The notes below the pieces were generated by a model. That model saw nothing but the letters and a program-made list of their open reading frames with translations. It was not told where the DNA came from and did not search any database. This document shows positions 1-64,000 of a DNA stretch of 64,000 nucleotides, piece by piece; the first letter of the stretch is position 1, and every line of letters starts with the position of its first letter. The stretch lies in NCBI GenBank assembly GCA_900088475.1, contig FLMG01003853.1:23059-87058 (forward strand), in the 5' to 3' direction. The translations under genes and the position numbers were made by a program. The DNA comes from Hyphochytrium catenoides. Lineage: Eukaryota > Protista > Hyphochytriomycota.

Positions 1-3000
1 TCCGGTGATGCTGACATTGGCACCACTGCCTGTTGCGAGAGAGCTACCTCCTACAATCTTTATAGCGCCAGCTGGACTAGATGTAGAAGTGGAGTTGCCG
101 CTAGCGATAAGGACACGACCAGAAGCACCGCTTGAGCTTCCTGACACAATTGATATGCCTCCGGAAGCCCCAACCCCTGGCACAATGCTTGAGGCAGAGG
201 ACAAGAGAATAGCACCACTATAAGCTCCCGAACCACTGGTCACCCTAACGGCTCCACCTCGTCCTAGAGGAGTTATGGAGTCTCCTGCGTTCAAATCCAG
301 ACCTGCCCCGCTTGCATCCTGCTCTACTGCGGATGAAGATCCTGCTGATAAAATAACGCGACCGGCGGTTCCAGCGGTGGACGACCCCGATCCAATGATG
401 ATATCCCCAGTACCTCCAGTCTTACTTGACCCAGAGCTCATCGTCATTCGTCCACTGCGAGAGCCTGATGCCAGCACTGAAGCGGAAGTCAGATATACGT
501 CCCCTGACTGCAAGTTGCCCATGCCGGAGGAAAACGAAAGTTGACCTCCTCTCGCAGTATTAGATTCCCCGGCATAGATTTCAACATTTGCACCGTCACC
601 ATTTCCAAAAGAAGAACCGCCTTTAATAGAAATGTTGCCAGATGATTGTCTGCTTGAACCTGAGGTCAGCTCAATGGCTCCCGAGACGCCAGTTGAGGAG
701 TCACCAGTGTGTAGAGAGATTGTACCTGAGCCAGAGCTTGCTATAGAAGGAGTACGGATAATGACGTTCCCGCTCCGTTGCTGCCCTGACGCACCAGACT
801 CAAATAACAATACTCCCCCTCTCCCACTTGAAGAAAACCCAGCTGATAAGTTGATCGCACCAGCGCTAAAAGCCCCGGCGGAACTGCCTCCCATAATGTT
901 TATAGCTCCTGCTCCTCCAAGATCGGAGCGTCCTGATCTTAACGTTAGTGGACCAGTTGATCCAGCCACGGATGAGCCCGTCTCCAATCGTAACTGACCG
1001 CTCACGCCTTTCTTGACATCCGAGGTAGCCAATATGGCAGCGCCGCTCGAGGCCTCAACCGCTGCTCCAGAAACCATTGTCAGGTTTCCACCATCAGCAG
1101 CAGTTGAGCCACCTGCCATAATGTTCACAGAACCACCGTGCGAATTTTCAGCCTTTCCTTGGCTTGACCCTGCTGTGAGTTTAATTGCCCCACCGACGCC
1201 CGAGTGACCCCTATAATCTCCTGCAGCGAGAAAGACGGCCCCTCCGTAGCTATTGTCAAAGGTGGTGCTGCCAGCTGTCAAACTGATGGTAGACCCATTG
1301 AAATTTCTCCTCATTAGTCCGGCGCTGTCAGCGTCAGTTCCGCTAGAGGCACCACCTGTTAGTACTATATCGCCCGATCTTCCCGCAGAGTTTTCACCGG
1401 AGCTTATTTGCACCATCCCGGTACTCGAACTTGGATTTCTAGCAGCTCCGCTGGACAAAACAACACGTCCACTGAAGCCGAGGTCCGACTTAGCCGTTGT
1501 AAGGCGCAGAGCTCCACTGCCGCTGTTTGGTCCCCCTGCTCCAGTCTTGATAGTAATGTCAGCCCCACTAAAGCCATTAGTAGTCGTGGATCCTCCGGCT
1601 AAAGTGATCTTCCCTGGCCTTTGGCCCGAATTGCCAGTCCCTATATTGAGGTCTCCAGATGGGCCCTTGTTTGCGCTGCCGGAAACGATGGTGATAGATC
1701 CAGTGCTGCCACTATGTGCTGAGCCGGTTGCAAGGGTGACAAAACCACTGTCTGCCGGGTTAGTAGAGGTAGGTGCTGTTGCAAGGGTGATAACACCAGT
1801 GCCACTGCGTTCACTTCTGCCACTGGAAATTTTGACACTACCACCTGGAGAGCTGAGCGCTTTCCCGCCGTGGATGATGATTGAGCCACCCTCCTCTACT
1901 GGAAATCGCGAAGCGGAATCGCCGCCCAGAAGGCTGACATCTCCACCTTTTGCGGTGGAGCCCATTCCTCCTTGTATCTGGACCATTCCACCGGGCCCCT
2001 TTGCTGAATCACCTGCCTGCATATTTATGGCCCCTCCCAGACCATTAGTTGCCACTCCGGCTAGAATGCTAACTGACCCTGACTTCGGTCCGTTAGAGGT
2101 TCCAGACGCAAGAACTAGGGGCCCACTTTCGTCCTTGAATGCAGGTCCCGTTCGTATGTGTATATATCCACTCCTACCAGTCCGTCCAGCTTCTGCAGTT
2201 TCGATTTGAATATCACCACTGGATGTTGCTTCACCCCTACCAGAGTGGAGGAATACGGAGCCACCAAAGCTTGCCTTAGAAAAACCGCCTTGGATGGTTA
2301 CGTTGCCACCAATGTTAAGCGCCTTGTTTGCACCAAGTCCATCTCCCCCTGACAGATGAAGTGACCCTCCTGAGCCACCGGCGGTTTCTGTGTTGGTGCC
2401 ACTTCCGGGCTTTATTGCTACAGAACCTCCTCGCCCGTTTTGTGATCTCGAGTCTCCTGCCATGATACGGATAGCACCTCCGAGACTAGTAGTCCCTTGG
2501 CCCACTGCCAAGGATATGTCCCCTCCATGTCCGCCAAGAGCAGGTCCAGTCTGAAAGTCCAAAGCACCACTGTTCCCAGCAGTTGTTGAACCTGTTTTGA
2601 GTAAAATAATACCACTTTCTCCCCGCCTTCCTGCGTCCTGGGTATGAAGAAGCAGGTCGCCACTGGAGGTCGCAGAAGAAAAGCCCGTGCGGATGGCTAC
2701 CCTTCCACCAAACGCATCATCAGATGTAGTTCCTGCCTCAAGAGAAATAGCTCCACCTACACCTGCATTTCCGTCCCCTACCTTAAGGTCAATGTTGCCT
2801 CCTCTGCCTCTGCTGGCTCGTCCTGTCCTGATAGTTACGGGGCCGCTATGTCCGCTTGTGGAGTTACCCGAAAAAAGCTCAATACCCCCGCTCACACCTG
2901 ATCGCCCTGCATTAGCGGTTCCCAACACTAAATCTCCGCTAGAGGAGTCAGCACCAAAGCCCGTCAAGAGCTCAATGTAACCACCCGTGCTCCGACGCGA

Positions 3001-6000
3001 CCAGCCACCGTTTATCACGACGTTACCACCTACGTCAATCCTTTCGTTGCCGCCCTGAGCTGCACCGGCAATCATGGAGATGGACCCGCCATTACCGCCA
3101 TCGGCGTAGTAGGTACTGGTACCCTCTCCGGCTGCGATGACGACATCACCCCCTTTCTGCTGCTTCTCACTCGTGTGTCCAGCTTGAAGAGCGATATCGC
3201 CGCCATCACCCTTCCTACCGGTACCAACGTGGATAGATATTCCACCACCAGCTCCTTCATAAGCTGCACCCGACAACATAGAGATGGTGCCGGAGTCTCC
3301 TTTTGTGGCGGTTCCTGTGATGATAGATACAGCGCCACTGACCCCTCCTTCTCCTGATGATGCTGTAGCGAAAGTTATGTCACCGCTGGAAGTCTGGGTA
3401 CTATGTCCTGATAGCAATTTTATGGAACCTCCTTTGGCTACATCTGTTGTGGATCCTGCCGTTATTGAGACCGAGCCACCATCACCAAGGCTGCCACCTC
3501 CCACCAAGACAGATATTCCTCCACCTGCTCCACCACTAGACTCACCGGTCTCGATTCTGAGGTTGCCGGAGTCACCAAGCGCTGCGCTGCCCGATGCTAG
3601 TGTGACGCTGCCACTAGCTCCATGCTGGCCTGAGTCGGCCGATGAAAATTTAATAGATCCACTGGAAGCCAGGGCAGAGGATCCTGAACTGATTCTGACT
3701 GAGCCACTGGACCCCAACCTGGCTCGTCCTCCTTCTATGTGCACTTCCCCACCGCTGTCAAAGCGGCTTTCTCCTTCGGCGACACCACCTGTAATTTTGA
3801 CGTTGCCGCCATTTCCGCCATCTACAGAATTCTGGCTCAAACCATCACCTCCACTAATGCTTACCAAACCCCCCATTTTCCCGGCTGACAGAGTATTGCC
3901 AGCCTTTATAGCCAGTACACCACCATTTCCATAGTCACCAGTCCCCACCTCAACCTGTATTTTGCCACCCGAGCCATCCCCTGATGTCCCTGTAGTCATC
4001 CGTATGCCACCACTCGTACCATGCTGGGACTTGCCGGTCGCAACATCAATTCGACCACTAGCGCCGTTCATGCCCGGTTCTCCTGTGGTGACGGCTATTG
4101 ATCCGCTGAGACCCTCAGCGCTGTCACCAGACGCCAAAAGCACACTGCCACCGACGCCTGTTGCAGCAGAGCCAGCCTTCAAGGTCAGCTTGCCACCAAG
4201 ATCACGAAAAGAGTTGCCAGCACTAGAGCCTGCAACAACGAGGACATCACCACCATCTCCGCCATTCTCATTATCTGTATTAACCCCTTGGCCTGCTGAT
4301 AAGTAAATAGCTCCCCCTTTCGAGGCTGCACCTTGAGCAGCACCAGGTACGAGCAAGATACCTCCAGCATCACCATTGACGCTCTCCCCAGTCGCAAGTA
4401 CAACTTGTCCACTCGGACCCGCAATAGCATCTCCGGTTTTCAGCCGCACCTCTCCTGTGTGTGTTGTGGAAGAGGAGCCAGTGGCCATAAAAATGTCACC
4501 GCTTTGCCCAAAGCTCCCCGCGTCATCTGTTACCACTCTCACGGCTCCTGAGGATTCATCTGTTGAACGCCCAGAGCTGAGTACAATATCTCCACCTCTT
4601 GAGGTCCGGGAAAATCCGGCACTCAGTAAGACAGAGCCGGCGTAAGGGTTACCCTCTCCAGCCCGGAGGTAGATGTTTCCTCCGCTTCCGTTATCTGAAG
4701 TAGGAACGGTGGATCCTGCTTGGAGAATTATTGCGCCACCCCAACCCGTGCCTAGGCTATCTGAAGATCCTCCCGTGATGGAGACCTCTCCCCCTCCATT
4801 TTGTTGGGACTTTCCAGCCACCAGAGCAACATCTCCTCCCGTCTGACTGGCATCGCCTACCAAGAGTTTAATCGATCCTGACGCTGCACTTTCGGTTCTA
4901 CCTGTACCGACGGTAACAGCACCAGAACTCCCATTTGACGAATCACCAGTCTTCAGGTCCAAAGTGCCAGACCCTCCGGCTGTTAATATTCCTGACGTGG
5001 CAGTACCTAAAAAGATGGCCCCAGAGGTGGCTCCTCGACTTGATCCAGACCTTAATGTGATTTTCCCTCCAACCTCAGTCCCTGCATGACCGCCCTCTAA
5101 TAGCAACAGACCGACTTCACCAGACTTGAAAGAGCTACCGGTGGACAGAATAATGCTACCGGAGACTCCCTTCTCAGTAATCCCTGTGGCAAAACGGAGG
5201 TCCCCACTCTGGGCAGCCTCTGTGCTGCCTGTTCCCAAGATAATCGCCCCAGTCATTCCACCAGAAGCCTCGTAGGTTGTGAGCCTTATATCCCCGCTGG
5301 ATGTGGGGCCTGCGCCGCTTCGTAGAGTCATGTGTCCTCCCCTTCCTAGATTGGAAGACCCCCCGATCAGAACAAGCTCGCCTCCAGTTCCGTTTGGATC
5401 GTTGGCGTTACCACTAGCGAGGGTAAGAATACCACCTGCTAACAACCCCGATCCAGCAATAATGGAAATTTCGCCACCGGAGCCTTCACGCTGACGTGAG
5501 GAGCCCGACAGAAATTGGAGACCTCCGGCTTTGTGACTGGCTTCACCTGCCGAGATCAGTACGCTTCCACTATCACCCTTGAGCGCCGGACCCGTGGAAA
5601 GGAGGAGGTCTCCCGAACTTCCCGCTTGTGCCTTGCCACTGGCAAGATAAATAGGCCCACTATCCGCCCCCTCAGGGCCAGTGCCACCCCCGGCAGAGGT
5701 TATTGAAACTGGTCCAGAGGAGCGTCCATTGTCAGCACCCTTCCCAGAGGATATTGAAAGGATACCTCCATCGCTTACAGCTGAGTTACCAGCCGAAAGG
5801 AGCAGTTTGCCCGCCACATCGGCATGGCTGGTTCCCACCGTCAGCTCAATGTCCCCGGCAGAGCCACCCTCAAGCGCAGAACCCGTTCTAAGGGTTATTG
5901 CGCCACTTCCACCAAAATGGGATAGGCCTGTTTGGAGCTCGATGCTACCACTTTGACCATCTATTCCTGGTGATGCAGTTCTCAGCCCTAATTTGCCACT

Positions 6001-7239
6001 TGATTGTGTGCCACTACCGCCACTTTCAAGTTCAAGGCTTCCCCCGACCCCCTGTGAAGAGGAGCCGCCCATCAGGGTGACAGTTCCTCCCACTCCGTCA
6101 ACAGCCTTTCCTGCCTTGAGAGTAATGCTGCCTCCGTCTCCCAAGTTCGACGTGGCAGCGATGCTGCCTGCAGCAGTGCCAGAACCGTCCCCTGCAGCGA
6201 TGATCACCGATCCACCGCTACCACCCTGGGGATTGGGGTTACTGCCAGCCAGCAAGGAAATCTGTCTGCCAGGGCGATGAGGTGCTACGTCGTCCGAGGC
6301 GCGAAGGAGCACATCTTTTGCTGATCTTACTGCAAATCCGTCCCTGTCGCTCTTCATTTCAAAGCTTACGGATCCTGCCATCCCTTTACGTAGAAAAGAA
6401 GGACAAGTTAGATACTGTCAGCCGAGGGGCAGATGAGGGCCAAACCTTCTTGAACAAGTTCACCTCCCTCACCAAAAGCAGGATCGGGTGTGATACGAAT
6501 CTTCCCTGTGATGTCCCGTACTGAAGAGAAAGTTGAAAGAAAAAGCAATGTTAGACCTATCCTATCCTTCTAACTCTCCCGAAACTACTGGTAAGGGGTG
6601 CATCAATTTGAAATACCTTCTAGGAAGGAGGTAGGACAGGGGCCGTCAAACACAAGGCCATCGCAGTCGGAAGAGTAAGCAGCGCTGATAGTGAGGCAAG
6701 ACTTGGAAGTGGCACACCAAGCGCAGTCCTCAGCCGTAGCGCACGTATCGCATGAAGAGTACTGGCTACAGTCGGGAATGACTAATGACAGATGCCCTTG
6801 AAGTTAGATATCTGCTCCGGCAACCGCTTGCCACTCAGCATCGGGAGGATACTTACCTGGACACTGGTTTGCCCCATAAAACCACTCTGCACAAGGACTT
6901 CCTGTATTTTCTGGTCCTTCCACGGTTCCTTGCATGCAGGTTAGAGTTGAGTGACAAAATCCGCAGCCGGGTGTCGCAAGACAAGGTATGCATGCCTTTA
7001 CGTCTTGCCTGAAAATAATTAGGAATACGGCAAAAAGTGAAGTCAATCCATGACCAAACCACAATGGGTATTTTTTTTTGATCTGACCAGTAGTCCCCGT
7101 TAGACGTAGCACTGTTTAAGAGCTCGCATGTGACAGATTTATTGGAGCCAGAGCTGGACTGTGATGCTGCAGGGAAAGTTAGAACGAATGCCTGCAAAGA
7201 GAGGAGCGCTGAAGCGCTCAGGCTTAACGAGGGCCACAT
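1..7239 (-). CDS. Giant secreted protein: signal peptide, two PSI-like Cys-rich domains, then >2,100 aa of Gly/Ser-rich ~14-15-residue repeats (GGxIxLxAG); 3' end lies outside the window
   Basis: Exons 7239-7088, 7008-6857, 6781-6617, 6520-6464 and 6383-<1 are joined by phase-compatible GT-AG introns. They give MWPSLSLSASALLSLQAFVLTFPAAS (signal), CIPCLATPGCGFCHSTLTC and CSQYSSCDTCATAEDCAWCATSKSC (PSI-like), then GGSVIIAAGDGSG/GGSITLKAGKAVDG repeats. The same frame reads KIVGGSSLATGSGANVSITG at positions 60-1. The ORF track lists nothing in this frame, consistent with no stop before the edge. Confidence 0.88.
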
Positions 7240-9576
7240 GGCCTCGCTGTCGATCTGCGATGCACTCAGACTGGCTTGACCATCCACAGTCAGCGCTCCC
7301 TTTGCCAATAGCCCCTTGCCTTTTTTAAACCTGCCACATCAAACAGAAACCTTGTTGAGGAAAGATGAGTAAATTGTGCAAGTCGACCTTTTCTAAGAGC
7401 TCTCTGTCAGCTTTCTTATTGCCGGTAAGCCCTTCAAGATCTGAAAATTGGAACTGGATGGCCAAAGTCCCAGCGCCAGGTGAGGCGGCCCGCAATCTAA
7501 TAATGTGTGCCGTCCTTTGCCTATATGCAGTTGCTTATTCCTCTCAGTAATTTGTCAATCTCTCGACGAGACGACAAAGTAGCTTGGGATGGCAGCAGCG
7601 GCGATGACAGCGTTCGCTATGTGGATGGATCAGCGCCAGCGCGTCGGAGCTACGGTCTTAGCGAGCATACGTGTATCAAGGCTAGAAGAGCCAACGGCTA
7701 GGTTCAATTGGAAGCACATTGCTTCACTGTTATAATATAGGAGTCTTGTTCGGCTTATCTTCAAAAGGTAGAAGCCAGAGCTGCATTCTACATCCTTTCG
7801 CGCCACCTGGTTCTGTTCCAAGACGTGATCGAAAGAATATTTGGTTTTCAGAACTTTATCTAGATCCAACTATGGCCTTAGAACTTCAATTTCCATACAT
7901 TTTACACTTCATCATCTGATTCTGGCCTTCAAGCTCTGTCCCAATCGAGGTCATAAAACAGTTCTGCCACAGAATCTTGTCTGGATCATGTTTAGAATTC
8001 AACAGCTAGTTTTTCGGTACCTGTTTCATCATATTCCCAATAGGTGCGCCTCAGAGGAAACTTCAATCACAGCCGTCTATGTGCAGAGTAGAACACACAG
8101 GACTCGACTACTACAGTACAAACCCACACTTACGTCCTAACTGTACTGTAGGAACTACCTGCTCTTCGCATGTACCGACGTAGAAAACACTGGGGGATTC
8201 TGTAGAGGATCCTGGAAGGATATGTGCTGTAGCAAGAAAATACACCTTTGTGGTTGCGTTGTACAAGTTTACTACTTCTCGAGGACTAAGCCTTACTACT
8301 AGCCTACTTGTGGTAGAACTAAAGGCTTTTCATAGTAACTTGTACTTGGTCCAGAACTAAAAGCACTGTAAACAGTGCTAATCTTGCAAATATTTTTGCA
8401 AACTCGGACTTACTTACCAGAACTGTTAGTGCCTAGGACGTGGTCTACTCTGTACTGTAATGAAGAGCACAAGCATGACCATGAGCACCATTGTTCTGGT
8501 TCTTCGTGTTCGAAGTTGCTGGGCAGTCAGTACAGTTGGCAGATCTCTGAGGAGGTAGTCGTACAAGTACAGCTACACCGACTCACACTACTAATCTGCA
8601 GTTCCTACAAAGATAATAAGTAAAACCATTGTACAGTACCTACTTACTATTACGAGCCATCAGTTCTATCATGCTGTGACGTACGCGTGGGGCCACTTGT
8701 AGCTCTACTACTCTGTAGCCCAGTGCTTGTACAACTACCTCCGCCCAGCCCCAAGTATAAGTAGATATCTATCGACGCCAGACTTTTCTCCTAGCAGGTT
8801 AGATTGAATCCTTTTGGCGGGAGATTTGCGCGGCAAATGTCAATGATGATAACGACGGCAAGCAGTAGTGGAAGAGTCTCTCTTTACCAGGCCACTTCTC
8901 TTAGAAGCCCGTTCTTCCAACTCCTTCCTTCTCCTCCTCCTTTCCCTCCGGCAATGCTTGCAGGTGAAGGTATTCAGTTCAGGAAGAGTTGGGTCACCAT
9001 CTTCCAGGACGGGGGCGGTGATGGCCAGCGGGAGGACGGGTGGAGTGCCTCTGAGGCTGTTGAGGGCTGACAGATGGCGCATTTTGATCGTCATTGAATT
9101 GTATATTATTTTTATGTCAGGGCGCCGGAAGTATTGTTGCCAAGGGGCACATCTTCACGCTGCCATAGAAGTGCACAACAGCTTGCACAACGATGAAGTT
9201 GTAAAGCGAAGAGGGAACAGGAGATAGACGAAGGATGGTAGATCATAGGATTACAGTATGTGCGCAAGCTAACCGCAACAATGATGTGGACATCAATCAG
9301 TGGAGGGCCGTAGCTGACCGGCAGCGAGCCAATACGGTCCCTGACAAAGGAGGGTGCTCATTCGCTTGTAGGGGTGGTAGTAAGTACTAGCGAGTGCGTC
9401 GAGTATATACTAATGTGACGGGTAGCATGACTAAAGAGCACCAAAGGCCACTCTCAGATTACGGAAACAAGTATCCGAGTACAACTATTGATTTTCCTCA
9501 GGAGTAATGGCAGGTAAAAGACGAACCTCCACATATCCGAAGGGAGTCGGGCTCCTCGTCCAGGATCAACAAGCGC

Positions 9577-11276
<1,700 letters not shown>

Positions 11277-12547
11277 TCAAGAGATCGTCTGGTGAAGAAT
11301 AATGACGATCACGCTTCGCTGAGTACTTGAGCTGATGCAAGGCGGTGATAATAGTAGCTGGGGTGGTGGTGACAAGTCGTGGGCTTCATTCGTTGATCCT
11401 TATCTTCAGAAGACTGGTAGTTCCTCGTAGTGCACGGTAATAATGACAGACTTTCTCGAGTCATAGTTCTACTGAGTCCAGACAGGATCTCATGGAACCG
11501 CTGGCATGGAAAATGGAAGTGGAGCCTGGTACTGTCCTGTAAGTACTTGCTCGAGGTCCAAGTACTAGTAAACAGTGTCCCTGTATCCATCAAGATTCAG
11601 CATAAATAAGTATTTTACCACGTTTGATTGTACTTGTTCAGCGTTAGAGGACTTGGTACTTGTTCGCGGCACCAAATCTATTTGTGATTTGTAACTAACT
11701 TCTTTCCCTTCCTTTCACCAAGAGCCGCGGCATGATGGCAGTAAGCGGCGCCGCTGTCTGACAACTGATCGCAGGGTTACCGGCGAGTCAGACAGGTCAC
11801 CAGGGACTACAGAGAGGAAGAAATGCTGCGCATGCTAGTGATAAAGGCTCACTGATTATGTTCTCCGAGTACATCGGACTTATTAGAATGAAGACTGACT
11901 ATCAAAATATCTCACGGCCAGCAAGGAGAAAGAGGCGGACAAAGAGAGCACCACCCAAGAAGGGTGATTTTGATCAGACCAACCCTTCCACAGAAAAGCA
12001 TCAGATCAGAAGTGGGGAGAGTGTTGCTGGACTAGAGCCGAGAAAGGTTGCAGCACTGAACGCTGTGCGTTCCATTCCCGCAGCCATTGGTAAGTGTTCA
12101 AAGCACGGTGCTGCAAGTTCTGGCAGAATATCGACGGCGATGATCTAACCGCCATCATCCGGTCATTCTCGATGCTTACCACTATCCATACCGCTGCTCG
12201 CTGTGCCATCTTCAGCTCCTCATTGGGATAGCCGCGGTCGAAGGAATGCCATACCAAGCACGTCCTCCTTGTCCGCGCTATTGGCTGAGGTGCGATCTTC
12301 GCGAAGGCGTTTACTTTTCCTGCTCCCAAGCACGCACTAACTCGAGTCGACGCTCGCACTTCCCAGCGGGCAGAGCAGGCCTTAGCAAATATAACAATAG
12401 GCAGCCCACCCGATACACCAGAGTGCAACAGTCGGTGACCCTAAGGTGTTAAAATAAGTAGCAGACCTCTTCGAGGTGCTGCTGGCGCCAGAACACGCGC
12501 TGCTTCTATCCATGTGGCGATTGAGACGGTCCGTTCAGCAAGCTGAA

Positions 12548-15500
12548 TTACTTGTCCCATCGAGCGATGACAGATGACTCTCTGTCATCGTCATATTTTA
12601 TCACCTGCCATTCAGGGCCCAATCAGTGCTTCTTTCGTATCGGTACATTTTGAGCAAACAAGGAAACGCCGCTGAAGAAGTTGGCTCTGCCGTCTTAGCG
12701 ATGAAATAAGGAATGGAAGAACACCTACAACCCCAAGCTCCTTTACCTGTGACTCCAGCAAATGTCCGTGGGTGCCCTCCTGCTCGTCTTCCTCTTTTTC
12801 AAACTGCTTCGTGATAGATAGAATGGTGTTCACTATGCCTTTTTTTGCTTTCGGCCGCTTGGGCACACGCTTCTGAGCATTTCTTTCAGGTCGTGATAGA
12901 CGTCGTTTCGTTCTTCCCATAGACTAACGTAACATAGCAGCCGCGATGTCAGTGGAGTTACCAGCGTAGGAGTCTGACAACGAGGCTATAACAGTTGGAG
13001 AAGAACATACAAAGCCGCACAAACAGAACAACAACACCATGCCCCAAATGGCTTGAACGACTTCCACGGGAATACATGGCCACTTCTTACCAAAGAGAGA
13101 CTGTCTGCACTATCCTCATCCTCAGAATCAAACAGGAGGCAGTCCATCTAGGAAGCAGGCATTTTCGTTAGTGAACCATGAAGAGAATAATCTTATGCAT
13201 AAGGAGTCAGGCGCGAACCCATCCGAACACTTTCGTCACCTTCTTGACCTCACTTCTTTCCTTGTTGGGATGAGCTCCTGTGGGTCCCTCCTTATTTGGA
13301 TCTGATGGTGTGAGGACTGAATGCTTGAAGAGCTCAGGATCAAATCGGAACGGGTCAGATGTTGTCCCGGATTTAAGCTTCACCGTCGTGATTTCATTCT
13401 CTTTCTCTGTCAATGGGTCCTTTGCATCCACTTCCCGGGATTGATTAGACTGACAGTGCGACCCGCTCTTCTTGAGAGGCTCCGCTTTACTGAGTAGTGG
13501 AGTGAGGCTACTTTCCTCTTTTCTTAAGTCAGCACATTTCAAAGCTTCCGGCTCTTCATTATGATGCGTTTTCGCATTCTGAAAGTGCTGTGGTGAAGTG
13601 GCAGCCACGACCTTCTGGGCTTCAGTTTGGTTTTCCGTATCTGTGTGGGCTAATTTTTTGAGTGTGTCATTCATCTTGCCTTTTAGCCCAAAGTCCTGCT
13701 GCTCCAGACCGGTCCCATTAGGGTTGCTCTGCTGCGTTCGCGCGTCATTGTTGTTGATCTTAATGGCCTGAGCCAGGCTTCCTGTCTCCTGCCCGTTAGT
13801 GCTCAGATCCTCGCTATTCTGAAAGTCTGGAGAGTACTTTCCCTCTTGCTGTATAGATCCACTTGTTTGCTCCGCGGGCAAAGCGTTGCACGGAGGGGAA
13901 GGTAGGAGGTCTGATAGAGCGAATTGCTGGTCGTATTCCGGCTTGTACGTCGAGGTCTTCATTATTTCTACCAGCCATTCTGCAGTCACCACTGGGACGT
14001 TCCACCGTTGTGCCATTTCGTACTTCCTGCTCCATCCAGGGCACCGCGAGAGCAGGTGTGTATTCCTTCCTAGAGCAAATGTCTCGTCCACGACGATGCC
14101 CAGACATGAAGCAATGGTGGAGATGGCGCATTTGTCCTCCTTTTTGTGGAAGCGGGTAAGACAGATACGTAGAGAGAGTCCATCAACAGTCCTCAAAGGA
14201 CCAGGAAGGGAACGGAAGAGTTGGTGGGCTTTGGCTCTCAGGGTGCTCCTCGCCTACGTAAGAAGGTCAGACAGCAAGCATCAAAGGTAGGAGGGAAGAA
14301 CTTGAGATGATGCGCTCGACTGAGGGTTGAAGATGAGCACCAAACTAAACATCGTCTGTCATGCCAAAGCAATCTAGAAGTGCAATGCCTTGCCATTGGG
14401 TTACAGACGCACCAGCAGACAAGCCTTCAACCATACTTCACTGACAACATCCGCTCGCGGAAACTTCTTTGCAAATTGGTCTTGTATTGTTCTGGTAAAA
14501 GTTGAGGTGGAGAGAACCAATACATGGGTTACTTGAGGAAACGTTTGTCCTTCTTCCTCTTGATCCGTCTTCTTGAGCCAGCAGCGCCCGCCGTTCGCCA
14601 GGATTGCCGACCGAATATGAGTCATCTGCTCAATCAAAAGGAGTGAGGGGTGGTGAGCTCGTAGGATTTAGCGATTCGTCGCCTGACAAATGCCAACGAA
14701 CACCATACGGAAGGTAGGGCCAACCATTTACTTTTTTCGATGTCCTGGTTAACTTGGAGAGCCTGATCATAATCGTTCTTACATGCCGTTGGTGCCCTTG
14801 CAAATGGGTCACAAAAATAAGAAGACCTTCAAAGACCCCTGATCCTCGGCTTCCCTTGCAGTCCTTTGGATCCTGCTCGGTATCGTCCAATTCGGCCTTC
14901 CTTACACGCAGGGGTAAGGCCCCTGATGCATCAGTGCCTCTTTCCACTTTCGGCAGGTGTGTTACAAGGCTTGTATTCATCACTGAACGACGGCAGATAT
15001 AACATCAGAAGTGAGGAGCAGTCGTTTAGGAGCCTGAAAACAGCCAGCATGATAATATAAAAAGTAGCTTATGGCTTAGAAGCGATTGCGTCATATTCAC
15101 AGCAGGATGATCAGGTCGATCTGACAAGCTTTGATATAAAAACTGTGGTTAAAGAGGTCCTTGACGACCTTACCCCTGTTGAACCTAGGCGGATAATCTG
15201 CTGCATCCTGGACCGCCTGTTTGAGGCAACACTGTACCAGCCATTTTGCTGAGACCACGCTGACCTCGGAGCTGCAAGAACTTAACAGCCTCTTCGCACT
15301 GAGCAAAGTGAGCAATGCTTGTCAGAGTGCTTGTCAGGGAGCCACTTTAAAAAGCTTCGTCAACTGTAAAACCCATTACTGATAATATGATCACTGGAAG
15401 TGTCCAATCTATGGAATAGGATAACTTGGAAAGGATAGTGGCAAATGCATCGAGTCTAAGAACGGATAGCAAGATCTTCACATTTCAGAGACCTGGCACT

Positions 15501-17132
15501 AAGGGTGTCCGCTGTGACAATGTGCGTCAGCCTGTTGTTGGGCTTTGAATATCGTGAGCCCATACCGAGTCGTATCAGTCGAGATAGCCACATCTCTGTC
15601 CCAGGGTCAAACCCAATCAAGAAGATGTGGCATGCATCCAGATAGCGGCCCCAAGATTCAGTTGCAGCATGGTCACTCATCTCCTTCGCACATGAGAGAA
15701 CCTCGTCGAGAAAACTGTCTAAACATTTGACGAAAAAGGAGCGCGTACGTGAGCTAACGGACGACCTGATGCCTTCCACAATCGTATTAGCTGAGGAACT
15801 TACTCTGGAATGAGCGTGAATCAACAGGACGTCTTGGTGAGGAAGAGTTTGATTGTTTTTTCTCTTCAGTTTGCTGTTCTGCTTTAGTGCTTTCCTCATT
15901 CGGCCATTCCTCGCAGACCTCGGTTTCCTCCTCATCCTCCACTTTCTGGGTCGCCTCGCTATCTGGAGCAAGAAGGGCATAATCGCCTTCCGGCAAAGCC
16001 ACTAGATGAAGAGATGCTAAGTAAGCTTCGAGAAGGCAGTAATATAGCAATGACTCAATTGTTGGCCTGACTTCGACCGCTAGGTCAACTAGGCTAATCC
16101 ATCATTCTTCTGGTCTCTATAACCTTCTTTTCTTTGGAGCCTCTTACAAGGAATGGATACCTTTTGTCTTGGCGCTGTCTTCCAACCACTGCGGAGTAAC
16201 AACAGGAATGCCCCACTCCATTGCCGCTTCATATTTCTGCCCTGAAGGGATGTAAAAGGGATAGAGTCAAGGAGCCCCCTAAGAGCGAGATGGACGCACT
16301 ACTATCAGATATAGAATGCATATAGCAAGTGGATTGCTCTACTCGGAAAGGGTAAAGATGCATACAGAGATGACAATCTCTGGTGAGACAAGTGCAGGTA
16401 ATAAATATACCAGCATGTACCCGTAAAGATGCTAAGGGTTTGAGGGCAGAGAAGTATTGGGCAAGGCCACGATATACGAACTGAACAACAAGGATCGGGA
16501 AGTGGTTAAATGGATATTTCCGCTATGAGATGTGTGGTCAAATGGTTCTGGAGAAAGTCAACGTAGCTCCCTCCTTCGTTCTCGACTAGCTTCTGCAGTT
16601 CTTCTCGCCTTTCTGAGGTTGGAGGTTGCGGCCATCACTGACTCTTTTCCCACTGAGAATGTTAACGTACTTACCGCCAGAAATACCAGTGATTGAGATG
16701 ATAAGGCCTGTAAGTGGAAGGAGCTGATGTAGGGAAACATCTGCAATGGCTCCTTTTTCCCAGGTTTCATGTACCCAGGACACCGCAATGACTGGGATGT
16801 TCCATCGGATAGCCGCCTGCGAACAACAAAGACCACCGCGCGGCGATGAGGTTCGACAAACAAGACATCGCCTCCTTGTTAGGTCTGCACCTGGTACTTG
16901 GCTGATCTGGAAGTCTTGGCGACAAGAAAGTTGCAGGATGGTGTGAAGTCCTCCTCAAAAGTCCCTGACATGGATAAGACCATGGACACAAGGTTTTCCT
17001 AGAGAACGAGCGTACCCGCATTAGATGTTAAATTTCAAACCACCTCCTTGGCTCCGGTAACCTTACCTTTTCATCCTTATCTAAGCCAGTTGAGCAAACA
17101 GCCTTCCCCTGTAAAGCGGTGTACCTCTCCAT
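12548..17132 (-). CDS. TOPBP1: TOPBP1/Rad4/Dpb11-like multi-BRCT checkpoint scaffold (about 13 exons)
   Basis: Spliced BRCT repeats: LQGKAVCSTGLDKDEK..NFLVAK..SAKYQAAIRWNIPVIAVSWV; LTGLIISITG..THLIAE|IPSGQKYEAAMEWGIPVVTPQWL; YLDACHIFLIGF..THIV..VVSAKWL; FEGLLIFV..THVL..VVSEVWL; THLL..KYEMAQRWNVPVVTAEWL. The C-terminus is ESQ|VIKYDD. Some internal boundaries are uncertain. Confidence 0.82.
16252..16517 (-). other. U12-type (minor) AT-AC intron in the TOPBP1-like gene
   Basis: Donor GAA|ATATCCATTT, branch site TCCTTGAC (16273-16266), acceptor TTTTAC|ATC. Removal restores BRCT THLIAE-IPSGQKYEAA; read-through hits TAA 3 codons in. Confidence 0.88.
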
Positions 17133-18034
17133 TTTATTCAAGCAAAGCTACTTCAGCTCAACAGAGCAAACGGCAACAATTGCACTTCTCGGCTTGCAAA
17201 GTGAGAGCCACATCGTCGCAAGCCTCACAATTGTCACACCTGCACGGAAGTAGGTATCATGGATGCCTTGAATGAGAGGTTACTTCATGAGTTGCCTTGT
17301 CCCAGCTAAGATCTGAGAGACAAGACTGCACTGCCTGTGAGAGGAAGAGCATGTCGTGGCGTCTTCACGCCACCAACAGCCCGAAGATTAACTTCCAGCA
17401 AACAACAAAGCATCAACCATCAAGCAGCATTGCTGAGAGTGAGATAAGCGTTAGCGGCTGCCAAGCGGCGCGGCATTCATAGTCAAATGACCGTTTTTGG
17501 CGGGAGACGCCTTCATCATACTTCACAAACTCTGCCATTCTTTATCATCGAACATCAATGTGAGGGCCTGATAGAACCGCAGGAACGGACATCTATTAAG
17601 AGCGCTTTGGGTCGTTCCATTGGCCGTCAAGCCTCTGCTCATCATAGCTGCTAGAAACTGACAACGTCAACACGTGTAATAGAGTGCCCTGTCCCTCTAT
17701 CTTGGCTATCATCAAGGGGGCAGCTAACATATTTGATGACTTCGCCACATTCCACGGATCACAGATATTCCCTAGTCCTCCTTATAATAAACTAACTTGC
17801 TCTTGACCCTTGCCGTGGCGGACATCTCTCCCATGGCTAGCTATCGTGTCACCACGAGACCACAATGCTTTGCTCTTTGACTTTAGTGGTCGTAGTCCAC
17901 TTGGAAGTTATTAAGCATTGGTATGACGTTCTGAGAACGATGCGTTATACGAGAGTGCGTAGCATAGATGTACACTTGAGCAGCCAACTAACTATTAAGT
18001 TACTCATATTAGCTGCAAGCCTTCATGGTCCGTC

Positions 18035-19698
18035 TTAAAAGTACTCTCCGGTGGCATACCGCGCTATCTGGTTCTGGAGCAGCATATAGGGAAAAAGATG
18101 TCAGCACATGGAGACCGCATGATAAGAAAGCTCTTCTCCAGCTATGGACGTGAGACGATGCAACTACTGAAGAAATAGCTATCCTGGAAACTTAGTCCCA
18201 GAACCGCCCAATTTGCCATTTCCGCCCTGTACTTAATGCTCCCAAAAGATATATCCCGTCTTACCTTGATGGGCGTGCCAAGGTTTAGCAGGCCTAGCCC
18301 AAAGTTCCTGCCGAACGCGAGAATCTGGTTGTCGTTGCTGAAAAGTCTTTTGAAAGCATCAATGGATCCCTGCATAAGCAGATTCGCTGCCTTCCTTTGG
18401 CTCTCGTAACTCTTCAGAAGCTGTGGGCTGCCGATGTCTTGGCCACTTTCAAAGCCCTTAAGGACGGTGTTGGCCAAAACTTCGGCATCCTTCAGGCCCA
18501 AGTTGAGCCCTTGCCCTGCCAAAGGATGGACCGAATGCGCTGCATCCCCTATGAGGGCTACGCGATCCCCAACATAGCTCGAAGCGTGTCTGAGTTTTAG
18601 AGGGAAGATGAAGCGCTTCCTTCCAGGTAAATCAGTTATTGCGGGCGGTAGCTGAAAAGCCGAAACCGAGTGCGAGGCTGAAATGACTGTCCGCGCCAAG
18701 CCTGCTCCTATATCAGACGCCGTTGAAAGGAAAGGTATGGGTTGGTTCAAGAGGGGAATAGGAGGTATGTCTAGACCTCGGACCACTTCCGGAGGGGTTC
18801 GAAGTGCGTCATTCAACTCTCGTAGAAAGTCTGCTTCTGATAGTCCGACGAGTCGCTTAGCCTCTGCGGGGCTTGTAGACCAGACAATGGAGCTATAGTT
18901 CTCTCTGAGGGGTAACAGAGCTAAAGGTCCTGTCTTCAGAAACCTTTGCCATGCGGTTCTATTCTCTGTCTCGGTCTGTACCGTCGCTACAATAGCGTGT
19001 TGGTCGTATTCCCATCCCCATGTAGGTATATTCTCAAGCTGTCGAATGCGTGACTCACCGCCATCAGCTCCAATCACAAGCCGCGCCGACACAGGGTTTG
19101 GCCTATGGTCTAGTGTGAGCTCTCTCCATCCGGCTGGGGTTTCCGCCGGTCTCATATCCTTCACACTACTAGGGCAAAGTATGTCAATCCGACCCTGCTG
19201 CGAAAGCTCGTGTAACCTTTCGAACAGAGCAGAATGAAGCACGTTGTGCTCAACGATGTAGCCGAGGCAATTGATGCCAACCTCTGATGCATTGAAGCGA
19301 ATGAAGCCATTTCCAACCCCATCCCAGACTTGCATGTGGGTGTACTCGTGGGTCCGCTCACCACTAACTCTGTCCCACACGCCAATGGATTCTAGAAAGC
19401 GCTTGGAGCCCGGTGTGATAGCATAAACGCGCAACTCCGGGACTTTCTGTGATAGAGCCATTGACAAGGGACGCGGAGGAGCTGTCTCGACCAGAGCAAT
19501 TTTCTGGCCCTTTGCCCTCGGAGATGCAGCCAGAGCACAAGCAAATGCGGTGCCAGGAATGCCTCCTCCAGAAACAATTGCATCATAGTCTCCTTCCTGC
19601 TCCGGTACTGCAGTGTAGCTCCGTGCCAGCGAACGGAAAGTGTCGAGCGGTCGTACGGGCCGCGAGGCTCTCCGTACTAGGCGGATTTCTCGTAGCAT
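18035..19698 (-). CDS. COQ6: Ubiquinone biosynthesis FAD monooxygenase COQ6 with mitochondrial presequence (2 exons)
   Basis: DAIVSGGGIPG, MQVWD, LVIGADG, AWQRFLKTGPLALLP and RVALIGDAAHSVHPLAGQGLNLG; final short exon NQIARYATGEYF* after GTPIK|GTAAG. Confidence 0.93.
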
Positions 19699-20394
19699 TC
19701 TTGTGACTTATGAAAGCCCCCAAACAAGGCCAGAGTCGCGCCTACAAGGCCCTATGGAGGAGCTCTCATAGATAGTTTGATGTTCTGCTATTGTCGTGGG
19801 TTCTCTTGGCCGTGACACACTGTCCGAGGTTCATTAACAGCTGAGACCAATGCAAAATGAAGGCTGATGAGACCGAAGAAAATCATTCTTTCCTGCAGAC
19901 AGATCTTCTTTTACTCAATGAATCTCAACAATCTCAACTGTTCTGATGCGAAGCTCTCCGTACAAATATAGCGGTAACTTGAGCGACTATCTCTAGACAA
20001 ATCCTCACCACAAACGTATGCTATTAAGGCTTGTAATTGATTATCTCTTACATTGGAGTCTTTATGCCTTTTGGGGGAATCTGAATTACGACAGTTCATG
20101 GTTATCTGCAGATTTCTGATAACTGCATTGCCTAAACCTGTTCACAATAGGGTATTATTACTACATAAATTTATCACGCTCCACCTATTGCAGGTGTGAA
20201 GGGTTATTACTACATTCGAGACGCTGTAGCACTTGACATTGCGGACTGTTGCTACAGAAAACCGATAACAGAAGCTGCAGCTTCATCGACACCCGGAACT
20301 CAGAGCATCTTCTCTGAGAGACATCCATCTCTGGCTGTCACAGTTCATAGTGCCAAGTCGATTAGGGCCAAGGTCATGACGCTAACCACGTAAG

Positions 20395-22609
20395 ATGAAG
20401 CCCTATCAGGTCGCACGGGGTCTGGTTTGGCTGACCCTGGTAGTTGTCGCAGTATCGGCCCACGTGGCTGCTAATAACATCCGCAGGCGAGCATCAGATG
20501 GCTCTGTCTACGAGTTTGGTCGTTTTCACAGGAAGTTCACCTTCTGGAATGAAGCTATTCCAGAGCAAATTCACATGGCTCTGGGAGATAGCAAGGGTTC
20601 GGGAATAACTATAACGTGGATGACCAAAGCAAAGACGGAGACATCTGTTGTTGAGTATGGAGAGCAACAAACGAATCTAGCTTCTGTTGAGGGAGGCACC
20701 TCTCAGTACCAGTTTAAGCACTACACTTCGGGCTTCATTCATTCTGTCTCACTGTCTGCTCACTCCTTGCGGCCATCCACGCGCTACATCTACCGTTGTG
20801 GGGACAGAGTGTCAGGGATCTGGAGCCCATTTTACAGCTTCACCACTCCTCCGCCAGTCGGAGCTTCAAGCACAATCACTTTTGGCGTAGTCGGCGACTT
20901 GGGCCAGGTGAGAGCTTGTCTGTCTGCGCTTGTCTTGCTCATTCTGCAAACGTTCTGGATAATTGAACCACGGCGGGAGTTATCAGATTGCCTAAGAATC
21001 TTTTGGAGGCATCGGTTAGACCCAAAGGCTCCCTACCTAGTTTCAAAATTATGATGTCTTTAACGATCAAGCAGACTTCTCAAACTTCACTTTGCCTCTA
21101 ACGTCCCTCTTTATTCTAGACCCAGAATTCTTTGAAAACATTGGAGGCGCTCATGATGGACCGAGATGGCTACCCAAAAATTGATGTGATGCTTATTCCT
21201 GGTCAGCTTATATCTTAGGCTAGGCGTAGTCCATAGTAAACCACTCAGCATTGACAGGAGTCTTGCAGGTGATCTCTCATATGCAGACGGGGTCCCTGAA
21301 CGCTGGGATAGCTGGGGAAAGTTGGTTGAGAATCTCACCACTGTGGTGCCACTGTAAGCATGCAATGCACAAATGATGAACTCTTATATCCAGTTTTTGT
21401 CTCATTTCCACCCCGACCGTTAGGATGACCGCTCCTGGCAATCACGAGATCTATGAAGATGAGAAGTTCATAGCTTACAAGGTAATTTAGAAGGACCATA
21501 GGGAGCTGACCTTCATTGTAACCCATTCTCACCGTAGCTTCATCTACACTTAGTACCGGTTTCCGATGCCGGAGGACCCAATAAACAAAGGCAAAGACCG
21601 CCTCTTCTATTCCGTTGATGTCGGACCCACACATTTGATCTTCTTAAACTCCTACATACTGGAAGAAGCGCCCGTCCAGAAAGACTGGTTACAAAGGGAT
21701 CTGCAAAGGTAGTGCTCTATGAAGTAGTGGCTTCGATTATCTCCCAACCTGTAGCAATTCGAGCTCCCTAAGGAGTCCTTTATCAATCCTCTTCCAGACT
21801 TTAGTTCCATCAGCTCGCTTTTTTACTCCGCAACTGCTCATATGTCTGTTGCCTAGCGTCAATCGTGAAAAGACACCGTGGGTCTTGCTTTTCATGCACA
21901 ATCCCTGGTACAATAGCAACTGGGCACATCAGGACGCAGACGAACCGCAGTGGATTCTCAAGCAGGAGTTGGAGACCATACTTTACCGATATAAAGTTGA
22001 CGCGGTTTTCGCCGGTACTTGCCGAGTACAGAGAAACACCTAGACGTGGTCGTGTAGCAACTCATGTGTTCCCGTTCAGGCCATGTCCATGCCTATGAGA
22101 GGACCTATCCTGTCTTTCAAGGGAGGGTTGTCCCCGAGGCGCCGTACTACTTCACTGTGGGTGGAGGCGGCAATAGGGAAGGTATAGTACCTTGCTACCG
22201 TGATTATTCTTACTGCCGAACAGTATGTGCGACCTTTCCTTTTGGCCGCACTTGATAGCTTCATTTCTGGTGCACAGGGGCTTTTAGCTAACCTTCGACT
22301 TCTGCGCTCTGAATACTATTTATTCTTGGAATTTTTTCTTCTAAACTCATGCCTCTCTAATTCCGCTGTCTAGGTTTAGCGGATGCGTTTATGGATCCTC
22401 AGCCTGAGTGGTCAGCTTTCCGCGCAGCCAAGTACGGAGGAAGCCGCATAGAGGTCTTGAACGCCACCCATTGCCGGATAGAATGGTTCTCGAACGATCA
22501 GTTGTTGCAACNNNNNNNNNNNNNNNNNNNNNNNNNNNNNNNNNNNNNNNNNNNNNNNNNNNNNNNNNNNNNAAGTTCAGCTGCTGACGTTTGTCACACA
22601 GCACAGTGA
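20395..22609 (+). CDS. Secreted purple acid phosphatase (at least 8 exons; 3' end obscured by N-gap)
   Basis: Signal peptide and N-terminal domain PEQIHMAL..ITWMT; metal-binding motifs GDLG, GDLSYAD, GNHE, FMHNPWY, GHVHAYER and GGNREG across GT-AG-spliced exons. Confidence 0.93.
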
Positions 22610-22822
22610 CGAAGTGCAAAAGGAGAGTCCGTAGCTTCTTAGAATACGTATGAAACCAACCTCGGACTATGGCGATTTGACAAGTATATTACCAGTACAC
22701 TATCTACTAGTACAACTAATCCCAGTAATAGCTTCACGCAAGGACGCATCACCTAGCTGCCCGGGAGTGTGTAACAGAGTGTCCGCTGATTCCGACAACT
22801 AACTGGGATGCAATGTTAAGAC

Positions 22823-24332
22823 TTACAAGCCTTGAGCCAATCGAGAAAGAAAGTCAGAGGCCATTTTCTTTGTTGGAGAGTCTGTTAAAGAGTTTTGGGT
22901 AGAACCAATCGTCTCCCCCGGCTTGTCCTCCTTTTCTCTGGATAAGCTTGATGGGGCAGCTGTCCCGCCTCCTTTCTTTGCCTTCAACTTTGCTCTCCTT
23001 TCGGCAATTCGTCTCTCCCTTTTATCATCTTTATGTTGCGTCCTCACCGCGTTGGTCGTCTTTGTCATTTGCTGCAGATATTCTTTCTCCTGTTGGCTAA
23101 AGCCGTGCTCCCATTGCGATGTGACGCCAGCCCCCTGTATGTTGGGTCCGGTCCCTGTCCTACTGCTACGATAGGGTTAGCCATCTCAGGAGTGTAGAGA
23201 ACAAGCAAATTCCCGCACAGGACAGACGTTGAGAGCAGCAGGGAGCAGAACTAGCAGTGAGGTCAGCAAAGCTTGCCGAGTCCCATAGGCGAAAGACAGA
23301 GCGTGAGAATGGCACCCAATCTAAATCAAGAACAACAAGAGAGCACTTCCCGGCCTCTGCTGAACTAGCTTTCACTAACCTCTCGTCTGTCGCCAACGAC
23401 GGGCCATTTGGTTCTTTGTGACGCCTCAAATATTCCAGGTGCGCAGGACTACCCTTGGCCACAACGATAACTCTGCCAAAGTCGTCCTCAATTTCCACGG
23501 TATCTCCCGCGCCCGACAGCGCTTGTGACTTCGGGGATGGGCTTGGAGAAGGAGAAGCATTACTCGGGTACGATGTACCACCAGTCGTTTCCACCTATAA
23601 GAAAAGCGTTGAGCAAAGTAATTGTAAACTGAAATTGTCAGAAGGTGATTGAGATCAAGTCGCAGGCCAAGACGCGTACGGGCCAGGGTGAAAACTTTCA
23701 GCAGACAGAAATATGACGGAATTATTGAGGGAGAGATCAGGCTCTACCCAGCATGCAGAAGTAGCTCATCTCTACACTAAGGGCAGACTTTTGGTGGAGA
23801 GTCAGGGAGTGACACGTGGAGAAAATGCGGGCGAAGTACCTTCTTCTTGAAGTCCACCAGAAAGCTCCCTTTGGCATCCGGCGGTAGAGGTTGCCCCTTG
23901 GATAGCTTTTCGTATAGCGCGGCCTTTCTTGCCAACGCCTCCTGTGAAGCCCTTAACTTGTCTTCCGTTTGTCGAAATTCTTCTTCCTCGGCCTGATTAC
24001 GGTCATCTACCCCCTGCATTATAACAAAGCAAAGATGGAAGCGATGGCTGAGTCGCTAAAGCTCAAATGTAGCCCTGGCCTGCAGCTTTCAAACCAAGTC
24101 TCACCTTGTTCTTCTTATTGAACAGTTCATCTGCTCTTGACCCTGAAGGCCTAAATTTCTTGCCCACTACTCTTCTGACTCCTGGTGTGCCCGCTATTGC
24201 CTTGGTCTCTTCTAGCTCTCGTTTGTGTTTGTGTACGACTGCCTTCAGATCAAAGATTGAGCTGGAATCGACTTTGATTGGCTTGGCCTTGGATGGCAGC
24301 AAGGCCGACTCTGTCAGAAATCCCATCGACAT
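22823..24332 (-). CDS. CCDC174: CCDC174-like coiled-coil protein (4 exons)
   Basis: MGFLTESALLP..DLKAVV, KNK|GVDDR, ALARKAALYEKL..FLVDF, VEIEDDFGR and RIAERRAKL match my recollection of the CCDC174 family pattern. Confidence 0.65.
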
Positions 24333-24408
24333 CTTTACGAAAGATAAGATAGCCACGACTCCGCTTTAGAGCAAGTTAGAGTACTGCCGAGAGATTCTCA
24401 AGAAAGCC

Positions 24409-24506
24409 TTTGCTTGCGCCAAGACCGTGCAAACACTAGTCCTGCACACGTTCTGGCTTTTGCTTGCGCCAAGACGTGCAAACACTAGCCCTGCGCGACG
24501 TTCTGA
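24409..24506. repeat. Imperfect ~50-bp tandem duplication upstream of the CCDC174-like gene
   Basis: TTTGCTTGCGCCAAGAC(C)GTGCAAACACTAGYCCTGC..ACGTTCTG occurs at 24409 and 24459. Confidence 0.9.
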
Positions 24507-25352
24507 CAGGTGACAATCGCCCACACAGAAAGAAAAAGCGTTTCTGCAAGTTAGGCAGCGGAGGTTCACTCCTCAATTCTGATTGAAGCTTTGTGTCAAA
24601 CGACGCTAAGGTGCGCACATTGCAGTAGATGGGGCCCCTCTAATGACACATTATGCCAATACGGTCGTGTGGTAGAAGCCTTAAAAGGGGAGAGAGCGCA
24701 CCAATTGCGCCCACACAACAGCAGATTTTGTACTTCCTTGTCACTTGATGGCGAAGGGTAATGAAAGAGCTTCTTTATGGTTCTGTTTTCCTGCCGTTGT
24801 TTGTCTCCAGGAGACACGCGGTGCCACTTCCTCTTTACCATCGATCGCTCTCTCTCTCCTCTTTCCGCTCTTCCACTCTTCAGTGTGAAGCAGCCCCTCT
24901 TCCTCGTGCGGCAAGGTGGTGGTGGTAACAACAAAATCACAAGACACTGATAGACAAGAAGACCGACCTGTCCACCAGCTTTGGCTATCAACTTTCTTCC
25001 TTCTCCTTCCTACGCAGTACGCAGACAAGACTCTCACTCTTCTTACCCTCATCCCCTATGTCCTCTTCAATATCCTTCTAGTGAGTTGTTGGTAGGCTCA
25101 GCGCCCATCTCACTGCACAGCGTGTCCAGGGCATGTCTTTAATGTGTTTATGTGTTCCGAGGATGGCACTCTCGGATTCTCCTAACATCTAAACAATCAA
25201 TAGTATGTGTGGCGGGAGCACTGAGCCAATCGGACGCCCAAATAAATAATAGACTACTTCTAATGATAACGATCAAGCAGTGGTATCAACCACCAAGAGC
25301 TGGCAAAGCAGGAGCAGCGGTAAACAGTGGCAGAAGGCCCGGAAGTCTCGCG

Positions 25353-28300
25353 TCAATGCATCATCCGTTCTTGAGAGGATGTTGAGGTAGTTGATGGTGG
25401 GCCAGCTTCATACGGCAGCACACGCACTGTATCATCAGCCATGGCGGCTGCCGCTGCGGCCGCTGCTTCCAAAGCTTCTGTCGGGATGGCTGGAAAAAAA
25501 GTAAGGATGAATACTAGTTAGAGCTGTTACTCAGTTGAGCAATTGGACGACACGAATAGCCAAATAAACCAAGAAAAAAAAATAGAGGTCTGGGGCAAAG
25601 CTTACAGGGTTTCCGACCCCATCTTAGGCTTCTCATTCGGCCGAAGTTACTCCCAGGAGTCGGCGGAGTTTGTGGGTGGACTCCGCCTGTCGTCGGGCTC
25701 TCATTGGAAATGTTGAAAGGGAGCACAATCTGTTTCGGTGGGGTGATGGACTTCTTCCTTTCCCGTATAGCGGCGGTTTCTTCGGGGGAGAACTCAAGCA
25801 ACGTGGTCAGGACAGGCTCTAAACTCTTTTGACCCGGTGAACCTTCGGGCAAGGTCATATACTAATAAGGAGGTCATTAGCTGCTCTTAGCCTTTACGAC
25901 AGTTAGATAGAGATCAATCAAACTGAGGAGGGGGGAGGGCACAACGAAGGGGAACCGCGTCAGCAAAGCGACATCGAGACAAACCCGGAAAGATGAGCAG
26001 CATTGAGGAACAGGAAGTCTCGGTAATTCTGCAGAACGACCTATCATACCTGGAAGACGATGTTCTTGAGATATTCCATATTAACCCCTAGATAAAAGAT
26101 CACCAGCAAAGTTAAAACTTCTTAGCATTAGGCCGAAAGAAGAAAGACGCATCTTGCCTTCTCGTCGCCGACTTTTTAAGGCGTTCTCTGTCTTCTTCTT
26201 CTCTGCGTTTAGCCGATCACTGAAACTGGCAAGTTCCTGCGGTTTGGGTAGCAGCACATCAAGTAAATGCCCTTAAGAGCACGAGGGGAAGCTAAAGAGT
26301 CCGCCTGAGTACCTCGTTAGCCTCAATGAGCTTCCGCTGCAATGTCTGAATCACTTCTTGCTGAGCTCTAAACTCGACATCTCTTTGTGCCTGCAAGCAT
26401 CAGCCGATAAGATAAAGGTGTCTTCGTACAGCCAGAGTCTCAAATATAATATTTGTGGAATGTTTATGATCCAAAACTTAAAATGCCAGGGATTGTATCG
26501 TGGTAAAGCAGAGAGACACAGACCTGGAACTGCGCATATTTGAAGATCCTTCGATCGTCAGCGCTGCCACTTTCCACTTCCTGATTGTTCAAGATTTATA
26601 AGTCAGGTTATACCTCTCGTTCAGTAGTCTGTCACGATATACGCGACTCGCGTACCTCTTGAAGTTTTTTTAGTCTTTCTTGTAGGGCTTCGACTTCTCT
26701 TTCTCGTTCCTCGACGAGCTGTCGAGCTAGCCGCTGCTTGTGCTTGAACTCTGCATCCTGCCGGCGCATAGCCGCCATCAAATCCTCCTTCTACAAGCGC
26801 ACTGCAGTTGGTCACCCTGCTTCTTGAGAAACTTGAAAGGTATTGATTTTGAAGGAAATTGCTACTGCTGAGTGCAATCACTACGTAACCTACTTGATCT
26901 TCGAGCTCTTTTGCTCGGGAGTTGTTGAGTCTTAGGATCTCCTCTTCCTTCTCACTTAACGCATAACTGAAGGAAGCCTCTTTCTCCTACACCAGATTGG
27001 ATTAGTTAGTCTGTGTGGGGAAGCCCCATCAAAATCCTAGAGCGCAGGTAACTATGGCCATCCTCTTCCGTCCTCATTCCTCTCCTTGCTGATCTTTTCC
27101 TTAGAAATATATCGCAATTTCTCACCTCAAGAGTCCTCCTGACCCGTGCAAGCTCAATCTCGACCTTTCTACATTTTTCAACCGACTTTTTCCTCTGCAT
27201 TCAATGGCAAAATAAGGAAGAAGGACGGATATTAATGGGAAGAATACGAGCGTGAGGTCATTTTCCGCAGGGAGATGTAGTGGGGCACATAAAAGAATCT
27301 TCAAAGTGAGAACAACAAATATACAGAGCGCCCCAATTCAAGAGAGGGAAAGATTGCGGACGACCAAAACATCGCTAGTAGTTTTCTCTCCCATAACCTT
27401 TGCATGTAAGATCGACCAGCAGATAATCGGGGGCTCAACGATATTTAACACGGATGGACATGAAGGTCACGACGTAGCATAGAGATGGGTAGCGGTACGA
27501 CAAGGGTCTCTTATATGAAAACAAAGGAGTGGCTTATCCTGCAGGAAATAGAAAACGACGAGGCTCGTGAACCGTTTACCTCATCCATCTCCTTGTCATA
27601 CTCATGCTGCAGCTGTTCAAGCTCCGCTTGGACTGCCGCCGCCTGAGCAACCCGTTCAGCATGAATTTCAGTCGCTCTTTCCTTTTCTTTTCTCAGCCGT
27701 TGTAAGAGGGAAGAGCTTTCGACTGCCTTCGTTCGGAGCTCCGATAGTTGCTTGAGTGAGACAATTGGAGTAAGAAGCGGAAATTTGACTAGGGTACAAG
27801 GGCCAGGCAACGCGGCATCAGGAACGGTATGCAAAAGATATAGAAGGGACAAAAACGGCTGAGTCTTCTAACTTTAGCTGCTTCTTCACCTGGTTGATTG
27901 CCTCGTTATTTTCCTTTAGCACCTTAATGTGTGCCTTTAGATCTTCATTTTCTGAAGCAAGTGATTGCAGGTCTGACTCCAGCCCAGAAACACGGCAGGT
28001 GGCGCTCTCAAGAGCCTAACGGCAGAGACTCAGTGCCCAGAGTCGACTGCCTATGGCTTACATAGTGTTTACGACTAGACTGCGTCAAGGCGGGAATCGA
28101 GCAGGAAAGGACGAATACCTAACTCAGACCAGAAGAGTGCGAGTCGGAAGAGACGCCCCGAAATGCTTGGCTTTATAGCTTTACCTCTTCCAGACGCTTC
28201 GAAGACTCAGACTCGTAAGTGGCGGCTTTGAAAGTCAGCAGAGCCTAGGGACGGAAAGCGGGAAGCATAACTTATCCAGAGAACACGAAGAGCTGATCAA

Positions 28301-31300
28301 AAACCAGAAGTGTACACAACAGTATATAGATGGTAGTCAATTTCAGTGGCAGGATACACTAGACAGTAATAAAAGGGTGAGAAAACGTCAAGAAGGAGAG
28401 GTTCCACTATGAGAGTAATCGCATCATTTAGATAGATAACTGAGATGTACCTTTTCCTCTTGCAGCGCAGCAATTTTATCGTCATAGGACCTCAGCCGAT
28501 CCATCCAATCCTAGCGGAGGAGGGAAAGTCAGTATCTCATCTCAATTGTGAGACTACTTCTAGCAGAGCCCTTTCACAATGGAAAGGGTAAAGTCGCCCC
28601 AGATACAGGGCATAGAACTGAACGCTGAAGACACGGTCGCCTCACCTCTTCTTTCTTGAGTAGTGTATTGATGCTGTCATCTTTCTCTTGTATGTTTGAT
28701 AGAAGGAGGTGCTTCTCCTCCCTTTCTTTTCGTAATTCTTCCTCCAAGGACTCTAAGTTTCTGAAACATAGGGGATTTATCACATATGTGCCATAGACAA
28801 ATCCGTGCATCAGAATTGGTTCTAAGCTCAGAGGTTAGCGGCGCCTCGTCGCTTCTTGGCTTCAAGTTACCTATTAGCCGCTTCCAGCCGTTCCTCTAGC
28901 TGGTCGCGCGCTGCTTCTGACACCTCTAGCTTCTTAGTCAGCCCTGTCTCGCTCTCCTCTAACTTGAGTGTAGTCAACCTCAGAGTTTCACATCGTTTCA
29001 AAGCTGAGCTAAGTTGGGCCTACAAATGTTCGAGCCCAGGTGAGTCAGCTGAAGGGCGATATGACTGGATGCGAGAACACTAAGTGTTTCGCAATCAGTG
29101 AGTACTGGCAGTGCTTGTGATGACAGCAAGAGTCACACTTAAGGTTGCGGAAACTGCAGCCAGCTTGAGGAGGCGCATTGAATAGCGATTTCACCGCATT
29201 GCGCCTAAGCAGAAAAATCACACAGAGTAAAGATAGCTCCAAGTAGCGACTAGTACATCGAAGTGGTTACTAATACTTTAGAGGAGTAGAGGAAGGTCTC
29301 CGTCTCAAGGCAGGGAGATGACAAATTAATGACCAATCCAGGCGAAGTATTCAAAAATGCAACTTCTTCAAATTGCAATCACCTCTAGTCTTTCAGCAGC
29401 TTGTCTGTGCACCCTTTCTCCATTCTGCAAATCAAGTAACTGATCCTCTAGTTCTTTCTGCTGAATCTCCATCTTTGAACGCTCCTCTGCCCATGCTGAT
29501 TGGTGCTGTCCAAGCAACTCCTCTGAGAGCTGAATTGCATCCAAAAAGTATTATGTGAGAATCCCGAAGGGAGAAAGAGGTAAACGCACGAGCAGAGGGC
29601 CGGCTCATGGACAGAGAAGTACAGGAAACACTATTGTTGCAACTCTCGCCAAAGTGTTGCCGTCTTAGGCCCCCAGCAGTCCCACCAATAGTGTCAACAT
29701 TGTCGTCTCCTATTGTTCTCAGTTGCAGCTAGGCTCAGTCCATCAAGTATGCATCTGGGCACATCTTACCTTCAATTGCCTCTGTAGAATATCGTCCTTG
29801 GACAGGGGGCTGCCGTTTGTCGCCGTCATGGATTGGTCCCCAGTATCTGAGACCTAGACGATCGGGCGAGTCAGTCAGCCTGGACTTCCCAAGCTCACCC
29901 TTATATCACGTGCCCAACGTGACCGCTGTCTCATTCTTGGCATGTCCCCTTGACATATGCTTTAACCGGGAATATAGCGGAGAATCACAACTAGTCTTCT
30001 CTCACCTCCTTAACCAGGTCTTGGAGTTTGAGTTGGTGTTGCAGGTCTAGTATCTGTGCACGCTGCTGTGTGTGTGCTTTTTCCATCTCTGCTGTGAATC
30101 TATTTCGCTCAGCGTGAGAAAAAACGAGTTAAGGTGCATGAATGATGAGCGTCGAAGAACACCATGAGCCATACGAGAAAGAGAGAAGTGAGCGGAAAAG
30201 TGGTTGAAAGAGTCAGTTCTCGCTAAACGCTCCAGTATGGGGTTGGAGAACATCCGTCGCAAGGGAGAGCAACAATAGTACAATGTGGCGCAAGAGGGAT
30301 GGAGCAAAAAGCACAGTTATCAGAACTAAGCAAGGGGTCAAGGTCTCTCAAGGCTCCCAATGCCCATGTCTAGACTGTAATAGAACCAAAGTAGAGCAGA
30401 GATCCACGAGAAGGGGATCTTGATAAAGTGTGAGGTGGATATGAACAACGCTCGCTTGATATCCCTCAATGCTGCGTCCCTGCCTTCCTCTTTCTTCCGC
30501 CACAACTTCAATAGCTTCTTCCCGTCGACAACATTATCATTTCCTCTATCTGAGACGAGGACCCAAGAAAGAAGTTCAACAAACCATAAAAGCTTTTGGA
30601 ATCTGAGAAAGATGTTGGTTCACCGTCATCAGCCTGTAAGAGAGTAGAAAGAAATGATGCCTTTGGTTCAAGAGCGAAGAGACCGACCTTCAACCTTCCC
30701 ATCCTCTTGTTCTTCCTCCTTTCGATCCATTGCCTCCCTCTTCTCCTCCAATTCCGATCCTTCATCTAGCTGGACTGTCTTACGGATTCGTGGAACCTCT
30801 TCAATGCCCAACGTCTGCTTAGCGAAGTCTTCCAGGACTTCTAGGTCAAGGTGGACTGCAGCTCGTCGGGCGCTCTCTTCAAGCAACTGGGCACGAAGGA
30901 TCTTGTTCTGCTCATGGAGGTTCACGGTTGATTCGTACAAGTCCTACGCAAGCAAAGAATAAGGTTATCAAAAGCCTGCTGCGGAGGTAAAGAAGAAAAG
31001 ACAGAGATATGGAGACATAGAGGAGAGGGAGGCCAAGGGAAAGAGAGAGAGAAGCCAGGCAGAAAGAGACAGAGAACGAGAGAGAAACACAAAGGAATAG
31101 GAACATAGAGAGGAACCGGTAGGAGAAATTGAACAGAAGGGATCACAGGCGTATAACGAGAGGAACAGAGAAACAAGGGATGACGAAATGGGAGACTGAG
31201 GAAGAAGCGCGGGTCGATGGGTTTGTGTAGATGGTAAAGTTAAGAGGGAGGAAGGTACGATGAGATGGACCATCGGGACTAACTCGCCTGGTAGGAGAGT

Positions 31301-31557
31301 TGATCAAGCCCGTCACTGCTGATCGGCCCATTCTCTGTTGCATCTCTGCGTCCAGCGGTGGCTGTAGCCGAGCTTCCTGCCTGGGCCCCATCTGAAGCTG
31401 AGTGCTTCAAGAAACTGAGGCCCTTCAGCCCTTTACTGATGCCTCCGGAGAGGTCAACGGAGCTTGCCGCTGAAGAGACGGAGGAGGAGGCTACAGACGA
31501 CACTTGAGAAGCAAGCTTCTTCGAGGCCGTAAGACCCTTCTCGAAGTAGTTGCTCAT
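25353..31557 (-). CDS. GRIP-domain golgin-like coiled-coil protein (about 20 exons; includes two GC-AG introns and one AT-AC intron)
   Basis: E/K/L/Q-rich heptad exons ending in the GRIP motif GVNMEYLKNIVFQ|YMTLP..LEPVLTTLLEFSPEE; start MSNYFEKG at 31557, stop TGA at 25353-25355. Confidence 0.85.
30114..30442 (-). other. U12-type (minor) AT-AC intron in the GRIP golgin gene
   Basis: Donor TTC|ATATCCACC, branch site CACCTTAAC (30136-30128), acceptor TTTCTCAC|GCT; phase 0 join gives ..RDIKRALF|AERNRFTAEMEK... Confidence 0.82.
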
Positions 31558-32762
31558 CCTGCCCTATCCGCCTTGGTCGGCTCTATCCGCACACGCCCAT
31601 GAAGATTACTCTTGCTGCCACTAGAGCACAAATCGTCCAAGACATAACCTGCAAGAGACCATGTGTTGCTGCGCTTATTGCTGGAGATTATATGTGCTGA
31701 GAGAGGCTTCGCACTTCGTGAAGGTGTGACCTACGCCTCGTTGAAAGACGATGATGGAGCTTGATAGGAGCAAGCTCTCGGTCCCTTCAGCAGCGTCGCG
31801 CATCTCTTCAACTCTTGTCCGAAGTAGTCTTTCTGCTGCAGTTCTTGACCCCATAGAGTTCTACTACTCCACTGTGCTTCTGATGAATCTTTGAGCTACA
31901 GTACAATAACCTAGGTACAGTATTTTTATAGATGGATGTCTGTCTTGCATTGAAACTTGCTATTCATTGTCGCATGGCTTTTTCAGAGCTTCAAGTTCCA
32001 CAACCAGGAGCGTCCTGTCCGTCAAGACCGCTCTTCTTCATGTTTCTTTTGGTGAGATGTGGCTCGCAGTTTGCTATGGTGATCACTAGGAAATAGTGCG
32101 TAGCAAGGAAGGAGGAGAGGACCTTCGCTCCCCTAATAGTGCTTAGTCTGGGAAGATGAAAGGGACGCCATCCGGTTGGGTCAACTCTATAAGGCGCCAA
32201 GCACCGCTGAGTGAAGTGAATAGGAGTGATGCGATGATATTGCAAGAGGGATATGAGATGGGAGGTCAACTTTGTCACGTCAAAGCGTAGAGGATGAGGA
32301 AGGTTGGGATGAGACGCGTGAACCAAGGGCAGACTAGATAAGAAGTGATTTTCTGAAGGGGAAGACGGCAATGCTTGAAGAGATGACAGTTCAAGAGACA
32401 TGTGCCATCGGCTGGGAGTTAAAGCGCAAAAGGGAACTCTCTGATGGAGTTAGACGTGTTCCTGCGCATTGACTATCTGCAGCAAGACTGCGATGGGCAG
32501 AAGGTCCCGACAATGGAAGAAGGGCCATCTACCGGCTAGAAAACTTGGCAGAAGCGCTAGGACCGCCTTATGTATGCCGGAGACGGTGAATAAATATACT
32601 AGGAGTTTGCACCTTGATAGTTAGTGGGTCCACTATCGTCACAAACGAATAGATAAACGGGCCTTGGGACGAAGAAGTGGCCATCGCTGATGAATGACAG
32701 GATGCCTCTGAGCATAAGGAGCAACGTGCTATCGCTGCAAGGTGAAGAGGCGTCATATGGTA

Positions 32763-35700
32763 CTAGAAGCTCAACTTTCGTCGGTGCACGTGGTTGATAG
32801 GAGAGAAGCGAAGGCGACTCAATCCTTCTGCACCTCGAGGGGCTGCCTGATCCAATCTGGGAATCATGTCTAAGTTCTCTAAAGATTGTCGAGCCTTTGC
32901 TTGAGAGTGACTTGGAGACCCTCTCTTGGCCTTCAGTGTTGCAGCAGAGGGAGAAAAAGCAGCAACTGCTTGAGAGAATGAGAGATTTTTCACCAGACTA
33001 GCTAGACCTAGATGGATAGCTGTGACGACCACGTATATGAGGTAGATTTTTCTCGAGACCAGATTGAAAGACTGCGCCTTGCTCATGAATAGCAGTGAGA
33101 ACTCCCCAAGCTGGAGAGAGAATTGAAAGAGAAAATGGGCCACGTAAGACGTTGGGAGCAAGAATGCCACACGATGCACCTTGAATTGAAGGAGACAGAC
33201 AACAGAGAATTTCTTCTAAATGCGTTGGAAGCCGCATGAAGAGTGCAAAGCCCAGCGATGTTTCAAGAAGGGATCAAGCCTTATAACTGCTTTACCTGGG
33301 ATAGAGTCACGGCTCCCTGCATCGCATCCTGTGAAGATGAATGGAAGAACCTAAGGACGCCATAAGACACTAGCACCTTTATTACCCAGAGCTGGACTGC
33401 TAAGACTGATATCTGCAACAGATGTGTCCAGACAAAGTACTGGAGGAACAGAGCAATGATGTCAGTCAACTTGCCTGCCACAAGGCCCACCCTAGCATCG
33501 TGTAAGCTCCATCATAAGAAGCAATGAAGCACCGGTTAAGAAGCGCGAAGAGGAAGCCAGAAAGCAACAGCTTCAATCGGTGGGCTTGACGACAGTTAAG
33601 GCCCCAAAATTATGGAGGGGAAAGAGGCAGGTTTATAAGAGATTAGGCAAGAGCATCTCAAAGTAACACGCCCCCGAAGAAGGCAGCAGCGCTAATGAGT
33701 TTCTACAATTCAGGGTTCCATTACCGGGCTGAGGATCATACCAATCGATGCAAAGTACATCGAGCCAAAGAGATGGTCCAGCGGGCCAACAAGCTCCGCC
33801 ATGATTCTGCAATAGCGTGGCCGCATGAAGGCCAGCCCAGCGAAGAACGCGCCTGCCTCCAAGGAAAGCCCGAGCAGCTACCCAGCAAGTATGATAAAAA
33901 AAAACCATCAAATTCAGTAAAGGAGGGCACGCCAGCAGAAAGTATAGCTCATCTAATACACTGAGCGGCCCTCGCGCTTAAACTTCTCCCAACTTCTACT
34001 GTTACTTTCCCCTTGTTTTCCTTTACTGGCTTGACATCCCTCCTGATCCAGCCCACATTGAGTCCGTACCTCTGTCAGCAGAGCCACGCTGAGGCAAGTG
34101 CTAATCATCCCTAATAGGACAACAGATTTTTCACTACTCTCGTCTCCGTCATCATCTTCATTTTCCTTCGGAGCTTCTCCAGATACCAGCTCAAACATTC
34201 GTGGTATGATATAGTGGGTAAGGGTCCATAACACACTAAACACTGACAGATACGACAGGATAGCCTGCGTTCAGGACTTATTAGTCAATTGTGATAGGAC
34301 AGAGAGCCCACAGTAATGCTTCTCAGACGCAGAGTGGTACAACGAAGTCAAGTGTAGGTCCAACCAGGTAGGAGCTTCATTTTATAGGTGACAGCTAAAA
34401 GAGATAAATACGTCCTGCCATAAAGGAGATCTGAGAGAGAGAGAGTAGGGCAAGTAAAGTGGCCGGGTCTCGAGCATAGTAGTAAACTAAGTACCTTCAG
34501 TGACTGCAGCCAGAAGAGAGAAGCAGACTCAGCAGCAAGAATGGCTGGGGCTGCCATAATAAGCCCCATTGTCAGGTCCTGCACAGCTACTATATGCCGG
34601 AGAAGGGCCAAGAAGGGCGATGGAGAGACGTGGCGCTCTTGGAGGAACTCTAAGTGTTAAAGGTGAGAAAGAAGACGAAGCATTGAACAAAGTATTTAGC
34701 CACCTGCACTTAGCTCAAGAACTCGTTTTGAGGAAGCGAAGCAGGAAAAGAGATAAAGAGATAGTAAGACACATCAGCCATTGCCCGCCTGTTGTGTACA
34801 AATGCGATAACCCAAAAGAATTGGAAACCCAGGAATCGCCTGTCTTACCGATGGCTAACCTTGTGGAGGACAGAGCGGAGGAGACACCCAATAAATAGCC
34901 TTCAAGAAGTGAACCGACTAGCCCGCAAAGAAAGAAGGAGAAGGTCGTCAGGATCATGGTTCCTAGAACTGTTCCTCCTCCCCCTATGAGGTATTGAGGT
35001 TCCACCTCTAGGCGGCTTTTCACCGTGAATGTGGAGCCATGGGCTAGGGTAGGAGGGGAGAGAGAATCAGCATGTGATGATAGAGAACTCAAACGAGTTT
35101 ACGGAAAGACAGGATGAACTCACCAAAGAGGACAAAGAGACTCCCAAAAAGAGAGACTGTTTCCACCTATGAGGACGGAAGAACATAGAAACGCGGTTTA
35201 ACCAGTGCCCTCCCTCGACTTGAACACCAAAACGGTGGAATGGCCAGGACCTTGATGCTAGTCCCCTCCACTTTCTCCGCCTCACACCATTCTTTTCCTC
35301 TCTAGGTCATCACAGCCCAGATCAGTTCCACATGCCTCCCCACTATTATTGTAAATATATGCTATTGGCCGAGGACGATAGGGTTGCTTGTGCTCGATGG
35401 GATCTTTCTCAACTTCTTCACTCTCACCCTACCCTATCACCTTTCGTCCCTTTGTGCACATCCTTCGGTGGCTCCCGGATATGGAAGGTCCTTACCTTCT
35501 GGAACTGCTTGACGATAAAAAGGCCAGAAGGTCCAACAATAGATCCCGCCACAATGTACCCAAATGCAGGCGGCAGACGGCAATAAGAAGACAACAGACC
35601 TCCAAAAGCAGCAGCAACGATGAGAACAGCAATCTCCCATAGGAGTGGGAGGTCGTGGTGTAGGACCTACATGAAGGCAATGGAAGAGATTACAAGTCAA

Positions 35701-36918
35701 AGAAGCGAAGTCCAACATAGGTTACGCGAGAGCTAACCATTTTAAAGCGCAAACTGAGGACTGCTGAGGTTCCAGAACCAGAGGTTTGCGCTCGGGAAGT
35801 GACAGATGAAGCCACAAACTGAATAAAAGGTACTCACAGCAGGGTCAGCTTCTTGTCTTATTTCCTGTAGCTTCTCGAGCTCCTCTGCTGGAAGGTCGGC
35901 TCCATCCTGGCAAGAACAAAGAGGTCGACATCGTGAGCATGCGCCTTGGAACAGCAAAAGCGTAAGACTAATCCGCTGGGAAAGGGAAGCTCCAGCGTTC
36001 TCACTCCTCCAGGGTATGCTTTCACCGTGCTAGACCATCCTCTAAGCCTGACATACCAAGATGTCTCCAGTCTCAAAGTCTAGAACTCCTTGTAGTCCTT
36101 CCTTTCTAAGTTGTTGAACATGTTCTTCAATATGATGTTTCTTTAAGTGCTCCTCCAACGATGAGATCAGCTCTTGGCGCACACTCTCTTCCTCCTCTAC
36201 GTTTTCCAGGCCTTGAATGCTATCAGTTATATTCAGGACAACTTGGGACAAACTCTCTCTCATCTGTTGGAGATATGCCGCAATTTTCTCGACCTGATCG
36301 TTGCTTTTTTCTATGGCAAGCTGAGTGAGAGGGGCGAAAGTATGGAAGGTAGAAGATCTCCTACTTTTTGTTCGCGTGCCTTTGCCTTTAGCCTTCGTTC
36401 CCTTCTCACCGACCGGAGGTTCAGAAGCCTCAATGTTCTGCAGTCTGGCCAATTGTAACTCCAGCTAAGGGCCAAGAGGAAGAGATCATCAGAGAAGGTA
36501 CACTTTTGAAGGGCGAACCAGGACAGACAGAGAACTTGCGTCACTAAATGCGTCCGCATGTGTGTAGTCCTAGGTACTGCCCACATGAAACGAGATCTAA
36601 CATCGAGTAAGGTCATGGTAATTCCTGTAGCGCATCATACGCCACGGTCTGTTCACTTCTTACATTCTTTTTGATGTCGTTCAAGCGTTCCTGGACCTCG
36701 TCCACCTCGGGCGGTCTCGGTCCATTGGAGGTTGGGGTGCCGTCATGATCCGCTATCGCAGACGTTACCTCGGCCTCTCTTTGCTCGACTCCTTCCGAGC
36801 CGCTAGGGATAAGAGCTACATCCTCCTGATGTGGCACGTGGGATATGCCGGCATTGACAACGCATCCGACAAAAATAAAAAGCACGAGGGAGAAAAGGCT
36901 ATGCCTTGAGGAGGCCAT
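32763..36918 (-). CDS. CPA2-family K+/H+ antiporter (KEA4-6/TMCO3-like) with signal peptide and N-terminal coiled coil (about 10 exons)
   Basis: DPA|VLHHDLPLL..FGYIVAGSIVGPSGL, ALSST, AVQDL, LGLSLEAGAFFAGL, FASIGMILSP and LSQ|LGEFSLL. Confidence 0.88.
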
Positions 36919-37932
36919 GGGCCTCAAAGATGTTCTCTTGTTCCTCTGTTGACGACAACCTTGAACAGCACTAATTCGACGTGAGCACGGTGCACGTGCA
37001 GCAGGGACAGTCTTGCCGAAGGGCAAACGCTGAGCGCATAATGGCTGATGAACAAGAACGGATGGTGAACAACCCAGGGAAGAACCGAGGTTCCGGACCA
37101 AGATAAGTCGAGCTATGTCCCTGCAACTTGCTACTGGCCTATCGGTCTTGTCGTCCACTAGCCTGGAGATCCAGAGATGGATCTATTGAGATAAAAAGAG
37201 AGCTTTATTGAGAGCTTCATCCACTTCCTCTCCAGATGCTGTCAACGTGCTGCCGCTTCACCTTCCTACGGAGGTAAATTCACAATCCATTGGTCCAAAN
37301 NNNNNNNNNNNNNNNNNNNNNNNAACAGAACAGTTTCTTCTGCTTCCCTTCCCCTAATAATAACAGCGACCTCAAGGATGACGAGCCAGAGACAGATGGG
37401 CCCAAGAAAGAGTAGAGAAAAGCCTGTCATATGTATGGAAGAGAAGCCACCTAAAAGAAGCAAGCACGTGAACGAGAGACGGCAGCCGTAGCACAGAGAA
37501 AGGAAAGAAGGAGGCACGATGATGGCGGAGAACGGGTGGAAAGCATTGAGATCAAAGATCACACGCTGGACTGAGCTGCATCGAGGCCACAAGAGCTCCG
37601 GAGGACTGCAGCCGGCCACTCCTTTACAAAGACGTATGAGCAGCGCTTTATCATTATCCTGCCAGCCCCTTGGCTTTGCTTCGACTGCTAGTACTGACAC
37701 CAAATGAAAGAGCTACCATGCTCTCTCAATGTGCAGCATACTTCCGCACTAACAAGAGCACCTCCGAGAGGCAAGGTACTGCTGAATAGACCAGAGTTTA
37801 CAAGCTTGGAAAGGTCTTACTGAAGATCAATCCCATATGCGCACAGCCCCATGCGTCGTTAGCAATTCTCTGTTCCGAGAGTGTGCGGCCTTCATGATCT
37901 AGTTATATAGCTATTCCTTCAGAGAAGTTACG

Positions 37933-40900
37933 ATGTCAACCTGCAACAGACTCATCGACTACTTTGTAGTAGTAGGATTGCCAGAGACTGATGAAAGTAA
38001 GTGATCGCGGAATTCTTTACTGACTCTGCTTTAGAGCTGTCAGCGGCTTCCTGCATAGTACTGATCTTCATTGCTTGGCTGTGCTCACTTGTGCCTGGTC
38101 TGTAGGTTGCTCAGAATCAAATCTCTCCAGGCCGGTTGCGGTGGTCACAGATCGGTTCCCGTTGAATGACCATCCTGACTTCGCTCTCCCACTTGCAGTC
38201 CCACTGGTAAGTACGCTTCTCTTAATCGGACGCTATACCGTCGTTGTGATTAAGAGAGCCTGACGGGCAATAGTCAGACAAACATTCGCTATCCCTGGTT
38301 CTGCTGTGATATCTCTTCCTAGTTTTGACCGTGAAGTCGCCAGCTCTAATTCTAGCCTAGTTCTCCGAGGCATGTGGTATTCTCTTTTCACTGCCACCGA
38401 CTGCCTTCTGCCATTTCGTCTCATGGCTTTGGCTCAGAGCTTCATCCCATAATCACTTTGCTCTGTGACTACATCTCACGTTATCTAATCTCTGCTGAAC
38501 TCGTTGTCTGTTTCATTCTCAACACCGCTTCGATAGTTCTGTCTACCAGAGGGGGTGGAAGTGCCGGAAGGTACGGAAGTCGTCCCTTCGTTTTTTTCTT
38601 TCTCTCTCACAAGCGGTGACGGGACACGTGCCTATGGGTCCGCCCTTAGATTCTATGAAGAATATTATGAAGGTAAGGAAAGCTAACATCAATTATGGGC
38701 ATGGGAGAAGCATAATTTGCTCTTTATAACTTGGTGGTGTCGTTTCGACCTCTTCCATTATAACTGACCTTTTCAGAGCATCTCTTACTTACCGTTACTC
38801 TCGTTAATCTATCTTGCTAGTCCTAAAGCTTGTCCTGGGTGTTGCTGAGTCTTACCTTACATTTGATGTGGGGGTACTCTTAAGGAGTTTCCCTGCTGAA
38901 TTTAACCTCTCTGGGTTGTCCCAGATGGTGCCCCAGATTCGAGTTCCACATGGTCCAACAGCGAGCCACCGAAGAAGCTTCTGGTGCCGAAAGTGCTTTG
39001 CCTGTTGTCGCACTTCCCTTTCTTCACTTTGCACAAGGCTTTTCTCAGGTTGACCGTTTCCTTACCTTTAAATTCTCCATACTCAGGTTCCGCCTTGTTC
39101 CGGGGACGGAATTGGAGGTCTAATCAGACTAATGTGACACTCGACGCTGCTTCCTATCTTGTTATCAGCGGTCATTTCCTCAATAGCTTTCTCCACCGCT
39201 CTCTTCATCACGTCAAAAGTGTTCCGCCTCGTAGGCGTAGAGTTTATATGGTCCTCTCTACAGCTGACAGCCAAGCGTCGTTCCTTAATTATCTTCTTCT
39301 CGCAACGCTGGCCATATCCCTTTACTGGGGTCACCCGGTGGCTCTCTATTGAATTCTTATTTACGTTGCCTTTACTCTCCCCAGAGAGCTCTTTGAGTAC
39401 ACTGTTGGCACAAAACCTCTGGCAACGTCCAACCTGCATCTGCGACAAGACCTTGCGTCTCAGATTAGGCGGCTTTCCCTGGTCCAGAAGTGGGCTGTGA
39501 AAGAGAGGTAAGCTTCTATATCTTGAACAAATCGTGCCTCTCCTCATCAGAGTCTCTCAGATGTTGCTTTCTCGATGGCTATTATACCCGCAAGACTCTA
39601 ACTCAACCTGCATTCAGCCACAGGCTACCAAGTGGGTGTGCGGTGGAGAGGGAGCAGCTGCTGGCAAAGTACTCGCGTGCTCTCTCACCTGATTTTGACC
39701 AGCAACCACGGAGATATACGGATGACCACGTAAGAAAGAAGAAAATTCCTCGAAGTAGTTAAATTAGGAGTGGACTAGTGCCTTACCGTTCACTTTTCGG
39801 ATTTAAAGACGAGAGATAGAGGCCCTGCTTATCTTGCGAAGGTGCCTTTGGAAGTCTACTTGGAGCAATTTGTCCGTAGGATCTCCCTTCCCCCTCCAGG
39901 TTACTCTTTGGAGCTTGATATTTTTGGTCAGCGAAAAGTGACAGTGCAGCGAAGCAACAGAGCAGGGCTACCCCAGTTGGATGATGAGTGCTTCAGGTCA
40001 TAAACGTTACCTTACTGTGGCCGCCGGCTCAAGTAGTGGCCGTTCACTTTCTCTGCATGTTCGGTTCTCTCAGATCTTTTACACTTTCGAGGGAGAGAAG
40101 ACTTTCTTGGTGTTTTGTATCCATAGCAACTTTTCCAATGGGATGCATTGTTAGGAATCATGGTTGTGGTTGCGAGCAGTCATCAAGGGGAGCCCCGTCA
40201 TCTCTCACAATAGATACCTCCTTAGTTTCCCTTGCCTGCCTTTGACCTCAATCTTGCACTAACGTCACTGCCCTTCACGCAAATCTCTATAGGGTACTCT
40301 TCCAATGTCTATCTATTCCGCACATCGTGGAGATCTTTCACTGTCTTCTCTTAGAGCAGCGCATTTTAGTTCATTCCATGCAGCTGAGTGCGCTGACGGC
40401 GGCGTGTGAGGCTCTAACAGCCCTTATGTTCCCTTTCTGCTGGCAACATGTCTACATCCCTCTCTTACCACTTCAACTGATTGAATATCTGCAGGTAAGG
40501 TTGTACTTTGTTAGATTGTAGGAACCCTGACCCTATCCTCTTCACTTGATCTCGCATATCGTACATTGACCATCGAATCTTCCATTGGCGTCGGGTCAAC
40601 TCAGGCTCCTATGCCCTTTGTCATGGGCATCCATACGAGCTGTCTCTCGACGCGAGAGGGCACTGAATGCTTTTCGTCATGTGTAATCGTGCATCTGGAT
40701 ATGGATAAGGTGCGTTCTCCTACGTTCGTTCGGACTTCTAACCTGATCTTCGTCCGGTGCTTTCGCTATTGTAACCTGAGTCGGTGTGTCAGGAGCAATC
40801 AAAGCTTGCACGCTTTCATTTCGTCCTCATTTGTCGAGTACCCTGCCCCGAAATATAACGTCTCTCATTGTAGGTGGTACGACCGATGGATCTAACACTT

Positions 40901-43900
40901 GGAGTGAACCTAGAGGTAGATTCTCTGCCCGACATCCCTGAGAATTTATTGCAGCGACTGTTTGACAACCTCATTGAGAGGTGTCCTGAGGAGGTGAGTC
41001 GACTAGATTTCTTGGCTCTGTCAATATGAAGAGAGGAAGGTGATGAAGATGCAACTGGTGCGGTCTAGTACGTGCGGAAGGGGTAGGGGAGGTTGGCTCA
41101 TTTAGCCAATAACAGGCGACACAAGTTACTAATCAGCTGTTTGTACTTCTCGGTCGCCCTAGTATCTATCCAAACAACATGCTATTGGATCTGAGAACCG
41201 CAAGCTACAGCTCTCTGTGGAACAGTAAGTTAGTTATCTGTCCCTCTTTCCCCAGTATCCTGTGATATTCAAAAGGAGAGGCTTATCACCCTCTTGCACT
41301 CCTTTTCCTCCAGAAGAAACCGTGCGATGCAAGCAGTTCCGTCGCCCCGAAAACGAAGAAAATCGCTGGGAACGCAGGAACCACCTCCTTCTCCCCTGCA
41401 GGTACTCAATAGGGTGGAGGAAGAAATGTCGTCTATCGGCATTTGCAAGGAAGGGCTGAAGGACGCTGCCAGGGAAATAAAGGAGCTCAGTAACGGGAAT
41501 GGAAAACAGTTAGATGTCCGCCCTAGTCCACCTTGTATGTTACTGCCCTCTCTACAGACTTTTTCTAACCTTCGTCGTCACTCCCGGCCATTTGATCTTG
41601 GTCATATGCCAGATCCGGAAACCCTTTACAGATTTCTTTCGGACCTTCCATCTCTCAGTTCGAGCTCAGACGCCGCGTGCGGAGGAGGGTTTGACGAAAA
41701 GTCTTAGCGCTTCAGAGCTGTTGATCAAAGAGGATAGAACGAGGGCAACGGAGATACCCGATCGGTATGTGTCAAGTTGTTATTATCTATCCTGGACGAC
41801 TTCTTTTTTTCATCTTCACAATGCTCTACTGCCATGAATGCTGCCACCCTCTTCGGCCGTAGAATCTGCCGAGTTTGCGGGGCTGAACGCCATAAGCGGG
41901 AGTTAGAAGCTTCTCTCTCTTTACGCGTAACATTTTTTCGTATCTCTGCTCTACTAGAACTGATTCTTGCCCCCTAAGCCCAAGTAGCCCAAAGCGGGAG
42001 CCACCTCCTCCTCCTCCACGAAAGGAATACAAGGGGACGGACGATGGGGAACGATATTCAGAGGTTGAAGTTACATTTGGCAATGGTCCAGTAAGTGGAT
42101 GTTATCGAAGTCATTCCTCAAGTCCCGCGTCTATTCGCCATCTCAGCTGTCGATTTAGTCCTCCGTTCTGCCTACGTTAGTCCTCCGTTCTGCCCACGTT
42201 CACTCCCAAACCTAGACTGACCGTATCGCGCTCTTGTTTCGTGGCCTCGTTCTTCCTGGACATTATCAAGCTTGGAATCGTCTTCGAGTCTACGCATCTT
42301 CGCCTCCTGGCTGCTGGTAACTTCGATGGCAGACGGCATGCCTCTTTTGATTGCTCGGCAGTTGTAAAGGTAAGGCCAGGGTGAAGTCTTACCAGGGCTA
42401 GCTATTTAGGCTATTTTTCCAAAGTTTAGAAAGGGCCGCCAGAGCCCAATAATAGAGAGGGGAGAATGATCAGTAGTAACGCAAAGCCAAGGCGCATAGG
42501 GTATTGAAAAGACAGCGAACGCGCTTCGTGGATGTTCATTTCAAGAGTGTTGCCTATGTTAATCTGCCTTCATATGTCCCACCACTCTAGGATATCGATT
42601 CTGACGTTCTGTATTGGGCGCCGCCGTACTACTGACCTCTCATGGTGTTCTCCTACAGGAGTTTATGAAGCTGAAAGGCGGGGTCCCTGGTCCCGCAGAG
42701 CGATGTGGTCTAATCCGTCCAGGATCTTACCTCATCGCTATCAACGGCAAGTCGACTTTAGATTTGTCCTTCGAGAAAACCATGGAAAGGCTGAGGTCTT
42801 CGTCCCGGCCAATGACTCTCAGATTTCAGACAGGTACCTCAATGCACGAGTTCAATTAGTAGAATGTGAGAGTGAGCGAAGAGACCAATGTCCTGAAGAC
42901 TCAACAAGACGAGGGTGTTCAACTGTATCCTACGGGTTATAGCACTGATTCACTTTGTTCCCCGGTTCTGACACCTTGTTCTAAGGGAAATTACCTCACG
43001 CCAACGCGACAAGCTTTGCATCGCGACTACTTTCTCTGTCGTCTCCTTCCTCATCCGACCCGTACTTGGAAGCTGGGCGGCCATTGCAGTGGGTCGACGA
43101 AATCCGGCTAGCGTTCATTGAATTGTTCGCAGAGCTCTTCTGCGACTATAAGCAGTTTGTCAAGAAACCAAAACGGTAAGAGCAGTTGTTTTCACCTGTC
43201 GGATAGTAGCTTTCAAACACCTACACATCACCTAGGTTTCTGTACGTTTTTCACTAGTAGTTGCCGTTGACCCCGGATTGTTATATCTACCGTGTGGGTG
43301 CTCACCATGATGTACTGGTCAGTCTAACTTTAACGATACGCACAGAATACCCTCCGGCGACGGTGGACCTCAGAGTCGTTTAGGGTCATCTGAAGGCTTT
43401 GAGGACGTTCTTTTCGATAAAAAGACGTTTCTTCGAAATGTACCTGAAGACCACCGAGCCTTCCTGGTAATTTGGCTTCTTACTGTGGACTTGCTGCCTT
43501 ATAGCAATGCATCGCTCTGGACGTATTATGTTAACATCCTCCACAGACCGCCTTCCTAAATACGCAGGCGTTTGCGAGCTTTGCCAACGACTGCGCACTT
43601 GCCTTATCAGACGTTGAGGCAGATCCCGAAATTGACCTCTTTGACCGGTAAGGACTTCTTCCATGTCAGCCATGAGCCTTAGTCTTCGTCTCCGGTTACT
43701 GCACGGTTTCTGATGCCCCTTATTGACCCCTGACTCGTTCGCTTTCATTAGTTGTATCAAGACAGCTCGAGCAAGCTCGAGCCGCCGAGCTTTACGCTTT
43801 TTGATCCGGAGAGAAGATCCCCAGCCTTCACGCACGATCCGTGCCCCTCCACCTCAGATAGGGGGTTCCATACAACCAGTGATCTACATACCGAACAGGT

Positions 43901-45143
43901 AGATTCCTGTGGGATGCATAGTTGTGTTTGGTTGCCCTCCGAAAATATACCCTTATACTCCCTGGTCACCTCTCTTTCCCCTTGCTTGGGAGTTGAAATG
44001 AAAGCCTCAGCTATGACATTGACTCGCATCTTTGCTCTTATCTACGCCACCTTCTGAGAGAAGTATCCTTGCTCTTGTCGTGCTTGCTCTTAAAAAAGTA
44101 CCTGGATACCCGTTGATGATATTAGTCTGTTTGCTTCTTAAAAGCCTCGTTGGCATTACTTGCAACGCTAATTGCGTTTTGTCCTCCTTAGGTTTCCCAA
44201 GCTAGACTTAGAGGCTTTCCCAGATCCCAAGGAAGAAGGGAGTCATGTAGAAGCAGCAACTGGCAAGGACGAGGCAGAGATAGACGAAAGCATGTCACCC
44301 AGGCTAGAAGGTGCCAGACTTACTCGGCACGGGAAGTCCGGAAGATTGACTTCCAACCTTCACGGAGTTGTGCAGCAGAGCTCGATTGAGGTGCTCGCTT
44401 GCTAAGAGATCGTATAATACACGAGCCTCTTTCTCTAGAACATCCTCGGCTTCTGTTTATTTTGCTCGACACTCTGGCATAAGTCACGAGCCTTGCTTGC
44501 TACACCTCAAGTGATTCTTCTTTCGTAATCCTCTAACTAAATGCATGTACTCGTACTTGCTCGGCAATGTGATGCAGGATGGAAAACCTGTGCATCCTAC
44601 GAACACTGCTTTACCTAAGTCAGTGCTGCAGAAAATCCACTCCTTGGACTATGGAGAGTTTGGTGGTATGTATGCTCACTAGTGGGCAGACGAGCTAGTG
44701 CGCGTGGAGAAACATATGACGGAAGTTATGGAGGGATTGCTGAGGGTCTGTGAGGGATAAAAACTGTTATGGGGGAAGAGATGACCTCGAGCTTATCACT
44801 TTTATCTGCAGAGGAGAGACCTGAAAGCCCTCTGGTTAGCCCCAAATCCCCGTTTCGCCTGGACCTTTATAAGAGGTAACTTATGTTCCCTGTAATGGCC
44901 TGATGTCACGACTCCACCGTTAAGCCTTGACTGGCAACCTCATTACCCTCTGCTTGACACCACTACGTCCCCTTTGTCATGCTCAGCTCATCCTTCCCTA
45001 ACATTCTCCTCTCCTTTGGCGGACCCGCTATTGCCAAATCCTTCATCATAGCCCTCCAAAGGTCCGAAGATTTGGCTCATTCATTGGCAATTAAGAAACC
45101 TTACAATGGAGTCACAGGCTCATCAGTATCCCTCACTCCCTAG
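37933..45143 (+). CDS. DENN-domain Rab GEF-like protein (uDENN-cDENN-PDZ-dDENN; about 22 exons)
   Basis: RLIDYFVVVG, DRFP..PL|FCLPEG, FSLTSGDGTRAYG, PKVLCLLSHFPFF, LLLEQRILVHS, ALMFPFCWQHVYIPLLP, APMPFVMG; PDZ TFGNGP|LGIVF..GPAERCGLIRPGSYLIAING; dDENN IRLAFIELFAELFCDY..FLNTQAFASF. Confidence 0.88.
42156..42200. repeat. 22-bp tandem duplication in a DENN intron
   Basis: TTAGTCCTCCGTTCTGCCYACG occurs twice. Confidence 0.85.
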
Positions 45144-45438
45144 GAGGAGGAAGGGCCTCCCAGAGTAGCGTGGTAGTGATGTCTGTTACAAAGTAGAAGA
45201 GCTTATAAGTGAGAAAAATGACTGCAGAAAACTTGATATAGATGATGAGGCAGAGGTGATCTAGATGGGCATCATTGAAGCAGGCATGAGATGCTTCACT
45301 TTTACATTAGTTCAGTCTCCAGTACCTTGAGGTACTGCTGGGCTGTTCCCAGTAATGCAAACTATTTTGGAAGGGACAAAGTTGTACATAGGACGCTAAG
45401 AGGTTGTCGGAACGACACACCACTGCCAGTTTCTGCGT

Positions 45439-47714
45439 CTAGTAGGCAAGAGGCAGGACTCTTTTGTTAGCCGCTCCTGGCACCACCTCATAACTGTTGC
45501 CCAGTCTGTGCAGCTGAAGGTACGCATCCGTCCCAAACCCTTCCATACTGATTAAGGTAAGATCTCCGCCAAAATACCGGGCAAAGAGGCGAGCGATGGG
45601 CAGTCCGTATCCTCCTCCTGCAAAGTGCTCCCTAAACGTCTCAGGCTTGATCTCTTCCTCTTCTTCGTCCATCTTGGGTGGAGGAGCAGTGGTATAAGTA
45701 TATGTGAAGAGCTTTGGCCAATCGCTCCGAGGTACTCCTCCTCCTTGATCACTGACTTTGATGCACATGTCTAAAACGGAAGAACGTTATCGTTTACGGA
45801 CAGACCAGGAAAAAGATTAGCAATGCGAGAGGGAGCAGGAGAGCGGAAGCTCATGGTATAATAAGCTAACGCAGGCCGACCGCTGTAATGCCACGCGGCC
45901 AACAAACGATGACGAGTGGGACCAAAGTTGCCTAATGACCAGAGTGGCATTCAACAAAGATTCGAGCTATTACCAGCACCAATAGAGATGAATGATATCA
46001 GGCGCAGCATGGCGATGAAAGACGGCAGTGGACCATCAGGCGATCACTCACAAGGCAAACAGCGACAGCGCTATGTGGTAGCATAGGTAAAGACAAGAAT
46101 AGCAAAGCTGTGGGGCAAACATGGCTCCATGGTACCTTCAGATCCTTGTGAGATGATTACTCTAATAGGAGGGTACTCTTCTCCCTCCACAAACTCGAAG
46201 GGCGGATGCACAGTTACATGGTCGGGAATATCCTAAAAGGTAAGACAAGGCAAAGACCGAAGGTTAGAGAAGTACGATCTGATGTGATGCTGCTACTGCT
46301 TGGTGCGTGGGTGGAGGGGATCGTATGGGGCTACGTTTCCAGGTGCTCATAAGGGGTGTATGTAGCTAAGGTTGATGACATGGAATCCTTACCTCTGGGA
46401 TCAAAAAGCCTAGTAATGGGGAGTCGATATCCATATGCCGAGCCAAGAGCTGCCTCTTCATCCTATAAGTCTCATGATGCTGCACTACCGGCGCCTCAAC
46501 CACCGCTCGCATAGAGTTTTTAATCAATTCGAACAACTGTAGAATCGAGATGAAGGAGAGGAGAGTGAGACTCAACAAGAAAAATAAGCACCGATTGCAG
46601 CCAGCCCGTACAGAAGCAGACCAAGTGCAGCTCTCCCAGGAAAATAGGGACAGGGATTCTTTGTGCTCACGGGTACCGAAGCAACATAAATGCGTACAGG
46701 GCGAGAACTTAAATTACACCTAGTGATTGATTATCCTCCCATGCTGCGAAAAATGAGTACGTATGAAGTACTCAGGGAACGAGAGAGCTCTAAAAATCAG
46801 AAGTGGTTATGAGGCGCTCAGACATAGCTGCTAGTTCTTACTATGTGGTGTAGATGGCTCTCCACATAAATAAAGGGCTGCTTGGTGCTTCCGTGGCTTG
46901 TGATCACTTCCACACGAGGAGCGGCCCCATAGATCTTTCTGCATAAAGTCGTTGCTCTCCTAGCGGCGCTTTCAGCAACCTGGGCAGGGTTCAGGCGGGC
47001 CACTCTGCCCCCGTATCTGAGCAGCGGAGAATCGAATAGGAATATTAAGGCGAGAGGGATGGCGTGAAGGTGCCAGAAGAGGCAAGACATAAACTCCGCA
47101 TTATAATGACCAGTTCTACCCCGAAGACAGCAAAGAAATGACGCGTTGGAGAGAATAAGAGATGAGCGTAGGAGGTCAAAGCGATAGATCAGAAGGGTCT
47201 TACTTCTCTTTACTCTCTGAGTGTTGTCCAATCAGCATTCTAATCCCTATCCTTCTAAGGAAGAATTCGTCTAACGATTTCCTGAGGTCTTCCTAGATAG
47301 TCATGTGAAGCAAGGATGATAAGAACAAGACCAGTGGAAGATGGCAGGATAGCACACATAACCAAATACGTTGCTTGAAGCAACGATTGCGGTAGGTCTC
47401 CCAGAATTAAGGAATAAGTCGCCGATGTAGAATATCTTCTACCATCAATCGCATACAGAATGGCTGGGTCATTCTCACCCACTAGCAAGAGATGATAGTG
47501 TAGAGGGCTCACCTGTATCTCTGGGTCTCGAAAAACGGTGGGCGAGTAGTAATGTGAACGCTTGTATTCCCTCAGTCCTCGAGCGATGGCTGGAACGATG
47601 ATCTGCCCGCGTTCCTTCATAGCAGAGAGGAGAGACGTGTACTCGACATCTTCCTCCTACAGGAGCCCGAAGCGCAATGTGTATCCCAGAGAAAACGGAC
47701 AAAGAGAGAGGGCA

Positions 47715-47746
<32 letters not shown>

Positions 47747-48728
47747 AGAAAAGAGAAGAGATGAAATTGAAACCGTAAAAGAGAGCCGAAGACGAAATGA
47801 TAGGCAGCTCGAAGCTCTTTTTGTACGGCTTCCACTATGAGTGGAAGCGAGAGAGAAAGATTGGCTTCCTGCTTCCTTCTCTGCAGCTATTCTTTTACTC
47901 TCTTCCATTGCAAACATCAACGTTATACGTTCTCCTTCTGACGTGAACTTGACTAGTGTACTGACCTCAGTAGTGGGTGGATGGGTGGACTGCAACTCTC
48001 TGAAGAAGCGGAGGTACATGTCCCGGACTAGGGTGATAGATGGCATCTCCCCGAGACCTAATGGAAGCTCGGTCAGGTCCTTGACGCATCTGGGTTTGAG
48101 AGACAAATCCAGGCTTAGCTTTAGATGTCCATCTTTCCACTAGCTTCAACGGTGCCACTCGTGGTCAACAGCGCTAAAGCCTTCTTTGGAACTCAAAGTC
48201 GTCGTGCGCGGAGAAATGCAGATCTACCCATGTCTACTAAATGTCTTACCTGGCGTAACGTATTGACAGCTCACGGTGCAAGAACTTGCTCGCAGACAGG
48301 CGCGAGGATATGTTCTGAGGATTGGCGGCTGAGCGCATCTGCTGCAGCGTCATTGGGGTTGGTTCCTGGTGAGAAGCCACAATGATGGGGGAAAGTGAGC
48401 GGCCAATTGTTATTGATACGACTGCAATGCTATACAGGATAATAGAACCAACACAGAGTCTACCATTTGTAATAATAAGACGAGAAGATAGAGAGCAGGA
48501 AGATATGCCGGCTCCGTATCGCCGTACCTGCTGAGCATAGTCCAGAAGTATCCTATCATGCTGGGGGAGAATTGGCTGCACAACCGCTCGGACCACGCTG
48601 CTAGCTGAACTCAGGGGACGGCAACGCAGTATAGGCAGGGGGCGAGATCTTGACGGCACAGAGGCACCGGAAATATCAACCGTCAACCTCACCGTCAAAC
48701 GACGGACTGCTCTCCTACACAGTGCCAT
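45439..48728 (-). CDS. PDK: Mitochondrial pyruvate dehydrogenase kinase / BCKDK-family kinase (8 exons)
   Basis: Arg-rich presequence; FLHRELSIRYAR, LDEFFLRRIGIRMLIGQH, LFELIKNSMRA (N-box), IKVSDQGGGV and GYGLPIARLFARYFGGDL..GFGTD. Confidence 0.9.
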
Positions 48729-49765
48729 GGCTTGGTGATGTCAGCTGATTCCGGCAGATCACATATGCTTCTTTGTCATAGGCCCGTCTCTCGTATCTCT
48801 CAGTGGCCCATGAAAGAAGTGCCCATCCCCCAACACCGTCAGGTCTCTCGCCAGTAGCTCGGAGACAATGCGTGGAAAGTGAAAGGAGCACGGCCAGAAG
48901 ATCTAATGAAGCTCAAACTTCTATGATGAGCACGTCTTTCTCCTTGCTTCTCGCAGTCTCTCACTTCCAAGCTCGCTCTTTCTCTCCATCCTGCATGCTT
49001 CCTTTCTGCTCAAGGTGTTTTATGTGTCTCTCCTTTTTTGCCTCTCTTCTCTGTCTCTGTCTCTCTCACTTAATCTCATTAGTCTGTTTCTCTCCTTGTC
49101 TCTCTCTTACTCTTTCTCTTTCTCTGTCTTCATCTTTCTGGTTCTCCTTCCGCTCCTCCTCTCACCATCAAGGAACTGAGGGACAAAGCCGTTTCTTCCT
49201 TGTAAATAGAGAAGAATCCATGGCTAACCTGGGTCAGTCGGTCATCCGTTTCCTTGAACCTCTTTTGTACACTCTGAGATCGTAAAGTACGCTTTGCAAG
49301 GGAAAATGATATAGACAATTGAAACAGTTCTCATTTTGGAAAGTGTCAAAGCTTTCCTCAGTTACCTACCCAGGACCCATAATCTGTCAGTAGCAGATTC
49401 TTATGGTGCGAAACAGAGATCTTTTTGGGCTTCATAAGAAGCTTCTTCTCCTGCCCTTCGGCCTAACACTTTCTTCTCACTTTCCTGCTGCATCGCCGCT
49501 GCAAGAGACTCCATAGCAGGTGCGAGAGCTTCGCTGCTTGCAGCTCAGCAGCTGTAGCTGTATGTATAGCAGCTGCCGGGCTACTGAGGCAGCGGTGCGA
49601 CTCAGCATCGCTCAAATCATCTGCTGAGGACAGAGGTTTACGACTGTTTGTTTGTTAACAGTGGCGAGGTTTGGGCTGCTGGTCATTGGAATGCGCGGAG
49701 GTTGGGCGCTGAAAGGGATGGTCCATCCTTTTATATATAGTTAGCTTATAGGTATAGGTAATATA

Positions 49766-52700
49766 CTAGGAGACAACTCCTTGCCAAATGTTGAGAGCGT
49801 ACGATGTTTGGGTGGCAGAGGTCTTCAGCCAGCACGTTCCGCCTTGATACTCCGACCAAGCAAAACCTCCGCATCCTTGCGTTTGCTTGCATACGATGCA
49901 GCAGTCATTAGGGCTGGGTCTTTGCACCGCTCCTAAATCGCCTCCTACGGCGTCCGTGTTTGACTTCATGTTGCAGGTATACGGGATCATCACCGCGGAC
50001 CGCGTTCCTGGTGCATATTGCGTGGATGCAGGACTGGACGTCTTCATCCAGCATGTCCCAGCGTTAAAGCTAGACCAGGAGTAGTGCGTACATCCAGGTG
50101 TAGACTGACAGACACCCGGGCATGCCTCTGCCGTGCTCCTTTGAGCAGCCCTGAGATCATTCCCTGGTCGATCTAAGTTGTCGTCGATGACGGAGGACAC
50201 TGCGCCGGACACAGAGACGCTCGTGGACGTTGTAAGGGAAGCGGAATACGTGCCCTGACTCGCCGCCCGAACCAATCCTCCGCCCTTCAGCCAGCAGGTG
50301 CCACCTTGGTAAGTGTTCCAAGAGTAGCCTGTGCAGTTAGCCGTCTGAGCGCAGATGCTGCAGCAGGAGGTAGCGGTTGGGCCGGGCACAGAGTTCAAGT
50401 TAGAGCCCCACAAGTCCGTGTTCTCCTGTATTGTTGAGCACTGGAAGGGGGTAGGGGCAGGCGTAGGTGCTGGGGTAGGGACAGGCGTCGGAGCAGGTGT
50501 TGGAGCTGGTGTAGGTGGTGAGCGTGTGAGCTCACAAGCTTGGCGATCCAGAGCCCATGTGGCAGGCAAAATATACCGCCGATTGCCAACGATAACGTTA
50601 TAAGGAGCACCATTCGGCGCTGTGAGCACGTTGCCCCAGACAGTGGAGCACTTATCGCTCGCCTCATTCCGGCTGTTGTCATACCATCCGTCCAAGAATG
50701 GATCTGTCACTATCTCAACCATTTCGTGACCTAACGTCTTGATCATGCTGTCCGCGGCCGCGTTGCCATTAGGGCCCTGGCCTGTAGCAAGGATTGGGCT
50801 GCTATAGCAAGCGTATGGGCATGCTGAAGGATCAAAGAGGTAGCCGTAGGGCACTCTAGCACCAGTGTTGGTGGTAAAATACCAGTGGTAACCGCAGTAA
50901 AAGCTGCAGCTAGAGTACTTAGTGCTATAGCTCTCCTGAATATCAGCAGAGCCAATCACCAGGTACATTGTGTTCTCGTTCCTGCTAAGGTTATACGTAG
51001 CCGCAGCTCTGTTGATGATGCCAACAACAGCTGTGCTAGTATTCATAAGCACCGTTCCCGAGGAATACGGATCGTAGTACGAACCACCAAAAATAAATTT
51101 GGAGCTTGCGGGGTAGCCAAACATGTCCATGTAGGTCGTTGTTACCTTCCACCAACTGGAGGAGCCCACATTGGAGACGAACGTTTCTGCAAGGATCTTG
51201 GTAATATCGTTGGGATTGTTGCTCCATCCGCCGTACCATATGAGATAGACGGTAATAGGAGCAGTGAGCACTGCCCCTCCTCGGAAATAGATGGGCTCGG
51301 TGGAGTTAGAGGTAGAGATGACGCCAGTGTCGCCATAGGTGAAGGTAGAATTGTCCTCCCCTCCACTAGTGGCGTTATTGTTCATCGTATCGTTGCGGTC
51401 CGCGGACGTGGTGGCATTGTTATCAATCGTCCCATTGACCTCCGCAGGCATGGTGAAGTTAGCATCGCTGTCATCGATGCCGAGCATAAGCTGATCGTCG
51501 TTGTCAAGGGCATACGGATTATCCCAGTCAGTGCCACCCTCCCATGGCGTTCCTGCATCTGTCTCCTCAGAGGTTACATAGAGGTTGAATGATGAACTCT
51601 CATTGTTGCTACTGTTGAAAGTCGTTTCGACGCCACTAGCAGAGGAGGAGGTGGAGGACGAAGACGTGCTAGCTGAAGAGGAAGAAGAGTTGAAGTCTTC
51701 AAAAGCAAAGCTTGAAGAGGAAGATGAAGTGGAGGAGGAGGAGGAAGCAAAGGAGGAAGAAGAAGAAGAGCTAGCTGAGTTGGAGGAGGAATTGGCGTCC
51801 TTTGGATCGAAACTCGAAGAGGAGGAGGAGGAGGACGAGAAAGCTGTGGAGGACGAAGAAGAGGAGCTAGCTGAGGTTGAGGACGAGTTGACATCTTGGA
51901 AGCTGAAGCCGAAAGATGAAGAGGAGGATGAAGAGGAAGAGTTGAGCATCTTGCCATAGGAGCCTGCAGAAGATCCAGAAGAAGAAGAAGACGAAGTGTC
52001 GAAGCGCGAAGCACCGTCCTGGGAAGAGGAAGAAGAGGACGCTGAGGAGTTAGAATCCTGATACGAGGGCTCGGAGGAGTTGGAGTAGTTAGATGAGGAG
52101 GGAACTTCCGATGGGTCATGGGAAAGGCTGCCACTGGAAGGAGAGACTGTGGTGGAGGAGGTTGTTGGAGACGGATTGGTCTGGGCTGGCGGCTCCTTGC
52201 TTCCAGACTCCTCATGAAGTGCTGGTGCAGTGGTGGGTACCGCTGTAGTGACGGGCACTTGAGTCTGCTCATGAACTGCTGGTGCAGTGGTGGGTACCGC
52301 TGTGGTGACGGGAATGGAAGTCGTAGTGGGAGCGGCTTCGGTGCTAGGCCTGGTTGTAGGTACTGGAGTTGGAGCTGCAGTAGGCACAGACCGGCTCAGG
52401 TTGGCGGGAGGAGCAAGAGTGGCAGGAGCGGGTCTACGGACCGCTGAGCTCATCCAAGCGTTGACCATCAAATACTTAGCAGAGCTCTGCGGGATGGTTG
52501 AGTAAGCAAAGTACCGGTTACTGTTGGGAAGAACAGCAAGAGAGAGCTGTGCCGTCAAGAAGATAACCTCATCGGATCGAGTGACTGGCGCGTAGTACGT
52601 CAAAAAACCTGAGGTCTCCCAGGATCGAAGTTGAGAATTGTAATCCGCAACCACATTCACAGAGGACTCTGGTCCAACAATCTGCTCTTCTGAAAGCACC

Positions 52701-52819
52701 AAGCACACAGGGAAGAAAAGAAGTGCAGCAGAGACCAAGAGAGCCAGATAAGCAGAGCGAGGGCTCTTCTCTCCATCCGGAGCGCGACGATGCCGACTCC
52801 TAGGCACGGAAGCCATCAT
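49766..52819 (-). CDS. Intronless 1017-aa secreted or anchored protein: Thr/Pro- and Ser-rich mucin-like region, PHI-1/EXORDIUM-like domain, TPAP linker, three PAN/Apple domains
   Basis: N-terminal hydrophobic segment; PIYFRGGAVL..VYLIWYG..CGYH..PNGNAAADSM..HEMVEIVTDP..EASDKC (PHI-1-like); three repeats of D..G.DL..CC..C..T.GC..(Y/F).W..Y.GGTCWLK (PAN_4/CBEL-type). Confidence 0.88.
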   Translation of the reverse strand: MMASVPRSRHRRAPDGEKSPRSAYLALLVSAALLFFPVCLVLSEEQIVGPESSVNVVADYNSQLRSWETSGFLTYYAPVTRSDEVIFLTAQLSLAVLPNSNRYFAYSTIPQSSAKYLMVNAWMSSAVRRPAPATLAPPANLSRSVPTAAPTPVPTTRPSTEAAPTTTSIPVTTAVPTTAPAVHEQTQVPVTTAVPTTAPALHEESGSKEPPAQTNPSPTTSSTTVSPSSGSLSHDPSEVPSSSNYSNSSEPSYQDSNSSASSSSSSQDGASRFDTSSSSSSGSSAGSYGKMLNSSSSSSSSSFGFSFQDVNSSSTSASSSSSSSTAFSSSSSSSSSFDPKDANSSSNSASSSSSSSFASSSSSTSSSSSSFAFEDFNSSSSSASTSSSSTSSSASGVETTFNSSNNESSSFNLYVTSEETDAGTPWEGGTDWDNPYALDNDDQLMLGIDDSDANFTMPAEVNGTIDNNATTSADRNDTMNNNATSGGEDNSTFTYGDTGVISTSNSTEPIYFRGGAVLTAPITVYLIWYGGWSNNPNDITKILAETFVSNVGSSSWWKVTTTYMDMFGYPASSKFIFGGSYYDPYSSGTVLMNTSTAVVGIINRAAATYNLSRNENTMYLVIGSADIQESYSTKYSSCSFYCGYHWYFTTNTGARVPYGYLFDPSACPYACYSSPILATGQGPNGNAAADSMIKTLGHEMVEIVTDPFLDGWYDNSRNEASDKCSTVWGNVLTAPNGAPYNVIVGNRRYILPATWALDRQACELTRSPPTPAPTPAPTPVPTPAPTPAPTPFQCSTIQENTDLWGSNLNSVPGPTATSCCSICAQTANCTGYSWNTYQGGTCWLKGGGLVRAASQGTYSASLTTSTSVSVSGAVSSVIDDNLDRPGNDLRAAQRSTAEACPGVCQSTPGCTHYSWSSFNAGTCWMKTSSPASTQYAPGTRSAVMIPYTCNMKSNTDAVGGDLGAVQRPSPNDCCIVCKQTQGCGGFAWSEYQGGTCWLKTSATQTSYALNIWQGVVS

Positions 52820-64000: not shown

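What the first reader, a model, noticed from the sequence alone, without database searches (positions are those of the whole stretch)
1..7239. Hidden giant secreted PSI + Gly-rich beta-solenoid/fibre-like protein
Seen: a single exon of at least 6.38 kb (about 2,127 codons, open to the window edge) encodes an estimated 140 or more degenerate ~14-15-aa units of form G-G-x-(I/V)-x-(L/I)-x-(A/S/T)-G-x-S-xxx. There are hints of a higher-order cycle (SSGAVx(I/V)xT..AG..GxSGxIxLxTG). It follows a signal peptide and two PSI-like domains built from four small exons. It is missing from the ORF track; only its Pro-rich antisense shadows appear. Established: alternating-hydrophobe strands with Gly turns are typical of beta-solenoids and trimeric beta-helices such as phage tail spikes and autotransporter passengers, while PSI domains are eukaryotic extracellular modules. 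Inference: this is a long rigid extracellular rod (adhesin, hair or filament component, or extrusome element) with an architecture I do not know to have been characterised.
Basis: partly seen in the sequence, partly recalled or inferred. Interest (0 to 1): 0.78.

Follow-up and report, generated by a model that had tools for sequence, protein, structure and literature searches.

The report
Giant secreted phage-like fibre protein
The window holds the first 2,300 or so residues of a real protist gene of at least 9,800 residues for a secreted protein built almost wholly from a 15-residue glycine/serine repeat, which most likely forms a very long three-chain fibre folded with a bacteriophage-type helper domain, and whose family nobody has studied.

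Summary
The minus-strand frame is open from window 6417 to base 1, with 0 stops in 2,127 codons against 30-126 in the other frames. It encodes about 139 degenerate 15-residue units, (G/S)-G-x-(I/V/L)-x-(L/I)-x-(A/S/T)-G-x-S-x-x-G-x. Four small GT-AG exons lie upstream: a signal-like peptide, two PSI modules and a linker. The frame runs on to the contig start, giving at least 9,800 residues with the 3' end missing. The only non-repeat stretch is a Peptidase_S74/ICA chaperone domain about 1 kb left of the window, with its catalytic Lys replaced by Leu. The genome is probably Hyphochytrium catenoides. Aphanomyces proteins share the collinear PSI-PSI-linker-repeat head. The repeat has no Pfam, PHROG or PDB match, yet 7,236 cluster representatives match it. 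The best reading is the N-terminal arm of a homotrimeric, phage-tail-fibre-like extracellular filament. A single-chain solenoid is less likely. Trimer state, expression and cellular role are untested. The scan noted this family before on other contigs of this genome, and noted this gene's ICA separately.

The parts
7088..7239 (-). Exon 1: start codon at 7239 and a signal-peptide-like N-terminus. The first Cys of the first PSI-like module probably lies here.
   Evidence: Sequence read, with a GT donor at 7087-7086. The mean Kyte-Doolittle hydropathy is 1.5-1.7 over residues 5-26, followed by AAS/QS. No signal-peptide predictor was available.
6857..7008 (-). Exon 2: first PSI-like Cys-rich module (7 Cys).
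   Evidence: PF01437 scores 16.9 bits, E 0.0085, below the cut-off of 23.1. It is 48-52% identical to the collinear segments of P0049 and P0084.
6617..6781 (-). Exon 3: second PSI domain (8 Cys).
   Evidence: PF01437 scores 26.8 bits, E 6.6e-6, above the cut-off. It is 46-47% identical to P0084 and P0049 directly after their exon-2 matches.
6446..6520 (-). Exon 4: short linker with a conserved ...G-x-(I/L)-x-(I/V)-x-x-D-P-x-F-G-x-G-G-E-L motif.
   Evidence: Sequence. The motif aligns between the exon-3 and exon-5 matches in P0084, P0049 and P0046.
1..6383 (-). Window part of exon 5: 2,127 codons, about 139 units of the 15-residue Gly/Ser repeat. This is the N-terminal arm of the fibre, and the exon continues left of the window.
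   Evidence: AlphaFold2 model of 2878-3867. The frame continues to the contig start.
6384..6445 (-). Intron 4 (62 nt, GT-AG). Introns 1-3 are 7009-7087, 6782-6856 and 6521-6616.
   Evidence: Read. Phases are consistent (2, 1, 1, 1).

Best explanation
Window 1-7239 (minus strand) is the 5' end of a real cellular gene of a stramenopile, probably Hyphochytrium catenoides.

Architecture of the product:
- a signal peptide
- two PSI modules
- a short conserved linker
- about 2,430 residues of a 15-residue Gly/Ser beta-strand repeat
- a phage-type intramolecular chaperone (ICA, Peptidase_S74) domain
- at least 7,200 further repeat residues (3' end not assembled)

Proposed mechanism: three chains associate through the ICA domain. 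The ICA templates an intertwined triple beta-helix in the repeat arm N-terminal to it, which is the arm encoded in this window. The result is a secreted homotrimeric filament some tenths of a micrometre long, with the PSI head at its free end. Because the catalytic Lys is Leu here, the ICA probably stays in the chain as a permanent trimer node instead of cutting itself out.

Shown: the gene structure, the repeat, PSI, ICA homology, the Lys-to-Leu change, relatives in oomycetes and the cellular gene neighbourhood.

Inferred: secretion, trimer, triple-beta-helix fold, no cleavage, and the filament role.
For: Gene reality: there are 0 stops in 2,127 codons within the window. No stop was seen along some 9,800 codons to the contig start, read as two open stretches across a 67-N gap. 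The other frames carry hundreds of stops. Repeats are only 30-40% identical, with no DNA tandem repeat.

Head: PSI hits. The order e2-e3-e4-e5 is collinear in P0084 (Aphanomyces astaci RLO13579.1), P0049 and P0053.

ICA:
- PF13884 scores 23.1 bits in the genome search, over the cut-off of 22, and 20 bits in the excised piece.
- The MYRF ICA chain 7dc3 matches at E 0.001.
- The ICA region of the Aphanomyces euteiches protein P0033 matches at E 1.9e-26.
- PHROG 1980 'tail fiber protein' matches at E 4.5e-11 over the pre-ICA neck plus the ICA.
- The motif is SDERML here, against SDxRIK in the relatives.

Published biology: the ICA chaperones a triple beta-helix N-terminal to itself. MYRF K583A blocks cleavage but still oligomerises (PMC3742443).

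Fold: the AlphaFold2 monomer has pLDDT 79.3 and pTM 0.65, with no helix or strand assigned. Only 4 of 48,161 PDB chains reach Z of 2 or more. Three are phage fibre or spike proteins (hyaluronidases 6wv2 and 2c3f, tailspike 24qj) and one is a Streptomyces hyaluronidase (4ufq). Three uncultured Caudovirales proteins match at E 1e-5 to 6e-4.

Context: the neighbours are enolase and a BRCT protein.
Against: - No multimer prediction could be run, so the trimer is not tested.
- The structural matches are weak (Z 3.5 or less, TM about 0.3). 'DSSP gave nothing' could be a technical blank.
- The ICA match to Pfam is borderline, and its AlphaFold2 model failed (pLDDT 40.6).
- The ICA sits mid-chain, so what folds the 7,200 or more residues after it is unexplained.
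- There are no expression data, and the signal peptide was not scored by a predictor.
- Matches to a Gly/Ser-rich profile may be partly compositional.
Confidence: 0.68

Rival explanations
1. Single-chain beta-solenoid. Each 15-residue unit is one coil of a monomeric narrow beta-helix, like the 15-residue-per-coil insect antifreeze helices or an autotransporter passenger. This would give a rod about 0.3 micrometre long without intertwining.
For: The unit has three Gly turns (positions -3/-2, 5 and 10) and inward-facing I/L plus small residues, which could close a triangular 15-residue coil. Gly also shows a half-period of 7-8.
Against: The AlphaFold2 monomer did not close into a solenoid. No strands were assigned, and no beta-solenoid appeared among 48,161 chains at Z of 2 or more. 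The chain carries an ICA domain, whose characterised role is trimerisation of the region before it. There is no Pfam hit to pectate-lyase, PbH1 or autotransporter families.
Confidence: 0.14
2. A largely disordered or gel-forming Gly/Ser-rich secreted protein (mucilage or adhesive) rather than an ordered fibre.
For: The composition is 39-43% Gly plus Ser. No known fold matches. Secreted giant repeat adhesives are known in oomycete zoospores (my own knowledge).
Against: There is a strict 15-residue register with alternating I/V-x-L/I. Gly columns are invariant across segments that are only 27-42% identical. The model has pLDDT 79 and pTM 0.65. Pro is low at 1.2-1.6%.
Confidence: 0.08
3. An endogenous viral fibre gene from an integrated polinton-like virus, virophage or giant virus, not a host gene.
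For: Fibre proteins of up to 3.9k aa with a terminal Peptidase_S74 are common in polinton-like viruses (PMC12220804). H. catenoides carries giant-virus insertions (PMC5795050).
Against: The gene has four spliceosomal introns and a PSI head. Its neighbours are enolase and a BRCT gene. At more than 29 kb the gene alone is about as long as a whole polinton-like virus genome (14-40 kb). The head is collinear in Aphanomyces genomes. Several paralogues lie on other contigs.
Confidence: 0.05
4. Assembly artefact or dead repeat DNA.
For: The assembly is short-read only. There is a 67-N gap inside the gene, and the frame changes across it. The gene runs off the contig.
Against: No stop was seen along some 9,800 codons of diverged, non-tandem sequence. 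Homologues exist in other species.
Confidence: 0.02

Closest known systems
Phage tailspike and tail-fibre proteins with a C-terminal ICA domain (K1F endosialidase type; Pfam PF13884; PHROG 1980)
   Same: Both have an ICA domain preceded by a fibre shaft. The pre-ICA neck plus ICA match PHROG 1980 at E 4.5e-11. The repeat model matches uncultured Caudovirales proteins. One repeat-family relative has a Phage_T7_tail N-terminus.
   Different: This is a cellular eukaryotic gene with introns, a signal peptide and a PSI head. It is about ten times longer. The ICA is mid-chain, not terminal, and the catalytic Lys is lost. The repeat matched no PHROG family and no cultured phage by tblastn.
MYRF (myelin regulatory factor), which Li et al. 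2013 described as a repurposing of the phage ICA domain in eukaryotes
   Same: Both carry a mid-chain ICA domain. Chain 7dc3 matches at E 0.001. The MYRF K583A mutant, the analogue of the natural Leu here, trimerises without cutting.
   Different: MYRF is a membrane-bound transcription factor with an Ndt80 DNA-binding domain. This protein is a secreted repeat fibre with no DNA-binding or transmembrane part seen.
Polinton-like-virus fibre proteins with Peptidase_S74 (PMC12220804)
   Same: Both are large modular fibre proteins in protist genomes that carry the same chaperone domain.
   Different: Those are viral, reach at most about 3.9k aa, have a terminal ICA, and use laminin-G, collagen or adenovirus-fibre modules. 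This gene has a cellular context, introns, PSI and a different repeat.
Streptococcal phage hyaluronidases HylP1/HylP2 (2c3f, 6wv2), triple-stranded beta-helix
   Same: They are the best structural neighbours of the repeat model (Z 3.5 and 3.3 over 190 residues).
   Different: The scores are weak and sequence identity is 6-9%. There is no sign of a lyase site.
Adenovirus fibre shaft (triple beta-spiral; 15-residue pseudo-repeat, from my own knowledge)
   Same: Both have a 15-residue period and belong to a trimeric fibre.
   Different: No sequence or fold match was found, and the motif differs. Not tested beyond the fold searches.
Stramenopile mastigoneme (flagellar hair) proteins such as Ocm1, SIG and Mas (from my own knowledge)
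   Same: They are secreted Cys-module-bearing hair proteins in the same lineage. Hyphochytrium keeps the hairy anterior flagellum.
   Different: Those are EGF-rich and of ordinary size. No EGF domain was found here, and no link was tested.

Membership tests
ICA / Peptidase_S74-bearing trimeric fibre proteins | Sequence match to the ICA domain (PF13884) at or above the curated cut-off | tested here: met
   The match scores 23.1 bits against a cut-off of 22 in the genome search, but 20 bits in an excised piece, so it is borderline. It is backed by E 1.9e-26 to the Aphanomyces ICA region, MYRF 7dc3 at E 0.001 and PHROG 1980 at E 4.5e-11. The domain lies about 1 kb left of the window, in the same open frame.
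ICA / Peptidase_S74-bearing trimeric fibre proteins | Catalytic Ser-Lys dyad (S-D-x-R-x-K) | tested here: not met
   Ser and Asp are present, but Lys is replaced by Leu (SDERML). Relatives and paralogue C584 have SDxRIK.
ICA / Peptidase_S74-bearing trimeric fibre proteins | Homotrimer with a triple beta-helix N-terminal to the ICA | not testable with these tools
   Only monomer prediction was available. The monomer model and its weak neighbours are compatible with this feature.
ICA / Peptidase_S74-bearing trimeric fibre proteins | ICA at the C-terminus and released after folding | tested here: not met
   The ICA lies at about residue 2,470 of at least 9,800, and the repeats resume after it.
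PSI (plexin-semaphorin-integrin) domain, PF01437 | Profile match above the cut-off with the 8-Cys pattern | tested here: met
   Exon 3 scores 26.8 bits against 23.1 and has 8 Cys. Exon 2 scores 16.9 bits (below the cut-off) and has 7 Cys, with one more Cys in exon 1.
Single-chain right- or left-handed beta-solenoids (pectate-lyase/PbH1, autotransporter passenger) | Profile or fold match to a known solenoid family | tested here: not met
   There is no Pfam or NCBIfam hit. No solenoid appears among the PDB fold matches.
Viral (polinton-like virus or giant-virus) fibre gene | Location within a viral element | tested here: not met
   The gene has introns. Enolase and a BRCT gene lie next to it. 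The left side is unknown because the contig ends there.
Mastigoneme proteins (EGF-rich) | EGF-like repeats | tested here: not met
   No EGF hit was found in the head exons or the repeat body.

The most novel reading that the evidence does not exclude
This gene family builds a visible surface appendage of pseudofungal stramenopiles. Candidates are fine filaments on the flagellar hairs, or the hairs or coat fibres of zoospores and cysts. On this reading, phage-derived ICA domains placed inside the chain act as internal trimer nodes, some cutting and some not. These nodes would let a cell fold and section micrometre-scale triple beta-helices, a eukaryotic organelle part built on a phage tail-fibre folding system.
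Probability: 0.18. Interest if true: 0.85.

Novelty: new variant of a known kind. Interest (0 to 1): 0.62.

Why it matters
Phage-type ICA domains have been characterised in phage and viral fibres, and in cellular eukaryotes I know of characterisation only in the transcription factor MYRF. Here the same domain sits inside a secreted protein of about 10,000 residues or more. The protein has a eukaryotic PSI head, belongs to a multi-gene family in the same genome, and has relatives in Aphanomyces (A. astaci is the crayfish-plague agent).

The 15-residue repeat has no Pfam, PHROG or PDB relative, yet it matches thousands of proteins from genomes and metagenomes. It would therefore be a widespread uncatalogued fibre module.

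If the trimeric reading is right, these are among the longest beta-helical fibres encoded by any cell. They would give a testable entry into which surface structures of zoospores or hyphae they build. They would also show how one chaperone domain folds arms thousands of residues long.

Tried and rejected
- Pfam and NCBIfam on the 2,139-aa window product: nothing.
- PDB sequence search with a 1,000-aa piece and with a 26-row profile: nothing credible.
- PHROGs on the repeat: nothing.
- tblastn against 50,697 phage records: nothing.
- Foldseek against the PDB: only E 3.7.
- AlphaFold2 of the ICA piece with an 8-row alignment: failed, pLDDT 40.6, so unusable and not searched.
- The search for related loci:
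  - P0008 in viral contigs found nothing.
  - P0048 in bacterial genomes found nothing.
- Cluster look-ups gave almost no names.
- Looking for the gene's 3' end by overlap with the contig start: only a 52-nt, 94% match to the start of C3625, which is not a join.
- Literature searches for S74, endosialidase or ICA with oomycetes or stramenopiles: no paper on this family.
- The exons were searched one by one by reference.
- Chlamydial Pmp (GGAI) and filamentous-haemagglutinin repeats were considered and dropped: no Pmp hit, and Fil_haemagg only at E 1.
Full report
**1. Observation**

On the minus strand one frame is open from window 6417 to base 1, a run of 2,139 codons. That frame has no stop. 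The other five frames over the same DNA have 30 to 126 stops.

The ORF list lacks the gene only because ORFs that run off the source are not listed. The plus-strand ORFs it does list over this stretch are 20-26% proline, the expected antisense shadow of Gly codons.

The product is 21% Gly and 18% Ser. Hydrophobic residues and Gly both autocorrelate most strongly at lag 15 (0.29 and 0.28). The commonest spacing of strand motifs is exactly 15. Anchored on the strand, the unit reads (G/S)-G-x-(I/V/L)-x-(L/I)-x-(A/S/T/G)-G-x-(S/A/G)-x-x-(G)-x, with Gly at 93-100% at two positions. By length the window holds about 139 units.

A higher-order cycle is real but loose:
- Gly autocorrelation has peaks at 148 and 240.
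- The best internal matches lie 240-255 residues apart at 40-42% identity.

There is no tandem repeat at the DNA level. Typical segment pairs are 27-42% identical. The array is therefore old and kept open by selection, not a recent amplification.

**2. The head**

Reading the DNA gives five exons with GT-AG introns of 79, 75, 96 and 62 nt and consistent phases:

| Exon | Window coordinates | Content |
|---|---|---|
| e1 | 7239-7088 | Start codon, signal-like peptide |
| e2 | 7008-6857 | First PSI-like module |
| e3 | 6781-6617 | Second PSI domain |
| e4 | 6520-6446 | Linker |
| e5 | 6383 onwards | Repeat body |

- Exon 1 has a moderately hydrophobic signal-like stretch followed by AAS/QS. No predictor was available.
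- Exon 3 is a PSI domain above Pfam's cut-off (26.8 against 23.1 bits, 8 Cys).
- Exon 2 is PSI-like but below the cut-off (16.9 bits).

I did not build or search the joined protein. The exons were searched one at a time by reference.

Comparative evidence supports the splicing. In P0084 (RLO13579.1, a partial hypothetical protein of Aphanomyces astaci) the matches to e2, e3, e4 and the start of e5 follow one another at residues 71-115, 118-169, about 190-211 and 220-308. P0049 and P0053 show the same order, and these proteins also score as PSI.

**3. The gene is far larger than the window**

The window is contig C2721:23059-87058. After fetching the left part, the same frame runs on without a stop to a 67-N scaffold gap. 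It then continues in another frame to base 3 of the contig; the frame change is to be expected when the gap length is arbitrary. That gives 6,624 plus 3,178 residues, at least 9,800 codons on one exon of at least 29.4 kb, with the 3' end missing.

A scan for windows poor in Gly and Ser flags only the first residues of the exon, one isolated window near residue 4,470 that I did not examine, and a single block at residues 2,430-2,590 of the exon product. That block lies about 1 kb left of the window.

**4. That block is an ICA (Peptidase_S74) domain**

- Pfam PF13884 scores 23.1 bits in the genome search, over the cut-off of 22, and 20 bits on an excised piece.
- The solved MYRF ICA chain 7dc3 matches at E 0.001.
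- The ICA region of an Aphanomyces euteiches protein (P0033, itself PF13884-positive) matches at E 1.9e-26 over about 160 residues.
- The pre-ICA neck plus the ICA match PHROG 1980, 'tail fiber protein', at E 4.5e-11.

Most ICA copies in the relatives, and paralogue C584, read S-D-x-R-I-K. This gene reads S-D-E-R-M-L, so the catalytic Lys is Leu.

In MYRF the Ser-Lys dyad does the cutting, and K583A blocks cutting while oligomerisation persists. The ICA is described as chaperoning a triple beta-helix in the sequence N-terminal to it (PMC3742443). The sequence N-terminal to the ICA here is exactly the arm encoded in this window. My AlphaFold2 run on the ICA piece failed (pLDDT 40.6), so the ICA call rests on sequence alone.

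**5. Fold of the repeat**

I predicted window:2878-3867:- (330 aa) with an alignment of 26 diverged internal segments.
- The best model has mean pLDDT 79.3 and pTM 0.65, and DSSP assigned no helix or strand.
- Foldseek against the PDB found nothing better than E 3.7, a streptococcal phage hyaluronidase.
- An exhaustive alignment to 48,161 chains found only four with Z of 2 or more: phage hyaluronidases 6wv2 and 2c3f (Z 3.5 and 3.3), a Streptomyces hyaluronidase (3.3) and a phage tailspike (2.1).
- Against predicted viral structures, three uncultured Caudovirales proteins match at E 1e-5 to 6e-4 with 24-29% identity.

These scores are weak. Still, a closed monomeric solenoid should have given strands and many solenoid matches, and it gave none. 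The model looks like one protomer of an intertwined fibre. A multimer prediction, the decisive test, was not available.

**6. Relatives**

The repeat has no Pfam, NCBIfam, PHROG or PDB sequence relative.

A profile of the 26 segments, scored against 1.84 billion cluster representatives, finds:

| E-value threshold | Proteins |
|---|---|
| 1e-3 or better | 7,236 |
| 1e-10 or better | 2,137 |
| 1e-30 or better | 234 |

. Some of this may be compositional.

Of the top 40, four carry Peptidase_S74. One each carries Kringle, teneurin-type EGF, PSI and a phage T7 tail-fibre N-terminus. Most carry nothing. Several N-termini look like phage or bacterial tail-fibre starts, and others are signal peptides followed by Cys-rich modules.

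Named relatives are Aphanomyces astaci, A. euteiches and A. invadans hypothetical proteins. The ESM Atlas neighbours are oomycete clusters, one auto-named 'Peptidase S74 domain-containing protein (Fragment)'. P0001 and P0004 each have three ICA domains between repeat arms.

In this genome, repeat paralogues lie on at least eight other contigs: C584, C1684, C4288, C3200, C2066, C4278, C3625 and C1553, with open frames of up to 6,589 codons. C1850 separately holds a 4,861-codon open frame with a PF13884 match, but its ICA is of a different type and I did not show that it carries the repeat.

**7. Organism and context**

The genome has 4,759 contigs. The published Hyphochytrium catenoides assembly has 4,758 scaffolds plus a mitochondrial genome (PMC5795050).

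The next genes are enolase (9577-10913, minus strand) and a BRCT protein (13207-14196). With the introns, the PSI head and the oomycete orthologues, this argues against an integrated viral fibre gene, although such genes with S74 domains are common in polinton-like viruses (PMC12220804).

**8. Reading**

This is most likely the N-terminal arm and head of a secreted homotrimeric filament of phage-tail-fibre type.

From remembered geometries the length per residue per chain would be about:
- 0.3 Å for a 15-residue coil
- 0.6 Å for a gp5-type triple helix
- 0.9 Å for an adenovirus-type spiral

On those figures the visible 9,800 residues would span roughly 0.3 to 0.9 micrometre. This is inference, not measurement.

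What folds the 7,200 or more residues after the ICA is unexplained, as is which cell structure the protein builds. Hair, cyst-coat and matrix roles are guesses.

**9. Prior notes and novelty**

The scan has noted this family before on other contigs of this genome, and this gene's ICA separately. I checked the Lys-to-Leu claim and the paralogues myself. The notes' claims about heterokont algae and potato-blight relatives I did not verify.

Noticed in passing
contig C2721:9537-9603 (left of the window; L002:6479-6545): A 67-N scaffold gap lies inside the giant exon, and the open frame changes phase across it. This is most simply an arbitrary gap length, but a real frameshift or a short intron cannot be excluded.
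   Followed up: partly
contig C2721:21877-22065 (about 1 kb left of the window; L004, L010): The only ICA domain seen in this gene has Leu where relatives have the catalytic Lys (SDERML against SDxRIK). In relative P0001, the third of its three ICA domains has Ala in place of the catalytic Ser (AADSRIK).
   Followed up: yes
G000 contigs C584, C1553, C1684, C3625, C4288, C3200, C2066, C4278 (and C1850): A multi-gene family, or fragments of a few giant genes, with the same repeat. Open frames reach 6,589 codons (C1553). C584 has an ICA with an intact Ser-Lys dyad just after a stop or intron. C1850 holds a 4,861-codon open frame with a different-type PF13884 match, and its repeat content was not shown.
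   Followed up: partly
C3625:1-52 against C2721:83-134: A 52-nt, 94% match between the starts of two contigs, both of which break inside repeat genes. This is probably where the short-read assembly collapsed.
   Followed up: no
P0192 (Aphanomyces invadans H310_14209): This gene model joins a PSI-fibre head (69% identical to A. astaci P0084) to the PTHB1/BBS9 hairpin and C-terminal helix domains. It is likely an annotation chimera of two neighbouring genes.
   Followed up: no
P0007/P0008 (clusters of 10 and 252 member sequences on contigs of about 34-50 kb): An abundant environmental relative of 2,394 aa with 58 Cys. It has an ICA near residue 490 and a second ICA motif cut off at its C-terminus. 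It was not found in the IMG/VR viral contigs, and its source organism is unknown.
   Followed up: partly
P0002/P0003: In these relatives the same repeat alternates with three Kringle domains. The module therefore combines with different eukaryotic Cys-rich domains.
   Followed up: no
window 9577-10913 (-): The enolase gene is split into N- and C-domain ORFs, presumably by an intron. It is the immediate neighbour of the fibre gene.
   Followed up: no

Follow-up and report, generated by a model that had tools for sequence, protein, structure and literature searches.

Minor (U12-type) introns and the snRNAs U11, U12 and U6atac are already known from oomycetes, the sister lineage of Hyphochytrium catenoides. 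U12 AT-AC introns have been described in Phytophthora sojae and Phytophthora infestans, minor introns in this genus numbering only a handful, and dozens occur in Saprolegnia. According to the published "5′ rule" the donor reads /RTATCCTT, and only the C at +5 or +6 may change to T (PMC2846911). The Phytophthora U12 donors in the supplement of the same study carry T at +7 in 6/6 listed cases. The only known minor-intron expansion with co-evolved splice signals and snRNA is that of Physarum polycephalum, where about 12% of the introns are minor, mostly at non-conserved positions, and the branch sequence TTTGA lies 9–12 nt from the 3′ end with the U12 snRNA changed to match (10.1101/2020.10.12.336362). 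Among the minor introns of the stramenopile Blastocystis, 77% are AT-AC and 49% are in phase 0 (PMC10639083). For H. catenoides itself, minor introns are not mentioned in the genome paper (PMC5795050), nor does the main text of two large surveys refer to them.

The window analysed here is a 64-kb stretch of H. catenoides DNA. An assembly gap at 22512–22572 falls within an unrelated gene on the plus strand, in the final exon of a purple acid phosphatase, and is clear of all three introns considered below. The COQ6 protein encoded in the window has no identical entry on record, and its best named matches are in oomycetes (44–45% identity). Physarum was rejected as a source of the DNA: the top protein matches belong to stramenopiles, RTATCYTT shows no enrichment and the U12 branch sites are canonical.

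The initial annotation had placed three RTATCCA donors in this stretch, and all three are present, each on the minus strand. We consider it likely that two of them belong to genuine U12-type AT-AC introns and the third to a minor-like GT-AG intron, and that the AT-AC introns are old, retained ones brought together by chance at ordinary density, without an expanded or re-tuned splicing system.

The first AT-AC intron (16252–16517, minus strand, 266 nt, phase 0) interrupts BRCT2 of a TopBP1/Rad4-like gene. Its donor gaa/ATATCCATTTAA occupies 16506–16517 and its branch site TCCTTGAC 16266–16273, followed by TCTATCCCTTTTAC/atc with the terminal AC at 16253–16252. The exon on the 5′ side (16518–16612; RREELQKLVENEGGSYVDFLQNHLTTHLIAE) was placed by BRCT alignment and is preceded by a U2 intron (16613–16674, GTAAGT...CAG); the exon on the 3′ side (16161–16251; IPSGQKYEAAMEWGIPVVTPQWLEDSAKTK), placed by alignment to homologues, separates the AT-AC intron from the GTATCCATT intron, all on the minus strand. 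The spliced peptide gives a Pfam BRCT match over its full length, and the join THLIAE/IPSGQKYE aligns gapless with residues 195–268 of human TOPBP1 BRCT2 (E 3e-23) and likewise with about 30 homologues. Downstream of the donor an in-frame TAA is encountered, and there is no GT close to the junction. Because the spliced peptide aligns gapless to human TOPBP1 and the other homologues, the junction is secure and homology-proven. A literature search for TOPBP1 as a known minor-intron gene returned no paper, and a search of metagenomes for loci related to this BRCT2 found none. No RNA runs were listed among those matching 15500–17500; the matching runs of any type comprised DNA sequencing of the organism, a pair of soil metagenomes and a single run from a different organism. 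DNA reads from four runs over 13000–18900 gave genomic contigs without joints and resolved two haplotypes, which show SNPs within introns and zero in the splice signals.

The position of this intron is shared with other pseudofungi. U2-type introns of Aphanomyces euteiches (L002:998–1037, GTAACG...TAG) and Saprolegnia parasitica (L005:809–860, GTCGGC...TAG) are found at the same codon boundary and in the same phase, and no intron is present there in Phytophthora rubi, in a mucoromycete fungus or in a metazoan TopBP1. Since position and phase match the Aphanomyces and Saprolegnia introns, the TopBP1 intron is, judged from these alignments, ancient and retained. The minor-intron expansion that had been proposed would call for gains, and in this sample of one the intron common to the Saprolegniales is old and not gained. 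We suggest that it was an ancestral minor intron which turned U2-type in the Saprolegniales and was lost in Phytophthora. The hyphochytrid lineage may thus have retained minor introns in greater number than the oomycetes, its sister group, without new gains.

The same gene carries the third intron (16002–16160, minus strand, 159 nt, phase 1), a GT-AG intron with the minor-type donor GTATCCATT after an exon ending in AAG (aag/GTATCCATTCCT) and with the 3′ end ...GAAGCTTACTTAGCATCTCTTCATCTAG/tgg. It has no good match to a U12 branch site; the closest, ACTTAGC, carries G in place of the branch adenosine. At 20 nt from the 3′ end there is a U2-like CTTAC, and the TTACT/CTTAC class is overrepresented in the U2 branch regions of the window. 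At its position and in its phase Aphanomyces has a U2-type intron, aag/GTTTGC. The combination of aag/GTATCCATT, ACTTAGC/CTTAC and the pyrimidine-rich end ...CATCTCTTCATCTAG is that of a minor-like or hybrid intron. Similar to the introns of this name described by Olthof et al. (2024, PMC11347168), it joins a minor-type donor to a degenerate branch site and an exon with A at −2 and G at −1, but their class was set by trained PWMs and responsiveness data, whereas the present intron is classed from its sequence. Minor-like introns with G at −1 were unresponsive to inhibition of the minor spliceosome (PMC11347168). The third intron is therefore probably best read as minor-like or hybrid, and its removal would fall to the major spliceosome.

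A true U12-dependent intron at this place, which would raise the number in the window to three, is possible but doubtful. GTATCC makes a poor U2 donor in the window, where T at +4, C at +5 and C at +6 are found in 15%, 7% and 15% of the U2 donors and G occupies +5 in 70%. In addition, ACTTAGC is spaced 15 nt like the branch sites of the other two introns, and the gene holds a true U12 intron next to this one. Against this stand the weak branch match, whose second position is A in place of C besides the G at the branch position, the U2-like CTTAC together with the pyrimidine-rich 3′ end, the preceding AAG in view of the unresponsiveness of −1G minor-like introns to loss of the minor spliceosome, and the plainly U2-type orthologue in Aphanomyces. 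We retain the minor-like assignment.

The second AT-AC intron (30114–30442, minus strand, 329 nt, phase 0) is located in a GRIP-type golgin gene, within the part that codes for the coiled coil. Its donor ttc/ATATCCACCTCA covers 30431–30442, and the branch site ACCTTAAC at 30128–30135 is followed by TCGTTTTTTCTCAC/gct with the terminal AC at 30115–30114. Removal of the intron would connect the exons 30443–30549 and 30006–30113 (both minus strand), the latter closing at a GTGAGA donor, and would join ...RDIKRALF to AERNRFTAEMEK... in one frame. The best GT/GC-AG alternative uniting both ORFs reaches a summed score of −3.0, whereas the 5th percentile among reference introns is +0.3. On the basis of this frame logic and with no usable GT/GC-AG alternative, the golgin AT-AC intron is probable. 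A modelling artefact, caused by a missed exon, other splice sites or an untranslated region and leaving the TopBP1 intron as the only truly minor one, is improbable. The junction is drawn from frame logic, unlike the homology-backed one in TopBP1; the upstream frame is free of stops over 34 codons beyond the donor, an alternative AC exists at 30316 with ACCTTGAC 22 nt upstream of it, and the pairing of the donor ATATCCACC with canonical U11 and U6atac is limited to +4 to +6. Nevertheless, ATATCC sits exactly on the frame-preserving boundary, ACCTTAAC has a 15-nt spacing identical to that in the verified TopBP1 intron, and the coiled-coil sequence continues over the join. The GT/GC-AG alternatives all score well under real introns, and the downstream exon ends in a good donor.

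Both AT-AC introns combine an ATATCCA donor with a U12 branch site whose adenosine is followed by 15 nt, as had been claimed. They share the AT-AC ends, the ATATCC core and a TCCTTAAC-type branch site near the 3′ end with the oomycete introns. TCCTTRAC is present in the TopBP1 and golgin introns and absent from the third, and a frame-restoring junction is found in both, in TopBP1 with the gapless BRCT2 alignment and in the golgin through the frame. By every cis feature examined the two introns are U12-type, from which it follows that a functional minor spliceosome must exist in the lineage. Rfam searches of the window, with the gathering threshold and again with E≤1, found no genes for minor snRNAs. 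The motif pair ATATCC ... CCTTRAC N8–16 AC occurs three times in the window versus a mean of 0.88 in shuffled sequences, and 21% of the shuffles hold at least two such pairs. As the pairs are not rarer than chance, support for the AT-AC introns comes from reading frames and homology and not from the motifs. Similar to Blastocystis, both introns are AT-AC and in phase 0, two being too few to claim the same bias and AT-AC introns being easier to pick out by eye; the minor introns there measure about 40 nt, in contrast to 266 and 329 nt here. Gene models limited to GT-AG or GC-AG introns would mis-model both AT-AC genes, as the initial annotation had warned.

Donor positions +4 to +9 are paired first by U11 and afterwards by U6atac, the canonical boxes being AAAAAGGG in U11 and AAGGAGA in U6atac, and U12 pairs with TCCTTRAC, leaving the branch adenosine bulged. 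None of the three introns follows RTATCCTT. The RTATCC core is present in all, position +7 is A in all, and +8/+9 are TT in TopBP1, CC in the golgin and TT in the third intron. The A at +7 would be a mismatch in both the U11 and the U6atac helix, and in the golgin +8/+9 would be mismatched too. Such a donor may be tolerated because recognition would be carried by the invariant ATATCC core together with a branch site that is perfect and well placed. In comparison, the listed Phytophthora donors all read RTATCCTTT. Two of two minor introns with A at +7 are unlikely if the consensus is strict, a hint that the consensus is somewhat relaxed in this lineage; looser recognition of +7 to +9 is possible. 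Non-consensus donors are tolerated in Physarum as well, with T at +6 and, in some EST-supported candidates, A at +7. No usable +7 frequencies were obtained from PMC7367187, PMC11347168 or PMC2831892, and sequences came from PMC2846911 alone. By an eye count in one part of the latter's supplement, 4 of the 19 RTATCC donors with EST support in Physarum have A at +7.

The count of about 90 introns given earlier for the window is plausible: the non-overlapping models of a crude self-trained gene finder contain 77 introns in the 64 kb, and the published intron density of H. catenoides predicts about 66. The local frequency of 2–3% that had been taken for an expansion is a small-number, post hoc statistic. 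At a density of 0.3% and with 77 introns per window, the probability of at least two minor introns is 0.023, corresponding to about 23 of about 1027 windows. Neither RTATCC (57 sites versus about 62 expected) nor RTATCYTT is enriched in the window, and a relaxed scan of it for further U12 candidates gave implausible pairs only. One candidate, GTATCCTG at 28357, was rejected as it sits within another intron. We infer that the two minor introns lie together by chance, the genome-wide density being ordinary. A lineage-wide T to A change at +7 compensated in U11 and U6atac, as had also been proposed, is not supported by the donors, which read ATT and ACC at +7 to +9; their difference at +8/+9 argues against a single compensatory snRNA change that would fit both, and U12 dependence of the third intron is improbable. 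The U12 snRNA would need no change because the branch sites are canonical.

An expanded minor complement of a few percent of all introns, with the consensus shifted to RTATCCA and co-evolved U11 and U6atac after the precedent of branch site and U12 snRNA in Physarum, would explain A at +7 in both minor introns and the minor-like one as well as the two to three minor introns per about 77, but it is very improbable in view of canonical branch sites, an old TopBP1 intron, donors that no single snRNA change would fit together, missing enrichment of RTATCC and of further convincing U12 candidates, and the many windows with two minor introns expected at ordinary density. Unlike in Physarum, the branch sites here are canonical, the intron whose history was followed is ancient and an enrichment is not seen. 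Chance clustering of old introns remains our preferred reading.

For the hyphochytrid lineage the window adds two AT-AC introns, one proven by homology and the other probable, in two genes that are prone to mis-modelling. The +7A donors represent a small, real departure from the textbook RTATCCTT and alone give no sign of a new kind of system. It is conceivable, but in our estimation a long shot, that hyphochytrid donors are read via ATATCC and the branch site with +7 to +9 relaxed or re-specified, U11 and/or U6atac changed opposite +7, and a density well above that of oomycetes. If true, hyphochytrids would follow Physarum as a second and independent example in which an snRNA and a core splice signal have co-evolved. 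In TopBP1 a single intron position is found in three states, U12-type here, U2-type in the Saprolegniales and absent in Phytophthora, and this series may serve as an illustration of minor-to-major conversion and loss inside the pseudofungi.

The three introns lie on the minus strand, and re-reading of the sequence confirmed the coordinates of the initial annotation as well as the A at +7, the seventh intron nucleotide, common to all three donors. Intron A, an AT-AC intron in a TopBP1-like gene, runs from 16517 to 16252 (266 nt, phase 0; gaa/ATATCCATTTAA ... TCCTTGAC TCTATCCCTTTTAC/atc), and intron B, an AT-AC intron in a golgin gene, from 30442 to 30114 (329 nt, phase 0; ttc/ATATCCACCTCA ... 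ACCTTAAC TCGTTTTTTCTCAC/gct). In each, the distance from branch adenosine to intron end is exactly 15 nt. Intron C, a GT-AG intron at the next exon boundary downstream of intron A, runs from 16160 to 16002 (159 nt, phase 1; aag/GTATCCATTCCT ... GAAGCTTACTTAGCATCTCTTCATCTAG/tgg). A genomic run revealed two haplotypes of approximately equal depth across 15879–17907, with SNPs and small insertions dense within introns (e.g. 16047–16131 and 16422–16496); within this region no haplotype differences were found in donors or branch sites of introns A, B and C.

Translation of the exon 5' of intron A ends in ...NHLTTHLIAE. Read unspliced, the frame meets a TAA three codons past the donor, and no GT was found near the junction. 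Splicing yields THLIAE/IPSGQKYEAAMEWGIPVVTPQWLEDS; with the preceding exon included, the product makes up an entire BRCT domain (PF00533 positions 4–77 of 78, E 2e-18). The spliced peptide aligns without gaps to residues 195–268 (BRCT2) of human TOPBP1 (E 3e-23) and, in an exhaustive search, to about 30 TopBP1/Rad4-like proteins; no metagenomic loci related to TopBP1 BRCT2 were found. Judged from the sequence, the junction of intron A is secure.

The conservation of intron positions proved to be the most telling test; for it, the loci of homologues were retrieved from their genomes and the spliced translations compared with the annotated proteins. Aphanomyces euteiches (locus L002) carries a U2-type intron of 40 nt (gag/GTAACG...GTAG/cat, L002:998–1037) at THLIAE/HPEGAKY, with codon boundary and phase identical to intron A, and Saprolegnia parasitica (locus L005) one of 52 nt, also U2-type (gaa/GTCGGC...ATAG/caa, L005:809–860), at SHLLAE/QAGGAKY. 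An intron at this position is absent from Phytophthora rubi, the fungus Calcarisporiella thermophila and the metazoan-type TopBP1 record DS469616.1, which we take to be Nematostella. Position and phase of intron C are shared by a U2-type intron of A. euteiches (aag/GTTTGC, L002:1129–1177), and its counterpart is missing in the S. parasitica TopBP1 locus. Since both positions occur in oomycete TopBP1 genes, introns A and C predate the hyphochytrid/oomycete split. Intron type conversion is known to proceed chiefly from U12 to U2, so that intron A is most simply read as an ancestral minor intron which this genome has kept, whereas Saprolegniales have converted it and Peronosporales have lost it. 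The A. euteiches counterpart also contains ACCTTGAT (L002:1015–1037; 12 nt follow its A up to the intron end in AG), which may be what is left of an earlier U12 branch site, or may have arisen by chance.

Intron B joins ...RDIKRALF to AERNRFTAEMEKAHTQQRAQILDLQ... within a coiled-coil gene whose C-terminal pieces, in translation, look like a GRIP domain; the piece at 25353–25858 (minus strand), ...EPVLTTLLEFSPEETAAIRERKK, resembles the end of such a domain. As alternatives, all frame-keeping GT/GC donors in the upstream ORF were combined with AG acceptors in the downstream ORF and scored with donor and acceptor matrices trained on the window. The top GT/GC-AG alternative reached −3.0, compared to a 5th percentile of +0.3 and a median of +4.8 for 63 reference introns. 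In addition, a TAA within the branch site of intron B closes the downstream ORF at its upstream side. Intron B is a probable AT-AC intron. At 32255–36918 (minus strand) the crude gene finder merged the golgin and the gene of a multi-pass membrane protein into one model; the point where one gene gives way to the other should lie at about 31000–32250.

Intron C is ambiguous, and we lean towards the major type. Among the U2 donors of the window +3 is A/G in 89 %, +4 A in 68 %, +5 G in 70 % and +6 T in 46 %, which makes its GTATCC a weak U2 donor. In favour of major-type splicing, AAG closes the preceding exon, the 3' end is rich in pyrimidines, and CTTAC is found 20 nt before the intron end; U2 branch regions of the window show an enrichment of the TTACT/CTAAC/TTGAC classes. 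The closest match to a U12 branch site, ACTTAGC, carries a G at the branch position. Minor-like introns with −1G did not respond to minor-spliceosome inhibition and are regarded as conversion intermediates (Olthof et al. 2024, PMC11347168).

Donor positions +4 to +9 pair with U11 and U6atac (PMC11347168). RTATCCTT was described as necessary for effective splicing, with C to T at +5 or +6 as the sole tolerated changes (Bartschat and Samuelsson 2010, PMC2846911), and the Phytophthora U12 donors in the supplement read RTATCCTTT in six of six cases. Compared to RTATCCTT, the donor ATATCCATT is off-consensus and ATATCCACC more so; +7A in both AT-AC donors is mildly surprising. The initial annotation attributed it to co-evolved or relaxed U11/U6atac recognition. 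The donors of introns A and B differ at +8/+9, so that no single compensating snRNA change restores both helices. The sole documented co-evolution of splice signal and snRNA, in Physarum, concerns branch site and U12 (10.1101/2020.10.12.336362), whereas the branch sites in the window are canonical. A precedent for A at +7 is given by the EST-supported RTATCC donors of Physarum, 4 of 19 by eye count in one part of the PMC2846911 supplement. The +7A would rather be a mismatch tolerated by minor-intron recognition, and may indicate that positions +7 to +9 are less constrained in the hyphochytrid lineage.

The diploid genome of Hyphochytrium catenoides (1.39 million SNPs) was sequenced on two GAIIx lanes and a HiSeq lane at 312–610x coverage, deposited as an update to a previous BioProject, assembled to 107 Mb at first and then to Platanus scaffolds of 65.7 Mb, with 67,332 introns of 208 bp mean length (PMC5795050). 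That paper makes no mention of U12 or AT-AC introns, and the genus is unnamed in the main text of Larue and Roy 2023 (PMC10639083) and Olthof et al. 2024 (PMC11347168). The window is contained in two DNA runs from 2011 and one from 2017, all from a single study (about 412x word depth, 101 Mb contigs), in agreement with the published sequencing of H. catenoides. An assembly gap (N's, 22512–22572) lies between the TopBP1-like and golgin genes, clear of introns A, B and C, within the final exon of a purple acid phosphatase gene on the plus strand (N-terminal domain Pur_ac_phosph_N, 20395–21054; the C-terminal ORF, 22391–22609, reads through the N's). COQ6 (ubiquinone monooxygenase; 18142–19698, minus strand, 518 aa) is intronless amid intron-rich neighbours; its best named matches are all oomycetes, at only 44–45 % identity, and the database contains no proteins from the organism itself. 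The enolase shares 73–75 % identity with ochrophyte, oomycete and plant enolases. A weak Rfam mir-14 match at 47840–47909 (plus strand), which scores 31 bits where the gathering score is 53 (E 0.011), is almost certainly due to chance.

The crude self-trained gene finder, counting non-overlapping models only, gave 77 introns, in comparison to about 66 per 64 kb predicted from the published density; the two minor introns amount to 2.6 %. At an ordinary density of 0.3 %, at least two per window have a probability of 0.023, corresponding to about 23 of the genome's approximately 1027 windows. As the window was flagged for precisely this cluster, it says little about the whole genome. The motif pair (ATATCC donor, CCTTRAC branch site, N8–16, AC) occurred three times against a shuffle mean of 0.88, and at least twice in 21 % of shuffles, which is not significant alone; RTATCC is not enriched (57 sites, about 62 expected), and a relaxed search of the window gave no further convincing U12 candidates. 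An expanded minor-spliceosome system, as initially proposed, is thus not borne out: such clusters are expected in some windows at an ordinary density, and the TopBP1 intron position is ancient. The proposed check of position conservation found it common to Saprolegniales, contrary to gain, and the history of intron A, a sample of one intron, reads as the reverse of what expansion by gain predicts.

The sequence points to a sound but modest conclusion: minor introns exist in a hyphochytrid, whose reading as an expanded, co-evolved system finds no support. Intron A is ancient, with a clear series of conversion and loss across oomycetes, and the non-consensus +7A donors merit a genome-wide check.
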